A stretch of 64,000 bases of DNA from Gammaproteobacteria bacterium (GCA_022826885.1 JAJDUB010000070.1:49379-113378); one strand, 5' to 3'; shown: positions 1-64,000, counted from the first letter of the stretch. Translations and numbers: made by a program. The notes: generated from the letters alone by a model not told the origin.

Positions 1-1943
1 TAATCCATGGCCGGCTGGCTTACACGGGCAGTGGAGACGGACAAAGCCAGGTTTTCTCCCTGCCTGCCTGCATCGAGCGCATTCTTTATTACATTATTGA
101 AGACCTGCCGCAACCGGCCGGGGTCTGCACTGATGACCGACTGGTCCTGCGTGAGGTCAAGGGTGATGGTGACTCTGGTGTCCATGTCCTTATACAGGTC
201 CACCACTTCCTCCAGCAGGCGGTTCAGGTCAACTTCGCGCGGCGCCATGACCGGCGCCCTGGCATAATCGGAGAACGCGTTGACCATGCCTTTCATGGTT
301 TCCACCTGCTTGATAATGGTCGTGGTGAGCCGGTCCAGCGCGTCGGTCCGGTCCCCGGGATCTGCCCTGAGATACTTGTGACGTAATCTTTCGGCCGCCA
401 GTTGTATCGGTGTCAGCGGATTCCTTATCTCGTGGGCCAGCCGCCGCGCCATTTCACTCCAGGCCGCGTCCCGTTGCCCCTGCAGCAACGCCGTTATGTC
501 ATCGAAAACGATGATGTGAACCGGGGCTTTTTCCCGGGCGGGGACAACGGATGTGCCCCTGCACATGAGCACCTGGCGGCCGCTGGCGCCGAACAGCGTT
601 ACCTGCTGGTCCCACACCTGGTCGCCCCGGTCCACGTGGGAGCGGATCAGGTTGTGCAGTTGTTCCAGGTGGGTATAGCGTTCACAAATTCCCCCGAATG
701 GCCGGCCGGTAATTTCGCGGATGTCGAGGCCGAGAATCCTGCCGCCGCTGATATTGACGGTGCGCAGGGAATTATCCGAATCCAGGACCAGCACGCCTGA
801 CGACAGCCGTTCCAGGACGGCCTCCAGGTATTTCTGCTGGGTCTCCGCCTCGTCCTGGCTGCTTTTGGCCGCATCCCTGGCGTTGGCGATCTTGCGGGTC
901 ATGTCGTTAAACGAGGCGACCAGGAAACCCAGTTCATCATTGCCCGGCACCCGTAGCGTGGTATGGTAATCGCCTTCAGCCACGGATTTGGTTCCTTCCG
1001 CCAGGTCGCGTATCGGCGCGACCAGTCTCCTGGCGGAGTAGAACGCGGCCCATACCGCGGAGAACATGCTGAACAGGAAGACCATGGTCAGGATCAGGAC
1101 AAAACTCAGCTTGAGCTGTTCCCTCAGGTAAGACAGTTCCTCATACTGGGTAAAAGCCGATTGAACGCTTTGCGCCAGTTCGTTTACCCGTTCGGTTACG
1201 GGGTACAAGGCATGAAGTATGCGCGGACCAACGCCGAATGCGTAACTGGGCAGGTTTACCACGACCCGGAATGACAGCCCGGCGTTTCTGATGGTGTCCA
1301 TACCGATATAACTGTTGCCCTGCAAAACCTGGAACAGTACGCTGTCGTCGGGCGATTCCGGCACCAGGTTGTCCGGGTTTGCCGAACTGGAACCGATGAT
1401 AATCCCCTGTCTCGTTATCACGGTCAGTTCATCGGCGCCGCTCCGGCTGCGCAGGCGGTCGACTTCAAGGGGGATCGACGCGTCAGGGGTCCGCGCTATA
1501 TCTTCAGCCATTTCCTCAGACTGCCTGAGGAGTTCCTTCATGCGATTCTCAAGGCCAAGGCGGCTTAATTCCAGCGAGTCTTCCAGCGCCTGTTCGACGC
1601 GCAGGTCGAACCAGCTATCGATGCCCCGGTACAGGAAATCAAGGGAGAAGTAGTACAGGACAAGCACCGGAGTGACCGAAAGAATCACGAACATGGTGAC
1701 CATGCGCACCGTCAGACGAGCGCCGGCGATACGTTCCCTGGCCTGCTTGATCAGGTTGCGGATATTCAACCCGATCAACACGATGAGGGTGAGCAACCCG
1801 AGTGTATTGAAAATCAGCAGGCCGGTATGGAACTGGTAGAACTGAGCCGGGTTCTGCAAGGCCCTGCTCAATATCAGCAGTGATGCCAGCATACAGACGA
1901 ACAACAGAATGCCCATCAGCAGTATCAATCGCCCGCTGTTCAT
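1..1943 (-). CDS. ntrY: NtrY-like PAS/HAMP sensor histidine kinase (C-terminus runs off the window start)
   Basis: Absent from the ORF track because it has no stop in the window; translated by hand. ATG at 1943 overlaps the DUF4390 stop (ATGA). N-terminus MNSGRLILLMGILLFV... has TM helices and FLYRGIDSWFD; H-box DAAWSEMARRLAHEIRNPLTPIQLAAERL near 470-380. Confidence 0.85.
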   Translation of the reverse strand, partial: MNSGRLILLMGILLFVCMLASLLILSRALQNPAQFYQFHTGLLIFNTLGLLTLIVLIGLNIRNLIKQARERIAGARLTVRMVTMFVILSVTPVLVLYYFSLDFLYRGIDSWFDLRVEQALEDSLELSRLGLENRMKELLRQSEEMAEDIARTPDASIPLEVDRLRSRSGADELTVITRQGIIIGSSSANPDNLVPESPDDSVLFQVLQGNSYIGMDTIRNAGLSFRVVVNLPSYAFGVGPRILHALYPVTERVNELAQSVQSAFTQYEELSYLREQLKLSFVLILTMVFLFSMFSAVWAAFYSARRLVAPIRDLAEGTKSVAEGDYHTTLRVPGNDELGFLVASFNDMTRKIANARDAAKSSQDEAETQQKYLEAVLERLSSGVLVLDSDNSLRTVNISGGRILGLDIREITGRPFGGICERYTHLEQLHNLIRSHVDRGDQVWDQQVTLFGASGRQVLMCRGTSVVPAREKAPVHIIVFDDITALLQGQRDAAWSEMARRLAHEIRNPLTPIQLAAERLRHKYLRADPGDRTDALDRLTTTIIKQVETMKGMVNAFSDYARAPVMAPREVDLNRLLEEVVDLYKDMDTRVTITLDLTQDQSVISADPGRLRQVFNNVIKNALDAGRQGENLALSVSTARVSQPAMD

Positions 1944-2479
1944 TGCCTGATTATCCACTTGTGCCAACCGCTGTCCGAACGCCATTTGTTAATCAGGAAG
2001 GCAACTGGCTTCATCGGCTGCGGCAGGTTTTTCACGTTAATCACACCCTTGATCAAACCACCCAGCTTCGGTTCGCCTGTTATTTCCCCCGTGTTCAATA
2101 ACAAGTGCCGCTCGACCTTGCCCATGTATTTCAGGGCATTTTCCAGGGTATCGAACTGGCGTTGCTCGGATTTCCTGACGTCGGTAATAATATATACGTC
2201 TGACAGCGGGAGGTGGTCCAGCTTGAATTTTATCTTTGTTTCCTTGTAGACCCTGTCCCAGAGCCATTTGCGTTTTTCCCTGACCCTGACAATGATACGC
2301 ACGTCCAGCTCCATGCCGTGGTCGAGCGCTTCCAGCAGGTCGTCATCCAGGTTGAAATTTATGCGCGCATCCACGTAGCAGGCGCCATCGACCACTTCGG
2401 AGGAGACATGTTCAATGATAACCTCCTCAGTCGCCCAGGCAGCGGTGGAAAACAATACAAGGAATATCGCCCGAATCAT
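1940..2479 (-). CDS. DUF4390 family exported protein
   Basis: Start re-called to MIRAIFLVLFSTAAWA (signal peptide, GGAGA SD). Sequence pattern (LLEALDHG..., LPQPMKP...W...W) and position directly upstream of ntrY are typical of DUF4390. Confidence 0.75.
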   Translation of the reverse strand: MIRAIFLVLFSTAAWATEEVIIEHVSSEVVDGACYVDARINFNLDDDLLEALDHGMELDVRIIVRVREKRKWLWDRVYKETKIKFKLDHLPLSDVYIITDVRKSEQRQFDTLENALKYMGKVERHLLLNTGEITGEPKLGGLIKGVINVKNLPQPMKPVAFLINKWRSDSGWHKWIIRQ

Positions 2480-2693
2480 CGTATCTCCGGATTTATTCGG
2501 ATATTGTAATCCACATGTGGAGGGAATTGCAGTTGTTTCCGTTTTCTCCGGCAGGTTATAATCAGTGCCGATTGATAATCCCCAACCCACTGTCAATCAT
2601 CGCTCACTTAGTTACTGTTTATCGTTACTGCTACACAGTTAACAAAACCAGAAAGATGTCAATAGCGTCAACCTCAATCGTTACGGATGGAAG

Positions 2694-4748
2694 ATGAAAC
2701 AACGAACCCGCCTGCTTGCCGTGGCCACAGTCAGTCTGTCCTTATTTGTATTTTGCTCGAGAGAACAGGCGCCTGAGCCTTCGGGAAATGCAGCGTCCGC
2801 AACACAATCAGCGGATCTGGTGTTTACTAATGGTTACATCTACACGGTTGACGCAGAACGAACCGTGGCACAGGCTATAGCAGTGCGGGCTGATAAAATT
2901 GTTCATGTAGGTAGTAATAAATCAGTGCAAAAGTATCTCGGACCAGGAACAAAGACATACCATTTGGGGGGACGCATAATGTTGCCGGGCTTGCATGACA
3001 TGCATGTTCATGCCACGGGTCTGGCCGAGCCCAGTCTGTGCAACCTGGAAGGCGAGGTGAAACCCATGGAAGAGTTGGTTCCTTTCCTTAAGAACTGCCT
3101 TGAACGGGAGCGGCTTCCGGCGGGTGAGTGGCTGGTGGTGGTCGGCTGGGCCTCGGGTAACGAACCGAGTGACAGGTACAAAAATATGCGCATGGCGCTG
3201 GATGCGGTGTCGGACACGCACCCGATTGTATTGTGGAGTTCACACTCTGCTGCGTTTAACAGCGCTGCCTTCGCCCAGGCCAGGGATCTGGAAGGCCAGG
3301 TGGTGGGTATGAACAGAGAGACATTGCCTACGGTGTATGCGGACTACCGGGAGATGGTTTCAGTGGATGAAACCGGCGAGCCGACCGGCAAGGTAGTCGA
3401 AGATGCGCGTGATTTCATTCGCGATACCGTGTTTGAGGACCTGATGGGGCTGAATGAGGCGGCGGACTACGCCATGCCGGCGGTGGCAAAGATACTGGCT
3501 CAATCCGGTATTACCTCAATACAGGATCCGATGTCGGTGGCGCGCACCCTGGAGATGTATGACTGGTACGAAAAAAGTGGTGAAATGAGTTTCCGCGTGA
3601 GAGCCCATTTTTACGGCCAGCCCCATGCCTCGGTTTACAGCAACGACCCCGATGTCATGGCGCGCATCCCCGAGCACGTGGCGCATTTCAGCGGGTTGCG
3701 CGATAAATACCGTGATTCGGAATTTATCCAGGCCGACGGCGTAAAGTTTTTCATGGACGGTGGCTTGTATGGCGCGCCGCGCCCGTTTCCCGAACCACCC
3801 ACCCTGCCGATTACCGGCATTATCGGCGAGTTCAAACAACCGATTTTTTACGCCAGGGAAGACGGTTCGCTTGACCTCGCCGGCTACGTGGACCTGGATA
3901 GTGGAGCATGTGTGGACGCGCGTGATAATTTCACGGCTTACCAGGATTTCGACCGCGCCTCCGGTTTTGCCGAGGAGCACGGTTATCACCCGGCCCAGTG
4001 CGTCAAAACCAGCGGCCAACTGGGTCACAACGAGGACTATGTGAACGAGTATATCAGGCAGATGACCGAGGCGGGCTTCCACGTTCACGTCCACTCGGAG
4101 TCTGACCTGGCGATGCGTACGCTCACCGACGCCTTTGAGGCCAACAAGGAAACGGCGGACAGGCTGGGCGTCACGCAAACCATTGCCCATGCAACGCTGG
4201 TGCACCCGGACGACGCGCAACGTCTCGGCAAGCTGGGGGTTTACATTTCTACCACCTATAACTGGATGCTGCCTTACCCGGACAATATTGCGGTGATCCC
4301 CTTTTTTGAGGAGCTGGATTCGCTGGAGGGCATGTACAACCCGGCGCGGTATTTTATCCGGAACGTCTTCCCGGTGAAATCGCTGCTGGATGCGGGCTCA
4401 CCCCTGGCGTGGGGCAGCGATGCACCCCAGGGAATTCGCGACCCTATGCCGTTCGCCAACATGCAGGCGGCGCTCACACGGGAACTGGACGGTCAGGTGC
4501 TGAATGCCAAAGAGCGCCTCAATATCCACGAAGTCATTGCTTCCATGACCATCGAAGGCGCCAGGCTGATGGGACATAATGACAGACTGGGAAGTATCGA
4601 GGTTGGAAAAATTGCCGATTTGATCATACTCAACCAGAACGTCGTGGAACTGGCGCAACAAGACCAGGCAAACAGAATCGGCGATACACTCGTCGACCTG
4701 ACCCTGTTCAATGGTAGGGTGATATACGAGCGACCACAACCACAATGA
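2694..4748 (+). CDS. Amidohydrolase family 3 (YtcJ-like), probably exported or a lipoprotein
   Basis: LPGLHDMHVH metal motif, GVKFFMDG, HVHVHS and LGSIEVGKIADLIIL; N-terminal signal ending in Cys (SLFVFC). Confidence 0.85.
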   Translation: MKQRTRLLAVATVSLSLFVFCSREQAPEPSGNAASATQSADLVFTNGYIYTVDAERTVAQAIAVRADKIVHVGSNKSVQKYLGPGTKTYHLGGRIMLPGLHDMHVHATGLAEPSLCNLEGEVKPMEELVPFLKNCLERERLPAGEWLVVVGWASGNEPSDRYKNMRMALDAVSDTHPIVLWSSHSAAFNSAAFAQARDLEGQVVGMNRETLPTVYADYREMVSVDETGEPTGKVVEDARDFIRDTVFEDLMGLNEAADYAMPAVAKILAQSGITSIQDPMSVARTLEMYDWYEKSGEMSFRVRAHFYGQPHASVYSNDPDVMARIPEHVAHFSGLRDKYRDSEFIQADGVKFFMDGGLYGAPRPFPEPPTLPITGIIGEFKQPIFYAREDGSLDLAGYVDLDSGACVDARDNFTAYQDFDRASGFAEEHGYHPAQCVKTSGQLGHNEDYVNEYIRQMTEAGFHVHVHSESDLAMRTLTDAFEANKETADRLGVTQTIAHATLVHPDDAQRLGKLGVYISTTYNWMLPYPDNIAVIPFFEELDSLEGMYNPARYFIRNVFPVKSLLDAGSPLAWGSDAPQGIRDPMPFANMQAALTRELDGQVLNAKERLNIHEVIASMTIEGARLMGHNDRLGSIEVGKIADLIILNQNVVELAQQDQANRIGDTLVDLTLFNGRVIYERPQPQ

Positions 4749-4752
4749 TTAA

Positions 4753-6045
4753 ATGTCACTCCATTCCTTGATCGCCAAACTTGGCCCCGGCATTATTTTT
4801 GCCGCCACTGCCATTGGCATCTCGCATCTGGTGCAGTCGACCCGGGCTGGCGCGGACTACGGCCTGGCGATGGCAAGCTTCATCCTGCTTGCCTGCGTGG
4901 TCAAATATCCGGCTTTTCGTTTCGGTTCCGAATATGCCGCTACGACAGGGCAAAGCCTGGTTGACAGCTATTTCCGTCAGGGACGTTGGGCGATCCTGGT
5001 ACTTGGCCTTGACCTGCTCATCAGTATGTTTGTAGGCACTGCAGCCCTTGCCCTGGTTACTGCAGGACTGATCGGTGGCGCCCTGTCGCTGAACCTCGAC
5101 CCGAAATTGGTTGTGATGATTCTCCTGGCGCTTTGCGCGGCGTTGCTGATCGCCGGCAAATACCGTCTTTTCGAACAGGTCTCCAAAGGGTTTGTAGCCG
5201 TGTTGCTGGTGTTGATCCTTGTAGCCACCACTCTGGTATTGCCCGATATCAACTGGAAGGAAGCTGCCTTAACGCTTCCCGGGGAGATGAACCGGGCTAC
5301 TTTGCTGTTTATCATTGCACTGTCAGGTGTCATGCCTTCCGCAATGGTTGTGTCGGTATTTCAATCTCTTTGGGTCTGCGCCAAGTCAAAGGATATGGGA
5401 ACGTCCTTTAACCCCCCAGATGCGCGGTTCGATTTTAACCTCGGCTATGTGATATCAACCCTGCTGGCTTTTGGCTTCCTGATTCTGGGAACCGTACTCA
5501 TGTACCAACCGGGTGTTACTGTGCTGGATTCTCCCAATGGGTTTGCCGCACAACTGATCTCCCTTTTTACGTCTTCGATTGGCGGCGTTGCCTATCCGCT
5601 GATCTCGTTAGTCGTAGTTGTAGTCATGTTGTCTTCCCTGTTAGCGGTTATCGATGCCTGTCCCCGCGTCATCGGCGCGTTGATCAGCTATCGAAAACAG
5701 TCCGACGCAGACCAGGCACGCCAAACGGCGCAGCAGGATTTCAGGGAATTAATGGACCGGGAAAATAAATACTATGCACAACTTGTCATCGTTCAGTGCA
5801 TCGGCGCCGTGATTTTACTCATGCTGTTTGCAGGCTCTTTCAGGGCATTCATCGATTTCGCCACCAGCATCGCCTTTGTTACCAGCCCTTTGATAGCATT
5901 TTTGAATCATCGCGCCATGTTTTCAGCGGATGTCCCGTCGGCGCACCGACCCGGTAAAATAATAGCCACATGGAGTTGGCTGGGTATTTTGTCCATGGGG
6001 CTGTTCGGTGTGAGCTATGTCTACTTTGGCATTCTGGGCCAGTAA
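4753..6045 (+). CDS. NRAMP-like (APC superfamily) membrane transporter
   Basis: LGPGIIFAATAIGISHLVQSTRAGADYG N-terminal motif and about 11 hydrophobic helices. Confidence 0.75.
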   Translation: MSLHSLIAKLGPGIIFAATAIGISHLVQSTRAGADYGLAMASFILLACVVKYPAFRFGSEYAATTGQSLVDSYFRQGRWAILVLGLDLLISMFVGTAALALVTAGLIGGALSLNLDPKLVVMILLALCAALLIAGKYRLFEQVSKGFVAVLLVLILVATTLVLPDINWKEAALTLPGEMNRATLLFIIALSGVMPSAMVVSVFQSLWVCAKSKDMGTSFNPPDARFDFNLGYVISTLLAFGFLILGTVLMYQPGVTVLDSPNGFAAQLISLFTSSIGGVAYPLISLVVVVVMLSSLLAVIDACPRVIGALISYRKQSDADQARQTAQQDFRELMDRENKYYAQLVIVQCIGAVILLMLFAGSFRAFIDFATSIAFVTSPLIAFLNHRAMFSADVPSAHRPGKIIATWSWLGILSMGLFGVSYVYFGILGQ

Positions 6046-6141
6046 CTACCTGTAAATTAGAGCGATGTATCAAAACCACAACTATCGACCTCCTATGACT
6101 CCAGGTGCTTCCTTTCTCAGGTAAAGAGGCCAGGACGAAGA

Positions 6142-8061
6142 ATGATGAAAATTACTCGAAGAGATTTTGTCAACGGTGTGCTGGTCGGTTCAGGGGCCGC
6201 CCTGCTTGCGTCAAAGGCGCCCTCGGCGCCGGCCTCTCCCAGCGCGCTGACCGGCCAGGTGGGCGATGAATGGTACGGTTATGGCGGGGTGGGTGATTAT
6301 TCGTCCTCCCATGGCAATACACCGGAAGTGACCAATACCGCGCACAATATCCGGAACGGCAAATTCGCCGACCTGCCGAGAAACATGCCGGTGGACGAGG
6401 AGTACGACCTGGTGATTGTCGGCGGCGGCATGGCAGGCCTGGGGGCCGCCTGGCACTTTAAAAAACACGCCGGGCCGGGCCGGCGCTGCCTGGTGCTGGA
6501 GAATCACCCGATTTTCGGCGGTGAATCCAAAGAGAATGTATTCGAGGTAGAGGGTGAACGTCTGCTGGGGCCGCAGGGCGCCAACGGCTTTTTTATCCCG
6601 CCTGAAGCAAGCGACCCGGAACAGGCGGAGGGTGACGCGCGTTACTATGCCGAGTTCAATATTCCTCGCAACCTGGATTACCGGGAACTCTCTGCGGACT
6701 TTAAATCCTTAAGAATATGCAAAGACAACTACGGTTTTTCACACTGGATGTTCGAACGGCACTACGACACGGGCTACTTTTATGAAACGCCAGGGGGCAA
6801 TACCTGGGTAAAGAATCCCTGGTCGAACCAGTTAACAGACGTGCCGATATCACCCGCGCAACGACAGGCCTTGACAGACTGGCGAGAAAGTTATCTTGAG
6901 CTTCCGCAAAACGAAAACAACCGGCGTTACCTGGACAGCATCACCTATAAAGACCTGCTCGAAAGAAAGTTCAAACTTGACTCGATTGTTGCGCAATATG
7001 CCGATGATTTTCTTGGCGGCAACTACGGCCAGGGCAGCGATGTCATCTCAGCCTACGCGGCGCAGGCCGTTAATATGCCGGGTACCATGCCGGAAGAACA
7101 GGTCAGGCAATACTGGCAGGCCAGTGAAGACCCGGTTAACCGGCGCCAGTCGTTTCCCGGCGGCAACTCCGGTTATGCGCGCTACTTTTTAAAACATATC
7201 AACCCTGAAGCGATTGCGGGCGACAACAACTTCGACGATATTATTACCGGCAATATCAATTTTAATGCACTGGATAGGGAGGGGCAGTCCGTCCGCATCC
7301 GTTTGCGCTCTACCGTTGTCAGTGTGGAGCATGAAGGAGACCCGGATAAAGCCGGCAGGGTGAATGTGTTGTATACCCGCGCCGGCAAGCTCTACCGAAT
7401 CCGCGCGCGCGGGGTGGTTATGGCGTCCGGCAGTTGGATCAATAAATATATCGTCAAAGACCTGCCCACTGAATTAAACTATGCCTATCAACAATTCACG
7501 CATGCGCCATTTCTCGTTGCCAACGTGGCACTAAGTAACTGGCGTTTCCTTTACGAGCTGGGAATTACCTGCGCCTTCTGGCGCTATGGCACAGGTTTCG
7601 GCGTCAGTTGTAATATCCGTCCTCCCATGCTGGTTGGCAACCGCCCGGCGCCGCTGGATCCCGATAAACCGATTGTTCTGACTTTTTATGTGCCCATGCA
7701 TGCGCCGGGTCTGCCGCCAAAGGCGCAGGGCATTCAAGGCCGCGCCAAATTGCTTATGACGTCCTACGCCGACTATGAAAAGCAGATTATTGCGCAGTTG
7801 AATAAACTGTTTGGCGCGTCCGGTTTTAAGGCAGAGAACGACGTGCGCGGCATTATTCTCAATCGATGGGGGCACGCTTACGTAGTGCCCACTCCCGGTT
7901 ACCTGATCGATACGCCAGGGAAGAAAGCCCCCGTCAATGTAATCAGGGAAGGGTTTGGGCGAGTCAGGTTCGGTCACTCTGAACTTCGAGGCTGGCAACA
8001 CTGGGGGCCGGCAGCCGACGAGGGACGGCGCGCTGTGGAACAATTGTCAGGCGCTATATGA
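6142..8061 (+). CDS. Tat-exported FAD-dependent oxidoreductase, spermidine dehydrogenase (SpdH)-like
   Basis: ITRRDFVNG Tat motif, YDLVIVGGGMAG Rossmann motif, FGGESKEN, FPGGNSG and NRWGHAY motifs characteristic of SpdH-like proteins. Confidence 0.75.
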   Translation: MMKITRRDFVNGVLVGSGAALLASKAPSAPASPSALTGQVGDEWYGYGGVGDYSSSHGNTPEVTNTAHNIRNGKFADLPRNMPVDEEYDLVIVGGGMAGLGAAWHFKKHAGPGRRCLVLENHPIFGGESKENVFEVEGERLLGPQGANGFFIPPEASDPEQAEGDARYYAEFNIPRNLDYRELSADFKSLRICKDNYGFSHWMFERHYDTGYFYETPGGNTWVKNPWSNQLTDVPISPAQRQALTDWRESYLELPQNENNRRYLDSITYKDLLERKFKLDSIVAQYADDFLGGNYGQGSDVISAYAAQAVNMPGTMPEEQVRQYWQASEDPVNRRQSFPGGNSGYARYFLKHINPEAIAGDNNFDDIITGNINFNALDREGQSVRIRLRSTVVSVEHEGDPDKAGRVNVLYTRAGKLYRIRARGVVMASGSWINKYIVKDLPTELNYAYQQFTHAPFLVANVALSNWRFLYELGITCAFWRYGTGFGVSCNIRPPMLVGNRPAPLDPDKPIVLTFYVPMHAPGLPPKAQGIQGRAKLLMTSYADYEKQIIAQLNKLFGASGFKAENDVRGIILNRWGHAYVVPTPGYLIDTPGKKAPVNVIREGFGRVRFGHSELRGWQHWGPAADEGRRAVEQLSGAI

Positions 8062-8126
8062 AAACAAAGCGTGTACGGCAACCAAAGAATGTATGGCGTG
8101 ACACTGGACTTCAATTTTCAGCGATT

Positions 8127-9794
8127 TCAGTCCTGGTCAAATACGATTTTTCCGTCCAGGATTGTTTTCAGGACTTTAGTTGCGCCGATTTCATTTGAAG
8201 GAATTTCCAGAAGGTTGCGGTCAAGCACAATCATGTTGGCAATTTTCCCGGCTTCTATCGAACCCATATCATCCAGCCTGTTCATGGAGATGGCGCCGTT
8301 GCGAGTGAACAGTTCCAGCGCCGTTTCAATCGGCAGCGCTTCCTCACCGCGTTCCACGATGCCCTGCAAGGGTGGGTATGGATTAAAAGACGGCAGGATA
8401 ATATTGTCGGAACCCACTGTAATCAGCGCACCTGTATCGTAGAGTGAGCGGAATTGATAACCTGTGCCTCCCAGCATCCCGCCCAGGTGCCAGAAATAAG
8501 GCGACATCTCGGCCACCGCACGTAGCGGCACAAAACGCGGGAAGTCTTCAGGGTGAACATCGCCGGCGTGGACAATTTCATGCCACAGTCCGCTGTCGCC
8601 GTTGGCGTTGCGGGTCGCCTCGATAGCGTCCAGCCCGATCCTGGCTGCACCGTTGCCGGCGGTATGCATCTTGATTTTAAGACCCGCCTTATCCCATTCG
8701 ATGAATTTTTGCGCCAACACGTCACGCGGGATTAACAGGTTGGTCTCATCAATGGTGCCGTCTTCCAGGATAGGGACGTGTGTGGGCTTCGGTGGGACCG
8801 GTACACCATCAAGCAGTACCTTTACCGCCTCGGTGGAGACATGCCGGGTTGCATACTGTGCGCGCTCTTGAATCGTTGCCTCCAGTCTTTCCCTGAAGTC
8901 CCCCTCGGGGTAAAACCAGCCGAGGTGGAGCAGCATATAAGGCATGGGGATGCCCCGCCGATCGAGATCAGAAAGACTTTCGGGCAGCACGAGGTCAATC
9001 ACGTAAGCATCCTGGATGGAGGTAATACCCAGGCTGAGCTGTACCTGGAGCACTTCTTGCAGCGCCTGGTTGACGACGTCCTCAGGGTAAGGCGGAATCA
9101 GAAGTTCCACCATGAAACCCGCCGATAATTCCACCAGCATTCCGGTAGGCTCGCCGGTTGCAGAATCGCGGGCTATCTCGCCGCCTTGAGGGTCCGCGGT
9201 ATTTTCATCAATACCGGCCAGTTCCAGCGCCCTGTCATTGACAATCCGGTTGTGACCGGTGGCGTCACGGATCATCACCGGGGTGTCCGGAAAAACGTCG
9301 TTTACAATATCATTGCCTATCCCTTCCATGCCATGCCACAGTTCCAGACCGTTGATAACCAGCCAGGGGTGGCCTTCTACCCGTTGTGTTTTGCAGTATT
9401 CCAGCGTCTCCCTCAAATTTTCCCATTTAAAATAACCGGGATTACAGTCCAGGGCATGGAGCGCTGCCATAAGGTGAAAGTGCGCATCGTGCAGTCCCGG
9501 CATGGCCATGCGGCCCTCGAGATCATGTTGTTCGGTTGCCGGGCCGGCAAACTCCAGTATTTCCGAATCGGCGCCCACCGCCTGAAATTTCCCGTCTATG
9601 ATCGCCACCGCCTCCGCCCAGGAGCGCTGTTCATCCAGGGTATAGATTTTTCCGTTGTGGTAAACGGCATCCGCATAAACCGTCTCGGTCCCCGAAGTTG
9701 TCGCAGCAGAATCAGCGGGTTCATCCTGACAACCGGCCAGTGCAAAGAAAAAAATCATGTATAACGAAAGGATAAAACTGTTATGCGTATTCAT
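8127..9794 (-). CDS. Amidohydrolase family 3 lipoprotein
   Basis: MPGLHDAHFH, VKVLLDG and MGSIEAGKIANMIVL; lipobox LAGC. Start re-called to MNTHNS (GAGG SD); alternative start at 9821. Confidence 0.85.
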   Translation of the reverse strand: MNTHNSFILSLYMIFFFALAGCQDEPADSAATTSGTETVYADAVYHNGKIYTLDEQRSWAEAVAIIDGKFQAVGADSEILEFAGPATEQHDLEGRMAMPGLHDAHFHLMAALHALDCNPGYFKWENLRETLEYCKTQRVEGHPWLVINGLELWHGMEGIGNDIVNDVFPDTPVMIRDATGHNRIVNDRALELAGIDENTADPQGGEIARDSATGEPTGMLVELSAGFMVELLIPPYPEDVVNQALQEVLQVQLSLGITSIQDAYVIDLVLPESLSDLDRRGIPMPYMLLHLGWFYPEGDFRERLEATIQERAQYATRHVSTEAVKVLLDGVPVPPKPTHVPILEDGTIDETNLLIPRDVLAQKFIEWDKAGLKIKMHTAGNGAARIGLDAIEATRNANGDSGLWHEIVHAGDVHPEDFPRFVPLRAVAEMSPYFWHLGGMLGGTGYQFRSLYDTGALITVGSDNIILPSFNPYPPLQGIVERGEEALPIETALELFTRNGAISMNRLDDMGSIEAGKIANMIVLDRNLLEIPSNEIGATKVLKTILDGKIVFDQD

Positions 9795-9851
9795 GGAGTT
9801 GACCTCTGCGGGAACGAACATCTTGACTGTAATACGAAATGAGCAGTTCGA

Positions 9852-11447
9852 CTAAATATCCTTCAGGATCTCGCGCGCCGCGTTATGTCCCGGGCAGCCG
9901 GTTACCCCGCCGCCGGGGTGTGCGCCGGAACCACACAGATAAAGGCCTTTAACCGGCATCCGGTAATCGGCATAACCGGCTACCGGCCTCAGTGAGAAGA
10001 GCTGGTCGGGCTGGACGCAACCGTGGAAGATATCGCCGCCGGTCAGTCCGAACTCCCGTTCCAGGTCGAGCGGACTGAGCGCCATCCGGCCGACAATTGC
10101 TTGTTTGAAATTGGGAGCGTAGTCATTGACGGTATCGATGATCAGGTCCGCAACCTGCTCCTTTACGTCGTCCCAGGACTTGCCGTCCGGCAATACCGGG
10201 TTGAAGTGTTGGCAAAACATACTGGCAACGTGTTTACCTTCGGGCGCCAGGGTGTTGTCATAGAGGGAGGGTATCATCATGTGGACGATGGGTTTTTGCG
10301 ACCAGCCCAGGTTCATGGCGTCCTGGTAGGCCCGTTCGTTGTACTGCATCGAGTTGGTGACGAACACACTTCCCTGCAGGTAACGCTCATAATCCGGTTT
10401 CCCGTCGAGACAACGAAACCGCGGCAGTTCGTCCAGCGCCACGTTCATGCGAAACGTGCCGGAGACACAGCGGTAATGATCGATCTGGCGGCTGAAATCG
10501 GCATCCAGGTATTCCTGGTTCACCAGTCTCTGGAACAGCAGTTTCGGATTGACGTTTGCCGCAGTGACTTTTGCACGGATCTCCCGTCCGTCTTCCAGTT
10601 TTACGCCACAGGCCCGATTATTTTTTACGACTACTTCCTTGACAGGCGCGCTGACTTCAATCTCTACGCCCTGTGCCTCGGCAGACTTTGCCATCGCCTG
10701 GGTGATGCCGCCCATCCCGCCCGTAACATGCCCCCAGCGCCCTTTCTGCCCGTTCACCTCACCGAACATGTGGTGCAGCAACACGTAGGCCGAACCGCCG
10801 GCGTAAACCGATTGCATGTTACCCACCATGGCGATATAACTCTCCAGCGCCAGTATCAGGTCCCCGCCGAACCACTGTTTCAGGTAATCCCCCACACTCA
10901 TGGTAAACAGCTTGATCGTTTCCCGTTGCAGAGCAGGGTCCAGGCGCCGCATCCTGTTGGCCAGTTTCCCGGCGCGCCACAGGTCCGTTAACCCGCCACC
11001 GATATTCGGTGGCGTCTCCAGCACCATGTCCCGCAATACGTCGGCAACCTGCTGGATCACCGTGTTATATTCGCGGTAGGCCTCGTCATCTCCCGGGCGG
11101 GCCTGGCGTAACTGAGCGACAAACTGCTCGAGATTTCTGTCGGTAAACAGGTATGTATCATTTGCGCCCAGAACCAGGGCGGTAAATTCCCTGTCTTTAA
11201 TTTCCAGCCCGTATTTATGCAGTTCCAGGTCGCGGATCACCTTCGGATTGAGCAGGCTTACCGCATAGGAACAGGTTGAATTGCGGTAACCGGGATGGAA
11301 CTCTTCCGTGACGACTGCGCCGCCGACCACGTGGCGGCGTTCGACTACTTTCACTTTCAGCCCCTTGCGGGCGAGGTAGTTGGCGCAGGTCAACCCGTTG
11401 TGGCCGGCGCCGATGATGACGGCGTCATACGTTGTGTTTGTAGCCAT
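9852..11447 (-). CDS. Phytoene desaturase-family FAD/NAD(P) oxidoreductase (PYROXD2/COG1233-like)
   Basis: YDAVIIGAGHNGL, GGMGGIT and GLYLCGSGAHPGGGVTGCPGHNAA motifs. Confidence 0.85.
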   Translation of the reverse strand: MATNTTYDAVIIGAGHNGLTCANYLARKGLKVKVVERRHVVGGAVVTEEFHPGYRNSTCSYAVSLLNPKVIRDLELHKYGLEIKDREFTALVLGANDTYLFTDRNLEQFVAQLRQARPGDDEAYREYNTVIQQVADVLRDMVLETPPNIGGGLTDLWRAGKLANRMRRLDPALQRETIKLFTMSVGDYLKQWFGGDLILALESYIAMVGNMQSVYAGGSAYVLLHHMFGEVNGQKGRWGHVTGGMGGITQAMAKSAEAQGVEIEVSAPVKEVVVKNNRACGVKLEDGREIRAKVTAANVNPKLLFQRLVNQEYLDADFSRQIDHYRCVSGTFRMNVALDELPRFRCLDGKPDYERYLQGSVFVTNSMQYNERAYQDAMNLGWSQKPIVHMMIPSLYDNTLAPEGKHVASMFCQHFNPVLPDGKSWDDVKEQVADLIIDTVNDYAPNFKQAIVGRMALSPLDLEREFGLTGGDIFHGCVQPDQLFSLRPVAGYADYRMPVKGLYLCGSGAHPGGGVTGCPGHNAAREILKDI

Positions 11448-11470
11448 GGATTTATGGAGTCAGGATAATT

Positions 11471-11498
11471 GGGGTCAGAGTAAGCTTACTCTGACCCC
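11471..11498. repeat. Perfect 28-bp palindrome GGGGTCAGAGTAAGCTTACTCTGACCCC (core-less member of the GGGGTCAGAGTAA REP-like family)
   Basis: Read directly. Same arms as the elements at 48139, 48758 and 49421; intergenic, downstream of the TonB receptor stop. Confidence 0.9.
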
Positions 11499-11525
11499 TG
11501 AATCTACCCCTGAACCTGTTCGTTC

Positions 11526-13805
11526 TTACTTCCAGTTAAACGTGATGGTGCCGCCGGCCCAGCGTGGATGCGCGTAGGCGTCGTTGCCGATGGATAGCCC
11601 ACTGATGTCCAGCGTATACAGGCGGTATTCCGTATCACTCACGTTATTGACAAAGGCAGCCAGCTTCCAGCTTTCGTCTCCGCTGGTATAGCTGACACGG
11701 AAGTTCCCGATGACAAAGGAATCCTCCTGGTCCAGCGGCGCGCACAGCACACTGAAACAGAATTCATCCGAATAGTTGAAATCACCCTGGACCGCCATGG
11801 TGCCGCCGAAGGCCGGAAACTCATACCGGGCGAGCCCGTTCAGGGTAAACGATGGGGCGTAGGGCAAGTCATTATCAACGAAGCGATCACTGGGTAACAA
11901 TACGTCTTTCACTTCACTGTCTTCAAATGATGCGCCGAAACGAAAACCCCAGCGTTCCGTGGGTTGAAGCATCAATTCGATCTCACCACCGACTGCTTCC
12001 GCATCCAGGTTAATGATGGTCAGGGAAGCCGGAATCACGCCCGGAATGACAACGAAGCCCTGGTAATCCTTGTAATCATAGTAATAAGCGTTGGCGTTCA
12101 ACTGCGCCCGCCCGTCGAATAACGTGGTTTTAATACCCACTTCCCAACTGTGCAATACTTCTTCATCATGGATAAAATCCGGGACGGGGAGTGTCGGGGC
12201 GCCGCCGGCCAGAACCCGCGCTGCGCCGGCTTTATGACCGCGGTTGAAGCTGGCGAATACCAGGGTATCTTCAGTCGGGCGCCAGTCGATTTCAAACTTG
12301 GCGGAGACGTTCTCGAAATCCTGATTAAACAGGCCAAAATCCGGGTCGTCCCTGAGATCGTACGGTATAGTGAGGGTGAAGCCCAGGCCCGTTACGTTTC
12401 CGCCCAGTATGTCGAGGGCATCGAACACCGTATCCTTCTGGTCTTCAGTGTAACGCAAGGCAGCGATTACCCCCCAGTTTTCGTTGAAGTCATACTCCAG
12501 ATGGCCGAATACGGCCCAGGATTCCGTCTCTACGTTGTTTGTCGCCACCCCTTCAATATAAGAAGTCGGTTCCCCGAAGGAATATGTCGGGGAGAAAAAG
12601 GGAAGGTCCAGAATATAATATTGATAGCCGGCATGGTCGATATCCAGGTAATAAAATCCTGTTGTCCAGCGCAGGTTATCGCCCACCTCGCCGTTCAGTC
12701 TCAGTTCTTGGGAGAACTGTTCAAAATCCTGGTCGGTGATATAGACGAAAACAGGATTGGGCGAACCGTCCGTATCTTCGCCGTAGTTTTTATTCATCTG
12801 CAGGTAATCGGTGATGGACGTCACGGTAATGCCGCCCATATCCCAGGTCAACCTGCCGCTGATGCCGGCAATTGAGCGGCGGAATTCCCCGATATAATCA
12901 TAGGAACCGGTGAAGGGGTCGTCATCGGGGTCCCGGTAACCATAAAAATCACATCCCGGGCAGAACCCGTTTACAAACGAATCCGGGCTGATTTCATAAC
13001 CGAGGCCGTCTTCATTTGCCGAGATAGGGGTATGCGTGTAAGCGTTGCCGTGCTCATCGTCATCATTGGCATAATGCGCTTTCAGATTTACCGTCACATT
13101 GTCGGCGGGGCGGAATTCCAGTTGGCCGCGCAAGGCATAGTGTTCACTGCCCCGGACATCCGGTCCGATCCGGTTCTCTGCGACACCATCATGAAAATTG
13201 CCGGCGAATGACACCCGGGCCAGGAGGCTGTCGGTCAGCGCGCCGCTGACGGCGCCTTCAAACTTCTTCTGGTCATAAGAACCGTAGGTAAATTCGACAT
13301 AACCTTCGGGATCCTCGGTGGGTTTGGCGCTGACATAGTGAAGTAAACCACCGGTTGCGTTGCGGCCGAACAAGGTTCCCTGCGGCCCGCGTAATACTTC
13401 CACCCGTTGCAAGTCAAATAGTTGTGCATGCCCGGCACCCATGGCGCTGACATAGGTTTCATCGACATACATCGCGATGGGTGGCTCGAGGTGATCGGCA
13501 AAGTCGTTCTGTGAGATGCCGCGGATATTGGTCGTGGTCAGTGTCGGGTGGAACTGAATAATACCGAGACCGGGCGTTTGCGCGGCGATATCGATGGTAT
13601 TCGTATATCCAAGTTCCCGGATCTGGTTACCGCTGAAAGCCGTGACGGAAATGCCCACGTCCTGCAGGCTCTGTTCCCGTTTCTGCGCCGTCACCACGAT
13701 CTCTTCAAGTACAGCCGAGTATGCGGATGAACCCAGCAAACACGTACAGATCAGAAAGCCTGTCGCCAATTTAATTTTTACTGATGATATGAGCCGGAAC
13801 TTCAT
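11526..13805 (-). CDS. TonB-dependent receptor
   Basis: Signal peptide, LEEIVVTAQKREQSLQDV, VEVLRGPQGTLFGRNATGG plug motif, C-terminal aromatic beta strand (ITFNWK). Confidence 0.95.
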   Translation of the reverse strand: MKFRLISSVKIKLATGFLICTCLLGSSAYSAVLEEIVVTAQKREQSLQDVGISVTAFSGNQIRELGYTNTIDIAAQTPGLGIIQFHPTLTTTNIRGISQNDFADHLEPPIAMYVDETYVSAMGAGHAQLFDLQRVEVLRGPQGTLFGRNATGGLLHYVSAKPTEDPEGYVEFTYGSYDQKKFEGAVSGALTDSLLARVSFAGNFHDGVAENRIGPDVRGSEHYALRGQLEFRPADNVTVNLKAHYANDDDEHGNAYTHTPISANEDGLGYEISPDSFVNGFCPGCDFYGYRDPDDDPFTGSYDYIGEFRRSIAGISGRLTWDMGGITVTSITDYLQMNKNYGEDTDGSPNPVFVYITDQDFEQFSQELRLNGEVGDNLRWTTGFYYLDIDHAGYQYYILDLPFFSPTYSFGEPTSYIEGVATNNVETESWAVFGHLEYDFNENWGVIAALRYTEDQKDTVFDALDILGGNVTGLGFTLTIPYDLRDDPDFGLFNQDFENVSAKFEIDWRPTEDTLVFASFNRGHKAGAARVLAGGAPTLPVPDFIHDEEVLHSWEVGIKTTLFDGRAQLNANAYYYDYKDYQGFVVIPGVIPASLTIINLDAEAVGGEIELMLQPTERWGFRFGASFEDSEVKDVLLPSDRFVDNDLPYAPSFTLNGLARYEFPAFGGTMAVQGDFNYSDEFCFSVLCAPLDQEDSFVIGNFRVSYTSGDESWKLAAFVNNVSDTEYRLYTLDISGLSIGNDAYAHPRWAGGTITFNWK

Positions 13806-13863
13806 GATATTAGGTCCCCGAGTGTATTTCTCGTAAAATTAAAAAAAATCTGTTACACTAAAA

Positions 13864-13878
13864 GTGCGCATAACGCAC
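13864..13878. promoter_or_regulatory. Candidate PcaR/PobR-type IclR operator GTGCG-N5-CGCAC
   Basis: GTGCGCATAACGCAC flanked by A tracts in the divergent intergenic region. Resembles the GTTCGATAATCGCAC-type PcaR/PcaU box; a PcaR-like IclR is encoded at 22565-23344. Confidence 0.55.
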
Positions 13879-13900
13879 AAAAGAGCGCTATCCGTCCGTA

Positions 13901-13929
13901 ATATTATAGAATTAGTTATCGCGTGTCAA
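13901..13929 (-). promoter_or_regulatory. Candidate sigma70 promoter for the TonB receptor operon
   Basis: Minus-strand TTGACA (13929-13924), followed by TATAAT at 15 nt or TAATAT at 17 nt. The -35 lies inside the inverted repeat CGCGTGT-N8-ACACGCG (13920-13941). Confidence 0.5.
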
Positions 13930-13980
13930 TAAAAACACGCGGATTTGTATTGTTGCAACACAACGCGGAGTCTACCAGAT

Positions 13981-15948
13981 ATGGATAAACACACGAACAA
14001 TCGTGAATTGGACGAACTCGGGCTGAGCGCCGACATCACCCGGCGCGATTTCATCAATACCGGCCTGATCGGCAGCGGCGCGGCGCTCCTGGGTATGCAG
14101 GCGCCGGGGTTATTGCGTACCGCTTCTGCCCAGGCTGTACTTCCTCACGTCGGCGAAGACTGGACCGGCTACGGCGGGGTCGGCGACTACGCCCGCGCCA
14201 ACGGCAACACCGCAGAGGTAGTAAACGCCGCCCACGGTATTCGTGACGGCCGCTATCAATCCCCGGTCCGGGACGCCGAAGATTCCGGGGAGACGTTCGA
14301 TATGGTGATCGTGGGTGGCGGCTTCGCCGGCCTGGGGGCCGCCTATACCTTTACCAGGGAAGCGGAAAAAAACCAGACCTGCCTGTTGCTGGACAATCAT
14401 TCCATCTTCGGGGGGGAAGCAAAGCAGAATGAATTCGAGGTGGATGGTTTCCACCTGACCGCGCCGCAGGGCTCCAACGGCATGATCTGGCCGCCGAAAT
14501 TCGCCGAGAAATACGGCCTGTTCCACCGTTACTGGTATGATCTGGGTCTGCCCGACTCGTTTGAGTTCCAGGAAATCACCGGCAGTCAACAACAACTGGC
14601 CATACCCGTAGACCACTATACGTCGATGTACAGCAGCCGCAGTGAGGCGACCACCGGTTACTTCTTTGACAACGACCAGGGCGGGGAATGGGTCATCAAC
14701 CCCTGGGCCAATGATTTCAGGGATGCGCCGTTAACCGACAAGGTAAAACAGGACCTGGTGCGTCTGGAAAATTACTATACGCCCCCGGAACGGGATGACT
14801 GGGAACCATGGCTGGATTCCATGACCTACCGGGATTTCATTACCGAGGAACTGGCCTGTTCGCCCCAGGTCATGCCGTTTGTCGACAAGGCCTTTGCCGT
14901 TTCTGGGGGTGGTCTGGGCGGCGATCAGGTATCCGCGTACACGGCATTTGATTTTTACCTGCCGGGTGTGCGCGCCTACACCGACCGTTATTACGAAGCC
15001 CGCGACATCGATCCTGCGGACGTCCACCAGGTCATGCTGGTAAGCTGGCCCGGCGGCAATACCGGCACCGCGCGCCATTTCATCAAGGCCATGATCCCTG
15101 ATTCTATAGCTGGCGGTCGCGAGCTGAAGGACGTGTTATGGGGCAAAGTGAACTGGCAGGTTCTGGACCGGCCCGGACAACAGGTGCGCATCCGTCTCGA
15201 AGCCACTGCCGTCCACGTAGAGCATAACGGTACACCGGACAGTTCAGAGTTCGTGAACGTGATCTACCACAAGGGCGGCAGGCTCTACCGGGTCAAGGCC
15301 CGTTCGGTTGTGATGGCCAGTGGCGGCTGGGTCAACAGGTATATATTGCGTGACCAGCCGGAATCACTCAGGGATGCGTATGCGCAGTTCTACCATGCGC
15401 CTATCCTGACTGTGAACGTGGCGGTACGTAACTGGCAATTCATGGAGCGCCTGGGAATCTCCGCGGCCCAGTGGTTCAGCGGCTTTGGCTGGTACACCAA
15501 CCTGCGGCGGCAAATGGTGATCGACGGCAAAGTCGACCCGCTGGACCCGGCAAAACCCACTGTACTGACATTCTATGTTCCTTATCTCAACCCGGGCATA
15601 CCGCTCAAGGAACAGACAGTACTGGGTCGCAACCAGTTGTTTGCCGGCAGTTACCGCTCAATAGAGATCCAGGTGCGCCGGCAGATGCAGAAACTGTTCG
15701 GCATGGCCGGGTTCGATGCGAAACAGGATATTGCCGCAATTGTCCTGAACCGCTGGGGACACGCCTACATCGCGCCCCAGCCGGGATTTTATTTCGGTAA
15801 TAACGGCGCGCCGGCGCCGCGCGAAGTGGTCCGGGAGGGTTACGGCCGTGTCACCATCGGCCACTCCGAACTGACCGGACAGCAACTCTGGTCACGCGGC
15901 ATCGAAGAAGGTGAGCGGGCCGCGCGCCAGGCGCTGGGTCTGATCTGA
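13981..15948 (+). CDS. Second Tat-exported SpdH-like FAD-dependent oxidoreductase
   Basis: ITRRDFINTG, GYGGVGDY, VGGGFAGLGAA, FGGEAKQN and NRWGHAY; clearly paralogous to 6142-8061. Start re-called to the ATG at 13981. Confidence 0.75.
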   Translation: MDKHTNNRELDELGLSADITRRDFINTGLIGSGAALLGMQAPGLLRTASAQAVLPHVGEDWTGYGGVGDYARANGNTAEVVNAAHGIRDGRYQSPVRDAEDSGETFDMVIVGGGFAGLGAAYTFTREAEKNQTCLLLDNHSIFGGEAKQNEFEVDGFHLTAPQGSNGMIWPPKFAEKYGLFHRYWYDLGLPDSFEFQEITGSQQQLAIPVDHYTSMYSSRSEATTGYFFDNDQGGEWVINPWANDFRDAPLTDKVKQDLVRLENYYTPPERDDWEPWLDSMTYRDFITEELACSPQVMPFVDKAFAVSGGGLGGDQVSAYTAFDFYLPGVRAYTDRYYEARDIDPADVHQVMLVSWPGGNTGTARHFIKAMIPDSIAGGRELKDVLWGKVNWQVLDRPGQQVRIRLEATAVHVEHNGTPDSSEFVNVIYHKGGRLYRVKARSVVMASGGWVNRYILRDQPESLRDAYAQFYHAPILTVNVAVRNWQFMERLGISAAQWFSGFGWYTNLRRQMVIDGKVDPLDPAKPTVLTFYVPYLNPGIPLKEQTVLGRNQLFAGSYRSIEIQVRRQMQKLFGMAGFDAKQDIAAIVLNRWGHAYIAPQPGFYFGNNGAPAPREVVREGYGRVTIGHSELTGQQLWSRGIEEGERAARQALGLI

Positions 15949-15956
15949 CGACAGTC

Positions 15957-17591
15957 ATGAAAGTCGATCCGGCACAGTTTAAAGATAAACGTATCAGCGA
16001 TTACCTTTATCACCATGCCGGTGAAACACCGGAGAAGGAGGCTGTTGGTATCGGGGATGACATGCTCTCGTATGCTGCCCTGCTTGACCGCGTGGAAGAC
16101 TGCGCCCGCGCATTGCTGGCACTCGGCATCGGAAAAGGGGACCGGGTGGCGACACTCTCCCCACCGCATCCGGATTATTTCATTATTCTCCTTGCGACAA
16201 CGGCAATCGGTGGGATTTGGGTAGGACTCAACCCGCGTTATACGCGCACCGAACTGGAACACGTGATTTCCGATTCGGAACCTTCCGCTATTTTCGCCAG
16301 AACCCGGATCGGCAATCGCCAGCACCATGAGGAGTTGCATTATATCCGGGAAAAGGTGCGGAGTATCAGGCACGTTATCACGCTTGGCGATAGCGTTATG
16401 TCTCCCTCTGCATGGTCCTGGAAAGAGTTTCTCGGGAACAGTGGCGGCATCGGTAATGATGATCTCGAAAATGCACGGAACGGTGTAACGAGCAGGGACG
16501 CGGCGCTTATCATCTATACGTCCGGGACGACGGGCAGGCCAAAAGGCGCCGTGCTGCACCATTACGGCGCCATCCGCCATGCGCATGTGCAAATGTCGCT
16601 TCGGTCGTCAGACGCCGTCAGAATGATTAACGCTTATCCCATCAATCATATTGCAGGCGTCATTGCCGTTTCGGTGTATTGTCTCGTTGCCGGAGGCACG
16701 GATTACTACCTGGAAAAATTCGACCCTGAAACGGTGCTGAGGATTATCCAGGAAAAACGCATCACCGTCTGGGGTGGTGTACCCGTCATGTTGCAGAGTG
16801 TATTGGACCACCCCGACTTTTCCGGCACGGATTTATCTTCGATCAATGAGATCTCCTACAGTGGCGGCGCGTCATCGAAACCTTTGCTGGAACGCCTGTG
16901 CAGTGAGATCTGTCCGGCCATTACCAGCATGTATGCCTTGACGGAGGCCGCCGGCGCGGCGACCGCAATTCCTTCTACGGATGATATCGACCTGTTGTCG
17001 CAGAGTGTCGGCAAGCCGCTGGCTGATTGCGGGTTGCGCCTGGTTGATGAGCGCGGCAAGGAGGTGCGAAAAGGAGAGCCGGGTGAAATTCTCCTGCGCG
17101 GCCCGTTTATCATGAAAGAATACTGGCGCCTGCCGGAAGCCACCGCGCAGGCGATCGATAACGATGGATGGTTGCATACCAAAGACGTGGCCGTGGAACG
17201 GGACGACGGCAATATCGTACTGGTCGGGCGGTTATCCGATATGTACAAGTCTGGCGGCTATAACGTCTACCCGAAGGAAATCGAACAGGTACTCGAATCC
17301 CACCCGGCGGTCGTGCTGGCCTGTGTCGTAGGCGTGCCCGATCCTGTTTATGGCGAGGTTGGCTATGCTTATGTGACACCGGCGCCGGGGCAATCCGTTG
17401 ACGAACAATCCCTGCAGGATTATTCCAGGTTACATCTTGCCGGTTACAAGATTCCAAAGCATGTCGTGATGAAGACGTCACTACCTCTTCTACCGACCAA
17501 CAAACCCGATAAACGCAGGCTGAAGGATATGGCGGCCGCCGCCGTGGAACCCGTCAGCCGGGCAACACAAATTCAAAACCAGACAAGGTAA
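15957..17591 (+). CDS. Acyl-CoA ligase / class I adenylate-forming enzyme
   Basis: IYTSGTTGRPKG, YALTE, GWLHTKD and SGGYNVYPKEIE motifs. Confidence 0.9.
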   Translation: MKVDPAQFKDKRISDYLYHHAGETPEKEAVGIGDDMLSYAALLDRVEDCARALLALGIGKGDRVATLSPPHPDYFIILLATTAIGGIWVGLNPRYTRTELEHVISDSEPSAIFARTRIGNRQHHEELHYIREKVRSIRHVITLGDSVMSPSAWSWKEFLGNSGGIGNDDLENARNGVTSRDAALIIYTSGTTGRPKGAVLHHYGAIRHAHVQMSLRSSDAVRMINAYPINHIAGVIAVSVYCLVAGGTDYYLEKFDPETVLRIIQEKRITVWGGVPVMLQSVLDHPDFSGTDLSSINEISYSGGASSKPLLERLCSEICPAITSMYALTEAAGAATAIPSTDDIDLLSQSVGKPLADCGLRLVDERGKEVRKGEPGEILLRGPFIMKEYWRLPEATAQAIDNDGWLHTKDVAVERDDGNIVLVGRLSDMYKSGGYNVYPKEIEQVLESHPAVVLACVVGVPDPVYGEVGYAYVTPAPGQSVDEQSLQDYSRLHLAGYKIPKHVVMKTSLPLLPTNKPDKRRLKDMAAAAVEPVSRATQIQNQTR

Positions 17592-17596
17592 ATAAA

Positions 17597-18976
17597 ATGG
17601 AAAACATCGCGCAATCAGATAACCCGCAACCCAAGGTCCACCATTGGCACCCGATGGCCGACCCGAAATCGGCTGAACTGTCGCCGCCACTGGTATTCGA
17701 GCGCGCAGAAGGCGTTTATATTTATGACACGGAAGGAAAACGCTACCTGGATACCCAGGGGGGATTATGGTGCGTCAATGTGGGCCACGGCCGTGAAGAA
17801 GTGAAGCAGGCCATCGCTGCTCAAATGGATCAACTTCCCTATTACACAACCTTTGGCGACACCAGCAACCTGCCCGTCATGGAACTCGCCGAACGGCTGA
17901 CGCGCATGCTCGCGCCGGAGGGCATGCAGCGGGTTTTTTTCAGCTCCGGCGGTTCTGATGCAAACGAAACCGCGCTGAAACTGGCGCGGCAATACTGGAA
18001 GCTGGCGGGTGAAGCGCAACGGACAAAATTCATCTCACTGAAACAGGGGTACCACGGGGTGCATTTCGGCGGCACGTCCATCGGCGGCCAGATGTACCTT
18101 CGTTCCATGTACGAACCGGTTCTCCCCGGTTGTTTCCAGGTCGACACCCCCTGGCTGTACCGCAACCCCTGGTCGGACGATCCTGAGGAGTTGGGAAAGA
18201 TCTGCGCCGATCTGCTTGAGCGGGAGATCCTGCACCATGGCCCGCATACGGTTGCCGCGTTCATTGCCGAACCGGTACAGGGCGCCGGCGGCGTAATTGT
18301 ACCGCCGGACAACTACTGGCCCCTGGTCAGGGAAGTCTGTGACAAATACGGGGTATTACTCATCGCTGATGAGGTCGTCACCGGCTTCGGCCGCAGCGGC
18401 AGCATGTTCGGTTGCCGCGGCTGGGGCGTCAAGCCTGACATAATGTGCCTGGCTAAAGGCATCAACTCCGGTTATATTCCTCTGGGCGCGACGGTGGTCA
18501 ATGAACGCGTGCGCCAGGCCTGGGATTCCGAGCACCCGCTGGCCGCCATCCTGCACGGCTATACCTATTCGGGACATCCGCTCGCCTGCGCGGCAGCCAA
18601 TGCCGCCCTGCAGATTGTGGAAGATGAAGCGCTGCCGGCAAATGCCGCCCGGGTGGGCAGCTACTGTCTTGCGAAACTGAAAAATGAACTGGCCCATTAT
18701 GATTTTGTCGGTGATGTCAGGGGTAAGGGCCTGATGATGGCCATTGAACTGGTCACGGATAAGTCATCAAAGGAATCCTTCATGCCGGGCGATCCCTTTC
18801 TTGACCTTATTCAGGATCTGACGCGCCGGGAAGGCTTGCTGATAAGGAACCTCGGTTCGAACCTGATCGTCTCTCCGCCGCTGGTTTTCAGCAATGAGAA
18901 CGTCGATGAAATGGCGGATATCCTGGCGCTCGTATTTGATAAGGCGCAAGCGGGTTTCAGCAAGCGAGCAGGTTAA
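17597..18976 (+). CDS. Class III PLP aminotransferase (omega-amine/polyamine type)
   Basis: GLWCVNVGHG, SGGSDANETA, AEPVQGAGG, LIADEVVTGFGRSG, AKGINSGY (PLP Lys) and HGYTYSGHP. Confidence 0.92.
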   Translation: MENIAQSDNPQPKVHHWHPMADPKSAELSPPLVFERAEGVYIYDTEGKRYLDTQGGLWCVNVGHGREEVKQAIAAQMDQLPYYTTFGDTSNLPVMELAERLTRMLAPEGMQRVFFSSGGSDANETALKLARQYWKLAGEAQRTKFISLKQGYHGVHFGGTSIGGQMYLRSMYEPVLPGCFQVDTPWLYRNPWSDDPEELGKICADLLEREILHHGPHTVAAFIAEPVQGAGGVIVPPDNYWPLVREVCDKYGVLLIADEVVTGFGRSGSMFGCRGWGVKPDIMCLAKGINSGYIPLGATVVNERVRQAWDSEHPLAAILHGYTYSGHPLACAAANAALQIVEDEALPANAARVGSYCLAKLKNELAHYDFVGDVRGKGLMMAIELVTDKSSKESFMPGDPFLDLIQDLTRREGLLIRNLGSNLIVSPPLVFSNENVDEMADILALVFDKAQAGFSKRAG

Positions 18977-18982
18977 ACCGCC

Positions 18983-20209
18983 ATGTCGGAAGTAAACATA
19001 CAGGACCTGGTCGACAGCCATGTAACCGGCCATACGCTGCAACAGCCCTTTTACGGCGACCCGGATGTGTTTTCGATAGATCGGAAGAGAGTCCTGGACC
19101 GGTTATGGCACCTGGCCGGCCATGTTTCCAGGATTCCTGCCGCCGGGGATTATTTCCTGTTCAGGGTCTGCGGGGAAGAAATCATTATCGTACGCGGCAG
19201 GGATGGCGACATCCATGCCCACTACAATGTCTGCCGCCACCGGGGTTCAAGGGTATGTCTGGACAGTGAGGGGAGAAAATCCGCGCTGGTCTGTCCCTAC
19301 CATGCCTGGACCTATAACCTGGACGGCAGCTTGCGCAGCGCGCGCTTGATGCCCGAAGGTTTTTCCACGGAAGGGTACGGCCTGCACGCCTGCCGCATCA
19401 AGGTGCTTGGCGGCCTGATTTTTGTGTGCCCGGGGGATGAGCCTGACGAACCCGACGGCCTGGACGATGCGTGTCGTGAATACCTGTCCTTTCACGGAAT
19501 GGAAAATGCAAAGATCGCACGGCGGTTGGAACTGCCGACCCGCGCCAACTGGAAACTGGTGGTGGAGAATTTTATCGAATGTTATCACTGCGTCCCGGCT
19601 CACCCGGAATACTGTTCCGTGCATTCGGAACTGAAATTGCTGGCTGCCGGTGCGGGTATGGGCTCCGGACCCGAAGCGGCGTGCCGGGACTATGCGGTGG
19701 AACTCGATGCCTGGAGGACTCAGGTTGAGGCATTAGGGCATCCCTGCCTGGAGGGTACCTTCGATCATGGCGCGGGGATGACCCGGATGCCAATCAAGGA
19801 AGGATTTTTAACCGAAAGTCAGGATGGCCGGCCCGTTTCGACCTTGATGGGGAAGTTCAGGGAGTACGACGGGGGTGTGACCTATATGGCGTTCAATTAT
19901 TTGAACTACCTGCTCGCATCCAATGACCATGCCGTGCTATTACGGTTTACCCCCATATCTGAACTGCTCACGGATGTGGAAGCCACGTGGCTGGTGGATG
20001 CCGGCGCAGAAGAAGGGGTGGATTATGTACCTGAGCGCGTGTCCTGGGTATGGGACGTCACGTTAAAACAGGATGCGATAATCACGGAAAATAACCAGGC
20101 AGGGATCTTATCTTCTCACTATCAACCGGGACCCTATTCCGGGCAGGAAGTGATGAATCGTGAATTCACCCGCTGGTATCTGGATAAATTAAGCGAGCAG
20201 ACGCAGTGA
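18983..20209 (+). CDS. Rieske non-heme iron oxygenase alpha subunit (GbcA/Stc2/choline monooxygenase-like group)
   Basis: Rieske motifs CRHRG...CPYHAW, mononuclear Fe motif NWKLVVENFIECYHCVPAHP, C-terminal QD...ENNQAG...PGPYS. Confidence 0.88.
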   Translation: MSEVNIQDLVDSHVTGHTLQQPFYGDPDVFSIDRKRVLDRLWHLAGHVSRIPAAGDYFLFRVCGEEIIIVRGRDGDIHAHYNVCRHRGSRVCLDSEGRKSALVCPYHAWTYNLDGSLRSARLMPEGFSTEGYGLHACRIKVLGGLIFVCPGDEPDEPDGLDDACREYLSFHGMENAKIARRLELPTRANWKLVVENFIECYHCVPAHPEYCSVHSELKLLAAGAGMGSGPEAACRDYAVELDAWRTQVEALGHPCLEGTFDHGAGMTRMPIKEGFLTESQDGRPVSTLMGKFREYDGGVTYMAFNYLNYLLASNDHAVLLRFTPISELLTDVEATWLVDAGAEEGVDYVPERVSWVWDVTLKQDAIITENNQAGILSSHYQPGPYSGQEVMNREFTRWYLDKLSEQTQ

Positions 20210-20243
20210 TTATGATATTGGCGAGAGATGAGGGAAAGGTTGC

Positions 20244-21455
20244 TTGATCTTTTTACCCAAAGATTACCACGATCCTGAACCTGTTGATGTCAACGCCCCC
20301 GCGACACGCTGGCTGACCTACCTGATTTTTGCAACCAGCCTCACTGTCTACTATATGTTGCCCATCTGGGCAGGCGTATTCACTGAGGTATTTAGTTTTA
20401 ACAGTAGACAGGTCGGTCTGTTGTTATCAGCTGACATGACGGCCAATACCATCGCCGCGTTCAGCGCCCGCTACTGGATACATCGCTGCCACTGGCGCAG
20501 GGTGTTTCCCTTCGCCGTGTTGTTAACCGTCATTCCAAATCTGCTGTGTGGTATGGCGGAAAGTTTTGAAGTGTTCCTGGCGTATCGTTATGTGGCCGGA
20601 TTGGGTGCGGGAATGATGGGTGTATTCATGTATGCCACCATACGCGCGGCGAAGAATCCGGACCGGGAGTTTGCCTATGCCATGGCATTGCAGGTATTTG
20701 TCGGCGCGCTGTGCCTGAATGGCGCGTCCTGGCTGTGGATGACATGGAGCGCGGCATCAGTTTTCATCATGACCGGGCTGGTAGCTCTTTTACCCATGAT
20801 GTGCTACCACGCCCTACCACGCTCAAATCCTTTAACGGGAAACCCCGGTAGTGACAATAAGCTGAGCAATTCGTCTGCCGTGATAAGCCGCACTGCCTTA
20901 TTCGGCTTAATGGCGGTTGGATTATTCTTTGCGTCCATGAACAGCATCTGGTCGTTCATGGAACGGCTGGGGGATGCCGAAGGGTTCGCGACGGAATTTA
21001 TTGCATTTACCCTGTCCATCTCCCTGCTGTTCAGTTTCGCTGGCGCCCTGGTCCCTGCATGGTTGGCCGGTCGGATGAAGCGTATCATAACTATCTCAGT
21101 CGGTTATGTGTGTTTATTCGTCGCCATTTTCGCAATTGGCCGGCATCCTGCAGCCACAACCTATCTGGCGGCGCTATGCGTCTACAATTTTTTTTACAGT
21201 TTTGTTATCCCGTTTCAGAACGGCTGGGTAGCCAGTCTCGATCGGAGCGGACGTACTATTGTTCTTTTACCCGTACTACAGGGTATCGGTATTGCTACCG
21301 GGCCGGTACTGGCTGGACTTGTAGTAGTTGATAATCACTATGCCAATGTTATCCATGTCAGTATGATCCTGCTGTTGCTCAGTTATTTGCTGTTTTTCCA
21401 CATGCATAAACGAACGCAAGTCATACCTGCCGGTCCAGGGGCAGGCAAACCATGA
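20244..21455 (+). CDS. MFS transporter
   Basis: About 12 hydrophobic helices; TTG start; last gene of the + strand operon. Confidence 0.75.
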   Translation: MIFLPKDYHDPEPVDVNAPATRWLTYLIFATSLTVYYMLPIWAGVFTEVFSFNSRQVGLLLSADMTANTIAAFSARYWIHRCHWRRVFPFAVLLTVIPNLLCGMAESFEVFLAYRYVAGLGAGMMGVFMYATIRAAKNPDREFAYAMALQVFVGALCLNGASWLWMTWSAASVFIMTGLVALLPMMCYHALPRSNPLTGNPGSDNKLSNSSAVISRTALFGLMAVGLFFASMNSIWSFMERLGDAEGFATEFIAFTLSISLLFSFAGALVPAWLAGRMKRIITISVGYVCLFVAIFAIGRHPAATTYLAALCVYNFFYSFVIPFQNGWVASLDRSGRTIVLLPVLQGIGIATGPVLAGLVVVDNHYANVIHVSMILLLLSYLLFFHMHKRTQVIPAGPGAGKP

Positions 21456-22554
21456 TGAGCAGCGGGATTGCGACGATACCGCCCAGGGCCGCCAGCCAGC
21501 CGACCGCGGCCAGGCCGAACGCCTCGACTACCATGCCGCCGGCGAACCCGCCGGCGCCGAAACTGAAGATCTCTACTGCCACCACCGCGGCGGACAGGCG
21601 CCCACTGCTTTCCAGGGCCGCGCCAGTACCGATCAAAAACGGTATGAACAACGCCTGGAACACCTGAAAGCTCAGCAGGCAGATCACATAGACAACAGCG
21701 ATGCCGGGATTGGCCATGAAATAGCAACAGATGGCGACCAGTACCGTACAGACGACAAAAGGCAGCGTCCTGCCGTAGCGCGTGCCCAGCCAGCCCGCAA
21801 ACAGTGAACCGGCAATGGACGCAATCATGGTGCAGGCAAAATAAAACCCGATCTCATGGCTTGTCAGGTTAACGGCCAGTCCCATGCGCTCGCCGAAGGC
21901 CCAGGCCGCGCCCATACCGATCATCAGGAATACCTCGGCGGTAAACAGTAGAAAAGCGGCTACGCTTAATATGGCATCCGGCCCGGCGGCGGCCCTTTTT
22001 TTCTTCTTCAGCGGTGTATCGGGCAGGGCAAAAAGCAACGGTATGCACACCAGAACGACGATAGCCAGGCTCAGGAAAACGCCTTTATGGTACCCGTACC
22101 CGGTCATATACGGCGAAGCCAGGTAGAGCGCGCCGCCTACCAGGTAAACCAGTCCGAACGCATAGCCGGCGGTACGCTCTGGCTCCCTGAAATTCGCAGC
22201 AATAGTTACCGTTGCCGCCGCATTGGCGAGACCCGCGCCAAAACCGACGAGACAACGCAATGCCGTCAAAACGCCGTACCCGGTAACCAGTGCGGAGGCT
22301 ACCTGGCCTGCTACTATCAGGGCAGCGCCAATCAGCGCGTATCTCAGCGCCGACGTTTTCAAGGGGTTAATCGCAACGAATATGAGACCGGCCCCCAGCG
22401 CGGAAAATTCCAGTGTCGCCAGAAAACCGATTGCGGCCTCCCCCAGGCCCAAGCCGTCGATCATGGCCCCGATCTGCACCGGCATCAACAGCAGGCCGAG
22501 GACACTGATAAACTTGCCGGTAGCTACCGCCAGGAATAATTTGTCAGTCCGCAT
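21421..22554 (-). CDS. MFS transporter
   Basis: About 12 TM helices, GWLGTRYGR loop motif; 3' end overlaps the convergent MFS gene by 35 bp. Confidence 0.8.
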   Translation of the reverse strand: MRTDKLFLAVATGKFISVLGLLLMPVQIGAMIDGLGLGEAAIGFLATLEFSALGAGLIFVAINPLKTSALRYALIGAALIVAGQVASALVTGYGVLTALRCLVGFGAGLANAAATVTIAANFREPERTAGYAFGLVYLVGGALYLASPYMTGYGYHKGVFLSLAIVVLVCIPLLFALPDTPLKKKKRAAAGPDAILSVAAFLLFTAEVFLMIGMGAAWAFGERMGLAVNLTSHEIGFYFACTMIASIAGSLFAGWLGTRYGRTLPFVVCTVLVAICCYFMANPGIAVVYVICLLSFQVFQALFIPFLIGTGAALESSGRLSAAVVAVEIFSFGAGGFAGGMVVEAFGLAAVGWLAALGGIVAIPLLIMVCLPLDRQV

Positions 22555-22564
22555 ATTTTAATAA

Positions 22565-23344
22565 TTAATAAATTAAATGCTTGTCGGGCAGCAACTGACC
22601 TATCCTCTGCGCTACATTGAATAATTCAGGCAGGTAGTTATCGATATTCCGGTCGTTGATGCGGGCTACATTGCCACCGAAAGTTACTGCAGCGATCGGA
22701 TGTTTATCAACGTTGAAAATCGGCGCCGCCAGCGTATACAGGCCGACTTCGAGTTCTCCGTCAACACGGGCATATCCCTGCCGCTTTACCAGTTCCAGTT
22801 CCTTGATTAAATCCGCTCGGGTGGCAATCGACTTCGGCGTGTAGCGCTTGAGCCTGACATTCCCCAGGTACGCATCGAGTTTTTCCGTGTCCTGGTGCGC
22901 CAGCATCACCCTTCCGGCAGCCGAAATACAGGCCGGCATGTGTGTCCCGGGATAAAACGTCACCTGGTCGAAACGATCGAACGAGCTGTGGGCTATACTG
23001 ACAATATCCTGACCATCCAGTACCGAGATCGCGCACGTTTCCCCAACCTTCTTGCTTGCGGCATTGATAATCGGTTGGACCACATCGCCAATCTGCATGG
23101 AAGCCAGGTAAGAAAAACCCAGGTCGAGCATTTTTGGCGACAACCGGAACCACTTGCCGTCGCTGGCCACATACCCCAGGGAAGTCAGGGTCAATAGTAC
23201 CCTCCTGGCCGTCGCCCGCGTCAAACCGGTTTTTGCGGCCACGTCCGCCGGAGACATTTCAACATCTTCAGCGTCAAACGCCGTGATGACTTTCATGCAG
23301 CGTGCGATTGAGCCGATGAAGTCTTTCGAGTCTTTTGAAATCAT
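22565..23344 (-). CDS. IclR-family regulator, PcaR/PcaU/PobR-like
   Basis: SIARCMKVITAF...GLTRATARRVLLTLTSLGYV...FRLSPKMLDLGFSYL HTH; GYARVDGELEVG effector-domain motif. Confidence 0.9.
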   Translation of the reverse strand: MISKDSKDFIGSIARCMKVITAFDAEDVEMSPADVAAKTGLTRATARRVLLTLTSLGYVASDGKWFRLSPKMLDLGFSYLASMQIGDVVQPIINAASKKVGETCAISVLDGQDIVSIAHSSFDRFDQVTFYPGTHMPACISAAGRVMLAHQDTEKLDAYLGNVRLKRYTPKSIATRADLIKELELVKRQGYARVDGELEVGLYTLAAPIFNVDKHPIAAVTFGGNVARINDRNIDNYLPELFNVAQRIGQLLPDKHLIY

Positions 23345-23410
23345 GTAATCAGATGGTGAGAGTGGTGGTTTTCGGATTTTATTCTATTTAGACACGGGCC
23401 TTAATTCGGA

Positions 23411-25456
23411 TTACTCCACCATTGCCTTCAACAGGGCATCCCTACCATCGGAATAAAATTGAATGTCAATTTTGGTAGCCATGTCATCGGACAAATCATA
23501 GAGTTGCCGACGGCAAGTAACTGGTATCAATAGTGCGGACGCACCTTTTTCAACCGCAGTCTCGGCAATCGTAACGGGGTTGTGAACAGGCTCGATAGAG
23601 CCACCCAGATTAATTTCTCCAACGATGATGAGACCTCCACGCACGCTTTTCTTCAATAAAGCAGTACATAGCGCGATGAGTGATGCCATGCCGAGTTTCG
23701 TACCGGACTTGGACGCATCGAAGGCTCGGAGTTGCGCAGTGAATTCGTGGTGTCGAGGTTCCTTGTCGCCGACCAATTGCATTGACCGCGCGTAAAGGTT
23801 TTGCTCGGCGTAGCCCATACTTTCCCTGAAGGCGGGGGGCACGGGCTTGTTGAGTATCTTGACACCAGTGCCCGGGCCTTCATTGATCTCAATGCGGTAG
23901 AGCCCCGGGTGTTCTTCACCGCCACCCGGCGAGATGGTCCAGACCTGACCCGGTTCAATGGGATCGCTGCCAATGCTGTTTTCGCTTTGCAGTTCCGGCG
24001 TCGAGACAAACTTTTCCACGCCATCGTCGCCCATTGCGTAGCTGAAGTGGGTGTTACGGAATTCCGCCGCGCCGATGCGTTTCTGCTGTTCTTTGACGCG
24101 ACGTCTTGCCTCCATGGCGATATGGACGGCCCACTCGATGTCCTCGTCGGCCACCTCGCCCTCGCCGGGATGGAGAAGCTTGAGTAGCCCACTCACAGTT
24201 TTGTTGACCGCATTTGTATCGCGGCCCGACAGAGCGCCACCGAAAAACACCCGGCCTTGCAGTACACCGACACGGCTTTGATTGCGGAGTTGACTCCAGC
24301 ACTCGGACAAGAAATCGCTCACAAGACCGAAGTGATTCGTCAAAAGCTCCCTGCTGATTTTGGGCACATCCCAGCCAGGCACATATGCGTGGATTCGATC
24401 CATGAATGCTGTGTCGTCTTTCATCTCGGGGGGCATGGGGCCAAACAGGTGACCAATGCGCTGCTGGTGTTCAACATCCACATCGAAGTTCCCAACCAGG
24501 ACGATGCTGCCATCGGCACGGATGCTTTCCTTGCCACGGCTGAATTCGCCGGCCTCCATGTATCCCTTCAGGATGTTCACACCATCTTTCTGATCGAAGG
24601 AGATGCCGGACACCTCATCGAAGCAGACCACATCGTATTGGCAGACCAATCCGCGCTGGCCGGTTGCGTTGTTGACGAACAATTTGGCAACTGTTGCTTT
24701 GCCACCGGAAATCAAGTGAGCATACGGAGAAACCTGCTGGAAGAGATGGCTTTTGCCAGTTCCCCTGGGCCCGAGTTCCACCAGGTTGTAATTTCTCTCG
24801 ACAAAAGGAACCATTCGCAGTATCAAGACATCGCGTTGCCGCAAAGATAATCCATTTGGCTCAATGCCGACGGAGCGAAGCAGAAACTCAATCCACTCAC
24901 CGGTAGTGAAGGACTTGCGGGTCTCTGCCAGGATATCGAGCACATCCCGTTTGGATAGCTGGATTTCCCGGAGCGACGCAACACCGAAGGGTCTTCCTTT
25001 ACTCTCCTGCGCGATAGACGCATCATAGTTCAGACTGATTTCGGCATAGAAGCCGCCTGTCAGCATCCGCTCATGTTCGTTCACCAGTTCGGGGCTGATG
25101 CGGACATCGGTCAGCCGCAAGCTCGGTAGTGTTGCGATGTAGGAGTCGGTTTTCGCATCCAAGCGAGCGGTAATGAGGTCGATGATTTTGATCTCGCCAT
25201 TTTCCCTGGTCCGGGCCTTGAAGAGTTCTTCTTCCCCGGCTTTGACCGTTCTTGATTTGAGTTGCCTTTGGACGATCTCAAGACCCTCATCGATCTCGTC
25301 CTGCTCGGTGCTGGCGCAATATCGGCCGAGTAGAAACTCGACTACGTACGTTGGCACCGGAAATTGACGGCTGAACGTTCGAACCAAATCCTTTCGAACT
25401 AAGTACCCGTCGAGCGAGGTAGCCGCCTTTTTGTCGATCTGGTCCATTTCAATCAT
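23411..25456 (-). CDS. brxL: BREX Lon-like AAA+ protein BrxL
   Basis: VPTYVVEFLLGRYC, NYNLVELGPRGTGKS Walker A, VVCFDEV Walker B, DTAFMDRIH; Lon-like C-terminus without the GPSAG catalytic motif. Confidence 0.93.
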   Translation of the reverse strand: MIEMDQIDKKAATSLDGYLVRKDLVRTFSRQFPVPTYVVEFLLGRYCASTEQDEIDEGLEIVQRQLKSRTVKAGEEELFKARTRENGEIKIIDLITARLDAKTDSYIATLPSLRLTDVRISPELVNEHERMLTGGFYAEISLNYDASIAQESKGRPFGVASLREIQLSKRDVLDILAETRKSFTTGEWIEFLLRSVGIEPNGLSLRQRDVLILRMVPFVERNYNLVELGPRGTGKSHLFQQVSPYAHLISGGKATVAKLFVNNATGQRGLVCQYDVVCFDEVSGISFDQKDGVNILKGYMEAGEFSRGKESIRADGSIVLVGNFDVDVEHQQRIGHLFGPMPPEMKDDTAFMDRIHAYVPGWDVPKISRELLTNHFGLVSDFLSECWSQLRNQSRVGVLQGRVFFGGALSGRDTNAVNKTVSGLLKLLHPGEGEVADEDIEWAVHIAMEARRRVKEQQKRIGAAEFRNTHFSYAMGDDGVEKFVSTPELQSENSIGSDPIEPGQVWTISPGGGEEHPGLYRIEINEGPGTGVKILNKPVPPAFRESMGYAEQNLYARSMQLVGDKEPRHHEFTAQLRAFDASKSGTKLGMASLIALCTALLKKSVRGGLIIVGEINLGGSIEPVHNPVTIAETAVEKGASALLIPVTCRRQLYDLSDDMATKIDIQFYSDGRDALLKAMVE

Positions 25457-27798
25457 GAATTATCTCCACCTATTACCGTGGCGATTTGCGCAACCAGCGA
25501 TCCATCAGTATCAATCAGTACAACTGTTGCTTCACGCCCCTCCATGTCCTCGTTCTCGACGACCACGGAGGCTGTTCCCTTGTCTTGAAGGAGCTTAACG
25601 CCGACGACCACACTGGATGAAGAATTGCCGGCTTGGCTGCGAACATCAAGTGATAAGTCCGAGAAGTTGCCATCCACGGCAACAGTGCAGCGCAAACCTT
25701 TCCACACCACGTCCGTAAATTCGACAGATGCCGCTGCCTGGGCAGATGCGCCTCGCGTTACCGTCAACTGCAGTGTCAGGCACTCTTGCAGGCTCAGGCC
25801 GCCATGGGTGTACTCTTCCCCTTTCTTGAAACAGCACACGCCATCAGCGAGGGCAAAATACTGGTTTGGATTCCAATACCATGGATAAAGCCGCTCCTCG
25901 GTCGAGGCGCCCGGCTTCAATGAGGCGCAGCGTCCCCATTTGCTTTCCACCAGTGCGCTGGGAAGTTCGATTTTTGGCAATCCTCCAGGTAGCAACAACC
26001 AGCCGTGATCCGTCACAACCCTAACGCGCTTCCAACCTGCCGCCAACAGTCCCATGATACGGTCTCTGATTTCCATAATCAGATCATCGATGTGCTTGGC
26101 TAGTTTCCATCCGCGGTCATGACCTTCGTGGTCGATGTTCCCAAATTCACACCATGCTCTGCCCTGGCCATCGCCATCAGTATAGTGTTCAAGGATCGAC
26201 CATCCCGCCTCGGTCAATAACTTCTTCAGATGGTAACCTCCCTTTAATGACTGACCGGTATCCGCTACCGAAGGCTCGAAATCAGGGCTGCCATCCACAT
26301 CCCGAATCTTGTCTCTCACTGGGGTAACTGCCGCCTTGCCTGTAGCAGTTACGCTAGGTAGGGCCGCCCAGGTCGGTTCCTCGGAGACCTCAAGCCCACA
26401 TGTATCCAGGTACTCGACCAGACGCTTTCCGGCATCGAAACGGAGTCCGTCGACGAACAGAACGCAGTCCCCGGGGCTGAAAGGCGTTTCCTTAACCGTC
26501 AGGTAGGTGCCTCCCGGGTAGGATGCGTTATCAACCAGTTTCTGGAGATAGCGGGCTGATTCTTCCACCCACGGCAAGTAAACGGATCGGATGGCGGTTG
26601 CCACGGCTTCAAAGTCAGCAGGACTATCCACCTGGGCCAAGGCCCGAATCACTCCGTCATCGACCCGCCACCCTTGACTGCGATAACCCGTTGCGAGATC
26701 GTCCACCGAACCTGCAGCAAGGCTGTTTTTCGTGCTTTCGGCAATGGTCGCCAAGTGTTCCAATGCGCAGGCCAAAGGGGCTTCGTCCAGTTCGGCCCAG
26801 ACCAAATCACGCCTGTGGCCGTGCTGTTTTTCCAACTCTTCAATCCTGGTTCTCGCTTCGTGCGGGGGCACTTTGTCAAGGGTCGTAAGTCTATGGCAAA
26901 GTTCTTTTTCTTGGATGTCATTCCATTGAGGCCAGCCCTCAGCCCCCTGCTCATCTTTGAACAGGTCAAATTCTGGCGGCTGACACCTTCTGATTTGAGC
27001 GGGGATGTTCGGATAGTGCTGAGGAGCCTCGCAGTAACGCTCCCAAACAGCCTGCCACGGGCCTTCGTGGTTTGCGAGCCTAGCGCTCCCGGCCAGAACG
27101 CCTTCGTTCCGGGGGTTGAAAGCCAGTTGGGATTTGCAGACCTCGACAAAGGCTTTCCATTCGTTCTCGCCACGACTTGCCTGGAAGGCATCCCCCTGAT
27201 CGAGCCATTGCAGCAGGTCGCGAATTGGGTCACCCGTCAACAGGGTGTTGAAGTAGTCCTTGTCCAGGCGCTTGCCTTTCAGTAAGGCGACATCCTCGTC
27301 AAGAAGCCGACGCAACGCAAGCTGCATTGCAATTTTGGCATCGTTGTCCTGGGCTACATCAAGCCCAAGCCCACCTTGATCTGATTTTAGATAGGCCAGG
27401 ACCGTCCAGTCCTTGGCATTTATTTGTGACCAGATCACGCCTCGGTATTGCAACTCGGCAAGCGGCTTCAAGTGATCCGGGCAGCTTTCGATTGCTCGCA
27501 GGTCCTGGCGGCTGACGCCTGGGAGATAAAAAATTGGCGTCCGGTCCTCAGGCGGAGATACATCCGGAACCTGACCGGCAATCACGCAACGTAACCAGAG
27601 GGCAGGCCCGATACGCTTTTCGGGCGCATAGTCACCCAGGGTCATGAGTTCAGGCAGTTCGGCCTGAAGAACGGGTATGGCAGCCTCCCACTGACGGTCA
27701 CGATCCGGCCAGAGAATACAGGCCGGAGCTACCTGAACCTCGGGATTGAAGACTGCGGCATCACGGACTGCTTTCAGGAGATGATCGAGCAATCTCAT
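25453..27798 (-). CDS. pglZ: BREX PglZ (alkaline phosphatase-like; type B-like)
   Basis: VLFVDGLRFD, AALPSVTATGK, NIDHEGH, VVTDHGW and YTHGGLSLQEC PglZ motifs; directly upstream of brxL (ATGA overlap). Confidence 0.92.
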   Translation of the reverse strand: MRLLDHLLKAVRDAAVFNPEVQVAPACILWPDRDRQWEAAIPVLQAELPELMTLGDYAPEKRIGPALWLRCVIAGQVPDVSPPEDRTPIFYLPGVSRQDLRAIESCPDHLKPLAELQYRGVIWSQINAKDWTVLAYLKSDQGGLGLDVAQDNDAKIAMQLALRRLLDEDVALLKGKRLDKDYFNTLLTGDPIRDLLQWLDQGDAFQASRGENEWKAFVEVCKSQLAFNPRNEGVLAGSARLANHEGPWQAVWERYCEAPQHYPNIPAQIRRCQPPEFDLFKDEQGAEGWPQWNDIQEKELCHRLTTLDKVPPHEARTRIEELEKQHGHRRDLVWAELDEAPLACALEHLATIAESTKNSLAAGSVDDLATGYRSQGWRVDDGVIRALAQVDSPADFEAVATAIRSVYLPWVEESARYLQKLVDNASYPGGTYLTVKETPFSPGDCVLFVDGLRFDAGKRLVEYLDTCGLEVSEEPTWAALPSVTATGKAAVTPVRDKIRDVDGSPDFEPSVADTGQSLKGGYHLKKLLTEAGWSILEHYTDGDGQGRAWCEFGNIDHEGHDRGWKLAKHIDDLIMEIRDRIMGLLAAGWKRVRVVTDHGWLLLPGGLPKIELPSALVESKWGRCASLKPGASTEERLYPWYWNPNQYFALADGVCCFKKGEEYTHGGLSLQECLTLQLTVTRGASAQAAASVEFTDVVWKGLRCTVAVDGNFSDLSLDVRSQAGNSSSSVVVGVKLLQDKGTASVVVENEDMEGREATVVLIDTDGSLVAQIATVIGGDNS

Positions 27799-27801
27799 GT
27801 G

Positions 27802-28440
27802 TTATCTCAAGGCTTCAAGTTGCTTTACCCAGGCATCAAACAACGGGCATTCTCCACGAATGATGTCCAGACCGATGTCCAGGGCAATCAGGGAGCCGTG
27901 AGCAACTTTATCATAGGCGTCACAGACTGCTAGGATTCGCTTGGAAGGGGCAGTATCCCGGTTGTCATTAATATGTTCTGGCGAAGCAAAATTATTCTTG
28001 ACACTATTTAATGTTTCTACAATATAGGCATCATCAAACCACTTGGCGAAAGCAGTGGGGTCACTAAACAGCAAACTTTCAAATTCATGCACTACAATAT
28101 TTGAAATGAAGTTACGCCGGTCTATGTCTTCCTTAAATGCACCTTCAACAGCTTTAGCTCTAGCGAACGAGTCTCCTGTTGACGTCATCGCCGGAAAGTC
28201 ACTGGGGAGTCCATAGAAATCCAGCATGGTTGTCACCCAGGCAGTGTTGTCCTCCTTACATTTTCTTTCAACTTGTCGTTTGATCTTGGCATAAGATGAA
28301 ACTCCTCCTTTTCCTTGTGGCCCCGTGCGAATTATGATTGGTGTAAGCCAGATATTCATACGCTGAAAATACGGCTGAAGAACTTCCCGAACGAATACAT
28401 CCTCGGTCTGCCCCTCGCAAAAAACATGCACACGGGTCAT
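27802..28440 (-). CDS. DUF4276 family TOPRIM-like protein
   Basis: RVHVFCEGQTE (TOPRIM-like Glu), MLDFYG, HEFESLLF, PEHIND...APSKRI and CPLFDAW; ATGA-coupled to the upstream ATPase. Confidence 0.8.
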   Translation of the reverse strand: MTRVHVFCEGQTEDVFVREVLQPYFQRMNIWLTPIIIRTGPQGKGGVSSYAKIKRQVERKCKEDNTAWVTTMLDFYGLPSDFPAMTSTGDSFARAKAVEGAFKEDIDRRNFISNIVVHEFESLLFSDPTAFAKWFDDAYIVETLNSVKNNFASPEHINDNRDTAPSKRILAVCDAYDKVAHGSLIALDIGLDIIRGECPLFDAWVKQLEALR

Positions 28441-29522
28441 CGTGTCGGCCTCCCACCCAGAACATTCTTCTGCCAGAGTTCGCTCAGCGAATACTCATTG
28501 AGCCAACTTTCCAATGCCTCGGAGTTAAGTCTATGAAGATGAGAAACCCCCTCAGTTCGGTCAGCCACAATTACATCATCTGGCGAGAACTCATTCAGAA
28601 GATCCGTGGACTGAGTCGAAACGATGATCTGACGTGTTTTGGAAGTAGAGCGCATAAGAGATGCGAGCAGATTGATTGCGAATGGGTGCAATCCGAGTTC
28701 CGGCTCATCGATTAGTATGGTTTGTGGTTGAAATTTCTCAGGCTGCAACAACACGGTAGCCAAGCAGATAAACCGCAGGGTGCCGTCAGAAAGAAGATGG
28801 GATTTGAAGGGCACGTCTTCACCTTCTTCTGTCCACTCCAGTTCAATTTGATCTTTATTGTCTGGTTGGGGTCGAAGTAAAAAGTCCCCGAAGAACGGAG
28901 CAACCAAACGTATCGTTTTTACAATTCGTGTGTAGTGTAATGAATACTGATCTTTAAGTAACGAAAGAAAGGCGGCCAGATTACGGGCATCCGGGCGCAG
29001 GTAAAGATTATCATTGAGTCCATGTCTCTGTTTTACTAAAGCGCTATCACTAGTGTCATGAAAATGATAAAGGCGCCAACTTTTCATTGCAGGTACTGTG
29101 AATTTATATATGCGCGTATTGAGCTTCTGTGACTCTACTTCGGATTCAAAGTGCCCGGAGCTGATATGCCAGTTCCCTCGAACGTTCCACCAGAAATTTT
29201 CCTCAGCAAACATCATGCGATTATCCTGGGTCGGTTCCAGCATGAAATTGTAACCGTTATTACCAAAATAAAGCTCTGCGCTCAGATTTTCCGTATTCTT
29301 CCGGCCAAAATGCAGTAATGCATCCGGTCCACCTTGCTTGCTTACATAGAGCTGTAGTTTGCCTTCCAGCATCTGTTGGATCAGGCGAAAAAAGCCAATA
29401 AAGTTGGATTTTCCGGCTCCATTAGGGCCAATCAAAACATTCAGCTCTTTCAGTTCCACGTCACACTCTCGTATAGACTTAAAGCCTAGTAACTTGATTC
29501 GGGATAGTTGATACTGATTCAT
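28437..29522 (-). CDS. ABC-type/AAA_21 ATPase (COG4637-like)
   Basis: GPNGAGKS Walker A, LSDGT signature, ILIDEPELGLHP Walker B/D-loop, STQS switch. Start re-called to MNQYQL after an AGGAGG SD. Confidence 0.88.
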   Translation of the reverse strand: MNQYQLSRIKLLGFKSIRECDVELKELNVLIGPNGAGKSNFIGFFRLIQQMLEGKLQLYVSKQGGPDALLHFGRKNTENLSAELYFGNNGYNFMLEPTQDNRMMFAEENFWWNVRGNWHISSGHFESEVESQKLNTRIYKFTVPAMKSWRLYHFHDTSDSALVKQRHGLNDNLYLRPDARNLAAFLSLLKDQYSLHYTRIVKTIRLVAPFFGDFLLRPQPDNKDQIELEWTEEGEDVPFKSHLLSDGTLRFICLATVLLQPEKFQPQTILIDEPELGLHPFAINLLASLMRSTSKTRQIIVSTQSTDLLNEFSPDDVIVADRTEGVSHLHRLNSEALESWLNEYSLSELWQKNVLGGRPTR

Positions 29523-29617
29523 GTTTGCTCCTCCTGTGCTTGCGTAGCGCATTTTTCGGCTTGGTTAAAGTGGTAGTCGTTAATGCCGTCGCCGTTGAAT
29601 AGATTGTTGAAAGGCAT
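29519..29617 (-). pseudogene. Degenerate duplicate of the pglX 3' end (32-codon mini-ORF MPFNNLFNGDGINDYHFNQAEKCATQAQEEQT)
   Basis: Aligns without gaps to the PglX C-terminus PWYHLFRGDRINDHHLTLTEKRAAR. By hand count 36 of 46 nt are identical (29548-29593 vs 33179-33224). Its TGA overlaps the ATPase ATG. Confidence 0.75.
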
Positions 29618-29619
29618 GA

Positions 29620-32600
29620 TCATTCGTCCTCCCGTTTGTGTTCAGCAATAATCCGTTTAGCCTCTCGGTCATAGCTGTCCGCCAAGTCTCGCAGGGTAAC
29701 GGCAAATCGCTGAAACCCCGCGTTCTCTATTTCCTCGGCTTTATTTCGGAACTGTTCTGCCAGTTCTCTCTCCGGCTTGCCGGATGGGTCAACCTCATGA
29801 ACGCCGCGAGAGTTGAATGTTCCTGTTCCAAAGCCATTGCGCAACTTATCAGCCTCACGATCATTGAGTTCTGTAGCGACAGCGCGGTGTATCCACAATC
29901 CGTCCGGATCCTCTGGGGCATGAATCAACACTTCACCAATGTTAATAAGCGCAACTTCCAGGTGGCCGGATTCCGTACAGATGAACTTTACGCGCTGGAG
30001 CCATTCGGTAAAGCGCTCTTCGCTGAAAGTTCCATCCTTTTGAGTTCCTGGTGGCGTTTTCCACTCACGTAGCAATCGCCAGGCATTTGTTGCAATTGCC
30101 TTTGCTTCTTCTGTGGGTTCCTTAGGAGGCTGATCTTCTTTCTTAGAGCGGTAGATCAGTTGGATTGCTTCGCAAAAGAACTCGGGGTCGTTGGCCAGCC
30201 TGCTTTCAAGGAGCCGGGGGGTGGCTCCTCTATGGCCGTCTAATATGGGTAGATATGCCCACTCCACTCTAAACAGGTCGTCTTGGATAACCGAAGAATC
30301 TGCCTGCAGAAACTTGATCAGTTCGACGACTTGATATCCCCTTATGGAATAGGTCGGCTCAGGGGAAGAAACTGCAGCGATCAATGCTCGAACACATTGA
30401 TCGATATCAATTTCCTGCTCGGCTTGGCGTATCCTGTCAAGGCAATAGATTGCCGCATACGGTCTGCCATGGTCAATGAGTTTTTCAATAGCAACGGTAA
30501 GATCGCTATCAGCCTGATAAGCATTGGCGCCCGTACGGGTCCAATATTCTCCTTCATGCTCCTGAAGCCATTTAGAAGCGCGGTCCCATGCCTCCTTTGT
30601 AAATGGCAAGCAGGTCAGGAATTGTCCTATTTGCTCTGACGTCCAACCTGATTTGTCGATATTGTCGCACCAGTTCCAATCTTTGACGTGGTAGCGTCGA
30701 CAGATAAAACCGCTCGTAAATGCCTTGCGCTTGTTGTCCGGTGCATCCAGAAATTCAGGTAAAAGAGCCTGCTCAATTACATCGTCGACAATAACGCCAA
30801 GAGCGTATCCCACCTTTCTTGCTGAGGTAACGGTTTCAGCAAATCGGATGACACCCTCGACACGATTTTTCTGGAAGATTTCCGATATGGCCTTATCCCG
30901 CCTCGCGTCGAGTTTCTTTTCCTGCTCTTTCCAATCGCCATTCTCCTCGTAAAGATCAAAGTCATCATCAGTAAAAAGGTGCCGGTACAGGTTTGACGGA
31001 TCAGTCGGAGCGAGTTGCTCGGCAACTAGCCCAAGGCGGGAAATCGAGTCCTCAGGCAATGCCCATTCTGTATCGGAGTACCGTCGGTGTTTGTGTGTGA
31101 CTTGCGTGAGGTGCTCCCAAAACGATAACCGTTGCTCTTCGGGAAGTTCGGTAACAGGTTGTGAGGCAAGGACTCCGATAAGTTGCTCGAAAGCTGGTTG
31201 AGGCAGTTTGTCAAAATGGTCGATTAACTCGGAAAGTCGTTCGATGTCATGGTCGGCGGCAATAACCGCAAGCTCCGCGTAAAAGGAAACCTGTTGCCAG
31301 TATTCCTGCTGCGTTACATTTTCTTTCCAGTTATCAGGAATTGTCTTTCGCCAGCTTGGTTTGTGCGAGCCGGAAGAGATCCGGTATTGGTCGGGAAGCA
31401 GTTGAATGAGCAGAGTCCAGGCGATATCAGGCCATTCGTTCAGAAGTGTTCGCACCGCTGTCTTGCGCTTGTCAACAGATGCGAGCGTTTGCGGAAGCCA
31501 GGGAAGTAATATGGTTATAAGCGAATTGGACGGACGATTGCCCCATTGACCCCCAGGGTCATGGCTGGCAAGTTCACCAAGCACAACGCAAACCCGAACA
31601 AGATATTGTTCATCCCAAGCCAGGCCTTCCAGCGCCCACAGCAGGCCGGTCAGATAGTTACCGCCGGTGATGCCGTCTCCTTCCTGGGCAAAAAGTTCGA
31701 AAAAAGGGCAAGGTGTCAGGCGCAACGCTTTCTCGACTGCATCAAGAAATTCACCGGGGGCTGCTTCTGCCAGATTGGGCAATAATCTTTCCAAGCTGCC
31801 CCACAGTATCCAGTCAGCATCAGACAGAATTTCACGCAAGACTAATAAACAAGTCGTTTCAACTTTCCCTTGCGAGCATTTGCTGAATGCATCGGGCGTG
31901 CTACCTAGAATGGCCAAACCCTCAGCGACTCCTTTACGCAAAACGCGCGAACACTCCAACACTTTGCCCTGGATACTCGCCGTATATCGTTCTTCTGCGG
32001 GTAGCTCAAAAGCGGGGTCTGGCTCTTTTAACACGGATATAGCTAACGACTTGAAGGTGTCGATGTCCTGATCAAGAATGCGTGCTCCCAGCAGGCTTAG
32101 AAGTTCAACTCGATTGACAACTTTCCAGATGCCGTTGTTGAGAGACAGAGGGCTGTCAGGGCTGAGCAATATTTCACGCGCCTTCTTTAGCCATTCGTCA
32201 TAGCTGATGCCGAGGAGTTGAGCAATCGTATCACGGTCACGTTGACCCTTTTCATCCCAGGCACCAATCAACACAGATAGGGCCAGAAAGGTGGCATCAG
32301 AATGTTGCGCCCTATCAATCGTAGGTTTCTCTTGGGTCGCCTCGAACTCCTCGGGTATTTTCGCCACTGCTTTTTGCTCGAAGGCTTCCAGCAGGTCTTC
32401 CGGTAGATTGTCGGGTGTGATGGTTCCAGCATCCTGATTCCATGTTTGTACGAAATCAACAACTTGTGACCAGACCCGTTGCGGATGCTGCTGCTGGAAT
32501 TGAGAAATGTGGGAATGTAACAGAGACAGGACAACGCCAAACTCGTTGCCGAGATCGTAGCCGAGTAAATGGAAGTGTTTCAAGAAGTTGTAGAGGTCAT

Positions 32601-33159
32601 CCCTTGTAACCTCTTTGTCGTCGTTAGCTGCTTTCAGGTGGTGTTGAATGACATCAAGTTTCTCAGTGCTCTTGGATGGGCTGAAATTCGACTGCTGGAC
32701 GTTCCTGAAAAACTCATCAACGTTTTTGGTGTGCCTTGCCTGGTTCAACAGCCATTGCACGTTGTGTGCATCGGTCGCGTTGAGCGGGCCTGTGATCAAC
32801 GCGATGATGTCCTTGTCTCTTGTGAATACCTTGGGATTATTGAAATCATTCCAGGCGGCTTGAATAACCTCCTTGAACGAAACGCTACTTTGGATTATGG
32901 CAATGGAATGCTTGACCTGGCCAAGAAGTTTCCGTCGCTCCCTATTGCTTGGGTTTTCTACGACAACTACAAGATCGTCTGTGTCGAAACCATCGATCTT
33001 GCCCTGAAGTTTGATTTCCGTAATAGGCCAGCAGGGAAGACAGGGGGCATGCCCGCCGGTGAGCATCAATGTGACAAAAGATGCCTGCACATGCGCTTCA
33101 AAATGAGGGCCGCCACCACCAGTTGAAAAAGGATTACTGAGGTTTTTACTCTTGCTCAT
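29620..33159 (-). CDS. 1179-aa protein with N-terminal PD-(D/E)xK (Cap4/Mrr-like D...QxK) nuclease domain and long, apparently helical C-terminal region; putative defence effector
   Basis: STGGGGPHFE...DTDDLVVV...LLGQVKH nuclease-like motif; no Walker A seen; ATGA-coupled to the pglX stop. Confidence 0.65.
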   Translation of the reverse strand: MSKSKNLSNPFSTGGGGPHFEAHVQASFVTLMLTGGHAPCLPCWPITEIKLQGKIDGFDTDDLVVVVENPSNRERRKLLGQVKHSIAIIQSSVSFKEVIQAAWNDFNNPKVFTRDKDIIALITGPLNATDAHNVQWLLNQARHTKNVDEFFRNVQQSNFSPSKSTEKLDVIQHHLKAANDDKEVTRDDLYNFLKHFHLLGYDLGNEFGVVLSLLHSHISQFQQQHPQRVWSQVVDFVQTWNQDAGTITPDNLPEDLLEAFEQKAVAKIPEEFEATQEKPTIDRAQHSDATFLALSVLIGAWDEKGQRDRDTIAQLLGISYDEWLKKAREILLSPDSPLSLNNGIWKVVNRVELLSLLGARILDQDIDTFKSLAISVLKEPDPAFELPAEERYTASIQGKVLECSRVLRKGVAEGLAILGSTPDAFSKCSQGKVETTCLLVLREILSDADWILWGSLERLLPNLAEAAPGEFLDAVEKALRLTPCPFFELFAQEGDGITGGNYLTGLLWALEGLAWDEQYLVRVCVVLGELASHDPGGQWGNRPSNSLITILLPWLPQTLASVDKRKTAVRTLLNEWPDIAWTLLIQLLPDQYRISSGSHKPSWRKTIPDNWKENVTQQEYWQQVSFYAELAVIAADHDIERLSELIDHFDKLPQPAFEQLIGVLASQPVTELPEEQRLSFWEHLTQVTHKHRRYSDTEWALPEDSISRLGLVAEQLAPTDPSNLYRHLFTDDDFDLYEENGDWKEQEKKLDARRDKAISEIFQKNRVEGVIRFAETVTSARKVGYALGVIVDDVIEQALLPEFLDAPDNKRKAFTSGFICRRYHVKDWNWCDNIDKSGWTSEQIGQFLTCLPFTKEAWDRASKWLQEHEGEYWTRTGANAYQADSDLTVAIEKLIDHGRPYAAIYCLDRIRQAEQEIDIDQCVRALIAAVSSPEPTYSIRGYQVVELIKFLQADSSVIQDDLFRVEWAYLPILDGHRGATPRLLESRLANDPEFFCEAIQLIYRSKKEDQPPKEPTEEAKAIATNAWRLLREWKTPPGTQKDGTFSEERFTEWLQRVKFICTESGHLEVALINIGEVLIHAPEDPDGLWIHRAVATELNDREADKLRNGFGTGTFNSRGVHEVDPSGKPERELAEQFRNKAEEIENAGFQRFAVTLRDLADSYDREAKRIIAEHKREDE

Positions 33160-36100
33160 TCAGCAGCCTTCCGTGCGGCGCGTTTTTCGGTCAGGGTTAA
33201 GTGGTGGTCATTTATGCGGTCGCCTCTAAACAAGTGGTACCAGGGGGCGGATTCCACGTCCTTGCCGCGGTCCTTGTTCCATTTGATGTTGGGTTTGTCG
33301 CGCAGGACGCCTGCGCCTTTTTTTCCGACATCAGGTACGGTAAGGAAGGGGCGGATGTTGAGGCGTACCCCGTCGTTCAGGTCAGGGTCCCAACCGATGG
33401 GTTGCTTTTCCAGCGGTTTCCAGCGCACGAAGATGTCGTAGGGCTCTTCGCCTTTGAGGATCAGTTCCAGCTTTTTCTTGAGGCTCTCTGCGGCGTCTAG
33501 GCGCTCTTGGGCTCCGTCCACGCCACTGGCTATGTCCTGCTTCTGACGGCTGATCCAGTCACCTAAGTAGGTGTAAATCAGGGTCTCCAGCAGCTTGGCG
33601 TCGAGCTTGTGGTAATTGACCAGCGCGGCGAAGCCGTCGCGCAGGCCATCCCAAATGTGCCAGATGAAAGGGCGATGTTGAAACAGTTTGCAGTGCTGAG
33701 TGAAGAATTTCTCCCGTAGCCAGGTTTCCAGTGTTTTTCCCGTGTGATCGACGCTCTTCAGTAGCGCGGGCAGGGTTTCGTTGGACCAGGTATCACCATA
33801 GGCAGCGGCCAACAGGTTCAGTAAGCGGTCGGAACCAGAAGCCTCGCCTCGCACCGGTGGAATGCAGACGATGCTGTCATCATCGGCGAAGTTTGCAAGG
33901 ACTTCGCACTGCTTGACATATTCACGTTGTTCGTCGGCCAGCTCCATGCTGGCATCCAACTCGGCAGGCCAGCAATAGCCGAGGAGGCGAGCGACGGCGA
34001 CGTGTAGCACGGTGTAATCGGTACGCATCGGGCCGAGGTCAGTCCATTTCTTATCCTCATCCCAGACCACACAGCCGCAGGGGTGGCCGTGAAAGATCCA
34101 TTGGGTGGGATCATTGGAGTAGGGTCTTGGCAGGCCGTTAGGATATCTCTCTTTGGCGACCCCGCTCCAGTGGTCCAAGTCGAAGGGAACCTTGACCAGT
34201 GTGGCGTTAGTAACATTCAACTTTTGATCGATGCAACGAACATCATCGTTGTATTCAGGGCTCGAGCAATAGCACCAAAGAGCTGGAAGTACCTCTTTGT
34301 GCTTTGGAAGAATTACACCGATATTTGAATCAAATTTATTCCCAATGTATAGCGCTGACGGCAGCACACGCATTTCGCTGACGGCTATCCCCCATTTCCC
34401 CCAAGCAGAGTTCCCTCGCTGATCGGAATCATGGAGTCGTTCTCGCCTGAAATCACCGGGAAGACGCATATGTCCGTTAACATCGTCATATTCGATTACT
34501 TTTTCAAGGCCACCAAAATGGGTTGTCTCAATAACAGTACCCTGCTGGTAAACAAAGTACTTACCTTTGGTGAAAAACTCCCAGTACTGCCTTTGAAACC
34601 GAGGTGAGTCGCCATTCAGAATCCCTGCTAGGCCATCTGCACTTTCTTTCAATAAGTTGTGCCCAGAAGGCTCACTAAGGATTATGGTGTTATCAGGATT
34701 CTCCAACTGCTTCGCCTGCTCGACACTCTTGATCTCCGCTGTCAGCAACTGTGCGGCTTTCTCGGGAGCGGTGCGGGGTTCAGAAACATCCATGCCGCGA
34801 ATCAGGTTGCTGTCTTCGGCATTACCAAACATCCCTCCCGATTCTTTTGTTGAGTTGCCACTGCTAAGACTGATCATTGCCACGAAAGCACCTGCTGCGG
34901 CTGTTGAATCAAAGCCACCTTCTCCCAACCGGGCAACCAGATGCCAGGTGTCATTTTTCAGCAGCTTCTCACGAAATTTCTTATAACTGGTCAGGAAGAG
35001 CCAATTCTGTGGCAATACAATGCTAGAGGTGCCACCGTCGATGCAGAATTCCAGGCAGCGATCGAGGAATACGGTCGCCAAATCATTTTTTGCGGCAGAA
35101 TAAAATCTTTCGCAAAAATCGCGCAACCGCTCATTTTGCTTGCCTCTCGCAAGATAAGGCACGTTAGTAATTACCCATTGATAGCGCCCAGCGAGCAAGG
35201 TCGCGGCCTTGGCCAGCCCCTGGGCCACAATGGCAACTTCCTGCTGCTCTTCGCTTTGTTCCTGTTTCAGTGCCTGTTCCAGTGCGCTTGAGAGATCATT
35301 CCACTGCACCAGCTTAGAAGCGTCCGATTTTGCTGGATTAAGCAGACTTCCCAGGACCGGTGCATTCTTGAAGGTGTCGTGCAGCCAATCCATTGCAATG
35401 CGCAAGTTGTGTTTGCCCATTGCCAACTGTTTCCATTCCTCCTTGGCGACGCTCACGGACAAGCCGGAGCAGGCAACATTCAATTCCGGCAACACGCGGT
35501 AGCCGCCAGTCCCAGGGTATTTCCAGGCGGTCAGCGCCAAGGCAAAGGCGGCCAATTCCACGCAACGTTGATCCAGTTCCAGGCCATGGATGTTTTCTCG
35601 CAGTACTGCGTCCACTGACTCCTTGGCCGAAAGGCTGTCGCGCACCATGCGTATCGGCACGAGCATCAGGAATGCCGCCACCAGAAAGTGGCCTGAGCCG
35701 CAACAAGGGTCGAGAGTCTTCAAGTCGGCAAGTTGCTCCGGCCAGCCGTCAAAGGTTCCGGCCGCTGGTGTCCAGGCGCCATCCTCCTGCTGCACAAAGC
35801 GCAGATATTCAAGCGGTACGCCGGGGATGGACGCTTTCTCGCGCAATTCATTTTCGCTGCTGGCGTTCTTGAGGTCGAATACGGTGAGCCGCTTTCCCGC
35901 CCACCAAGCTCCCAGAGAGTTATCGAGCAGGAAGCTGACCATGTAGGGTTCGGTAAAGAGCTGGGTCACGGCGGGCAACTCCCGTGCGCCGATCTTGACC
36001 TCGGAAGCGTTGACTTCATCCTTCTTTTTGGCCTGCCAGAATTGATAGACCCAGCCGAGACTGTCGGAGGCAGTGAACACCTCCGGCGGCAGGTCGGCCA

Positions 36101-36614
36101 CCAAGCGTTCCAGTTTTTGTTGGTGCTCCGGCGGTAGGACAATTTGGAAGACCGGCGAATCGAGCTGGAAGATCTGTGGCAACATGCGGGCGGCGAAACG
36201 GGCAGCCAGTTCCCAACCGTTGGCCGCGCCTTCATCTGCGGCAAGGTCTTCACACTCTTCGAGGGTGACAGCCACCGGCCCATCCGGGTCCGGATACATC
36301 AACAGATTGTTCTCGGCCAGGAAACAGGCAAACAGCATTCGGTGCCAGTGCTCGTAGGAGACTTTTTCTATAAGAAGATCGGTAGCCTGTTCACCATTCG
36401 GTTTACGGCGGTCGCCTAACTGCCGTCCATGCACTCGCAGACGGCGACGCAGGACGCGATCCGATTCGTTGAGATGTGGATATGGGGCAGTTTCCCTGAC
36501 GCCAAGCTGTTCCAGTGCCGCCTGGGCAGCTGCTTCGGCAATATCACGCGCGTCCTTGACGGTGCGCTCAAGTCGATTTCTTAATGTTTTGTCCAGCGGC
36601 TGCATGTTCTTCAT
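33156..36614 (-). CDS. pglX: BREX adenine methyltransferase PglX (BrxX)
   Basis: TQLFTEPYMV, LDPCCGSGHF (motif I), ITNVPY (NPPY-like motif IV), RPFIWHI and PDLNDGVRLNIRP. Start may be MQPLD at 36605. Confidence 0.9.
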   Translation of the reverse strand: MKNMQPLDKTLRNRLERTVKDARDIAEAAAQAALEQLGVRETAPYPHLNESDRVLRRRLRVHGRQLGDRRKPNGEQATDLLIEKVSYEHWHRMLFACFLAENNLLMYPDPDGPVAVTLEECEDLAADEGAANGWELAARFAARMLPQIFQLDSPVFQIVLPPEHQQKLERLVADLPPEVFTASDSLGWVYQFWQAKKKDEVNASEVKIGARELPAVTQLFTEPYMVSFLLDNSLGAWWAGKRLTVFDLKNASSENELREKASIPGVPLEYLRFVQQEDGAWTPAAGTFDGWPEQLADLKTLDPCCGSGHFLVAAFLMLVPIRMVRDSLSAKESVDAVLRENIHGLELDQRCVELAAFALALTAWKYPGTGGYRVLPELNVACSGLSVSVAKEEWKQLAMGKHNLRIAMDWLHDTFKNAPVLGSLLNPAKSDASKLVQWNDLSSALEQALKQEQSEEQQEVAIVAQGLAKAATLLAGRYQWVITNVPYLARGKQNERLRDFCERFYSAAKNDLATVFLDRCLEFCIDGGTSSIVLPQNWLFLTSYKKFREKLLKNDTWHLVARLGEGGFDSTAAAGAFVAMISLSSGNSTKESGGMFGNAEDSNLIRGMDVSEPRTAPEKAAQLLTAEIKSVEQAKQLENPDNTIILSEPSGHNLLKESADGLAGILNGDSPRFQRQYWEFFTKGKYFVYQQGTVIETTHFGGLEKVIEYDDVNGHMRLPGDFRRERLHDSDQRGNSAWGKWGIAVSEMRVLPSALYIGNKFDSNIGVILPKHKEVLPALWCYCSSPEYNDDVRCIDQKLNVTNATLVKVPFDLDHWSGVAKERYPNGLPRPYSNDPTQWIFHGHPCGCVVWDEDKKWTDLGPMRTDYTVLHVAVARLLGYCWPAELDASMELADEQREYVKQCEVLANFADDDSIVCIPPVRGEASGSDRLLNLLAAAYGDTWSNETLPALLKSVDHTGKTLETWLREKFFTQHCKLFQHRPFIWHIWDGLRDGFAALVNYHKLDAKLLETLIYTYLGDWISRQKQDIASGVDGAQERLDAAESLKKKLELILKGEEPYDIFVRWKPLEKQPIGWDPDLNDGVRLNIRPFLTVPDVGKKGAGVLRDKPNIKWNKDRGKDVESAPWYHLFRGDRINDHHLTLTEKRAARKAAE

Positions 36615-36630
36615 CCATCCAATGTAAACG

Positions 36631-36714
36631 TTAATGCTAACTCAGCATTAAGCTGAGCATTAAATCCATTTTAATGTTGGATTTAATGCTGGTCAGCATA
36701 AACGGTAGCATTAC
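36631..36714. repeat. Array of seven AGCATTAA/TTAATGCT-like octamers in mixed orientation with about 12-bp period
   Basis: Copies start at 36631, 36644, 36656, 36671, 36683, 36695 and 36707. Includes a perfect 13-bp inverted repeat (36656-36668 / 36678-36690). Lies in the brxC-pglX intergenic region. Confidence 0.85.
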
Positions 36715-36744
36715 TTGAGAGCTTCCAGTGGTCCACGCAGCCCT

Positions 36745-39700
36745 CTATCTGATCGATACCGGGCCTTTGGCCAGCGCAGCCTTGAGTTGGCCCTTCACTT
36801 CTTCTGCCCAGTCATCGATTTCGTCGTCCGTTTTCAGGGTGGGCCGGCGCACATTCACAAACTGAATTTTGGGTTCGCACAACTCGGCAGCGCGAACCGC
36901 GACATTGTCAAAGCGGCCGGGCAGCGCCGCAACGCGGTCGGTGAACATCGACAAACTGCAGCGGTCCAAGGTAATCAGTACATCGCTGGATGATTGCACC
37001 GCTACTGTGGGCCGGTCAGACAAGGTGAGTCGCTGTTCGGACAACAATAGATTCCGCTGCTCGGGCTCTAACTGTTGCCAGTTGCCGTCGTCTGCAAGAC
37101 GTTGCATGCCCTGTTCGTGACGGTAGGCATATTCTTCATCGAGCTTGTTGAGCTCACCCCGCAGCAGTTGGGTCAGGTTGGCGATCAGCGGCGCGGTCGG
37201 ATCCGGGTCCTCGAGAAGCTGGCGCTGATGCTCAATGGTATTCACTTGGGCCAGGATAACCTCTGCGTCCTGAACCCCGGAGGCGTGATCCATCAGGCGC
37301 GTCAATTCGTTCCAGTTGGGCCAGCGTTTGGCGATGCGTTTGCCGAGATCGTCCCAGTTATCAATGCGGTCGCTCAGTTCATCTCGCTGGTTGTAGAGGG
37401 CAAGCAGTTGCTCGTTACCCGCCGTGAGGCGGATTTCGTCAAGGGACGCGGTGTCCGGCCGAGCCGGTTTCGGCGCCTCGCCACCAGCCTGGTCGGCGAG
37501 CCCCAGCATTTTCTTCAGGAATTCCTGCACATCCTTCAATTCCTGGCCCGGATTGGCCGAGAGCCCTACCTTTGACAGCAGCTTGCGGATATCTATCCGT
37601 TGGGCAGTGGTGACGGTGGCGGATTCCACCTTGAACATCACTTTGCCAATGGTTTTGCGCTCCAGGTCCGTAGATTCGAAGGCCTGGCCGCGCTCGTCTT
37701 GTGCCTGGATCAGCCCGACCACCAACAAAACTTGTAATCCACCGTCCACGGCGTCGCGTGACCATCCGTAGGGTGCAGACTCGAACTCGGTGCGGATGTC
37801 CGCGCCTTTTTTGCCGCCGGCGATTAAACCGAGAATGGCTTTGCATACTGGGTTCCTGGTGGGTTCACCTTCATCGCCTACGGCCTTGAGTGCGTCGGGA
37901 GCGCCTTTCCGGGCCTTTTCATAAACCTTGGACCAGCCCTCGTCGTCAGCGGTGTGAAACTGGGGATAGAGTCGTTGCAGCGAGTTATTGGAGGCTTCCA
38001 GCACCATCTCCTGTAGATCGTTGCCGAGGATTTCGTTGCCGCCGCCCTGAAAGACACGTGCTCCGGAGAAGACATCTTCGAGCAGTTCATGAATCTTGCC
38101 TTCGGCCGTCTGCCTGGTGGTCTCCATGGCCGCACGGGCCTCGGCGCCTTCCGGGCCATTGGGAACACCGCGCTTATCCAGCGTGGCTACGGCAGCCTTG
38201 TAGTCGATGAGGTGGTAGCGAAGGTCATCGGCCGAGCGCTTGGGAATGAACACAAAAACGGTCGGTGACTGATTGCCCGCTTGCCTTGAGTCGGCCCGCA
38301 CCGAGTTCTCGTCAATGCTCCACCCGTCACGAACCCAGACAGAAATGCGTTGATCGGCGTCGGTCGGAAGCTGGGCGTCAAACACCGGAAAAATGTCACG
38401 GGTGACCTTCGAGTTGCCTTGGGTCAGAGAAAGTTTGCGCACCATCTCGCCGAATTTCTTGTGGATGCGGTCGTCGCGTTCTACTTCGATGTGGTGCGCT
38501 TCGTTGGACAAGGCAGAACGTTGACTCAGGAATTCGTCGCTCCAGGCCGCGCTCTCTTCGGTCTGGATGCGGTATTCGTTACCGACCTTCATCAACAGAT
38601 CGCAATTATCAAGCAGGCTTGGCAACTTGCTGCGCAAACTGCTGCTTCCGCCAGAAAGGTTTTCGACCAGTAGATCGGCGAGGGTATCAATGGTGGCCTG
38701 GATACCGATTTCATTGTTCTGGCTGCCGAGCTTGTTGATGAGGAATACCAGGCCGCAGGCGCGCGCCATAAGCTGTTCATCTTTCGTACCCTTATTCCAG
38801 GTCATCGTCTTTTCGTGGACCTTGCGCGGCAGAATGCGCGATTGGAGCAATTTGTCGGCAGAGTCGAAATAGAGATAGTCTGCCGGTACAACATGGCCTA
38901 GGGGTTCATTCAGGTTAGTTTGGATAACCTTGTGAACCATGCTGAGCTGGTTACGTAGCTGGCTGTCGGTTCCGGTCTGATCCAGGACCCGGAGGGTATT
39001 TTCCCAGAAACGCCGGCGTACCGGCAGGATGGGATAGTCCTGGGGGAAATGCTGAATGTCGTCCTGTCTGTGACCGATGCTTGTACCTGCAAGATGCCGG
39101 GAGATCTCGCCCAGGTTGGTTTGCATGATCTGTTCGATGGGCGTCTTTGCTTCCGGCTTCTTGGCCAGAATGACCTGGCGGATGACCGCATCGACGTCTG
39201 CATCGGAGAGTTCCACACGGATGGTAAACCGCGCCTCAAGCTTTTTCAGGTTGCTGGTGCCTGTCACTGCCGTCTGGCCGGTGCCGATGAAGAGCAGTTT
39301 GCCGCCAATATTCTTGCAGCAGGCTTCCACCGCCTCCTGTACGTCGATGGAGCGCTGGCTGTCTTCGCCTATGTACTGTTGCACCTCGTCAAGCGCCACC
39401 AATGTCAGCGGGAATTTGCCGTCCTTCGTCAGCGCCTGACGAATAGCCTTTAGCATGTCATCGCTGGAAACATCCTGAACGTAAGGGTAGAGGTTATTCA
39501 GGGTCTCGACGCAGGATGCGGGTGATGAAAAGAGCCCGGGCTTCGCCTGAACGAGGGCGTCATGAAGGCCCTCAGCCACGTAAAAGTTGTCCAGTTCTTC
39601 GTTCCAGTCGTAGTCGTTCCGCTCAACATGGGCACGGACCTGGTCATGGATTCCTTCTTGCGTGAGCCACATGACGAAGCGGGCGACAGGGTATTGCTCA

Positions 39701-40182
39701 GGCAATCCAACGGATTTGAAGATGATGCGCAGGAGCGCCAGTCGGACGCTGCCGCTCGCCCCGGCTCCCAGAGTGCCGGATGCCGCATGCAGGCCCCCAT
39801 GACGCTTGGCCTGGGTGCTCAGTTCCGTCAAATTATCGCCAATGTCTTGGGGCAGGTTGGCAATGCCGCGAGCCGTTGCTCCATCTTCGAAAACCGTATC
39901 CTCCCAAAGCGCACGGAGCATTTTAACGAGGTGCGATTTGCCTGAACCGAAAAAACCACTGACCCAAACGGCAGGTTGCTGCGCCTGGTCGATATTTTTC
40001 AAGTAGGTATCGAGGACATGTGACATCCCCTTTTCGTACTGACCATCACAGACGAAGGTCTCCAACTCGTAACGAAGAACTTCCAGCGCCTGGCTGGTCT
40101 TTTCGTCGTTGACGCTTGCCACACCCTCGTTGACCAGTTTTCGGGTGGCCGGATTTTTTTGGTAAATATCGCGATTATTCAT
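36745..40182 (-). CDS. brxC: BREX P-loop ATPase BrxC
   Basis: VWVSGFFGSGKSH Walker A, LVALDEVQQYI Walker B, APYGWSRD motif, coiled-coil-like C-terminus. Start re-called to MNNRDIY. Confidence 0.92.
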   Translation of the reverse strand: MNNRDIYQKNPATRKLVNEGVASVNDEKTSQALEVLRYELETFVCDGQYEKGMSHVLDTYLKNIDQAQQPAVWVSGFFGSGKSHLVKMLRALWEDTVFEDGATARGIANLPQDIGDNLTELSTQAKRHGGLHAASGTLGAGASGSVRLALLRIIFKSVGLPEQYPVARFVMWLTQEGIHDQVRAHVERNDYDWNEELDNFYVAEGLHDALVQAKPGLFSSPASCVETLNNLYPYVQDVSSDDMLKAIRQALTKDGKFPLTLVALDEVQQYIGEDSQRSIDVQEAVEACCKNIGGKLLFIGTGQTAVTGTSNLKKLEARFTIRVELSDADVDAVIRQVILAKKPEAKTPIEQIMQTNLGEISRHLAGTSIGHRQDDIQHFPQDYPILPVRRRFWENTLRVLDQTGTDSQLRNQLSMVHKVIQTNLNEPLGHVVPADYLYFDSADKLLQSRILPRKVHEKTMTWNKGTKDEQLMARACGLVFLINKLGSQNNEIGIQATIDTLADLLVENLSGGSSSLRSKLPSLLDNCDLLMKVGNEYRIQTEESAAWSDEFLSQRSALSNEAHHIEVERDDRIHKKFGEMVRKLSLTQGNSKVTRDIFPVFDAQLPTDADQRISVWVRDGWSIDENSVRADSRQAGNQSPTVFVFIPKRSADDLRYHLIDYKAAVATLDKRGVPNGPEGAEARAAMETTRQTAEGKIHELLEDVFSGARVFQGGGNEILGNDLQEMVLEASNNSLQRLYPQFHTADDEGWSKVYEKARKGAPDALKAVGDEGEPTRNPVCKAILGLIAGGKKGADIRTEFESAPYGWSRDAVDGGLQVLLVVGLIQAQDERGQAFESTDLERKTIGKVMFKVESATVTTAQRIDIRKLLSKVGLSANPGQELKDVQEFLKKMLGLADQAGGEAPKPARPDTASLDEIRLTAGNEQLLALYNQRDELSDRIDNWDDLGKRIAKRWPNWNELTRLMDHASGVQDAEVILAQVNTIEHQRQLLEDPDPTAPLIANLTQLLRGELNKLDEEYAYRHEQGMQRLADDGNWQQLEPEQRNLLLSEQRLTLSDRPTVAVQSSSDVLITLDRCSLSMFTDRVAALPGRFDNVAVRAAELCEPKIQFVNVRRPTLKTDDEIDDWAEEVKGQLKAALAKGPVSIR

Positions 40183-40196
40183 TATCAAACCCTTAT

Positions 40197-40748
40197 TCAA
40201 TATTCTTTGTCCGCAGTGATTGGTACAGCGAGATAATTCCACCCGTCATAGCCATCCAGTAGCCTGTAGTTGTTGTCCTCAAAACTGCCCGGGAAGAAGA
40301 CCAATAGCCTTCCGGTGACCATGGGGGCTAACTTGTCGACGACTTCTTTCACCTTCAAAAAGCCGAAGAGCGACCCGACACCTTGAATTGCCACGACGGA
40401 ATTCGCTCCGGTGTCGTTCTCTTGAAGGAACTTCTCAAACTCATCGGCGATGAAAGCAGGGTACTTCGGTAGCAACGTGGAGAGCAAATGTGGCTCCTGG
40501 AAGTAACTCCTGGCGTACCGTTGTGAGGCGAGCCAATTGGCAAAGGTATCCGTCAGGTCGAACATGGCCCACTCATGGTTTGCCTGTCGCGTGACAATTT
40601 CAAATTCACCGACTTTAGCCCGCAATGAGCGTTCTTCGTTTTCGTTGTAAACACAGAAGATCACGCGCTGTGCAGCAGCGGCATCATCGCGCCACGGGAT
40701 GGAGATATATTTGCTGTACGATTGTATAAGCCGTTTAATTCTGCTCAC
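40197..40748 (-). CDS. brxB: BREX protein BrxB (DUF1788)
   Basis: GVGSLFGF...GRLLVFFPG...YRLLD...NYLA motifs; size and position directly before brxC. Confidence 0.85.
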   Translation of the reverse strand: MSRIKRLIQSYSKYISIPWRDDAAAAQRVIFCVYNENEERSLRAKVGEFEIVTRQANHEWAMFDLTDTFANWLASQRYARSYFQEPHLLSTLLPKYPAFIADEFEKFLQENDTGANSVVAIQGVGSLFGFLKVKEVVDKLAPMVTGRLLVFFPGSFEDNNYRLLDGYDGWNYLAVPITADKEY

Positions 40749-41526
40749 GGAGCCGCTCCATTTCTTCTTGATTGATCAGGTTCGGGAACAGAACCTCAAT
40801 GACATCACTCACACGCTTGAATACGATCCATCCTTTTCGAGAGGCCTCTTCGGCAAGCTCAATGGTCTTGTCAAAGGTGCGGTCAAGCAACTTGATATAT
40901 TCTGATTGAAAAAGTGCCTGTCCCCGCACGCCTGTGAGATAGCTGAGGAGCAAAGCGTAGGAAACACTCCCGGCGGTTGGATTGGCTCGGGTGCGCACCT
41001 TTCTGACGCGACCAAGGAGGTGGCCGGATTTGGTCCAAGTCGAATTGATGTTCTGAGCGGTCGATGTGAGTGTTGCCTTGCTGAAGCGACCAGGCTCCTG
41101 GCTGTCGATAAACTCCTCCAGAGACTCACGGGTAATCGTTGTTCCTTCTGGAAACTTTAGAATGAATGTTGCCGTCGAGCGGAAAATAGGGTCCCGAGCG
41201 TATGTGCAGAGTAGCGCCAGTAAGGGTCTGCCATCTATGTCACGATTCCAAAAATAGAGTAGAGACCGAAAAATGACATTGGTGCGATCGAGTGAGTAAA
41301 GATCAACCAGGTGTCGATACGTGAGAATGCGAGTTTTACCGGAACGTTTGCCCAAACAATTTTCATCATCTATGGCTCGGAGGTAATCCCTCTTATCAGC
41401 TTCAGGATGTTCGACATAGGCCAATAAGGCGATTAGTTCCTCAAGCATCATTGTGCGGGCACTATGAGCGCCAGCACGTTTGAAGCTGAATCCGAACTGG
41501 GCTAAATGTCTGTTTTTTTTCGTCAT
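40735..41526 (-). CDS. brxA: BrxA-like protein (first gene of the BREX operon)
   Basis: ENCLGKRS, ARDPIF and FSKATLTSTAQNINSTWTKSGHL resemble BrxA-type proteins; overlaps the brxB start. Start re-called to MTKKNRH. The assignment is partly positional. Confidence 0.65.
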   Translation of the reverse strand: MTKKNRHLAQFGFSFKRAGAHSARTMMLEELIALLAYVEHPEADKRDYLRAIDDENCLGKRSGKTRILTYRHLVDLYSLDRTNVIFRSLLYFWNRDIDGRPLLALLCTYARDPIFRSTATFILKFPEGTTITRESLEEFIDSQEPGRFSKATLTSTAQNINSTWTKSGHLLGRVRKVRTRANPTAGSVSYALLLSYLTGVRGQALFQSEYIKLLDRTFDKTIELAEEASRKGWIVFKRVSDVIEVLFPNLINQEEMERLREQN

Positions 41527-41679
41527 GCTTGCTACTGGTCTTACTGGCTCTTCCTCAAAGGAAACTGCAATTTTACATCCTGTCATTTGATGCTGATCAA
41601 CAAAATAGCATCTTTTCCACTGGTATCCCGAATACTGGTTAAATGAATTCAAACAGTTGGACATTGTATGACATGCCTG

Positions 41680-42981
41680 TCAACCTGTCCTGGTCAGCAT
41701 CGCGTAATAAAACCCGTCTGTATTATCCAAGCAAGGCAGCAGTTGGCGGCCATGGGCAGTAGCGGCTCCCCATTGTGACCGGATCGTCTCCAGATTTGCC
41801 GAAGAATGGTTTTCAAGGAATGTTTCGACTACCCGGTCGTTTTCCGCACTCAACATGGAACAGGTTGAATAGACCAGTCTGCCGCCCGGTCTCAGTAACG
41901 GCCACAGGGCTGCCAGCAGTCCTGTCTGGCTACGTTGCAACGCGGGGATCTGTCCCGGTGTTTTCAGGCGTTTGATGTCCGGATGGCGGCGGATGACCCC
42001 GGTGGCGCTGCACGGCGCGTCTACCAGGATGCGGTCATACAGGCCGCCGTCCCACCAGGTGTCCGGGCTGGCCGCATCCGCCCTGGTTACGGTTGCCTCC
42101 AGCTTCAGCCTGTTCAGGGTGTCGCGTAGCAGCGTCAGGCGTTTCTCATCGACGTCCAGGGCCGTTATTTCGGCAATGGCCGGTTGCAGTTCGCAGATAT
42201 GGGCGGTTTTCCCGCCGGGCGCTGCACAGGCGTCAAGGACCCTGTCTCCCGGTTGCGGGTCCAGCAGGATTGCCGCAAGCTGGGCGCCGGCATCCTGTAC
42301 CGATACGTGGCCGCCATCGAAACCGGGTAACCGGTTGACTTCAACCGGATCCAGCACCTGAACCGCGCAGGGCGTCGCGTCACATGATTGTGCCCGGATC
42401 CCGGCCTGTCGCAAATCTTCCAGGTAACTTTCTCTGGAACTGCGCAATACGTTTACTCGCAGGTGTTGCGGCGGCCGTTGATTATTCGCCTGTAAAATGG
42501 CTTCCCACAGGTCGGGCCAGTCCTGTTTGACGCTGTCCAACAGCCATCCCGGGTGGGAATAGTACGCAGCGGGGTACAAGCCAAGTTCCATTTTGAGCTG
42601 CAAGTATTCACGTTGCGAGCGCCTCAGCACCGCGTTGACCAAGGATTTTGCCCATTCCTTGCCGAGTTCAGCCGTCGCGTTTACCGTTTCCGAAGTGGCT
42701 GCATGGGCGGGTGTGTCCAGGTAGTGCAGTTGATAGAGACCGACCAGGATAAGTATCCTGATATCGCTGTCCCGCGCTTTCAGGGGTTTGTCCAGGTACC
42801 GTTCCAGAAGGAATTCCAGTTGATCGAACCAGCGCAGGGTCCCGAAGCAAAGTTCCTTGACGAACCCGCGATCGTCCCGGCGTTCGATAACAGGCAGGTA
42901 CTCTGCCAGCGCTGCATCCAGGGTCAGTCCGGTATCGGCAACCCGCCAGACGGCCTTTGCGGCAAGCGCGCGGAGGTTCAT
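41680..42981 (-). CDS. rsmB: 16S rRNA m5C967 methyltransferase RsmB
   Basis: NusB-like N-terminus (LVNAVLRR), VLDACAAPGGKT, ILVDAPCSATG, LVYSTCS and DGFYYA. Confidence 0.96.
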   Translation of the reverse strand: MNLRALAAKAVWRVADTGLTLDAALAEYLPVIERRDDRGFVKELCFGTLRWFDQLEFLLERYLDKPLKARDSDIRILILVGLYQLHYLDTPAHAATSETVNATAELGKEWAKSLVNAVLRRSQREYLQLKMELGLYPAAYYSHPGWLLDSVKQDWPDLWEAILQANNQRPPQHLRVNVLRSSRESYLEDLRQAGIRAQSCDATPCAVQVLDPVEVNRLPGFDGGHVSVQDAGAQLAAILLDPQPGDRVLDACAAPGGKTAHICELQPAIAEITALDVDEKRLTLLRDTLNRLKLEATVTRADAASPDTWWDGGLYDRILVDAPCSATGVIRRHPDIKRLKTPGQIPALQRSQTGLLAALWPLLRPGGRLVYSTCSMLSAENDRVVETFLENHSSANLETIRSQWGAATAHGRQLLPCLDNTDGFYYAMLTRTG

Positions 42982-43904
42982 TATTCCGGAACGAAAAGGC
43001 GGGGATAGCCGTTATGGATCTCCCTGATGCCCTGTTTTTTCTTCCCTTCCAGTTGCAGGGTGAGAATGCGCAAGGTTCCGCTTCCGGTCGTGACGTCCAG
43101 TCCTTCGGGGCCGTAGGCAATGATTTCGCCGGGTTTGCCGTTTTGCACTCCGGTATCCAGGGTTATGGCTTCCCAGACGCGAATTTTCACGTCATTCAGA
43201 CTGGTAAACGCTACCGGCGCCGGGTTGAATGCGCGAATAGTTCTCTCTATCTGTTCCGTCCCGGCATGCCAGTCAATCTCCGCCTCCTGCTTGGTGACTT
43301 TGTGGGCATACGCGGCCGCGCCGTCATCCTGTTCGCTCCACTCGGCGGTGCCTGCCACCAGCCTGTCCAGTGCCTCCAGCAGGCATTCGCTCCCGAGGGA
43401 TGCAAGTCGGTTCGAAAGCGATAATGCGGTATCAGTGTTACCGATAACACAGGATTTCTGCAGCAGGATTTTCCCGGTATCGATGCCGCTGTCCATGAGC
43501 ATGATGGAGACCCCTGTTTCCCTGTCGCCCGCCTGGATCGCCCGTTGAACGGGAGCAGCGCCGCGCCACCTGGGCAGTAACGAGGTGTGGACGTTGATGC
43601 AACCGTATTGGGGTCCTGACAGGACTGTTGCCGGGAGAATCAGGCCGTAAGCGACGACGACCAATGCATCGACTCCCTCCAGGTCAGAGTCCTGCGCCAG
43701 TTCGGACGGGGTCGCGGGTTGTTTAACGGGGATTACGAATTGTTGCGCGATCTGCTTGACCGGACTCGGACGGGCCTTCCTGCCGCGCCCCGCCGGCCGG
43801 TCGGGTTGGGTGTAAACATGCCGGATTCGGTGCTGCGGGGTATCGATCAGCGCGCCCAGAAGGACTGCCGCGATATCAGGCGTGCCGGCAAAAGCGAGGT
43901 TCAC
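42981..43904 (-). CDS. fmt: Methionyl-tRNA formyltransferase
   Basis: FAGTPD, TQPDRPAGRG and INVHTSLLPRWRGAAP; lies between def and rsmB. Confidence 0.96.
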   Translation of the reverse strand: MNLAFAGTPDIAAVLLGALIDTPQHRIRHVYTQPDRPAGRGRKARPSPVKQIAQQFVIPVKQPATPSELAQDSDLEGVDALVVVAYGLILPATVLSGPQYGCINVHTSLLPRWRGAAPVQRAIQAGDRETGVSIMLMDSGIDTGKILLQKSCVIGNTDTALSLSNRLASLGSECLLEALDRLVAGTAEWSEQDDGAAAYAHKVTKQEAEIDWHAGTEQIERTIRAFNPAPVAFTSLNDVKIRVWEAITLDTGVQNGKPGEIIAYGPEGLDVTTGSGTLRILTLQLEGKKKQGIREIHNGYPRLFVPE

Positions 43905-44407
43905 AAGGCGCGGATCTTGTTCTGCTTCTCTATTTTCTTGCGCACGCGCCGCCGTTTTATCGGGGACAGGTAATCGATGAACAGTTTTCCGTCAAGATGA
44001 TCGATTTCATGCTGTATGCAGACTGCGCGCAGTCCGTCGGCTTCCGCTTCGATTTCCTCACCGTCCAGGTTGAGGTAACGGTAGGAGATTTTTTCCGCCC
44101 GTTGCACCAGCTCGGTAAATCCGGGTACCGAAAGGCAGCCTTCCTCCATTTCCTCAGTTCCGGATTTTTCCATAATTTCCGGGTTGACCAGCGTTAGCGG
44201 TTCGTTTCTCTCCGCCGAGAGGTCCATGACGACGACCCGTTGCTGCACGTCCACCTGGGTGGCGGCCAGGCCGATGCCGTTTTCTGCATACATGGTTTCC
44301 AGCATGTCCCGGGCGAACTGCCTGACCTGCGCGTCCACGGCGGCAACGGGACGCGCCTTCTTGCGCAATCGGGGGTCGGGAAAATGTAATACGGTTAATC
44401 TTGACAT
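43901..44407 (-). CDS. def: Peptide deformylase
   Basis: GIGLAATQ, EGCLS and QHEIDHLDG motifs. Start re-called to MSRLTVL. Confidence 0.97.
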   Translation of the reverse strand: MSRLTVLHFPDPRLRKKARPVAAVDAQVRQFARDMLETMYAENGIGLAATQVDVQQRVVVMDLSAERNEPLTLVNPEIMEKSGTEEMEEGCLSVPGFTELVQRAEKISYRYLNLDGEEIEAEADGLRAVCIQHEIDHLDGKLFIDYLSPIKRRRVRKKIEKQNKIRAL

Positions 44408-44591
44408 TGGATGCCTGCTCAATTCTGCCGGGTAAGCCTTTGACCATTATCCATAAAAAAAGTGCCGCGGGCAATGCGGGAATTGAGGTGTTTGACTCCT
44501 TCCCTGATTCGCTCTACGCTTTTACATATTCCACATTGCATGCCTTCGCAGGCATCAGCAGAATTTTCTTGACATGTCAGGGAGGATATCG

Positions 44592-45737
44592 GTGAACACA
44601 ATCATGGACGGGGCTTCAGAACATTCCCAAACATATGCCTGGCTGGCGCTGTTGCATGCCGCGGCTGCGGCTGAGCATGACCTGTCTCAATTGCTGCGGG
44701 ACTTCGGGACTGCACAGGCCGTGCTGAATGCAGCCAGGGCCGGGGCAATCGACCGTTACCACTTGCCGGGGTCCGTCTTCGAGGTGCTGCGAAAACCTGA
44801 CGCGAAAGAAATTGAACGCGCATTGCGATGCCTGGAACGTCCGGATTACCACCTGGTCCCGCTTGACAGTCCACATTACCCGGCTATATTGAAACAGATA
44901 GCGGCGCCGCCGCCATGCCTGTTCGTACGCGGTGACCCGGAAGTGCTGGGGAGTTGCCAGGTTGCCCTGGTCGGGAGTCGAAAACCTACCATGGACGGAC
45001 GCAGGGACGCCCGCTATTTTGCCGGGGAACTGGCAAGGCAGGGGATTACGGTGACCAGCGGCCTAGCCCGGGGGATAGATACGGAAGCGCACCGGGGAGC
45101 GCTGGGGCAACAGGGCAGGACCGTGGCGGTGCTGGGTAACGGGCTGGATTGCATCTATCCGAAGTCCAATGCGGAACTGGCAGACAGGATCAGTGAAAGC
45201 GGCGCCCTGGTGTCCGAATTCCCCCTGTCCTGGCGGCCGCTGCCGTACAATTTCCCGCGCAGAAACCGGGTTATAAGCGGCCTGAGCAAGGCGGTCCTGG
45301 TGGTTGAGGCGGCCCGCAGGAGCGGTTCGCTGAGCACGGCAAGGCATGCACTGGAACAGAATCGGGAGGTGTTCGCAGTGCCGGGATCCATCAGGAACCC
45401 GATGAAACAGGGTTGCCACGGCCTGTTGCGCGAAGGGGCCGGTCTCGCGGAGCGGGTGGAAGATATTACGGGCGTTATCGGCCGGTTCCGTAACCTTGAA
45501 GAGATTTCCCAGGCAGGAGGCTCAGTCCGGGCCGGGAAGATCAATACACTTGACGAACGGGAAAAAGTGCTGCTTGATAATATAGGGTACGAACCGACAG
45601 GCCTGGATGAAATTGTGGACATGACCGGACTCGGTATCGAGGACATCATGGGAAAGTTGTTGAACCTGGAACTGGAAGGGTTGATCACGGCGGTTGCGCC
45701 GGGCCTGTACATGCGTGCGGAACGGGAACCGTCGTAG
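44592..45737 (+). CDS. dprA: DNA-processing protein DprA
   Basis: VGSR, VTSGLARGID, FPRRNRVISGLS and AARRSGSL; C-terminal winged helix. GTG start after GGAGGA (alternative ATG at 44604). Confidence 0.95.
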   Translation: MNTIMDGASEHSQTYAWLALLHAAAAAEHDLSQLLRDFGTAQAVLNAARAGAIDRYHLPGSVFEVLRKPDAKEIERALRCLERPDYHLVPLDSPHYPAILKQIAAPPPCLFVRGDPEVLGSCQVALVGSRKPTMDGRRDARYFAGELARQGITVTSGLARGIDTEAHRGALGQQGRTVAVLGNGLDCIYPKSNAELADRISESGALVSEFPLSWRPLPYNFPRRNRVISGLSKAVLVVEAARRSGSLSTARHALEQNREVFAVPGSIRNPMKQGCHGLLREGAGLAERVEDITGVIGRFRNLEEISQAGGSVRAGKINTLDEREKVLLDNIGYEPTGLDEIVDMTGLGIEDIMGKLLNLELEGLITAVAPGLYMRAEREPS

Positions 45738-45774
45738 TGAATTTTGAGAATAACAATAAAGCGTGTAAGAAAAT

Positions 45775-48123
45775 ATGTCTGAAGCATTAGTTGTAGTTGA
45801 ATCCCCTGCAAAGGCAAGGACCTTGAACCGTTACCTGGGCAGCGGTTACACCGTTATGGCCTCCAACGGCCACGTGCGCGATCTGCTGCCGAAAACCGGC
45901 GCGGTGGACCCGGAAAAGGAATTCGCCATGCGTTATGAAATCATCGACAAAAATGCCCGTTCCGTGGACGCGATCGCACGTGCCCTGAAGAAATCCGATG
46001 TTCTTTACCTGGCCACCGACCCCGACAGGGAAGGTGAAGCCATATCATGGCACCTGTTTGAACTGCTCAAGGAGCGCGGCGCGCTCAAGCGCAAGGAAGT
46101 AAAACGGGTGGTGTTTCATGAGGTCACGAAGAACGCGGTATTACGCGCCATCGATAATCCCGGCGAGCTCTCATGGGACCTGATCAACGCCCAGCAGGCC
46201 AGGCGCGCCCTGGACTACCTGGTAGGCTTCAACCTTTCCCCGTTATTGTGGAAGAAGATTCGCAGGGGACTCTCCGCCGGCCGGGTCCAGAGCCCCGCCC
46301 TGAGGATGATCGTCGAACGCGAAGAGGAAATTGAACAGTTCAAGACCCGTGAGTACTGGACTATCGAAGCGGATCTGGAACGTGCGGGGATGGAGTTTAC
46401 GGCCCGGCTGGTGCGTTACGAGGACCGGAAAATCGAGCAGTTCAGCATTACGGACGAAGAACGGGCGCGGGAGGTGGCGGGAACGCTGGAAAACAATGCC
46501 GCGGCACAACGCGGACAAGCCGGACAAGGGGCGCAGCACAACGGGGCGCTGGTCGTCAGCAAGGTTGACCGTAAACAGCGCAAGCGCCAGCCGGCGCCGC
46601 CGTTCATCACCTCCACGCTGCAGCAGGAGGCCGTGCGCAAGCTCGGGTTCACCGCACAGCAGACCATGCGCGTGGCGCAACAATTGTACGAGGGAATAGA
46701 TACCGGCTCAGGCGCGGTCGGCCTGATCACCTACATGAGGACCGACTCGGTGAACCTGGCGGCGGATGCGATCAATGAAATGCGCCGGTACATAGACAAA
46801 CAATACGGCGCAAAGTACCTGCCCGAACACCCGCGCCGATACCGGACCAGGTCGAAAAACGCCCAGGAGGCGCACGAGGCGATCCGGCCGACTTCCGTGC
46901 AGCGCGTGCCCCAGGAAATCCGCTCGAAACTGTCCAGGGAGCAGTTCCGGCTGTACGAGTTGATCTGGAAGCGGGCGCTGGCCAGCCAGATGGCCCAGGC
47001 CGTCATCGACACGATCGCGGTGGACCTGGAATGCGGCCCTGGTGCGCTGATGCGGGCCAATGGCGCTACCGTGGTTGAAAAAGGTTTCATGATTCTCTAT
47101 ACCGAAGGAGAAGATGATCGCAAAACGGGGCAGGGGAATGATGCCGCTGAGAGGAAACTGCCTCCCATGCAGCCGGGTGATGCGGCGGGATTGTTGAAAA
47201 TACGGCCCGAACAGCATTTTACCGAACCTCCTCCGCGTTATTCCGAGGCGACCCTGGTCAAGTCCCTGGAGGAATACGGTATCGGCAGGCCCTCGACTTA
47301 TGCTGCCATCATCTCAACCTTGCGCACCCGCGAATATGTGGAGATGGTCAAGAAACGCTTCGTTCCCACCGATGTGGGGCGCGTCGTGAACAGGTTCCTG
47401 ACCGAGCATTTCGACAGTTATGTCGATTACGATTTTACCGCCCGGCTGGAAGATGAACTCGATGCTGTTTCCAGGGGCGAGAAGGAGTGGGTCCCGCTGA
47501 TGAGGGAGTTCTGGGAACCGTTCTCGGCGCGGGTGCAGGACAAGGAGGGTGGAGTAAGCCGCAGTGAAGCGGTGAGCCCGCGCAGCCTGGGCGATGATCC
47601 GGCCACCGGGAGGCCGGTGACGGTGCGCATGGGACGCTATGGGCCGTTCGTTCAAATCGGCGCCAGGGATGACGGGGAAGACCCGAAGTTTGCCAGCCTG
47701 CTGCCCGACCAGCGCATGGATACCATCAGCCTGGAACAGGCCCTGGAACTGTTCCACCTGCCGCGGGAACTGGGCAAATCCGAAGAGGGTGAGAAGATCA
47801 GCGTCAACATCGGCCGCTTCGGTCCTTATGTGCGCTATGACGACAAGTTCGTCTCATTGAAAAAGGAGGATGATCCTTATACGATTGATTTGCCGCGGGC
47901 GCTGGAACTGGTGCGGGAGAAGAAGGCCGCAGACGCCGAAAAATACATCAAGGTATTTGAAAAAGAGGGCATCTCCATCCTGAACGGACGCTACGGGCCG
48001 TATATTACGGATGGGAAAAAGAACGCAAAGATACCGAAGGACAGGGAAGCCCGGGACCTGACCCTGCAGGAATGCCGGGATTTGATCGCCGCGGCGCCGG
48101 CGGCGCGCAAACGCCGTAAGTGA
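45775..48123 (+). CDS. topA: DNA topoisomerase I with Topo_C repeat C-terminus
   Basis: VVESPAKA, LATDPDREGEAI, SAGRVQS, ITYMRTDS (catalytic Tyr) and GIGRPSTY; repeated GR(Y/F)GP(Y/F) motifs instead of zinc ribbons. Confidence 0.97.
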   Translation: MSEALVVVESPAKARTLNRYLGSGYTVMASNGHVRDLLPKTGAVDPEKEFAMRYEIIDKNARSVDAIARALKKSDVLYLATDPDREGEAISWHLFELLKERGALKRKEVKRVVFHEVTKNAVLRAIDNPGELSWDLINAQQARRALDYLVGFNLSPLLWKKIRRGLSAGRVQSPALRMIVEREEEIEQFKTREYWTIEADLERAGMEFTARLVRYEDRKIEQFSITDEERAREVAGTLENNAAAQRGQAGQGAQHNGALVVSKVDRKQRKRQPAPPFITSTLQQEAVRKLGFTAQQTMRVAQQLYEGIDTGSGAVGLITYMRTDSVNLAADAINEMRRYIDKQYGAKYLPEHPRRYRTRSKNAQEAHEAIRPTSVQRVPQEIRSKLSREQFRLYELIWKRALASQMAQAVIDTIAVDLECGPGALMRANGATVVEKGFMILYTEGEDDRKTGQGNDAAERKLPPMQPGDAAGLLKIRPEQHFTEPPPRYSEATLVKSLEEYGIGRPSTYAAIISTLRTREYVEMVKKRFVPTDVGRVVNRFLTEHFDSYVDYDFTARLEDELDAVSRGEKEWVPLMREFWEPFSARVQDKEGGVSRSEAVSPRSLGDDPATGRPVTVRMGRYGPFVQIGARDDGEDPKFASLLPDQRMDTISLEQALELFHLPRELGKSEEGEKISVNIGRFGPYVRYDDKFVSLKKEDDPYTIDLPRALELVREKKAADAEKYIKVFEKEGISILNGRYGPYITDGKKNAKIPKDREARDLTLQECRDLIAAAPAARKRRK

Positions 48124-48138
48124 AATTCAGGAAATCCA

Positions 48139-48205
48139 GGGGTCAGAGTAAACTCTTGAGGAACGTGGCCGATGGCATGATCAGGAGTGATTTTACTCTG
48201 ACCCC
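48139..48205. repeat. 67-bp REP/MITE-like element, copy 1 (GGGGTCAGAGTAAA arms plus conserved core)
   Basis: 14-bp inverted arms; core contains TTGAGGAACGTGGCCGATGGCATGATCAGGAGTGA; just after the topA stop. Confidence 0.9.
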
Positions 48206-48231
48206 GCATATTTTAATGATGAGAAATAACC

Positions 48232-48744
48232 ATGAGTGAAAACAAACCGTTCGTTGCAATTTTAATGGGTTCCGATTCCGACCTACCCGTAATGCGTTCC
48301 ACAGTTGAAGTGCTGGATAGCTTTTCCATTGCCAGGGAGGTGAAGATCACCTCCGCGCACCGTACCCCGGAAGCAACCAAGGCTTACATCAGGGACGCAG
48401 AAGCGCGGGGTTGCGCGGTATTCATCGCCGCCGCCGGCCTGGCCGCGCACCTCGCCGGCGCGGTGGCTGCAACCACCACGAAGCCGGTCATCGGCGTACC
48501 CCTGGACGCCGGGCCGTTAAGCGGTATCGATGCATTGCTGGCGACGGTGCAGATGCCGGGAGGCATCCCGGTGGGCACCGTTGCGATCGGCAAGGCCGGC
48601 GCGAAAAACGCCGCGTACCTGGCCGCGCAGATCCTCGCCTTGCAGGACACGGATCTGGCCGCCGCCATCACCGCGGAACGGGAGCAGATGACCCGCTCGG
48701 TCCAGGCCAAGGATGCCGCATTGCAGGAGCAACTGGCCGAGTAG
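48232..48744 (+). CDS. purE: N5-CAIR mutase PurE
   Basis: [28 protein letters not shown] and VQMPGGIPV. Confidence 0.96.
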
Positions 48745-48757
48745 TGTCCCCAATCCA

Positions 48758-48824
48758 GGGGTCAGAGTAAAATCACCCTTGATCCTGCCATTGGCCACGT
48801 TCCTCAGGATTTTACTCTGACCCC
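48758..48824. repeat. 67-bp REP/MITE-like element, copy 2 (core inverted)
   Basis: Same arms. Core TCACCCTTGATCCTGCCATTGGCCACGTTCCTCAGGA is close to the reverse complement of the cores in copies 1 and 3. Just after the purE stop. Confidence 0.9.
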
Positions 48825-48860
48825 ATTTATCGACCCCAGGTATCCATCGGTTAAGCGATA

Positions 48861-49412
48861 TTGAAAAGCTGGCACATCCATAATGCGCTAAGCGTCCTGC
48901 AAGACGGCGGCGTCATCGCCTATCCTACCGAGGCGGTCATGGGCCTGGGCTGCGACCCCTGGGATGAAGATGCGGTGGCTGAACTGCTGCGATTGAAGCG
49001 GCGACCCGCCGACAAGGGCCTGATCGTTGCCGCCTCAAGCATCGAACAGTTATCCGACCTGGTGGATTTTTCCCGGGTGCCCAGGCTGAAAGAGATTACC
49101 GGTTCATGGCCCGGCCCTGTCACCTGGCTGGTGCCGGCGCATCCTTTTACGCCACGCTGGCTGACGGGCCGGCACGATACCCTGGCCGTGCGGGTATCGG
49201 CGCATCCCGTCGTGCAAGGATTGTGTGACGCGGTCGGTGCGCTCGTCTCAACCAGCGCCAACCCGTCCGGTTGTCGGCCGGCCCGAACCCCGCGGCGCGT
49301 CAGGGCCTATTTCGGCCCGGATGTGGACTGTTACGTTCCAGGCAATGTCGGCGGAGATGACAGGCCCAGCACAATCAGGGATGCGCTTACCGGCCGCATG
49401 GTACGGGCATGA
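48861..49412 (+). CDS. tsaC: L-threonylcarbamoyladenylate synthase (YrdC/TsaC)
   Basis: IAYPTEAVMGLGCDP, KRRPADKGLI, WPGP, VSTSAN and PSTIRD; TTG start. Confidence 0.93.
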   Translation: MKSWHIHNALSVLQDGGVIAYPTEAVMGLGCDPWDEDAVAELLRLKRRPADKGLIVAASSIEQLSDLVDFSRVPRLKEITGSWPGPVTWLVPAHPFTPRWLTGRHDTLAVRVSAHPVVQGLCDAVGALVSTSANPSGCRPARTPRRVRAYFGPDVDCYVPGNVGGDDRPSTIRDALTGRMVRA

Positions 49413-49420
49413 ATAATCCA

Positions 49421-49487
49421 GGGGTCAGAGTAAAATCTTGAGAAACGTGGCCGATGGCAGGATCAGGGGTGATTTTACTCTGACCCC
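49421..49487. repeat. 67-bp REP/MITE-like element, copy 3, followed by a duplicated partial arm (49495-49504)
   Basis: Same arms; core TCTTGAGAAACGTGGCCGATGGCAGGATCAGGGGTGA; just after the tsaC stop. Confidence 0.9.
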
Positions 49488-49530
49488 ATTTATCCTCTGA
49501 CCCCATTCACGCGGCGTCTTTAAAACTACA

Positions 49531-49559
49531 TTCACAACGGGCAAATATTGGTGTAAAAT
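49531..49559 (+). promoter_or_regulatory. Candidate sigma70 promoter for the second TonB receptor
   Basis: TTCACA-N17-TAAAAT, 46 nt upstream of the ATG at 49606, which has an AGGAG SD. Confidence 0.5.
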
Positions 49560-49605
49560 TACAGCGATAATATCAAGACAATATTACCCTGCCAGGAGAA
49601 CAATA

Positions 49606-51852
49606 ATGGGCGATACGATAAGCAACAGAATAACTTCAAAGTTTGGTCTTTTCACCCTGCTGTGTGTCATCGCTGTGCCTGCTCATTCCCAGACTGTGCT
49701 GGAGGAGATAGTGGTAACCGCGCAGAAACGCGAGCAGAACATACAGGATGTGCCTATCTCAATCACCAGGATGTCCGGTCAGTGGCTTGAATCCAAGTTC
49801 GCAGGGGGAGGGGATGTCCTGGAACTGGCCAGCACGGTGCCGGGACTGCATGTGGAGAGTTCCAACGGGCGGTTATCCCCGCGTTTCTACATGCGTGGCC
49901 TGGGCAATGCAGATTTTACCGCAGCCGCATCGCAACCCGTATCCATCGTTTTTGACGAAGTGCCGATGGAAAAAGCGTCTCTCAAATCATTTCCCCTCTT
50001 CGACCTCGACGATATAGAAGTAATTCGCGGCCCCCAGGGCACCCTGTTCGGGCGCAACACCACGGCGGGCATCCTCAAGTTCGATTCACGCCGTCCCACA
50101 GAAGAGACGGAAGGTTATCTCAAGGCTTCCGGCGGCAACAAGGGAACGGTAAACGTGGAGGGAGCCGTCGGCGGCACCCTGGTGGAGAACACCTTGATGG
50201 GCCGGTTCTCGTTCATTACGCAGCATCGTTCGAACTGGGTCAATAACGCCCATACCGGTGAAAACGACGCAATGGGCGGTTTCGATATATATGCGGGGCG
50301 CGCCCAGTTGTTATGGACTCCTTCGGATGATTTCAGCGCGCTGCTCCTGTACCAGCACCAGGACCAGGGCGGTAACTCCGCCTCGCTGTTTCGCGCCAAC
50401 GTGTTTGACCAGGGCAGCAACAAGCTGAATGATAATTACAAGCGCGACACTGTCTGGTTCGATGGCGGCAACAATAACCCCGCAAAAATAAAAAGTTTCG
50501 GCGTGACCCTGAAGCTGGACTGGGATGTCGGCGACCATACGATTACCTCGATCACGTCCTACCAGGACATCTATGACCGTTTCGCACGCGGCGATATTGA
50601 TGGCGGATACGGTTGTTTACTCAGTTTTCTGGGTTTGTGCCAGCCGGGACCAGCCGGGCCTCCCAGCACGCCCTTTAACCCGGCCGCGTCACCTTTCGTC
50701 GTTAACGTCGATACCGGCGGGGATCAGGAGGTAGAACAGATTACCCAGGAAATACGCGTCGCCAGCAACCTGGACGGTCCGTTCAATTACCAGGTGGGAG
50801 CATTCTACTTTGAGGATGATCTCCTGAGTATCTCACAAAATCAAAGCGCCGGCGCTCCGGCATTTGTCGTGGGGTCTGTTTCCGAAATCGAGAACACGAC
50901 CTGGGCCGTCTTCGGACAGGGTTCATACGACATATCCGAGCAGTTGACACTGACCGCAGGGGTGCGTTACACGGACGACGAGAAGGATGCCCAGCATGAA
51001 AGACCCGCCACCGGGCCGCTTGATCCAATCAGCCTGGCGGATGATGAACTCAGTTGGGACGTGTCGCTCGCTTTTGCCGTCAGCGCGGATTCACAGGTCT
51101 ACGCCCGGGTGGCAACCGGTTTCCGGGCGCCCACCATACAGGATCGCCTGGAAGATGATCCCGAGGTGACCACCGCGGACTCGGAGACGATCATGTCTTA
51201 TGAAATCGGCTACAAGGCGCTGTTCGAGAAGGTCAGGCTTAACGTGGCGGGCTTCTATTACGAGGTCGATGACATGCAACTGGTCGCGGTAGGCGGCGAC
51301 GCCAATACGACGACCCTGCTGAATGCGGATGAGGGAGTCGGCTACGGCGTTGAGTTCGACGTTGATATTGCCCTGACCGACAACATGATCCTGTCCGGCG
51401 GTTTCGGATATAACAAGACGGAACTCAATGACAAGGAACTCACATTGCCGGTAGGTCCCATGGCTACCAGCCGGGACCCGCTGGATGAAAACGGCAGGGC
51501 AATCATTGACGGCAACCCGTTCCAGCATGCGCCGAAGTGGACTGCGAACCTGCAACTGGACTACACCCATCCCCTGGCAAACGGCAATGAACTGTACCTG
51601 TTCACCGATTGGAAGCTGAAAGGCAAGACCAGTGATTTCCTCTATGAAAGCATTGAATTCACCTTCGGAACCCAGTTCGAAGGCGGGCTGAGGTTAGGTT
51701 ACCGGGACACGGTCAGGAACTTCGAGATCGGTCTGTTTGCCCGTAATATCACCAACGAGCATAACCCCATCGGCGGCATCGACTTCGCCAATAATCTCGG
51801 CTACGTCAACCAGCCGAGAATCTGGGGCGGCGAGGCCAGGTACAGCTTCTGA
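49606..51852 (+). CDS. TonB-dependent receptor
   Basis: Signal peptide, LEEIVVTAQKREQNIQDV, IEVIRGPQGTLFGRNTTAG, C-terminal ARYSF. Confidence 0.95.
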   Translation: MGDTISNRITSKFGLFTLLCVIAVPAHSQTVLEEIVVTAQKREQNIQDVPISITRMSGQWLESKFAGGGDVLELASTVPGLHVESSNGRLSPRFYMRGLGNADFTAAASQPVSIVFDEVPMEKASLKSFPLFDLDDIEVIRGPQGTLFGRNTTAGILKFDSRRPTEETEGYLKASGGNKGTVNVEGAVGGTLVENTLMGRFSFITQHRSNWVNNAHTGENDAMGGFDIYAGRAQLLWTPSDDFSALLLYQHQDQGGNSASLFRANVFDQGSNKLNDNYKRDTVWFDGGNNNPAKIKSFGVTLKLDWDVGDHTITSITSYQDIYDRFARGDIDGGYGCLLSFLGLCQPGPAGPPSTPFNPAASPFVVNVDTGGDQEVEQITQEIRVASNLDGPFNYQVGAFYFEDDLLSISQNQSAGAPAFVVGSVSEIENTTWAVFGQGSYDISEQLTLTAGVRYTDDEKDAQHERPATGPLDPISLADDELSWDVSLAFAVSADSQVYARVATGFRAPTIQDRLEDDPEVTTADSETIMSYEIGYKALFEKVRLNVAGFYYEVDDMQLVAVGGDANTTTLLNADEGVGYGVEFDVDIALTDNMILSGGFGYNKTELNDKELTLPVGPMATSRDPLDENGRAIIDGNPFQHAPKWTANLQLDYTHPLANGNELYLFTDWKLKGKTSDFLYESIEFTFGTQFEGGLRLGYRDTVRNFEIGLFARNITNEHNPIGGIDFANNLGYVNQPRIWGGEARYSF

Positions 51853-51880
51853 GCTTTTCCACATTCAGACGAGTATGATT

Positions 51881-51905
51881 GGGGACAGATTTTGAATCTG
51901 TCCCC
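51881..51905. repeat. Palindrome GGGGACAGATT-TTG-AATCTGTCCCC followed by a T tract (second REP-like family; terminator-like)
   Basis: 11-bp stem, 3-nt loop and T run, between the TonB receptor and the nucleoside hydrolase. Confidence 0.7.
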
Positions 51906-51919
51906 TTTTTTTCGTTCAC

Positions 51920-52936
51920 ATGACTGTAACCAGACGCTCATTTCTCAAGACGTCACTGGCGCTTCTGGCCAGCGGGGCGCTTCCCCCGTACCTGGCCCGT
52001 GCTGCCGGTAATAAGCCCCTGCCCGGCGCACAGGGGCGCAGGATACCCGTCATACTCGATTCCGACATCGGTGACGACATAGACGATACCTGGGCATTGC
52101 TGATGCTGCTTCGGTCCCCGCAGTTTGACGTAAAGCTCGTGGTAAGTGATTTCGGCAATGCCATATACCGCTGCCGCCTGTTTGCAAAGTTGCTGGAACT
52201 CACCGGTTGTACCCATATCCCAGTCGGAGTGGGGCTTGATCCGGTTGACGAACCAGGCAGGCAAAGCGGATGGATAGGAGATTACCGGCTGGAAGACTAT
52301 CCAGGTACGGTGTACCGCGATGGTGTTCAAGCGCTGATCGATACGGTTATGCAATCTCCGGATCCGGTCACGTTGCTATGCATTGGGCCCGTTCCGAATA
52401 TCGCCGAGGCCCTCAGGCGGGAGCCTGCCATTGCGGGTAATGCACGTTTTGTGGGTATGCACGGTTCTATCTACAAGGGTTACGACGGCGCGGCGACACC
52501 GGCGGCAGAATGGAACGTCAAGTCCGACGCGACAGCGCTGCAACAGGTATTCGCTGCCCCCTGGGATTGCACTATCACGCCGCTGGACACCTGCGGACTG
52601 GTAACATTGACCGGCGCGAATTACCAGAGAATCTATCGCAGCGAAGATCCCTGGCTCAAGGCTTTGATCGAGAATTACCGGATCTGGCTACCCCTGGCGC
52701 CGTTCATCAAACCGGGGACTGATCCGGGCCTGATGAGCACGACCCTGTTCGATACCGTTGCCGTTCATGCCGCGTATTCGCAGGAATTCCTGGTGATGGA
52801 AGACCTGCCCCTGCGCGTCACGGATGATGGCTACACCGTGGTGGACAGCCGGAACGGCCGCCTTGTCCACTGCGCCACGAAGTGGCAGGATATCCAGGCG
52901 TTCAAAGACAGGTTAACCGATACGTTGCTCGGCTAA
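51920..52936 (+). CDS. Tat-exported nucleoside hydrolase (IU-NH family)
   Basis: TRRSFLK Tat motif; DSDIGDDIDD Ca-binding motif; IGPVPNIA, AEWN and PLD. Confidence 0.88.
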   Translation: MTVTRRSFLKTSLALLASGALPPYLARAAGNKPLPGAQGRRIPVILDSDIGDDIDDTWALLMLLRSPQFDVKLVVSDFGNAIYRCRLFAKLLELTGCTHIPVGVGLDPVDEPGRQSGWIGDYRLEDYPGTVYRDGVQALIDTVMQSPDPVTLLCIGPVPNIAEALRREPAIAGNARFVGMHGSIYKGYDGAATPAAEWNVKSDATALQQVFAAPWDCTITPLDTCGLVTLTGANYQRIYRSEDPWLKALIENYRIWLPLAPFIKPGTDPGLMSTTLFDTVAVHAAYSQEFLVMEDLPLRVTDDGYTVVDSRNGRLVHCATKWQDIQAFKDRLTDTLLG

Positions 52937-52937
52937 G

Positions 52938-53005
52938 AAGAAAAGGGGGACAGACCCCCGCTGACAACATGCGAGGGCATGCTTTAAATCTGTCCCCCTT
53001 TTCTT
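52938..53005. repeat. 17-bp perfect inverted repeat AAGAAAAGGGGGACAGA...TCTGTCCCCCTTTTCTT with a 34-nt spacer
   Basis: Read directly; between convergent genes; shares the GGGGACAGA arm with 51881. Confidence 0.75.
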
Positions 53006-53481
53006 TAATTGTGTTGCCAGTCGTACGCTTCCGCCGCGATGACGGCATCGGGTAGCCACGTCTCATGTACGTGGAACCACTTTACGCCGTTGGGCGCATC
53101 CTTATCATCAACAAATACGGCCGAGGACAGCCGTCCGTTGTTCTCAGGTCTGGATTGCAAGGCGTTCCTCTGCCATTCCTGGTAGTTCACAAGATATATC
53201 GAATCACCGGGCAGAGGGTGCTGTTGGATGGCGCGGATACTGATATGAAAATCCGGGTTGCTGCCGTACAGTTTCCTGAACTCAGGCCAGAAATGGGCGC
53301 CATAAATCATCATGCCCCCGGGCAGGATAATGTTGAAATCCCCGTGCATCCGGTCCAGCAGGCGCTCCGCAAAAACCTGCTCGCTGTTCTCGCAGTACCC
53401 GCCGAACCAGTCTTCAAAAAAAACGTGCAGGTCGATGATTTCCTGCGCAAATCGGTCGGTGTATTGTTTGTCGGTATGCAT
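53005..53481 (-). CDS. NTF2/DUF4440-like small protein
   Basis: EIIDLHVFFEDWF...YQEWQ...RLSSAVF...WFHVHETW pattern. Start re-called to MHTDKQ (GGGAG SD). Confidence 0.65.
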   Translation of the reverse strand: MHTDKQYTDRFAQEIIDLHVFFEDWFGGYCENSEQVFAERLLDRMHGDFNIILPGGMMIYGAHFWPEFRKLYGSNPDFHISIRAIQQHPLPGDSIYLVNYQEWQRNALQSRPENNGRLSSAVFVDDKDAPNGVKWFHVHETWLPDAVIAAEAYDWQHN

Positions 53482-53501
53482 GTGTCTATCGCTCCCAAAT
53501 G

Positions 53502-54983
53502 TTATGAATATCCAATATATGTATGAAAGACCTTGCCGGGGTCGTATTTTTTTCGCAGTTCGGCCAGGCGCTTCCAACTATCCTCCGAGAAAGAAGACTT
53601 AACCCTCTCCGGGAACAGGGTTGCTTCAGTTTCATTGATGTAAGTCCCCTTGCTGAATGGTTCCAAGAGGTCGTTCGTCTGTTTTAACCAGGCATGGTTG
53701 GCCCCGTCATTCTCCGCGTCGTTCCAGAGCAGGTAGCTGGCCACGTAATGGTTGGCGATGCGCGAGAAACAGGCATCCTCACGCAATTCCGGCTTGACCC
53801 CGTAGGAGCATAATACGTGAGTGCGGGGTGACGGCGTTTTTTTGAAATGTTCCACAAGGGACAATAAGGCCTGTCCCGGGTCGTCGGTCCAGACGTTATC
53901 GACTGCGTAACGGCCAATGCTTGTATCGACGTTTTCCGGGTTGTAGAGTTTTGCGAATGAAGAGGGTTGGTCTTCCAACCTGAACACGCTGGCTGAAGCA
54001 AGTTCGCTGTCTGCGAACGGGGCCAGCATTGCCTTTGCGTCTTTTTCCGTGTCGGCGAATGCATTGACACCCACCATGCATATTTTGGCCTCAGTCGGCG
54101 GTGTATTTTCAGGAGCCTGCGGGTCATGCATCAACAGGAGGAGTATTTCCACGCGCTCATCCTTTATTTGATTGAGTTTATCCAGGGCTGCAACGACTGT
54201 CTGCAGGTTGTCGATGGGTGAAATATACATACTGGTGTATATCGCCTGCGGCAGAGGATATAACTGTAATTCCAGTTCTGTGACGATACCGAAAAAACCG
54301 GGGCCGACACCGCGCACGGCCCAGTACAGGTCAGGATAGGAATCGGCGCTGGCGGTAACTTTTCTGCCGTCGGCCAAGATAACGTCGGCGCTCTTTATCG
54401 AGTAACAGGCGACACTTCCCCAGTGGGCATGGTTCCAGCCTGCACCGCCGCCGAGCAGGTAGCCGCCGAGCGCTACGGTAGGGCAGTGGGCGGCAGGGAA
54501 GGCGAGGCCGTGTTTGCCTGCCTCTCGGACAAGTTGCTCGGACCAAAGCGCCGGTTGTATTCGCGCAGTTTTTCGGTCGGCGTCTATTTCTACATCCCTC
54601 AGCAATGCCAGGTCGATCAATATACCGCCATCGCGTAACGCGGCGCCGGTGGAATTATGGCCACTGCTTCTTGCCGACACCTTGAGCCCGTTGTCTGTGG
54701 CGTGCTTCACCGCGCTGCTCACATCCTGTTCGGAATGAGCCCGGATGATCGTGTCCGGGTAGCGCTCAGGCTTTCTCAGGTGCCACACCATGCTGTTGCG
54801 CCAGGCCTCGTACTGGCCGTCTCCCCGGTTTACGACTTCACCGGCTACCAACCGTTCCAGCCCTCCGGTAGCACCACCCGGTCCGGCAAACAGGGAACCG
54901 GAATACAGTTGGCCGATAGCACCTGATATCCCCAGTGCGCCGAACTGGCGTAACACATCTCTTCTACTTGGATCAGTTAACAT
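53502..54983 (-). CDS. Tat-exported FAD-linked oxidase (VAO/berberine-bridge-enzyme family)
   Basis: SRRDVL Tat motif, ARSSGHN (covalent FAD His), HCPTVALGGYLLGGG, DLYWAVRG, YINE and RLAELRKKYDP BBE tail. Confidence 0.88.
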   Translation of the reverse strand: MLTDPSRRDVLRQFGALGISGAIGQLYSGSLFAGPGGATGGLERLVAGEVVNRGDGQYEAWRNSMVWHLRKPERYPDTIIRAHSEQDVSSAVKHATDNGLKVSARSSGHNSTGAALRDGGILIDLALLRDVEIDADRKTARIQPALWSEQLVREAGKHGLAFPAAHCPTVALGGYLLGGGAGWNHAHWGSVACYSIKSADVILADGRKVTASADSYPDLYWAVRGVGPGFFGIVTELELQLYPLPQAIYTSMYISPIDNLQTVVAALDKLNQIKDERVEILLLLMHDPQAPENTPPTEAKICMVGVNAFADTEKDAKAMLAPFADSELASASVFRLEDQPSSFAKLYNPENVDTSIGRYAVDNVWTDDPGQALLSLVEHFKKTPSPRTHVLCSYGVKPELREDACFSRIANHYVASYLLWNDAENDGANHAWLKQTNDLLEPFSKGTYINETEATLFPERVKSSFSEDSWKRLAELRKKYDPGKVFHTYIGYS

Positions 54984-55114
54984 GGTCGGACTTTAGCGAT
55001 CAGGTTTGTCAATAAGCGCCATTATGTAATAAAGTCCGGTTTCAGTGTGAAAAAATATTCGTTGGACGGGATGCCTCCGGTGACTGTGCAAGACAGAATT
55101 GTCGAGATTTAACT

Positions 55115-56161
55115 ATGCCTGAAAACAAAGCTGAAACGGTAGTTCCTGTTAATCCTGGAAGCGATGCTTCAGACTTGCTCTCTGATATACCACCCAAGTA
55201 TGCACCGCTCGATCAGCAGCCTTACGATCGTCATTTTGGATTGAGGCTGGCGACGCCCGTACCGGAGACTCACGGTATAAAAGACATCTGCATGGTCAGG
55301 AAAGGACTGGCTGTGCTGATAGGCGACGTTGAGCACGATTATGCCCATAGTGACATGAGCGAAAGCGATGACGTGGTCAAGTTCCATTTCCGCTACAGCG
55401 GCAGCAGCGAGATAGGCGCCGAAGGGAGAGAACTGGAACCGGTGGACCCCATGACCTTTGGCGTTCTGATCCAGCCTTCGGGTATGAAAAAGATCGAGTG
55501 TTTTCCCGCACACCAGCACGAACAGTCGGTCACTCTGCTGTGTGAGCCACCATTCCTGGAAGAAATCATTTCCGGCACGTCGCTGTTGAAATCAACACCC
55601 CTGGGGCAGTTCCTGTACGGTGAGCAGAAGGACATGTACTACTGTGCAGTGCGCATGCGTCCGGAGATGATTTCAGCAGTCAAATCCCTGTTTGAGATGA
55701 ATTATACGGGCCGCTTGCAACAATTGCAGATCGAGGCCAAGACCCTGGAATTGCTTTGTTACACACTGGACCAGTTATCGAAAATGTGGACGGGTGCGGG
55801 GACGGATAAAACCCCGCTCCGGCAGAGGGACATCAAGCGCGTCGCGGAGATATGCGAGATTCTGGATAATGACTTGTCGAAAGCGCCCACTATCAGCGAA
55901 CTGGCCAAATCCCTGTCCTGGAATGAAACCCAGTTGATGCGGGTGTTCAGGCAGGCCGTAGGCACCACCGTACATAATTACCAGCACCGGGCGCGCATGG
56001 AAAAGGCCTGTGATTTGCTGGCAAATACGGAAATGACGATTACTCAAATCGCCATGAACCTGGGTTATGAGTATTCGAGCAACTTTACCACGGCATTCAG
56101 AAAGCATTTTGGAGTAACCCCCAGGCAGGTAAGAACTGGACATATCCCGATGGCGGTGTAA
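55115..56161 (+). CDS. AraC-family transcriptional regulator (PchR-like)
   Basis: C-terminal PTISELAK...FRQAVGTT...RMEKA...LGYEYSSNFTTAFRKHFGVTP double HTH. Confidence 0.92.
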   Translation: MPENKAETVVPVNPGSDASDLLSDIPPKYAPLDQQPYDRHFGLRLATPVPETHGIKDICMVRKGLAVLIGDVEHDYAHSDMSESDDVVKFHFRYSGSSEIGAEGRELEPVDPMTFGVLIQPSGMKKIECFPAHQHEQSVTLLCEPPFLEEIISGTSLLKSTPLGQFLYGEQKDMYYCAVRMRPEMISAVKSLFEMNYTGRLQQLQIEAKTLELLCYTLDQLSKMWTGAGTDKTPLRQRDIKRVAEICEILDNDLSKAPTISELAKSLSWNETQLMRVFRQAVGTTVHNYQHRARMEKACDLLANTEMTITQIAMNLGYEYSSNFTTAFRKHFGVTPRQVRTGHIPMAV

Positions 56162-56211
56162 ATGGATATAAACAACTATTACCGGATGACCCGGAATGGC
56201 GAACTTCAGCA

Positions 56212-57225
56212 ATGAGTGAGCATTATCCGCCCACCCTGGAAGAATTCCGTTTAACCGCCGAAAGGCTGGAACCGTATACACGGGTGACCCCGGCTTTCCA
56301 TTGGGAGGGGGATACGGTCGCCTCCCGGCTCGGAGCGGATACGGAATTGTATTTGAAGCTGGAGTTGTTCCAGCGGACCGGCACGTTCAAGGTGCGTGGC
56401 GCGGTCAATAATGCGCTGGCCTTGTCAGCTGACCAGCTTGCCCTGGGTATTACCGCGATGAGCTCGGGCAACCACGCCATTGCCGCGGCCTACGCGGCGC
56501 GCTGTGTCAATACAAGTGCAAAAGTGGTGATGCAGGCCAGCGCCAACCCGGCCCGGGTTGAGATTGCCCGCGCCCTGGGTGCAGAGATTCTGATAGCGGA
56601 AAACGGGCCTGTAGGCTTCGCCATGGTCGAGGAAATAGTGGAAAAAGAAGGGCGGACCTTTATCCACCCGTTCGAAGGCAAGCGGGTAACGGAAGGCACC
56701 GGCACCTGTGGCCTGGAGTTGCACGCTGCGGTAGCTGACCTGGACGCAGTGGTTGTGCCCATCGGCGGCGGCGGCTTGTGTTCCGGCGTCGGGGTGGTAA
56801 CCGGGTTCCTGAATCCGGAATGCAAGGTTTACGGTGTTGAACCCGAAGGGGCCGCCGTGATGAAGAAGAGCCTGGAAGCAGGTTCGCCGCAGAGCCTGAC
56901 CGAACTGTCAACGATAGCCGACAGCCTGGCTCCGCCGTTCACCGCCGACTATTGCTATGCGATGTGCGAGCGTTCTCTGGAAGACCTGGTCACGGTATCG
57001 GACGACGAGCTCGCAACCGCTGCCGCTATCCTGTTTGAACACATGAAACTGGCGGTCGAACCTGCAGGCGCCACCACCACGGCCGCCGCTTTCGGGCCTC
57101 TTGCAGACCGGCTCAGGGGCAAACGGGTCGCGCTCATAGTCTGTGGTTCAAACATCGATATTGACGGCTTTGCCGATTTGATCAGGCGCGGCCGGAACGG
57201 GCTGGATCGGGGTTTGCTTGCGTGA
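56212..57225 (+). CDS. PLP-dependent serine/threonine dehydratase or serine racemase family enzyme
   Basis: KLELFQRTGTFKVRGA (PLP Lys), SSGNHA, PIGGGGL, TIADSL and VCGSN; no regulatory domain. Confidence 0.88.
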   Translation: MSEHYPPTLEEFRLTAERLEPYTRVTPAFHWEGDTVASRLGADTELYLKLELFQRTGTFKVRGAVNNALALSADQLALGITAMSSGNHAIAAAYAARCVNTSAKVVMQASANPARVEIARALGAEILIAENGPVGFAMVEEIVEKEGRTFIHPFEGKRVTEGTGTCGLELHAAVADLDAVVVPIGGGGLCSGVGVVTGFLNPECKVYGVEPEGAAVMKKSLEAGSPQSLTELSTIADSLAPPFTADYCYAMCERSLEDLVTVSDDELATAAAILFEHMKLAVEPAGATTTAAAFGPLADRLRGKRVALIVCGSNIDIDGFADLIRRGRNGLDRGLLA

Positions 57226-58787
57226 GATTATCACCTGGCGCCCTGATCTTTGGCGAGCGAAGTTGCTCTGACTCGGACATTGAAGCTGCAGCACGACGCG
57301 TCGCTGCCGGCTTGCAGTCCCAGGGCATCCGGGAGAATGATGCCGTTGCGGTCATATTACGTAACGATATTCCCTACTTCATAATCCATGAGGCATCTCA
57401 CTACCTCGGTTTCGATGTAGTGCCGGTCAACTGGCACTTGAAGCCGGCAGAGGTCGATTTCATCCTGGCCGATTGCCGGGCCGGGGCCGTAATTGTCCAT
57501 GCCGATTTGCTCACTGAAGAGTTGGTGGAGGTTATAAAAGACAGCCCGGTGATCGTGGTAAACCCGCCGGCTGAAATCCTGCAGGGTTACGGAGCCAAAC
57601 CTGGAGAGCATATACGCGATCCCCGTTTCCTGGACTGGGATGACTGGATGGAGGAGAGCAGGCCGCATGCCGCCCCGGATAAAAACTTCAGGCCGCCCCT
57701 GTTCTATACCTCCGGCAGCAGCGGCAGGCCGAAGGCCGTATTGCGCAACAACGTAACCCCTGACATAGCAGCCAGGATCAGCGCCAGGACAAGCTATACC
57801 TGGGGCTTCGACCAAACCCCCATCCGTTCGGTAATGACCGGGCCCCTGTACCATTCCGCGCCCAACGGCTACGCCAACATGGTCCTGCAATCCGGGGGTA
57901 CGCTGGTCCTGGCGCCGCGTTTCAATGCGGAAGGCTTGCTGGCATTGATAGAGCGGTATGAAATCACCCACCTTCACCTGGTGCCCACCATGTTTGTGCG
58001 GCTGCTGGCCTTACCCGATGAGGTTCGGACAAAATACCGGCATGATTCTCTGGTTCACGTAACCCACGGCGCAGCGCCTTGCCCGGCAGATGTCAAAAGA
58101 CGCATGATTGATTGGTGGGGAGACGTGATCCACGAATATTACGCCATGACTGAAACCGGCATCATTACCTGCTCAACCTCCCGCCAGTGGCTTGAACGCC
58201 CGGGAACGGTCGGCTGCCCCGCTCCCGGTGTGGCAATTGAAATCCGTGACAAACGGGGAAACCGGCTAAAACCTCTCGAAGAAGGAATTATCTGTGTAAA
58301 ACATGAGGGTACCGATTGTGTTACTTACCTGAACGCGCAGAAAGCCTCTGGGTTACACCAGAACGGCTTTCTGGTTACAGGCGACATCGGTTACCTGGAT
58401 GAGGAGGGTTTCCTGTTTGTTTCGTCCCGTCAATCGGATATGGTGATTTCCGGTGGCGTCAATATTTATCCGGCAGAGATCGAGGCGGAATTGCTCGCCA
58501 TGGAAGATGTTATCGATTGTGCCGTATTCGGCATCCCGGACGCGGAGTTCGGCGAAAAACTGGTGGCGATCATCGAGAATACGGGGATGCTGGACAAAGA
58601 TGAAGTAGTGGCTTATCTCAAGATCAGGATTGCGGACTATAAGGTTCCCGGAATTTATGAGTTTGTTGATCGGCTGCCCCGCGAGGATTCCGGCAAGATC
58701 AAGAAGAAGCACATAAAAGAAGAGTATCTTGCTAAACTGAAGTCAGGGAACCTCAGATTTAGTCAGAGCTTCCTCAGGCATATCTGA
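57222..58787 (+). CDS. Acyl-CoA synthetase
   Basis: YTSGSSGRPK, GPLYHSAP, YAMTE, TGDIGY and SGGVNIYPAEIE; GTGA overlap with the upstream gene. Confidence 0.9.
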   Translation: MRLSPGALIFGERSCSDSDIEAAARRVAAGLQSQGIRENDAVAVILRNDIPYFIIHEASHYLGFDVVPVNWHLKPAEVDFILADCRAGAVIVHADLLTEELVEVIKDSPVIVVNPPAEILQGYGAKPGEHIRDPRFLDWDDWMEESRPHAAPDKNFRPPLFYTSGSSGRPKAVLRNNVTPDIAARISARTSYTWGFDQTPIRSVMTGPLYHSAPNGYANMVLQSGGTLVLAPRFNAEGLLALIERYEITHLHLVPTMFVRLLALPDEVRTKYRHDSLVHVTHGAAPCPADVKRRMIDWWGDVIHEYYAMTETGIITCSTSRQWLERPGTVGCPAPGVAIEIRDKRGNRLKPLEEGIICVKHEGTDCVTYLNAQKASGLHQNGFLVTGDIGYLDEEGFLFVSSRQSDMVISGGVNIYPAEIEAELLAMEDVIDCAVFGIPDAEFGEKLVAIIENTGMLDKDEVVAYLKIRIADYKVPGIYEFVDRLPREDSGKIKKKHIKEEYLAKLKSGNLRFSQSFLRHI

Positions 58788-58815
58788 TTGGCGGTATGGA
58801 ACCTGGGACAGCCTG

Positions 58816-59346
58816 CTAATCCGGAACCAAATCGTCTACCATTTCTTCCAACGCGTACAGCGTCTTTTGCGGGAATCGCTCCAACGGGTAATATTGACAG
58901 ATGATATCCAATGCTTTTTGGTAATTCGCAATATTCAGATAGCGGAGCAGGAAACGCACATCAGCCTCGTCGTGGAATTCTTCACCAAGACGGAGGGCCA
59001 GACATTTCATGGCCAGCAAGTATTCGGGACCTGCAATCATCACTCGTAGATTTGAAAGATCAAGGTATTCCTGAAAGTCGCCCTGACTGCTCAGGTATCC
59101 TTTCACGGCATCATTGAGCCAGTTTTCATCCAGTGCCATGGCTGCAGCGATACGTTTTGCTGCCGAACGCACAGCACGCGCCGGTTTGAAAAAGCCATCA
59201 AGGTCCCGGGTTGATTGGCGCGCATTGAATGCCAGGCACATAACGGCGCCACCCACCAGGTACAACTCTCCGGTAATACCTGCACGGGCCAGTTCATCAT
59301 TGAGGCGTTCCAGTAAACGGCGAATCTCATCCTTTTGCAGCGCCAT
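58816..59346 (-). CDS. Putative nucleotidyltransferase (DUF6036/AbiEii-like), candidate toxin
   Basis: LYLVGGAVM...RQSTRDLD NTase motif, WLNDAVK and LLAMK. Start re-called to MALQKD (TAATG overlap with the upstream gene). Confidence 0.72.
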   Translation of the reverse strand: MALQKDEIRRLLERLNDELARAGITGELYLVGGAVMCLAFNARQSTRDLDGFFKPARAVRSAAKRIAAAMALDENWLNDAVKGYLSSQGDFQEYLDLSNLRVMIAGPEYLLAMKCLALRLGEEFHDEADVRFLLRYLNIANYQKALDIICQYYPLERFPQKTLYALEEMVDDLVPD

Positions 59347-59837
59347 TAAATCCGTTCTCCGACACTGCTGTCGATAAACAGGTTGCGCCGGCGGAAAGCA
59401 GGCGGGGAGTGTGTCAACAAGTACAACCGCAGGCCTTGCAGGGATGAAGCAAACCAGGGAGTCTCGAGATGTTCTATATTTTTCACCCACTCGGGGACAG
59501 GCACATTTCTTGCGGCAGCGGCATATTCAATCATCGCCGCCAGGTAGTTTGCTTCAAAGGGAGGGAGTTGAGCAGCAGGGGGATATTGCATCGCCCTGGA
59601 AAATTCCCGTGGTTCAAGGCATTTGAAGAAATCGTGTAACTCCGCAAGCGTGTAGGCGCGTAGCGAACGTTTTTCTGCGAGTTCTTTGCAAAGCGATTGA
59701 AAACGTTCCCCGGCAGGAGGCAGGAGTTGGCGCAACGCCCATTTCGATATATCCATTCCCGCATTCTGCGCGCGTTGCCGGATACGTTCTTTCTGGTCGG
59801 CATCAATTCGGATTTGAAGCTGGCTGGTCTTTGGCAT
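59346..59837 (-). CDS. Ribbon-helix-helix protein, candidate antitoxin/autorepressor
   Basis: MPKTSQLQIRIDADQKERIRQRAQNAGMDISKW RHH-like N-terminus; C-terminal YLAAMIE...PEW...PPAFRRRNLF domain; translationally coupled to the NTase. Confidence 0.65.
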   Translation of the reverse strand: MPKTSQLQIRIDADQKERIRQRAQNAGMDISKWALRQLLPPAGERFQSLCKELAEKRSLRAYTLAELHDFFKCLEPREFSRAMQYPPAAQLPPFEANYLAAMIEYAAAARNVPVPEWVKNIEHLETPWFASSLQGLRLYLLTHSPPAFRRRNLFIDSSVGERI

Positions 59838-59843
59838 GACTGC

Positions 59844-59889
59844 ATCATGCCAGGCATCCGGCAATTTGTCAATACGTTGTAATGACAAA
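59844..59889 (-). promoter_or_regulatory. Candidate leaderless sigma70 promoter with overlapping operator palindrome
   Basis: TTGACA (59872-59867)-N17-CATGAT-N6-ATG (59837). Imperfect inverted repeat TTTGTCAATAC-N3-GTAATGACAAA (59865-59889) covers the -35. Confidence 0.6.
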
Positions 59890-60026
59890 ATCCGACAATA
59901 AATTGCAGCCAGCTCGCAGCTTTAATATCGCTATGTCCGTTGTTATCATGGGGGAACTATAATCATGAAACTGAAGATATGCTGATCACACAACTTTATC
60001 TGCCTTCCGATAATTATTTGAATTGC

Positions 60027-60515
60027 ATGAGCACGGAGGATAAATATTTCGTAGTGATCCTCATGTCGGTATTACTGCTGCTGGTACCTGGTTGCTCCAA
60101 ACGGGAACAGCATGATGTACCCCAGCCGGATTTCGAACATTTGGTGCTCAATTCTTATATCAAGCCGTATAAATCGGGTGATACTGAACGCTGGTTGGAC
60201 ATCTTTGCCGATGATGCAGTCGGCATGCATAACACGTTACCGGCACTTGAGGGAAAGCAGGCGCTGCGCCGGTTTGCGGAGACCGTTCACAGCACTTTCA
60301 ATATTGAGCAACTGGACGTAACCGTCGATTCTGTGATTACGGAGGGCAACTGGGCGCTCACACGCGGCAATTTTGTCGCCAATTTTGTCCCTGAAGACGC
60401 AGGTGCCGAAAATTGGACTAACCCGCGACAAGGCAAATATATCCTGTTATGGGAACGCCAGGACGACGGTACATGGAAGATTATCCTGGATATGGGGAAT
60501 AACAATACGCCGTAA
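60027..60515 (+). CDS. YybH/DUF4440 NTF2-like lipoprotein
   Basis: Lipobox-like LLVPGC; GKYILLWERQDDGTWKIILDMGN C-terminal motif; start position uncertain. Confidence 0.75.
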   Translation: MSTEDKYFVVILMSVLLLLVPGCSKREQHDVPQPDFEHLVLNSYIKPYKSGDTERWLDIFADDAVGMHNTLPALEGKQALRRFAETVHSTFNIEQLDVTVDSVITEGNWALTRGNFVANFVPEDAGAENWTNPRQGKYILLWERQDDGTWKIILDMGNNNTP

Positions 60516-60545
60516 GGGGGGCGGGTATCTTACACAGGGGACGCC

Positions 60546-62150
60546 ATCATCGAATTTGACATCATTGTGGTCGGCGGCGGTACAGCCGGTTGTGTAGTTG
60601 CAGGACGCCTGTCCGAAGACCCCTCCCTTTCCGTTTTGTTGATAGAGGCAGGCGGCAGCGAGAGACATCCCTTCAGCCGTATCCCGGCGGCCAGCGGCGC
60701 TGCCGTCTTCAGTCCGAGGTTCAACTGGTTGTACGAGGCCGAACCGGACCCGTCCCGCGCCGGCAAGGTGGACACCTGGTGGAGCGGCCTTTGTCTGGGC
60801 GGGGGCAGCGCCATTAACGGCATGATGTTTGTTCGCGGCCACCCCAACGATTATGACCGCTGGTCGGAACTGGGGTGTAATGGCTGGGATTACGAGTCGG
60901 TTTTACCCTGTTTCAAACGGCTGGAATGTAATCGCCGTGGTGGGGACGACTGGCGGGGTGGGGAAGGCCCCCACTCGGTGGAAGACCTGCACGTTGACAG
61001 TCCGTTGACTCTTGCCTGGCTCATGGCCGCGCAGGAGGCGGGTATCCCCAGGAGCCACGACCTGAACGGGGCGAACCATGAAGGGGTGGATTTAGTCCAG
61101 GTGGCCCAGCGCAGGGGCTGGCGCGAGTCTGCCGCACAGGCATACCTGCGTCCGGCAAGGAAACGGGCCAACCTGCAAATACAACTCAACACCCGGGTTA
61201 CCCGTGTGCTGTTTGATGGCCGCAGGGCCAATAGTGTCGAATTCATCAAAGACGGGGATACACAACCCCGCAAGGCGCTGGCTCGCTCCGCTGTCATCAT
61301 AAGTGCAGGGGCTATCGCTTCGCCAAAGCTGTTGCAACTGTCCGGTATCGGGGATGCCCAGGTGCTTAACCGAATGGGCATCGATTGTATTGCAGATGCC
61401 CCGGGGACAGGTAAAAACCTGCAGGAACACACCGGCATCCGTTATTCCTTTGACGTTAACGGCGAGACCCTGGGGAGCCGGACCGGCCTGTTGCATAATC
61501 TGGGGCAGTTGTTTCAATTCCTGGTAAATGGGAAAGGATTGCTGACGACCCCCATCGCCCACGTCCACGCATTCATCCGCACTCGAGAGAAATACAGGAC
61601 ACCCAATATTCAGGTTACCATGGCGCCGTTTCATATCGATATCGGTGACAACAGCGCCACCCTCAGCAAAGAAAAGATCGCAGGCGGTGCGGTCGGCCTG
61701 ATGCAGACTCGGAGCAGGGGAGAGATTACCTTGCGTTCCCCCGACCCGCTGGCGCCTCCCAGGATTCATTACCCGATGCTGGACTCTGAGGAGGATATTG
61801 AACAACTCATAGATGCATGCCGGTTGGCCAGGAGGATCACGGAGCAGCCAGCCTTTGCCGGCTACCTGTCGCGCTGGCGTCATCCGGATGATGAGATGTT
61901 TGCCGGCGATCAACTCAGGGACTTCGTGAAGGATGCGGCTTTCCCCATGTACCACCCGGTCGGGACATGCAGGATGGGGCATAACGCACAGGCCGTTGTC
62001 GGCCCGGACCTTAAGGTAAGAGGTGTTGACGGGTTATGGGTCATAGACGCTTCCGTCATGCCGACCCTGGTCACCGGCAATACCAATGCCACGGTGCTCA
62101 TGATCGGTGAGAAGGGTGCGGACCTGGTGAAGTCCGCATTAGCCGGATAA
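60546..62150 (+). CDS. GMC oxidoreductase (choline dehydrogenase-like); start codon uncertain
   Basis: FDIIVVGGGTAG, LGGGSAINGM, GKNLQEH, YHPVGTCRMG and GNTNA. The first canonical start (GTG 60567) cuts into the Rossmann strand; possible ATC start at 60546 or 60549. Confidence 0.85.
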   Translation: MIEFDIIVVGGGTAGCVVAGRLSEDPSLSVLLIEAGGSERHPFSRIPAASGAAVFSPRFNWLYEAEPDPSRAGKVDTWWSGLCLGGGSAINGMMFVRGHPNDYDRWSELGCNGWDYESVLPCFKRLECNRRGGDDWRGGEGPHSVEDLHVDSPLTLAWLMAAQEAGIPRSHDLNGANHEGVDLVQVAQRRGWRESAAQAYLRPARKRANLQIQLNTRVTRVLFDGRRANSVEFIKDGDTQPRKALARSAVIISAGAIASPKLLQLSGIGDAQVLNRMGIDCIADAPGTGKNLQEHTGIRYSFDVNGETLGSRTGLLHNLGQLFQFLVNGKGLLTTPIAHVHAFIRTREKYRTPNIQVTMAPFHIDIGDNSATLSKEKIAGGAVGLMQTRSRGEITLRSPDPLAPPRIHYPMLDSEEDIEQLIDACRLARRITEQPAFAGYLSRWRHPDDEMFAGDQLRDFVKDAAFPMYHPVGTCRMGHNAQAVVGPDLKVRGVDGLWVIDASVMPTLVTGNTNATVLMIGEKGADLVKSALAG

Positions 62151-62182
62151 GTCCGCGGTAATAAAAATGAAGGAGGCATGAC

Positions 62183-63508
62183 ATGAGATCTGCAACAGAC
62201 AGAACTTCACTACTGGCCTATATGTTGCCGGCTATCCCCCTGGCTATGCTGGGGATGCCACTGATCATCTACGTTCCGCCATTTTACGCCGCGGAACTGG
62301 GACTGGAACTGGCCGCGGTTGGCGGCATATTCTTTATTGCCCGCGCCTGGGACGCGATAACGGACCCCGTGATCGGTAACCTGTCGGACCGGACCCGCGG
62401 ACCCTGGGGACGCCGCAAGCCCTGGATCGTAGCCGGCGTACCGCTGTTGATGATCAGTCTCTACCTGTTCCTGAGTCCGCCTGTTTCCGTCAGCAAAACC
62501 TACCTGTTCGTCGTGGCCCTGGTCTTTTACGTGGCCTGGACGACCGTGCAGATACCCTACCTGTCCTGGGGTGCTGAACTGTCCCGGGATTATGCCGCGC
62601 GCACCCGTATCAACGGCTACCGGGAGACGGGCACCATGATAGGGATCATTCTTGCAACCCTGTTGCCCGTCGTGTTTTTGCGGGAAGAAAATCCTGCATT
62701 GCGGGAAATATTATGGGTGTACGTCGTGTTCCTGCTGATCCTGCTCCCGGTTGCGGCTTCCGGAGCGACGCTGGTCACGCCCAGGACCACGTTCGTGGAA
62801 TCGGGTAAACACGGCCTGTTTTCCGCTTTGAGGCTGCTGTTTGTAAACAAACCTTTCGTGCGCTTGGTCATCGGCGTTTTTTTTCTCTGGCTTGGCGGCA
62901 GTGTGATGAATGCATCGCTGATATTCACGTTCGAACACATATTGCAGATGCCGCGTTCGGGATTTCTGAAGTTTGTTCTGATTCAATACGTGATCGGCAT
63001 TGCCTGTCTCCCGTTGTGGGTCAGGTTCGGCAACCGTTATGGCCGGCACCGGGCCCTGTTCTGGGGAGGCTTTGGGTATCTTGCGGTCCAGCCCCTGTAC
63101 CTGCTGGTCGCCCCCGGCGATTTTTCGCAATTGTTGCTGGTTGCCCTGGTGCATGGACCCATCATCTCGGTTATCTGGGTGATGCCGCCGGCTTTGATCG
63201 CCGACACCATCGAGTATGGCATGATGAAAGGCGGCAGTGATGATGCAGCGATATACATGGCGGTTTACAACTTCATGGTAAAGGTCGCCTTTGCCGGCGG
63301 AGTGGGTATCGCCTTGCCTTTGCTGGGCGTTCTGGGATTTCAACCCATGGGTGAGAATGATGCATACGCAATCCGGGGACTCATCTTCGTCGGGATGTTC
63401 CTGCCCGCAGTTATAGGCATCGCCGGGGCAGTGTTGCTGTACAACTATCCCATAAACAAGCACCAGCACGGCGTCATCCGGCGCTGGCTGGCCAGGAAAA
63501 TAACCTGA
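62183..63508 (+). CDS. MFS_2 (GPH/MelB-like) transporter
   Basis: WDAITDPVIGNLSDRTRGPWGRRKPW, IPYLSWGAELS and ADTIEY motifs; GAAGGAGG SD. Confidence 0.88.
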   Translation: MRSATDRTSLLAYMLPAIPLAMLGMPLIIYVPPFYAAELGLELAAVGGIFFIARAWDAITDPVIGNLSDRTRGPWGRRKPWIVAGVPLLMISLYLFLSPPVSVSKTYLFVVALVFYVAWTTVQIPYLSWGAELSRDYAARTRINGYRETGTMIGIILATLLPVVFLREENPALREILWVYVVFLLILLPVAASGATLVTPRTTFVESGKHGLFSALRLLFVNKPFVRLVIGVFFLWLGGSVMNASLIFTFEHILQMPRSGFLKFVLIQYVIGIACLPLWVRFGNRYGRHRALFWGGFGYLAVQPLYLLVAPGDFSQLLLVALVHGPIISVIWVMPPALIADTIEYGMMKGGSDDAAIYMAVYNFMVKVAFAGGVGIALPLLGVLGFQPMGENDAYAIRGLIFVGMFLPAVIGIAGAVLLYNYPINKHQHGVIRRWLARKIT

Positions 63509-63564
63509 TGCTTGAATCCCTGCCCTGATATGGATCATGAGAGGGATATACGGGTTAATATCTG

Positions 63565-64000
63565 CTAGTCTCTAATCTGTTGTAACAATCCGAAAAGGTC
63601 ATAGTTTGCCCAAGTCTCAACAATCTTGCCGTTTTCAAGCCTGTCGAAAAATATTCCGGTAAATGTTATTTTGCGGTTCGTCGGGGGGATCCCCATAAAC
63701 TCACCCATGTGTGTGCCGGTTTTGCTCCATCTTGTTGAAACGAAGTCTCCTTCGGCAATTTGTTTCTCGATAGTCATAACGCCATCAGGAAATGCGGAGC
63801 GGAAAGTATTTACCGCGGCTATGAAGCTCTCTTTGGGGGACTTCGTTTTAGTCTGATATGGATCATGTTCGACCAGTTTATCTGAAAATAGCTCATCGAC
63901 TTTTTCAAATTGACCCTTGTTTAAGACATCAATAATTGCCGTTGCAATAACCAGCTTGTTTTGTTTTTCCTCTTGTGAAAGCGTTGCATGAGCATCATCA
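63565..64000 (-). CDS. SnoaL-like ester cyclase family protein (5' end beyond the window)
   Basis: Frame is open to the window end; FRSAFPD...IAEGDFV...GTHMGEFMGIPPTNRKI...ENGKIVE motifs. Confidence 0.85.
   Translation of the reverse strand, partial: DDAHATLSQEEKQNKLVIATAIIDVLNKGQFEKVDELFSDKLVEHDPYQTKTKSPKESFIAAVNTFRSAFPDGVMTIEKQIAEGDFVSTRWSKTGTHMGEFMGIPPTNRKITFTGIFFDRLENGKIVETWANYDLFGLLQQIRD

Follow-up and report, generated by a model that had tools for sequence, protein, structure and literature searches.

In a 64,000-nucleotide stretch of DNA from a gammaproteobacterium (hereafter the window, meaning the whole stretch analysed), we find a complete type 1 BREX operon in which two independent cargo modules, one encoding a solenoid protein with a Cap4-type head and the other the HEC-01 gene pair, were very probably stacked side by side by recombination between related BREX loci. 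The evidence comes from a chimeric mini-ORF at the joint of the two modules, from the cargo found at the same position in related loci, and from identity breaks along the operon.

A BREX operon with cargo between pglX and pglZ

The operon is encoded on the minus strand as brxA-brxB-brxC-pglX ... pglZ-brxL and sits in a chromosomal setting, with rsmB on one side and genes for an IclR regulator and an MFS transporter on the other. All six core genes (brxA, brxB, brxC, pglX, pglZ, and brxL) match their own PADLOC profiles with E values from 4e-107 to 0, and their order on one strand is that of BREX type 1; NCBIfam matches in the operon are BREX_BrxC, BREX_PglZ_1_B, and BrxL. Between pglX and pglZ we observe a gene for an 1179-amino-acid (aa) protein, a 32-codon mini-ORF, and an ABC-ATPase/DUF4276 pair. 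The GC content is 0.45 to 0.50 for the cargo genes versus 0.54 to 0.57 for the BREX genes. The features, in the order of transcription, are as follows.

40735-41664, minus strand: brxA (PADLOC BrxA PDLC02450, E 4e-107, residues 48-306)
40197-40748, minus strand: brxB (PADLOC BrxB, E 2.6e-82; Pfam BrxB, E 3.5e-8)
36745-40242, minus strand: brxC, P-loop protein (PADLOC BrxC, 1683 bits; NCBIfam BREX_BrxC, E 5e-283)
33156-36614, minus strand: pglX, methyltransferase, intact (PADLOC PglX, 1824 bits; Pfam Eco57I and N6_Mtase)
29620-33159, minus strand: cargo module 1, gene for the 1179-aa orphan protein (AF2 model, head fold, motif)
29603-29619, minus strand: spacer travelling with module 1, "TC" plus the first five mini-ORF codons (DNA alignment with loci L069, L098, and L014)
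29519-29602, minus strand: remnant of the pglX 3' end, 27 codons and the stop (reading frame shared with the spacer ATG at 29617)
28437-29522, minus strand: cargo module 2, gene A, HEC-01A, OLD-type ABC ATPase of the AAA_21 family (PADLOC HEC-01A, E 6e-155; Pfam AAA_21, E 3.5e-29)
27802-28440, minus strand: cargo module 2, gene B, HEC-01B, DUF4276 (Pfam DUF4276, E 9e-59; PADLOC HEC-01B, E 5e-84)
25453-27798, minus strand: pglZ, type B (NCBIfam BREX_PglZ_1_B, E 3e-295)
23411-25456, minus strand: brxL, Lon-like (Pfam BrxL_ATPase, E 4e-131; PADLOC BrxL, E 2e-300)

With the profile match of brxA beginning only at residue 48, the true start of this gene may lie further downstream. From pglX to brxL, every gene is intact, free of internal stops, and encoded on the minus strand, and the genes follow one another through an ATGA overlap (the pglX stop with the start of the 1179-aa gene), a 2-nt gap, two further ATGA overlaps, a 3-nt gap, and a last ATGA overlap, exactly the almost unbroken chain of coupled ORFs that the original prediction had described. 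Strings of short gene overlaps are ordinary in bacterial operons. A scan of the sequence found promoter-like sites (9, with 12.4 expected) and terminator-like sites (16, with 21.6 expected) at no more than chance level and thus speaks neither for nor against one operon. From the gene spacing we assume that a single transcript would run across BREX and its cargo, with translational coupling.

Module 1, a large solenoid protein with a predicted nuclease head

The 1179-aa protein matches no family in Pfam (E ≤ 0.01), PADLOC 2.0.0 (5027 models), or NCBIfam. An AF2 model of the whole protein (pLDDT 85.4) comprises a Cap4-type PD-(D/E)xK nuclease head at approximately residues 17 to 260 and, past the head, a mostly helical alpha-solenoid body of about 890 residues (approximately 290 to 1179). 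When folded separately (pLDDT 79.9), the head superposes on the nuclease domains of Avs3 (8dgc; VIA Z 13.0), the CBASS protein Cap4 (6vm6 and 7yib; 12.1), LmuA (9ux8 and 9hr5; 10.8), and HamA (8zue; 10.2), with 179 to 218 residues aligned, a further row of this group at a Z of 10.4, and the next unrelated rows at a Z of about 7. Foldseek searches with the head agree, giving a probability of 1.00 and E values of 1e-5 to 1e-3 (1e-5 for LmuA); the whole protein returns generic solenoids only (TM 0.1 to 0.2), the head alone being informative. An E...DD...QxK motif is formed in the head by E21, D61, D62, Q81, and K83, all five of which are present in the window copy and invariant in an N-terminal alignment of 25 sequences; in a full-length alignment of 30 sequences, D62 again shows no exception, and conservation of the other four is 90% or higher. 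Fold and acidic plus (D/E/Q)xK motif are therefore those of a Cap4-type (DUF4297-like) nuclease, while a Pfam sequence match to such a nuclease is absent, and the nuclease label that the gene had been given stands on fold and motif, with catalysis as a predicted property.

Foldseek matches of the body are to HEAT/ARM solenoids and to Avs3, and an exhaustive search of representatives (50% clustering) places it in a family of 5798 representatives at E ≤ 0.001. Among eight body relatives picked for differing head length, four carry other heads according to Pfam (GT4-conflict, Metallophos, Schlafen, and SIR2_2), and the remaining four have no Pfam match. A word-based homologue search with the body recovered close relatives only, and an ESM Atlas search on the protein returned unnamed clusters only. 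Of 47 genome loci that we examined, 6 have a homologue of the gene next to a type I specificity subunit.

The layout is that of Avs proteins in that the nuclease head comes first and a large array of helices follows. Unlike Avs, the protein is without STAND or any other P-loop NTPase; we rejected an identity as an Avs/STAND receptor because its 1179 residues contain no Walker A pattern [GA]xxxxGK[ST] and because Pfam, PADLOC, and NCBIfam assign no NTPase family to it. It also differs from Cap4, LmuA, and HamA systems in being a single gene without a SAVED domain, an SMC partner, or a helicase partner. The family seems undescribed in the literature, our search having found no publication since 2022 that combines a Cap4 nuclease, HEAT repeats, and an anti-phage role (supplements of BREX papers lay outside its scope). 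By analogy with other immune proteins that have Cap4-type heads, the protein may serve as an anti-phage sensor, whose solenoid would sense a phage cue and then release the nuclease.

Module 2, HEC-01

The second module consists of adjacent genes for the ABC ATPase HEC-01A and the DUF4276 protein HEC-01B, overlapping by ATGA, which is the composition of HEC-01. ORF calling puts the ATPase start at ATG 29552; the ATGA overlap with the mini-ORF requires the in-frame ATG 29522, which has AGGAGGAG upstream and yields an end-to-end HEC-01A match (residues 1-359 aligned to positions 1-362 of the 363-position profile). PARIS was considered as an identity for this module and rejected: the ATPase matches AriA at E 6e-28, far more weakly than it matches HEC-01A, and the partner, at the thresholds used, matches only DUF4276 and five HEC-01B PADLOC models, with no match to AriB. 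DUF4276 is described as TOPRIM-like, and HEC-01 protected against none of the phages used by Payne et al. (bioRxiv 10.1101/2024.01.29.577857). By analogy, HEC-01 may be a PARIS-like pair of sensor and nuclease directed against phages.

A chimeric scar between the modules

The mini-ORF (29519-29617, minus strand, 32 codons) lies between the 1179-aa gene and HEC-01A and, on the evidence of its sequence, is a chimeric scar, with homology shown for both halves. The spacer at 29603-29619 is homologous to the spacer that separates the 1179-aa gene from pglZ in loci carrying module 1 only. The pglX remnant at 29519-29602 retains the ancestral ATGA overlap with HEC-01A, an arrangement seen in locus L090, where an intact pglX ends in ...KQT and its stop and overlaps HEC-01A by ATGA; the remnant is identical to the L090 pglX tail at 58 of 84 bases, and the two HEC-01A genes are 72% identical. 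Against PglX tails, the best BLOSUM62 local score of the mini-ORF is 76, compared with a mean of 25.4 (standard deviation, 4.0; highest, 41) for 300 shuffles of it, each scored as the maximum over 76 tails, and 70 of the 76 real tails outscore every shuffle. The earlier description of the mini-ORF as a pglX tail thus applies to its last 27 codons and stop and not to its first five codons, which are spacer-derived.

We propose that the stack formed by recombination between related BREX loci carrying different cargo. Module 1 would stem from a locus in which the 1179-aa gene directly preceded pglZ, bringing 17 nt of spacer with it, and module 2 from a locus in which HEC-01A overlapped the pglX stop, bringing the last 27 pglX codons; the mini-ORF would mark the joint of the two donor pieces.

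A different account would have the mini-ORF kept open by selection, either because ribosomes must pass through it on the way to HEC-01A from the 1179-aa gene or as a functional micropeptide. Its ATG, 2 nt past the upstream stop, and its end, in ATGA on the HEC-01A start, are placed as such a role would have it, and in L034 the two linker ORFs that bear a pglX tail also overlap the cargo gene that follows by 4 nt (13466/13463 and 15522/15519). However, the ATG is not conserved in the spacer (present in L069, it is GAG in L098 and AAG in L014), and a start in frame with the pglX tail is a one-in-three event. Conserved PglX-tail residues are changed in the mini-ORF (W to F, Y to N, H to N, and R to G), as they would be if the peptide were not under selection, and HEC-01A has a strong AGGAGG site of its own, so that coupling via the mini-ORF is not needed. 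We consider this account improbable and retain that of a scar.

Cargo variation in related loci

We sorted 62 distinct related BREX loci by the content of the slot between pglX and pglZ: 7 have no cargo there, 31 a single module, and 24 a stack. Module limits are operational, a module being a unit that also occurs alone, and some of the stacks, such as Ppl-like+GmrSD and Ppl-like+Schlafen, each found in four distinct loci, may be single systems instead. Cargo representatives match known defence families (GmrSD, Ppl-like, Septu, HEC-01, HEC-02, PDC-M07, Menshen, TIR, Schlafen, and DUF3644), and modules occur in many combinations. HEC-01 is the only cargo in L090, L103-L105, L111, and L128. These counts bear out the proposal of a variable, expandable cargo site.

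The tight coupling of all cargo ORFs could also mean that the three cargo genes form one integrated system that merely sits in BREX, and cross-talk is conceivable, both modules pairing a sensing part (solenoid or ABC ATPase) with a nuclease-type part. This reading is largely refuted, and we regard it as extremely unlikely. Neither HEC-01A nor HEC-01B adjoins a homologue of the 1179-aa gene in any of 50 genome loci, and of 80 metagenome BREX loci none has both modules in the slot, while five have only the 1179-aa gene and five only HEC-01. The pglX-tail scar separates the two modules, and near-identical strains appear to have the same nuclease gene without HEC-01 beside it, in a part that their contigs leave uncovered. 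With the modules independent and the cargo varied, the three genes are neither a fixed unit that always travels together, also outside BREX, nor placed in a slot that stays the same among related loci, the two findings that had been named as speaking against the original prediction.

That prediction also called for a search for pglX-tail remnants between the cargo genes of related loci, and the search recovered BREX-gene remnants, either pglX tails or pglZ heads, at module joints in 7 of the 24 stacks. They lie exactly at the joints in the window, L034, L116/117, L125/126, L127, L142, and L144; no recognisable scar was found in the other 17 stacks. In L034, for which the pglX end was set by hand at 9683 in the remnant search, two 169-aa PglZ(1-67)::PglX-tail ORFs separate three modules and are alike at 475 of 510 bases. 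Pieces of a pglZ head or pglX tail precede HEC-02 in L034, L127, L142, and L144. An integron-type cassette array was considered for the window and rejected, since no cargo gene matches an integrase family and the joints are BREX-gene fragments, not repeats. Type I restriction-modification (R-M) operons hold embedded genes too, such as PrrC in EcoprrI. The present locus resembles them in using core-gene gaps as cargo sites; here the host is BREX, and the scraps are pglX tails and pglZ heads.

Recombination history and order of events

The same-genus genome G018 shares brxL (100% aa identity), pglZ (96%), and pglX (73%) with the window and carries different cargo. Nucleotide identity to G018 is 99 to 100% from about 26550 to 23400 and 91 to 95% in the first 1.2 kb of pglZ, with a recombination break inside pglZ near 26550-26600, and drops to 81 to 85% in the 3' part of brxC. 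As read from this identity profile, the block from the 3' part of brxC to the 5' part of pglZ is shown to have been exchanged between same-genus genomes. BLAST of a sliding 300-base segment against every fetched locus finds no match above approximately 91% for the slot region, with the pglZ-brxL part closer; with no fetched locus close to the slot region, the actual donors and the order of events cannot be read from these loci.

Three public DNA runs from two studies (X2, X3, and X4) contain pglX and the 1179-aa gene with 9 differences in 6031 bases (99.85% identity). Their contigs diverge from the window at 29629 and at the pglZ start, with 27798-29628, the HEC-01 part, uncovered and spanned by no contig, and its content there is read only from loose contig ends and sizes. 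The 5' part of their pglZ is about 93% identical to that of the window, and the sequence upstream of it agrees, by eye, with the HEC-02B-pglZ junction of L142, a same-genus genome, at 29 of 30 bases; the loose ends have no exact match in 147 loci. In a further run, X5, one contig reads across the junction of HEC-01B and pglZ with 97.7% identity (10 differences in 426 bases).

The original prediction had the ATPase/DUF4276 pair arrive first and the nuclease gene later. HEC-01 would then have been resident and the nuclease gene inserted upstream of it, and the scar is compatible with the arrival of a pglX-nuclease-spacer fragment that crossed over by homology within pglX on its left and was joined illegitimately at pglX codon -27 on its right; the X5 contig adds that the HEC-01B/pglZ junction exists in another strain. 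The mirror event, in which a fragment running from the pglX tail through HEC-01 to the pglZ head enters beside a resident nuclease gene, yields the same structure. Because the scar is symmetric, either order gives the same product, and the predicted order is unsupported. The only close evidence points the opposite way: X2 to X4 combine a nearly identical pglX and nuclease gene with HEC-02B-like sequence upstream of pglZ, HEC-01 being uncovered, and the pglZ-internal break relative to G018 is what one would see had the module next to pglZ come in along with the 5' part of pglZ. HEC-01 first is thus an unlikely order, and our proposal of stacking by recombination between BREX loci is compatible with either.

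Relation to known systems and implications

Published work already reports genes between pglX and pglZ, in roughly 7000 of some 9000 genomes (PMC11341690), and HEC-01 is in PADLOC; to call the locus an undescribed system, as had been suggested, was an overstatement. The BREX island of Salmonella Typhimurium D23580 has PARIS (ariA and ariB) embedded in it and is driven as a whole by a single promoter upstream of brxA (PMC11341690). As described there, it is like our locus in being a type 1 BREX with an embedded pair of OLD-type ABC ATPase and nuclease. The ATPase partner is a DUF4276 protein (HEC-01B) here, whereas it is the DUF4435 TOPRIM protein AriB in D23580, and our locus differs further in its additional module, unrelated to this pair, and in its pglX-tail scar.

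Embedded genes are frequent in BREX, DISARM, and type I R-M systems, a pattern termed "guilt by embedding" by Payne et al. (bioRxiv 10.1101/2024.01.29.577857), who defined HEC-01 inside Hma systems, whereas here it lies inside BREX; the main text of that preprint makes no mention of remnants or recombination. GmrSD, OLD-ABC-linked nucleases, Schlafen, and PD-(D/E)xK nucleases have been described within or beside BREX core loci (PMC12839542), and these cargo classes are those that we find in pglX-pglZ slots. Section 35, part 1, of that article contains neither core-gene-scarred stacks nor a Cap4-head/solenoid protein, and its Supplementary Data S4 may list the family.

Defence genes within BREX are known; what the scars in the window and in six further distinct loci add is a readable record of module movement between related BREX operons by recombination, and they record that modules can pile up instead of replacing each other. 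In addition, the slot lends strong "guilt by embedding" support to a very large uncatalogued Cap4-head/solenoid family, with alternative SIR2, Schlafen, glycosyltransferase, and phosphoesterase heads, as a good candidate for a single-gene anti-phage sensor.

More tentatively, and as a possibility that we hold to be somewhat doubtful, the pglX-pglZ gap may be a recombinase-free cassette array with scars as homology arms, and the 1179-aa protein a new single-gene phage sensor. A module once joined illegitimately would retain some pglX-tail or pglZ-head sequence, which would serve it as a portable homology arm, and ordinary homologous recombination with another BREX locus would then add this module beside the resident cargo without replacing it; we infer that scars could later serve in this way. 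If true, such an array would account for the recurrent linkers (for example, the 169-aa unit used twice in L034 and the pieces leading HEC-02), BREX operons would be self-extending defence islands, and the 1179-aa protein would belong to a very large head-swapping family of sensors.

The BREX operon and its cargo slot

We observe a complete type 1 BREX operon on the minus strand (brxA, brxB, brxC, pglX, type B pglZ and brxL), with a strong profile match for each of the six core genes from Pfam, PADLOC or NCBIfam. In the window, the pglX-pglZ interval (the slot) spans 5357 bases and holds three genes and a mini-ORF of 32 codons, arranged as two modules.

Slot genes, flanking genes and junctions
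21421-22554, MFS transporter, flank of the operon
22565-23344, IclR-type regulator, same flank
25453-27798, minus strand, pglZ; ATGA junction with brxL
27802-28440, minus strand, DUF4276 gene (module 2); 3 nt from pglZ
28437-29522, minus strand, ATPase gene (module 2); ATGA junction with the DUF4276 gene
29519-29617, minus strand, mini-ORF; ATGA junction with the ATPase gene
29620-33159, minus strand, gene of the 1179-aa protein (module 1); 2 nt from the mini-ORF
33156-36614, minus strand, pglX; ATGA junction with the 1179-aa gene
41680-42981, rsmB (NCBIfam RsmB, E 2e-154), other flank

All junctions match the chain of coupled ORFs from pglX to brxL described in the original prediction. The ATPase start giving the ATGA overlap is ATG 29522, which has an AGGAGG site upstream and from which the HEC-01A profile matches from residue 1; a longer ORF call starts at 29552. 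The gene spacing is compatible with one operon, and a site scan found no excess of promoter-like or terminator-like sites over shuffled expectation. The GC content of the cargo genes is 0.45 to 0.50, versus 0.54 to 0.57 in the BREX genes.

The longest brxA ORF (window 40735-41664) encodes 309 aa, and with the BrxA profile aligning no earlier than residue 48, the true start probably lies further downstream; the overlaps brxA/brxB (14 nt) and brxB/brxC (46 nt) rest on uncertain GTG starts. The middle of pglX (window 34401-34700) had no BLASTN match among 130 loci, with both ends of the gene matching at 80 to 90%, which is compatible with a swapped target-recognition region. The brxC-pglX gap, 130 bases in the window (36615-36744) versus 1.7 to 1.8 kb in the same-genus genomes G018 and G020, is a second cargo slot, occupied in G020 (L142:3689-5401; L-numbers denote related loci compared with the window) by a 570-aa Schlafen AlbA_2 plus HATPase_c_4 gene.

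A catalogued module and an uncatalogued one

The ATPase of module 2 matches Pfam AAA_21 (E 3.5e-29) and PADLOC HEC-01A (E 6e-155), and its partner matches Pfam DUF4276 (E 9e-59) and PADLOC HEC-01B (E 5e-84); by these profiles the module is assigned to the catalogued candidate system HEC-01. PARIS was rejected as an identity, the partner being DUF4276, with no AriB model matched and an AriA score far below that of HEC-01A. [quoted passage not shown]

The 1179-aa protein of module 1 has no match in Pfam, PADLOC 2.0.0 or NCBIfam. At least 2671 homologues were found at E ≤ 0.001 among 8000 scored candidates; the best 120 of these are 73 to 95% identical to it, and any name given is “hypothetical.” A one-genome-per-species scan yielded 50 loci with a homologue, spread over many phyla of bacteria plus two methanogen MAGs. 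The AlphaFold2 model (mean pLDDT, 85.4) has an alpha/beta head (residues about 17 to 260) followed by a mostly helical body, and as a whole it matches HEAT/ARM solenoids and Avs3 in a structure search. Modelled separately (pLDDT, 79.9), the head matches the Avs3 N terminus (VIA Z 13.0), CBASS Cap4 (Z 12.1 and 10.4), Lamassu LmuA (Z 10.8) and Hachiman HamA (Z 10.2), with the next rows well lower at Z about 7; Foldseek E values against the same set range from 1e-5 to 1e-3. Residues E21, D61, D62, Q81 and K83, all present in the window copy and invariant or nearly so in 25 to 30 homologues, form the E...DD...QxK pattern typical of PD-(D/E)xK nucleases. From fold and motif, module 1 is predicted to be an uncatalogued nuclease-plus-solenoid protein. 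A STAND protein was ruled out because a motif search found no Walker A pattern in it.

At E ≤ 0.001, a search with the body only retrieved 5798 cluster representatives (50% clustering). Among eight picked for differing head lengths, four have a different head of conflict type (GT4-conflict glycosyltransferase, Metallophos, Schlafen AlbA_2 and SIR2_2) and four have no Pfam match; the family architecture is that of a predicted sensor body with exchangeable effector heads. The 109 neighbour proteins across 47 genome loci with a homologue include six type I specificity subunits, five RhuM-like proteins and four ResIII proteins. Two loci of the same BREX subtype as the window, L014 and L034, carry the homologue between pglX and pglZ. 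In the BREX locus L092, a 61% identical homologue (14493-18032) sits outside the slot, over 2 kb downstream of the pglZ end at about 12400; the slot there holds a GmrSD gene.

An expandable slot

Scanning metagenomes with PglZ yielded 80 loci, 14 of which were left out as the contig ended before pglX; with the window, L014, L034 and six genome loci of the same class added, the pglX end and the pglZ start were both present in 76 loci, reducing to 62 distinct loci at 98% identity.

Slot contents in 62 distinct loci
Empty (20 to 142 bases): 7
One module: 31 (GmrSD, 13; 1179-aa gene, 5, including two apparently frameshift-split copies; HEC-01, 3; unk431+DUF3644, 3; DUF3644, 2; Ppl-like, Septu, PDC-M07, Menshen and one unnamed, 1 each)
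Two or more modules: 24

Module limits are an operational definition, and some paired “modules” may be single systems. The modules recur in varied company: GmrSD is stacked with Ppl-like, DUF932, unk331/252 or DUF3644 in different loci, HEC-02 is found behind Ppl-like, DUF3644 or the 1179-aa gene, and Septu behind TIR. The slot is thus expandable, as had been proposed, and its two modules in the window are independent, each occurring alone elsewhere and the two together, among these loci, in the window only. The split 1179-aa genes in the slots of two metagenome loci (L120:3863-7391 and L122:1541-5073), each in two overlapping frames, could reflect either gene decay or faulty assembly.

Several recurrent slot genes have no Pfam or PADLOC match: C5, a 431-aa protein usually ahead of DUF3644 (L054:7703-8995 type); C12 and C13, a 331+252-aa pair (L113:8214-9206, L126:9155-9910); and C15, a 191-aa protein ahead of a TIR gene (L073:6573-7145). 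By embedding, these are further defence candidates.

Scars at module joints

The mini-ORF had been read as a pglX tail, which holds for its last 27 codons. In L090, whose HEC-01A is 72% identical to that of the window, an intact pglX ends in APWYHRFNGDRINDHHLTLAEKRAARENGKQT and a stop codon, with an ATGA overlap with HEC-01A; the 27 codons align in frame with this tail, through QT, the stop and the same ATGA (58/84 bases identical). Against real PglX tails the mini-ORF peptide reaches a top score of 76, shuffles (n = 300, best of 76 tails each) reach at most 41, and 70 of the 76 tails outscore every shuffle. The first five codons (ATG CCT TTC AAC AAT), with the preceding TC, are instead homologous to the spacer 3' of the 1179-aa gene in L069, L098 and L014, where about 34 bases run on to the pglZ start; the ATG is not kept, being ATG, GAG and AAG, respectively. 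The mini-ORF is thus a chimeric scar, part spacer and part pglX 3' end, with the joint at about 29603/29602. Module 1 would have brought along 17 bases of its former spacer, and module 2 the end of the pglX formerly upstream of HEC-01A; the scar product is the same whichever came first.

When each slot was searched with pglX tails and pglZ heads, extra fragments were found in multi-module slots only, precisely at module boundaries, in 7 of 24 distinct stacks versus 0 of 31 single-module slots.

Scars in stacked slots
Window: pglX tail between 1179-aa gene and HEC-01
L034: two 169-aa ORFs among 1179-aa gene, HEC-02 and unk431+DUF3644
L116/117: pglZ head between Schlafen and HEC-01
L125/126: pglZ head between Septu and unk331/252
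L127: pglX tail ahead of HEC-02A
L142: pglZ head between Ppl-like and HEC-02
L144: pglZ head between DUF3644 and HEC-02

The L034 linkers (12957-13466 and 15013-15522) each comprise PglZ residues 1 to 67, 67 unrelated residues and a PglX tail, overlap the next gene by 4 nt, and are alike in 475 of 510 bases (93% DNA identity).

Recombination and order of arrival

Amino acid identity between G018 (L141) and the window is 100% for brxL, 96% for pglZ, 98% for brxB, 90% for brxC and 73% for pglX, and the G018 slot holds a different cargo, a 1002-base DUF3644. DNA identity is 99 to 100% from about 26550 to 23400, 91 to 95% across the first 1.2 kb of pglZ and 81 to 85% in the brxC 3' part. These identity steps, with the difference in pglX and cargo, show that the segment running from the 3' part of brxC into the 5' part of pglZ, pglX and cargo included, was exchanged by homologous recombination.

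Contigs of three public DNA runs (two studies) match window 29629-35659, which covers the 1179-aa gene and, as far as a contig end, most of pglX, with only 9 differences over 6031 bases; pglZ-brxL in the same runs has 159 differences in 4398 bases. Their sequence departs from the window at 29629, where unlike sequence continues for at least 1268 bases, and at 27797, where it continues for at least 653, and by eye their 30 bases upstream of the pglZ start agree at 29/30 with the HEC-02B-pglZ junction of G020. It seems from this divergence and junction that a near-identical strain combines this nuclease gene with another second module. The original prediction had HEC-01 arriving first and the nuclease later; the run contigs fit that simple history poorly, and the scar is neutral on order. 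Going by these sequences, the order was probably the reverse.

Relation to described systems

Went et al. report one or more genes between pglX and pglZ in about 7000 of about 9000 genomes, BrxU and PARIS as the commonest known systems in this gap, and a Salmonella BREX-PARIS island driven by one promoter upstream of brxA (PMC11341690). Payne et al. catalogue genes embedded in BREX, DISARM and R-M (bioRxiv 10.1101/2024.01.29.577857), and a survey from 2026 names nucleases that lie within BREX loci (PMC12839542). The notion of a cassette site in itself was therefore already published, and with HEC-01 already in PADLOC, calling the locus an undescribed system overstates it; overall, the original interpretation is partly supported. 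Core-gene scars as a record of stack formation were not found in these BREX papers, supplementary tables aside, and the main text of Payne et al. contains no words beginning “remnant” or “recombination.” No description of the 1179-aa family was found in literature from 2022 on, a point on which the supplementary tables of the BREX papers may bear. Two points stand out: the record of module build-up that the scars hold, and the very large candidate defence family of solenoid proteins with a Cap4-like head.

Follow-up and report, generated by a model that had tools for sequence, protein, structure and literature searches.

A predicted STAND-less, Avs8-like receptor with a Cap4-type nuclease head in the pglX–pglZ slot of a type 1 BREX operon

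Introduction

In the antiviral STAND NTPases (Avs), a STAND NTPase bearing Walker A and Walker B motifs lies at the centre, between an N-terminal effector and a C-terminal repeat sensor, and the Avs3, Avs7 and Avs4-like receptors among them oligomerise via the ATP-bound NTPase. Nuclease effectors of other systems have other requirements: Cap4 of CBASS depends on a SAVED domain together with a cyclic-oligonucleotide synthase, and LmuA of Lamassu on LmuB/C. PD-lambda-4 is said to be a Vassallo 2022 system. According to a 2025 report it has been renamed Avs8, and its Avs8A protein, which carries an Mrr-type nuclease head and a P-loop NTPase, cleaves DNA once it has bound HK97 capsid proteins (10.1101/2025.07.02.662641). 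The Avs7 sensor is also reported from STAND-less proteins such as Dsr1 (10.64898/2026.01.04.697583), and Vulcan, a single protein made of an NIR head and HEAT repeats, is described as a defence protein triggered by a phage protein (10.64898/2026.09.04.749371).

The window analysed here, a 64,000-nucleotide stretch of gammaproteobacterial DNA, encodes a protein of 1179 residues (hereafter the target) inside a type 1 BREX operon. Like Avs8A, the target is a single large polypeptide that starts with a nuclease head and ends in a putative helical sensor region, and both proteins are highly conserved and horizontally spread. However, Avs8A possesses a P-loop STAND NTPase (GLSGVGKT in six sequences) whereas the target has none, and the head is Mrr-type in the former and Cap4-type in the latter. 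The N-terminal effector and C-terminal repeat sensor of the Avs proteins in general recur in the target, but their central NTPase does not, and with the Avs3, Avs7 and Avs4-like receptors the target has in common both the fold of the head and the logic of an effector coupled to a repeat sensor. It fits the STAND-less design class of Dsr1, DSR2 and Vulcan, in which an immune head and a helical-repeat sensor form a stand-alone, NTPase-free protein. We consider it likely that the target is a single-polypeptide, NTPase-free phage sensor-effector, carried as independent defence cargo, in which a Cap4-type head is combined with an Avs8A-like sensor.

Results and Discussion

The gene and its place in the BREX operon

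The target lies between pglX and pglZ, among the following genes:

23411-25456, minus strand, brxL
25453-27798, minus strand, pglZ
27802-29552, minus strand, HEC-01A and HEC-01B, a second cargo pair separate from the target
27802-28440, minus strand, HEC-01B (PADLOC 5.3e-84)
28437-29552, minus strand, HEC-01A (PADLOC 6.7e-155)
29620-33159, minus strand, target, a single ORF of 1179 codons plus stop with an ATG start
33156-33159, minus strand, 4-nt overlap (ATGA) between the stop codon of pglX and the start codon of the target
33156-36614, minus strand, pglX, the BREX methyltransferase, 5' of the target in the operon (Pfam Eco57I, N6_Mtase, MmeI_Mtase)
36745-40242, minus strand, brxC
40197-40748, minus strand, brxB
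40735-41664, minus strand, brxA

As the initial annotation had proposed, a single ORF fills positions 29620-33159, and full-length homologues align with it from residue 1 onward. The gene is real rather than a chance ORF, because 1483 relatives among 7999 scored candidates reach E≤1e-3, as do 6766 representative clusters of the exhaustive library, a number that includes proteins sharing the N-terminal head only. No family of Pfam, PADLOC or NCBIfam matches the target at E≤0.01, which extends to any curated sequence model for a Cap4-type nuclease, and none of the BREX protein models matches it. Through the ATGA overlap, pglX and the target are predicted to be translationally coupled, and at one homologous locus (L025) an identical 4-nt overlap joins pglX to the target homologue. 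Promoter and terminator signals did not rise above chance. On the other side, HEC-01A lies 67 nt away on the same strand and matches Pfam AAA_21 and SMC_N. The target and HEC-01 are probably two unrelated cargo units between pglX and pglZ of this type 1 BREX operon.

The nuclease head

The head and its motif residues are encoded as follows:

32365-33159, minus strand, Cap4-type PD-(D/E)xK nuclease head, residues 1-265 (fold model and motifs)
33097-33099, minus strand, E21, acidic residue of helix 1, at least 90% conserved (n=93)
32974-32979, minus strand, D61-D62, just ahead of strand 63-68, D62 invariant and D61 at least 90% conserved (n=93)
32911-32919, minus strand, Q81-V82-K83, (E/Q)xK motif closing strand 75-83, Q81 and K83 at least 90% conserved (n=93)

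The initial annotation had suggested looking for a nuclease fold on a predicted structure, and the head, modelled alone at pLDDT 97.2, indeed adopts a restriction-endonuclease fold. Foldseek matched it with probability 1.00 to LmuA (9hr5_A, E 1.6e-5), Cap4 (6wan_F, E 3.4e-5) and Avs3 (8dgc_A, E 3.4e-5). Structure comparison (VIA) gave Z 13.9 for LmuA, with an rmsd of 3.5 over 210 aligned residues, and Z 12.9 for Cap4; in structure comparison HamA reached Z 11.1 and Avs3 Z 14.8. All head matches above noise are immune Cap4-type nucleases. The E...DD...QVK series already recognised in the N-terminal ~260 residues is borne out by FEAHV at residues 20-24, DTDDLV at 59-64 and GQVKH at 80-84, and its residues are conserved: in an alignment of 93 relatives of the target with 34-55% identity, D62 and Q52 are invariant, while conservation reaches at least 90% at G14, G17, F20, E21, Q25, D61, Q81 and K83. 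By its modelled fold and its motifs, rather than by any sequence model, the head is assigned as a Cap4-type (DUF4297-like) PD-(D/E)xK nuclease domain. Of the earlier description of the head as Cap4/Mrr-like, the Cap4 part is supported by the matches to LmuA, Cap4, Avs3 and HamA. Between the head and the Mrr-type head of Avs8A hhalign found no match, nor any NTPase match between the two proteins.

Within the same genus, two STAND proteins of the Avs4-like kind carry the same head (hhalign 99.1% and 98.1%). Cap4 and LmuA likewise resemble the target in nuclease fold and in the D...QxK kind of motif. Yet Cap4 works with SAVED and a CD-NTase, whereas the C-terminal part of the target is all-helical and the genes of its operon are those of BREX and HEC-01; and while Lamassu has a conserved SMC-like partner, none is conserved beside the target homologues.

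A helical body without an NTPase

The remainder of the protein comprises the following regions:

32305-32364, minus strand, linker of low model confidence, residues 266-285
32110-32304, minus strand, winged-helix-like module, residues 286-350, H-E-H-H-E-E (secondary structure of the model)
30235-32109, minus strand, ARM/HEAT-like alpha-solenoid, putative sensor, residues 351-975 (model)
30292-31788, minus strand, residues 458-956, aligned by hhalign to the sensor of Avs8A (PD-lambda-4A), residues 556-1072
29623-30234, minus strand, C-terminal helical domain, residues 976-1179 (pLDDT 84-96)

The AlphaFold2 model of the full target has a mean pLDDT of 85.9 and a pTM of 0.70. In the linker, pLDDT falls below 50 at residues 266-268 and 272-278, and the least conserved stretch of the protein, with an identity of 0.28 over residues 251-300, includes it. 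Behind the linker follows a C-module of ~890 residues, of which ~830 form the helical solenoid part. The H-E-H-H-E-E elements of the winged-helix-like module span residues 289-347, and of the three profile comparisons just one aligns this putative module with residues 437-503 of Avs8A. Past residue 347 the model has no strand as long as three residues, and 350-1179 consist of helices and loops; with 3.1% Trp and 11.5% Leu over residues 286-1179, this is the long Trp/Leu-rich helical region that had been noted at first. Many of the invariant columns in the alignment of 93 relatives are Trp. Structure searches with the solenoid returned generic solenoids only (Z 6-9). The C-terminal helical domain, which is 0.41-0.51 identical per 50-residue window, lies outside the Avs8A alignment of residues 458-956.

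The initial annotation had reported no GxxxxGK[ST] motif, and regular-expression searches of the whole target for [GA]xxxxGK[ST], GK[ST] and hhhhD[DE] found none of them. Pfam identifies no AAA or STAND domain in the target, and the model contains no NTPase. The absence of Walker A and B motifs, of a beta-sheet past residue 347 and of library matches together show that the target has no NTPase.

What the body does resemble is the sensor of Avs8A. Residues 458-956 align with it at an hhalign probability of 96.7% (E 4.2e-10, 474 columns), and three overlapping family alignments gave probabilities of 96.7-97.5% with E values of 4.2e-10, 3e-10 and 4.9e-12. The profile alignments are collinear over 473-581 columns, whereas reversed-sequence controls gave E≥0.18; the Avs8A profile comprised six sequences only, and hhalign was run without secondary structure. 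Identity in the common part is ~15%, and the match spans about half of the body. Of 40 family members, the PADLOC PD-Lambda-4_A model matches three with E≤0.1. These profile comparisons point to remote homology between the body and the post-NTPase (WHD/sensor) part of Avs8A. A match to a characterised system, which the initial annotation had named as refuting its reading, exists solely as this remote homology to one Avs8A domain. With the head found on Avs4-like STAND proteins from within the genus and the body remotely homologous to the Avs8A sensor, the suggestion of an Avs-like receptor without its STAND module is supported. The TPR sensors of the Avs4-like proteins are unlike the target's body, which they do not match by hhalign (best E 0.036).

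Dsr1 and DSR2 (SIR2 plus HEAT) can be likened to the target by description, as NTPase-free proteins with an immune head on an Avs-type or HEAT sensor. Their sensor lineage nevertheless looks different from the target's, because a preprint calls the sensor architectures of Avs7 and Avs8 different. The head of Dsr1 and DSR2 is an NADase whereas that of the target is a nuclease. Vulcan (NIR/DUF4062 plus HEAT) is again similar by description, with an NTPase-free head on helical repeats.

Head swapping and spread of the family

The family is modular, with a conserved body and exchangeable heads. Among the best 150 representatives, 108 carry the target's head and 42 do not. Pfam identifies SIR2_2 in four of these 42, and GT4-conflict, SLFN_AlbA_2, FRG, DUF4062, PNP_UDP_1, Abi_C, Metallophos and TIR_2 in one each, while HTH_3-headed forms are present in the same genus. 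The ~890-residue C-module is thus found behind SIR2, TIR, DUF4062, PNP, Schlafen, metallophosphoesterase, GT4-conflict, Abi_C, FRG and HTH heads. SIR2-headed members match SIR2 models of PADLOC such as Aga_SIR2 and ThsA, and no DSR model is among the 25 listed of the 30 PADLOC families matched. The head type of Vulcan, DUF4062, is present (P0233) but rare: two members among the best 120 carry it, and none was found across 401 Enterobacteriaceae-family genomes.

The best 120 matches are 73-95% identical to the target and bear source names from several phyla, and a Methanocalculus copy is 61% identical. The sequence conservation of the target is unusually high for an immune sensor. In the E. coli and plasmid records examined, family members are annotated as 'hypothetical protein', and an experimental test of any family member was not found in the literature.

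Might the family serve a role other than immunity, as a nuclease for the maintenance of, or addiction to, mobile elements, or as a scaffold or regulator of DNA transactions whose body binds host or element proteins? Its carriage by 41 plasmid records (16 of them conjugative) and by prophages, together with its strong conservation across phyla, would suit such a role, and the body may not be confined to immunity, because the paralogues with an HTH head bear annotations as transcriptional regulators or HigA antitoxin. However, SIR2, TIR, DUF4062, PNP, Schlafen, Cap4 nuclease and Abi_C heads make up the repertoire of abortive-infection effectors, the sensor to which the body is homologous is proven to detect phage proteins, and family members are embedded in restriction-modification and BREX operons. 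We regard a non-immune role as unlikely, though it is the strongest of the alternatives.

Neighbourhoods of the homologues

Comparing homolog neighbourhoods, as had been recommended, over 50 loci revealed no conserved neighbour, every neighbour cluster being limited to at most six loci. Eight loci have type I restriction-modification genes in their flanks (hsdM, hsdS, rhuM and hsdR; Pfam confirmed these identities for a single representative of each cluster). On a Shewanella conjugative plasmid the homologue adjoins an 'Abi family protein' and a 'super-infection exclusion protein B', and the E. coli homologue is prophage cargo next to prophage tail-fibre genes and IS1. Recognisable defence neighbours are absent at most homologue loci, which is weak evidence either way because many of the contigs are short.

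These contexts bear on the proposal that the target is a dedicated BREX accessory, either a nuclease recruited or activated by BREX or a BrxU-like type IV enzyme directed against modified phage DNA. Its position between pglX and pglZ, with a start codon overlapping the pglX stop, invites this explanation, as do the repetition of the pglX junction in L025, the copy in the same pglX–pglZ slot in L045, and a 2026 survey that describes PD-(D/E)xK nucleases in BREX loci as 'backup effectors' (PMC12839542). BrxU, a GmrSD type IV enzyme in BREX, is similar in that it too is an additional nuclease carried by a type 1 BREX locus. Yet BREX accompanies only three of the 50 homologue loci, with no BREX protein detected at the other 47 (tblastn, E≤1e-5), and other homologues reside in type I restriction-modification operons, plasmids and prophages. 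Moreover, the DUF262/ParB and HNH/DUF1524 domains of BrxU, and any modified-base reader or GmrSD-type domain, were not found in the target by Pfam; its fold differs, it is not BREX-specific, and the same body carries NADase and other non-DNA heads (SIR2, TIR, PNP). The GC content of the target (0.501) also departs from that of the BREX core (0.539-0.565). The modification-dependent, BREX-tied nuclease that the initial annotation had offered as its second option is not supported, and a BREX accessory of any kind appears improbable.

Still less credible is a Lamassu-like system in which an LmuA-like nuclease is controlled by the HEC-01 pair as its SMC/ABC ATPase. LmuA is the head's best structural match, and the neighbouring HEC-01A has the ABC-type signatures, spacing and strand described above, but homologues of HEC-01A and HEC-01B occur at none of the 50 loci (tblastn), the homologue in L025 runs straight into pglZ, PADLOC recognises HEC-01A/B with strong matches as a pair of their own, their GC content (0.454) is lower than that of the target, and no PADLOC Lamassu model matches the target. 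It is equally hard to credit a catalytically dead or decaying remnant riding with the BREX island, for although the homologue is split over two ORFs in L016, L027 and L033 and headless in L045, the copy in the window is unbroken over its full length and shares 95% identity with its closest relative, its catalytic residues are conserved, and both models are confident.

A proposed mechanism

The target is thus probably an Avs8-like receptor that lacks the STAND module and has a nuclease as its effector, for which we infer an anti-phage function, a trigger, oligomerisation, a DNA substrate and independence from BREX. At rest, the solenoid would keep the nuclease head inactive. Upon infection, it would bind a protein that the phage makes, perhaps its major capsid protein, and binding would free the heads or draw them together, as in Cap4, LmuA and Avs3/7. 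The heads might then cut DNA and cause abortive infection, forming a layer that acts when BREX fails. Homology to a sensor of major capsid proteins would not by itself transfer specificity, by analogy with Vulcan, which senses a small lambda protein. Counting against this reading, any oligomerisation would have to proceed without an NTPase.

A bolder version, which we put forward only tentatively, equates the body with a mobile unit, the 'WHD plus sensor' portion left when an Avs8-type receptor lost its NTPase, and has it define a very large, ATP-independent superfamily of pattern-recognition receptors, without a name in the libraries and literature searched, in which at least ten kinds of head (Cap4 nuclease, SIR2, TIR, NIR, PNP, Schlafen, metallophosphoesterase, GT4, Abi_C and HTH) are represented. 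Thousands of clusters at 50% identity, from bacterial and methanogen genome records, would belong to it. The body may then recognise some structural protein that phages conserve, for example an HK97 capsid protein, and ligand binding alone, with no exchange of nucleotide, may switch on the Cap4-type nuclease.

Implications

If the preferred reading of the target as an NTPase-free sensor-effector is true, the window documents the pglX–pglZ junction of type 1 BREX as a cargo slot with two unrelated defence cassettes, which bears on how layered immunity is assembled. On the same condition, a very large and widely transferred immune family has gone unseen by the copies of Pfam, NCBIfam and PADLOC used here. 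The STAND ATPase is thought to power oligomerisation; an Avs-type sensor would here drive a Cap4-type nuclease without one, and what the NTPase adds would become directly testable by comparing Avs8A with the family of the target.

The gene and its operon

A single open reading frame encoding 1179 aa occupies positions 29620-33159 of the window on the minus strand, and its ATG overlaps the stop codon of the upstream pglX by four bases (ATGA). It encodes protein P0001, hereafter the target, and lies within a type 1 BREX operon whose pglX and pglZ genes are separated by two additional cassettes, the second of which is the gene pair HEC-01A/B:

41680-44422, minus strand, def, fmt and rsmB, housekeeping genes
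40735-41664, minus strand, brxA, BREX
40197-40748, minus strand, brxB, BREX
36745-40242, minus strand, brxC, BREX
33156-36614, minus strand, pglX, BREX
29620-33159, minus strand, the target, sole open reading frame there
28437-29552, minus strand, HEC-01A, AAA_21 ATPase (Pfam AAA_21/AAA_15/SMC_N; PADLOC E 6.7e-155)
27802-28440, minus strand, HEC-01B, DUF4276 (PADLOC E 5.3e-84)
25453-27798, minus strand, pglZ, BREX-1 type B in NCBIfam
23411-25456, minus strand, brxL, BREX
21421-23344, minus strand, IclR regulator and MFS transporter, outside the BREX island

The island measures 18 kb and is bounded by rsmB of the def-fmt-rsmB cluster and by the IclR regulator and MFS genes. A tRNA scan found no tRNA in the window, no integrase was present among the open reading frames scanned, and the promoter and terminator scan gave signals no higher than chance. 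The GC content is 0.539-0.565 in the BREX core (brxC, pglX, pglZ and brxL), 0.501 in the target and 0.454 in HEC-01A and HEC-01B together, the reading frames of which overlap by 4 nt. This base composition suggests separate origins for the target, the HEC-01 pair and the BREX core. Separately, the brxA frame is listed at 309 aa, yet the PADLOC BrxA model covers residues 48-306 only, and its GC content (0.476) is below that of brxC and pglX; either its start has been called too early or the protein has an N-terminal extension.

A Cap4-type nuclease head

The target has no match at E≤0.01 in Pfam, PADLOC-DB 2.0.0 or NCBIfam 20.0. The nuclease motifs claimed in the initial annotation are all present, with FEAHV at residues 20-24, DTDDLV at 59-64 and GQVKH at 80-84. 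Among 93 relatives of 34-55% identity, Asp62 is invariant and Glu21, Asp61, Gln81 and Lys83 are at least 90% conserved; Glu21 lies on helix 1, Asp61 and Asp62 immediately precede the strand formed by residues 63-68, and Gln81 and Lys83 are found where the strand of residues 75-83 ends.

The model of the whole protein has a mean pLDDT of 85.9, and that of residues 1-270 alone reaches 97.2. A Foldseek search with the head returned only immune nucleases at probability 1.00, namely LmuA (9hr5_A, E 1.6e-5), Cap4 (6wan_F), Avs3 (8dgc_A), HamA (8zue_A) and the Cap4 of E. cloacae. Alignment with VIA-align gave Z 13.9 for LmuA (rmsd 3.5, 210 aligned residues), Z 12.9 for Cap4 (rmsd 4.8, 203 residues) and Z 11.1 for HamA (rmsd 4.1, 189 residues). 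Furthermore, a search of 48,161 chains that was independent of Foldseek placed the same nuclease families at the top with Z 10.8-14.8, while all other chains scored at most 8.3. The restriction-type fold expected from the motifs is thus found in the predicted structure, and the usual PD-(D/E)xK layout, together with these fold matches, marks the modeled head as a nuclease of the Cap4 type, albeit one recognised by no curated sequence model. The head is conserved and apparently catalytically competent.

A helical body that carries different heads

In the model, the head is followed by a low-confidence linker (residues 266-285), an H-E-H-H-E-E module that is winged-helix-like in appearance (residues 289-347), and then by helices only, as far as residue 1179. 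The claim of a helical body free of any NTPase is borne out, since the all-helical model past residue 347 leaves no room for a P-loop fold; the reported lack of a GxxxxGK[ST] motif likewise holds, as Walker A, GK[ST] and Walker-B-like patterns are all absent from the whole protein. Fold searches with the body yielded generic ARM, HEAT, PUF and karyopherin-type matches, whose Z of 6-9 is no more than background for solenoids, and the matches listed included no chain of Avs7, Avs8, DSR2 or Dsr1. PDB sequence searches with P0001, the family profile and the Avs8A profile gave no meaningful match, and a search of the protein atlas gave solely unnamed 'hypothetical protein' clusters.

The body, from about residue 290 to 1170, is found again in same-genus proteins of 1355-1366 aa that begin with an HTH_3 domain, continue with approximately 400 unassigned residues, and then match the body at 28-33% identity:

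L007, 9939-14039, HTH_3-headed relative
L008, 9948-14042, HTH_3-headed relative
L009, 10143-14210, HTH_3-headed relative

Plasmids of Rhizobium and others encode similar HTH-headed proteins under the names 'helix-turn-helix transcriptional regulator' or 'HigA family addiction module antitoxin'. Among the best 150 representatives, 108 possess the head of the target and 42 do not. Thirty of these 42 have at least 80 residues before the body, forming four clusters (13, 4, 3 and 3 members) and seven singletons, and the remaining 12 have fewer than 80. Pfam identified SIR2_2 in four of the 42 and, in one protein each, GT4-conflict, SLFN_AlbA_2, FRG, DUF4062, PNP_UDP_1, Abi_C, Metallophos (in a member of the 13-protein cluster) and TIR_2. 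The repertoire of heads on this body is that of abortive-infection effectors. DUF4062 (PF13271), the domain that heads the single-protein defence system Vulcan, was also present in 2 of the best 120 homologues of P0233, a family member with this head; no protein combining DUF4062 with the body occurred in 401 genomes from the family of genome G041.

Relationship of the body to the Avs8A sensor

The head, in turn, recurs (residues 6-252, 24-29% identity) on two larger same-genus proteins:

L010, 9278-14203, Avs4-like STAND protein, STAND/AAA signatures, PADLOC Avs4
L011, 6543-11927, Avs4-like STAND protein, STAND/AAA signatures, PADLOC Avs4

When the family profile was compared with these proteins of 1641 and 1794 aa by hhalign, the head alone matched (99.1% and 98.1%), and their TPR sensors gave no match to the profile (best E 0.036).

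The PADLOC model PD-Lambda-4_A, for the STAND receptor also called Avs8A, matched the body of one HTH-headed paralogue weakly (E 2.9e-4); in a diverse set of 40 family members, it matched 3 at E≤0.1. Six PD-lambda-4A/Avs8A proteins, 19-72% identical to the first and drawn from the 11 matching genomes of 201 searched, were aligned (A6) and compared with three alignments of the target family, which overlap and are consequently not fully independent of one another.

Profile comparisons of the target family with Avs8A (A6)
A5, mixed heads: probability 96.7%, E 4.2e-10, 474 columns, target 458-956 against Avs8A 556-1072
A1, nuclease-headed only: probability 96.8%, E 3e-10, 473 columns
A4, other heads only: probability 97.5%, E 4.9e-12, 581 columns, from Avs8A residue 437

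Reversal of either profile as a control raised the best E to 0.18-0.26. By these profile comparisons, the body is related, at about 15% identity, to a proven phage-protein sensor, that of Avs8A. In the A4 comparison only, one of the three, the winged-helix-like module aligns with Avs8A residues 437-503, a segment ending in WRAILPH, where the target family has no histidine; this alignment is suggestive of a WHD retained in the target family.

According to a preprint (10.1101/2025.07.02.662641), the STAND NTPase Avs8A carries an Mrr head and cuts DNA once it has bound major capsid proteins of the HK97 fold. A second preprint confirms the sensing of major capsid protein, reports that the sensor architectures of Avs7, Avs8 and Avs10 differ, and describes the Avs7 sensor in proteins that lack the STAND NTPase, such as Dsr1 (10.64898/2026.01.04.697583). 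STAND-less Dsr1 with its Avs7 sensor is the closest published precedent for a STAND-less protein with an Avs8-like sensor. The initial proposal of an Avs-like receptor without the STAND module is accordingly favored both by the occurrence of the head on Avs4-like proteins and by the resemblance of the body to the Avs8A sensor.

At one locus in the G041 family (L084, 1441-9920), the Avs8A gene (1957-5808, minus strand) has a 156-aa open reading frame downstream, and is arranged head-to-head with two consecutive plus-strand frames (6175-8184 and 8127-9920) that together match the body of the target family. Beside Avs8, this pair could represent a relative that has been split or is encoded by two genes.

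Distribution and genomic context of homologues

Of 7999 candidates scored in a word-indexed search, 1483 proved to be relatives at E≤1e-3. The best 120 share 73-95% identity with the target and have lengths of 1059-1196 aa; all those that bear a name are called 'hypothetical protein', and the source names of the 120 include Gammaproteobacteria, Planctomycetes, Chlorobium and Syntrophus. An exhaustive search of 1.84 billion representatives returned 6766 clusters at E≤1e-3, some of which share the head only; at E≤1e-30 the number was 3131. With the target as a single-protein query, 50 genome loci were retrieved; identity to the target was, among others, 74% in Synechococcus, Anaerolinea and Verrucomicrobia, 75% in Spirochaetaceae, 66% in Bacteroidetes, 61% in Methanocalculus and 45% in Methanoregula. 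A Lelliottia allele is roughly 67% identical. Within its own genus the gene is sporadic: any part of the target was matched in 5 of 41 genomes, its own included, and the full architecture in its own genome only. Homologues are split into two frames at L016 (575+548 aa), L027 (842+334 aa) and L033 (120+928 aa), and that at the BREX locus L045 lacks roughly the first 190 residues and hence has a truncated head; these could reflect decay or assembly errors.

Clustering of the flanking frames of the 50 loci revealed no conserved partner, with no neighbour family in more than six loci; as many of the contigs are short, these context counts are lower bounds. BREX genes occur in three loci, of which L025 and L045 have genes like those of the window and L028 has a brxL of 41% identity; HEC-01A/B homologues occur in none. 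Type I restriction-modification genes flank eight (L032, L034, L036, L037, L038, L040, L044 and L051), in L040 in the order hsdS-target-hsdR, and the identities of HsdM, HsdS, RhuM and HsdR were confirmed by Pfam on one representative per cluster. Among neighbours within two genes, Pfam recognised Methylase_S in six, RhuM in five and ResIII in four, the tally taking in those of at least 170 aa (109 of 166).

The target matches 41 PLSDB records, only one of them with coverage of at least 80% of the query. This record is a conjugative plasmid of Shewanella baltica on which the gene comes after those for an 'Abi family protein' and a 'super-infection exclusion protein B'. No record of the phage collection matches the target. 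Matches occur in 15 of 5426 complete E. coli genomes, seven of which have a full-length copy labelled hypothetical protein; in the one genome inspected, the copy lies between IS1 and prophage tail-fibre genes. Positions 29620-33159 of the window are present almost whole in three sponge metagenome runs (0.92-1.00 of sampled words), one of them possibly where this DNA came from, and at 0.44 and 0.26 in two more, with no RNA run among the sequencing runs listed for this interval.

Proposed mode of action and alternatives

Read as a whole, the target is probably an NTPase-free phage sensor-effector. The solenoid would bind a phage protein, and binding would relieve autoinhibition, allowing the heads to assemble and cut DNA; activation of this kind is established for Cap4, LmuA and Avs3/7, from solved structures and from the second preprint (10.64898/2026.01.04.697583). 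Residues 976-1179 form a well-conserved C-terminal domain outside the Avs8A alignment, and are a candidate for autoinhibition or assembly. By analogy with Avs8A, the trigger might be a capsid protein, an idea we hold to be possible but rather doubtful, as specificity is not transferable at 15% identity. Complex prediction for target residues 365-1020 (A1) with the lambda major capsid protein gave scores of 0.05 and 0.13, the mark being 0.32, which is evidence neither way.

The best-surviving alternative is a non-immune role on mobile elements, with which the HTH-headed paralogues and plasmid carriage are consistent; we consider it unlikely. A role dedicated to BREX, or one like that of BrxU, is less probable still: the modification-dependent nuclease offered initially as the other reading is not supported, because the homologues lie mostly outside BREX, no reader of modified DNA was found in the protein, and the heads on the body are swapped. 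Assignment as BrxU itself was rejected on the fold, a Cap4-type nuclease with a solenoid, and on the lack of Pfam hits to DUF262 (ParB-like) and HNH/DUF1524, as well as on that same context. A Lamassu-like partnership with HEC-01 is highly improbable given the lack of HEC-01 homologues across the 50 loci, and, with no conserved neighbour either, identity as Lamassu was rejected; so was identity as CBASS Cap4, since the C-terminal part is all-helical and the operon genes are those of BREX and HEC-01. That the target is a dead remnant is equally improbable, the copy in the window being intact and conserved.

A literature search found no paper naming or testing the target family. The family may be listed in Supplementary Data S4 of a 2026 survey of BREX (PMC12839542), which mentions BREX-embedded PD-(D/E)xK nucleases in general, and in Supplementary Table 8 of the second preprint (10.64898/2026.01.04.697583). 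The design class to which a sensor-effector of this kind would belong, a STAND-less immune head joined to a helical sensor, is already published in Dsr1, DSR2 and Vulcan, whose likeness to the target is one of design, compared by description rather than by sequence. The gene itself is a stand-alone one that moves from one defence hotspot to another.
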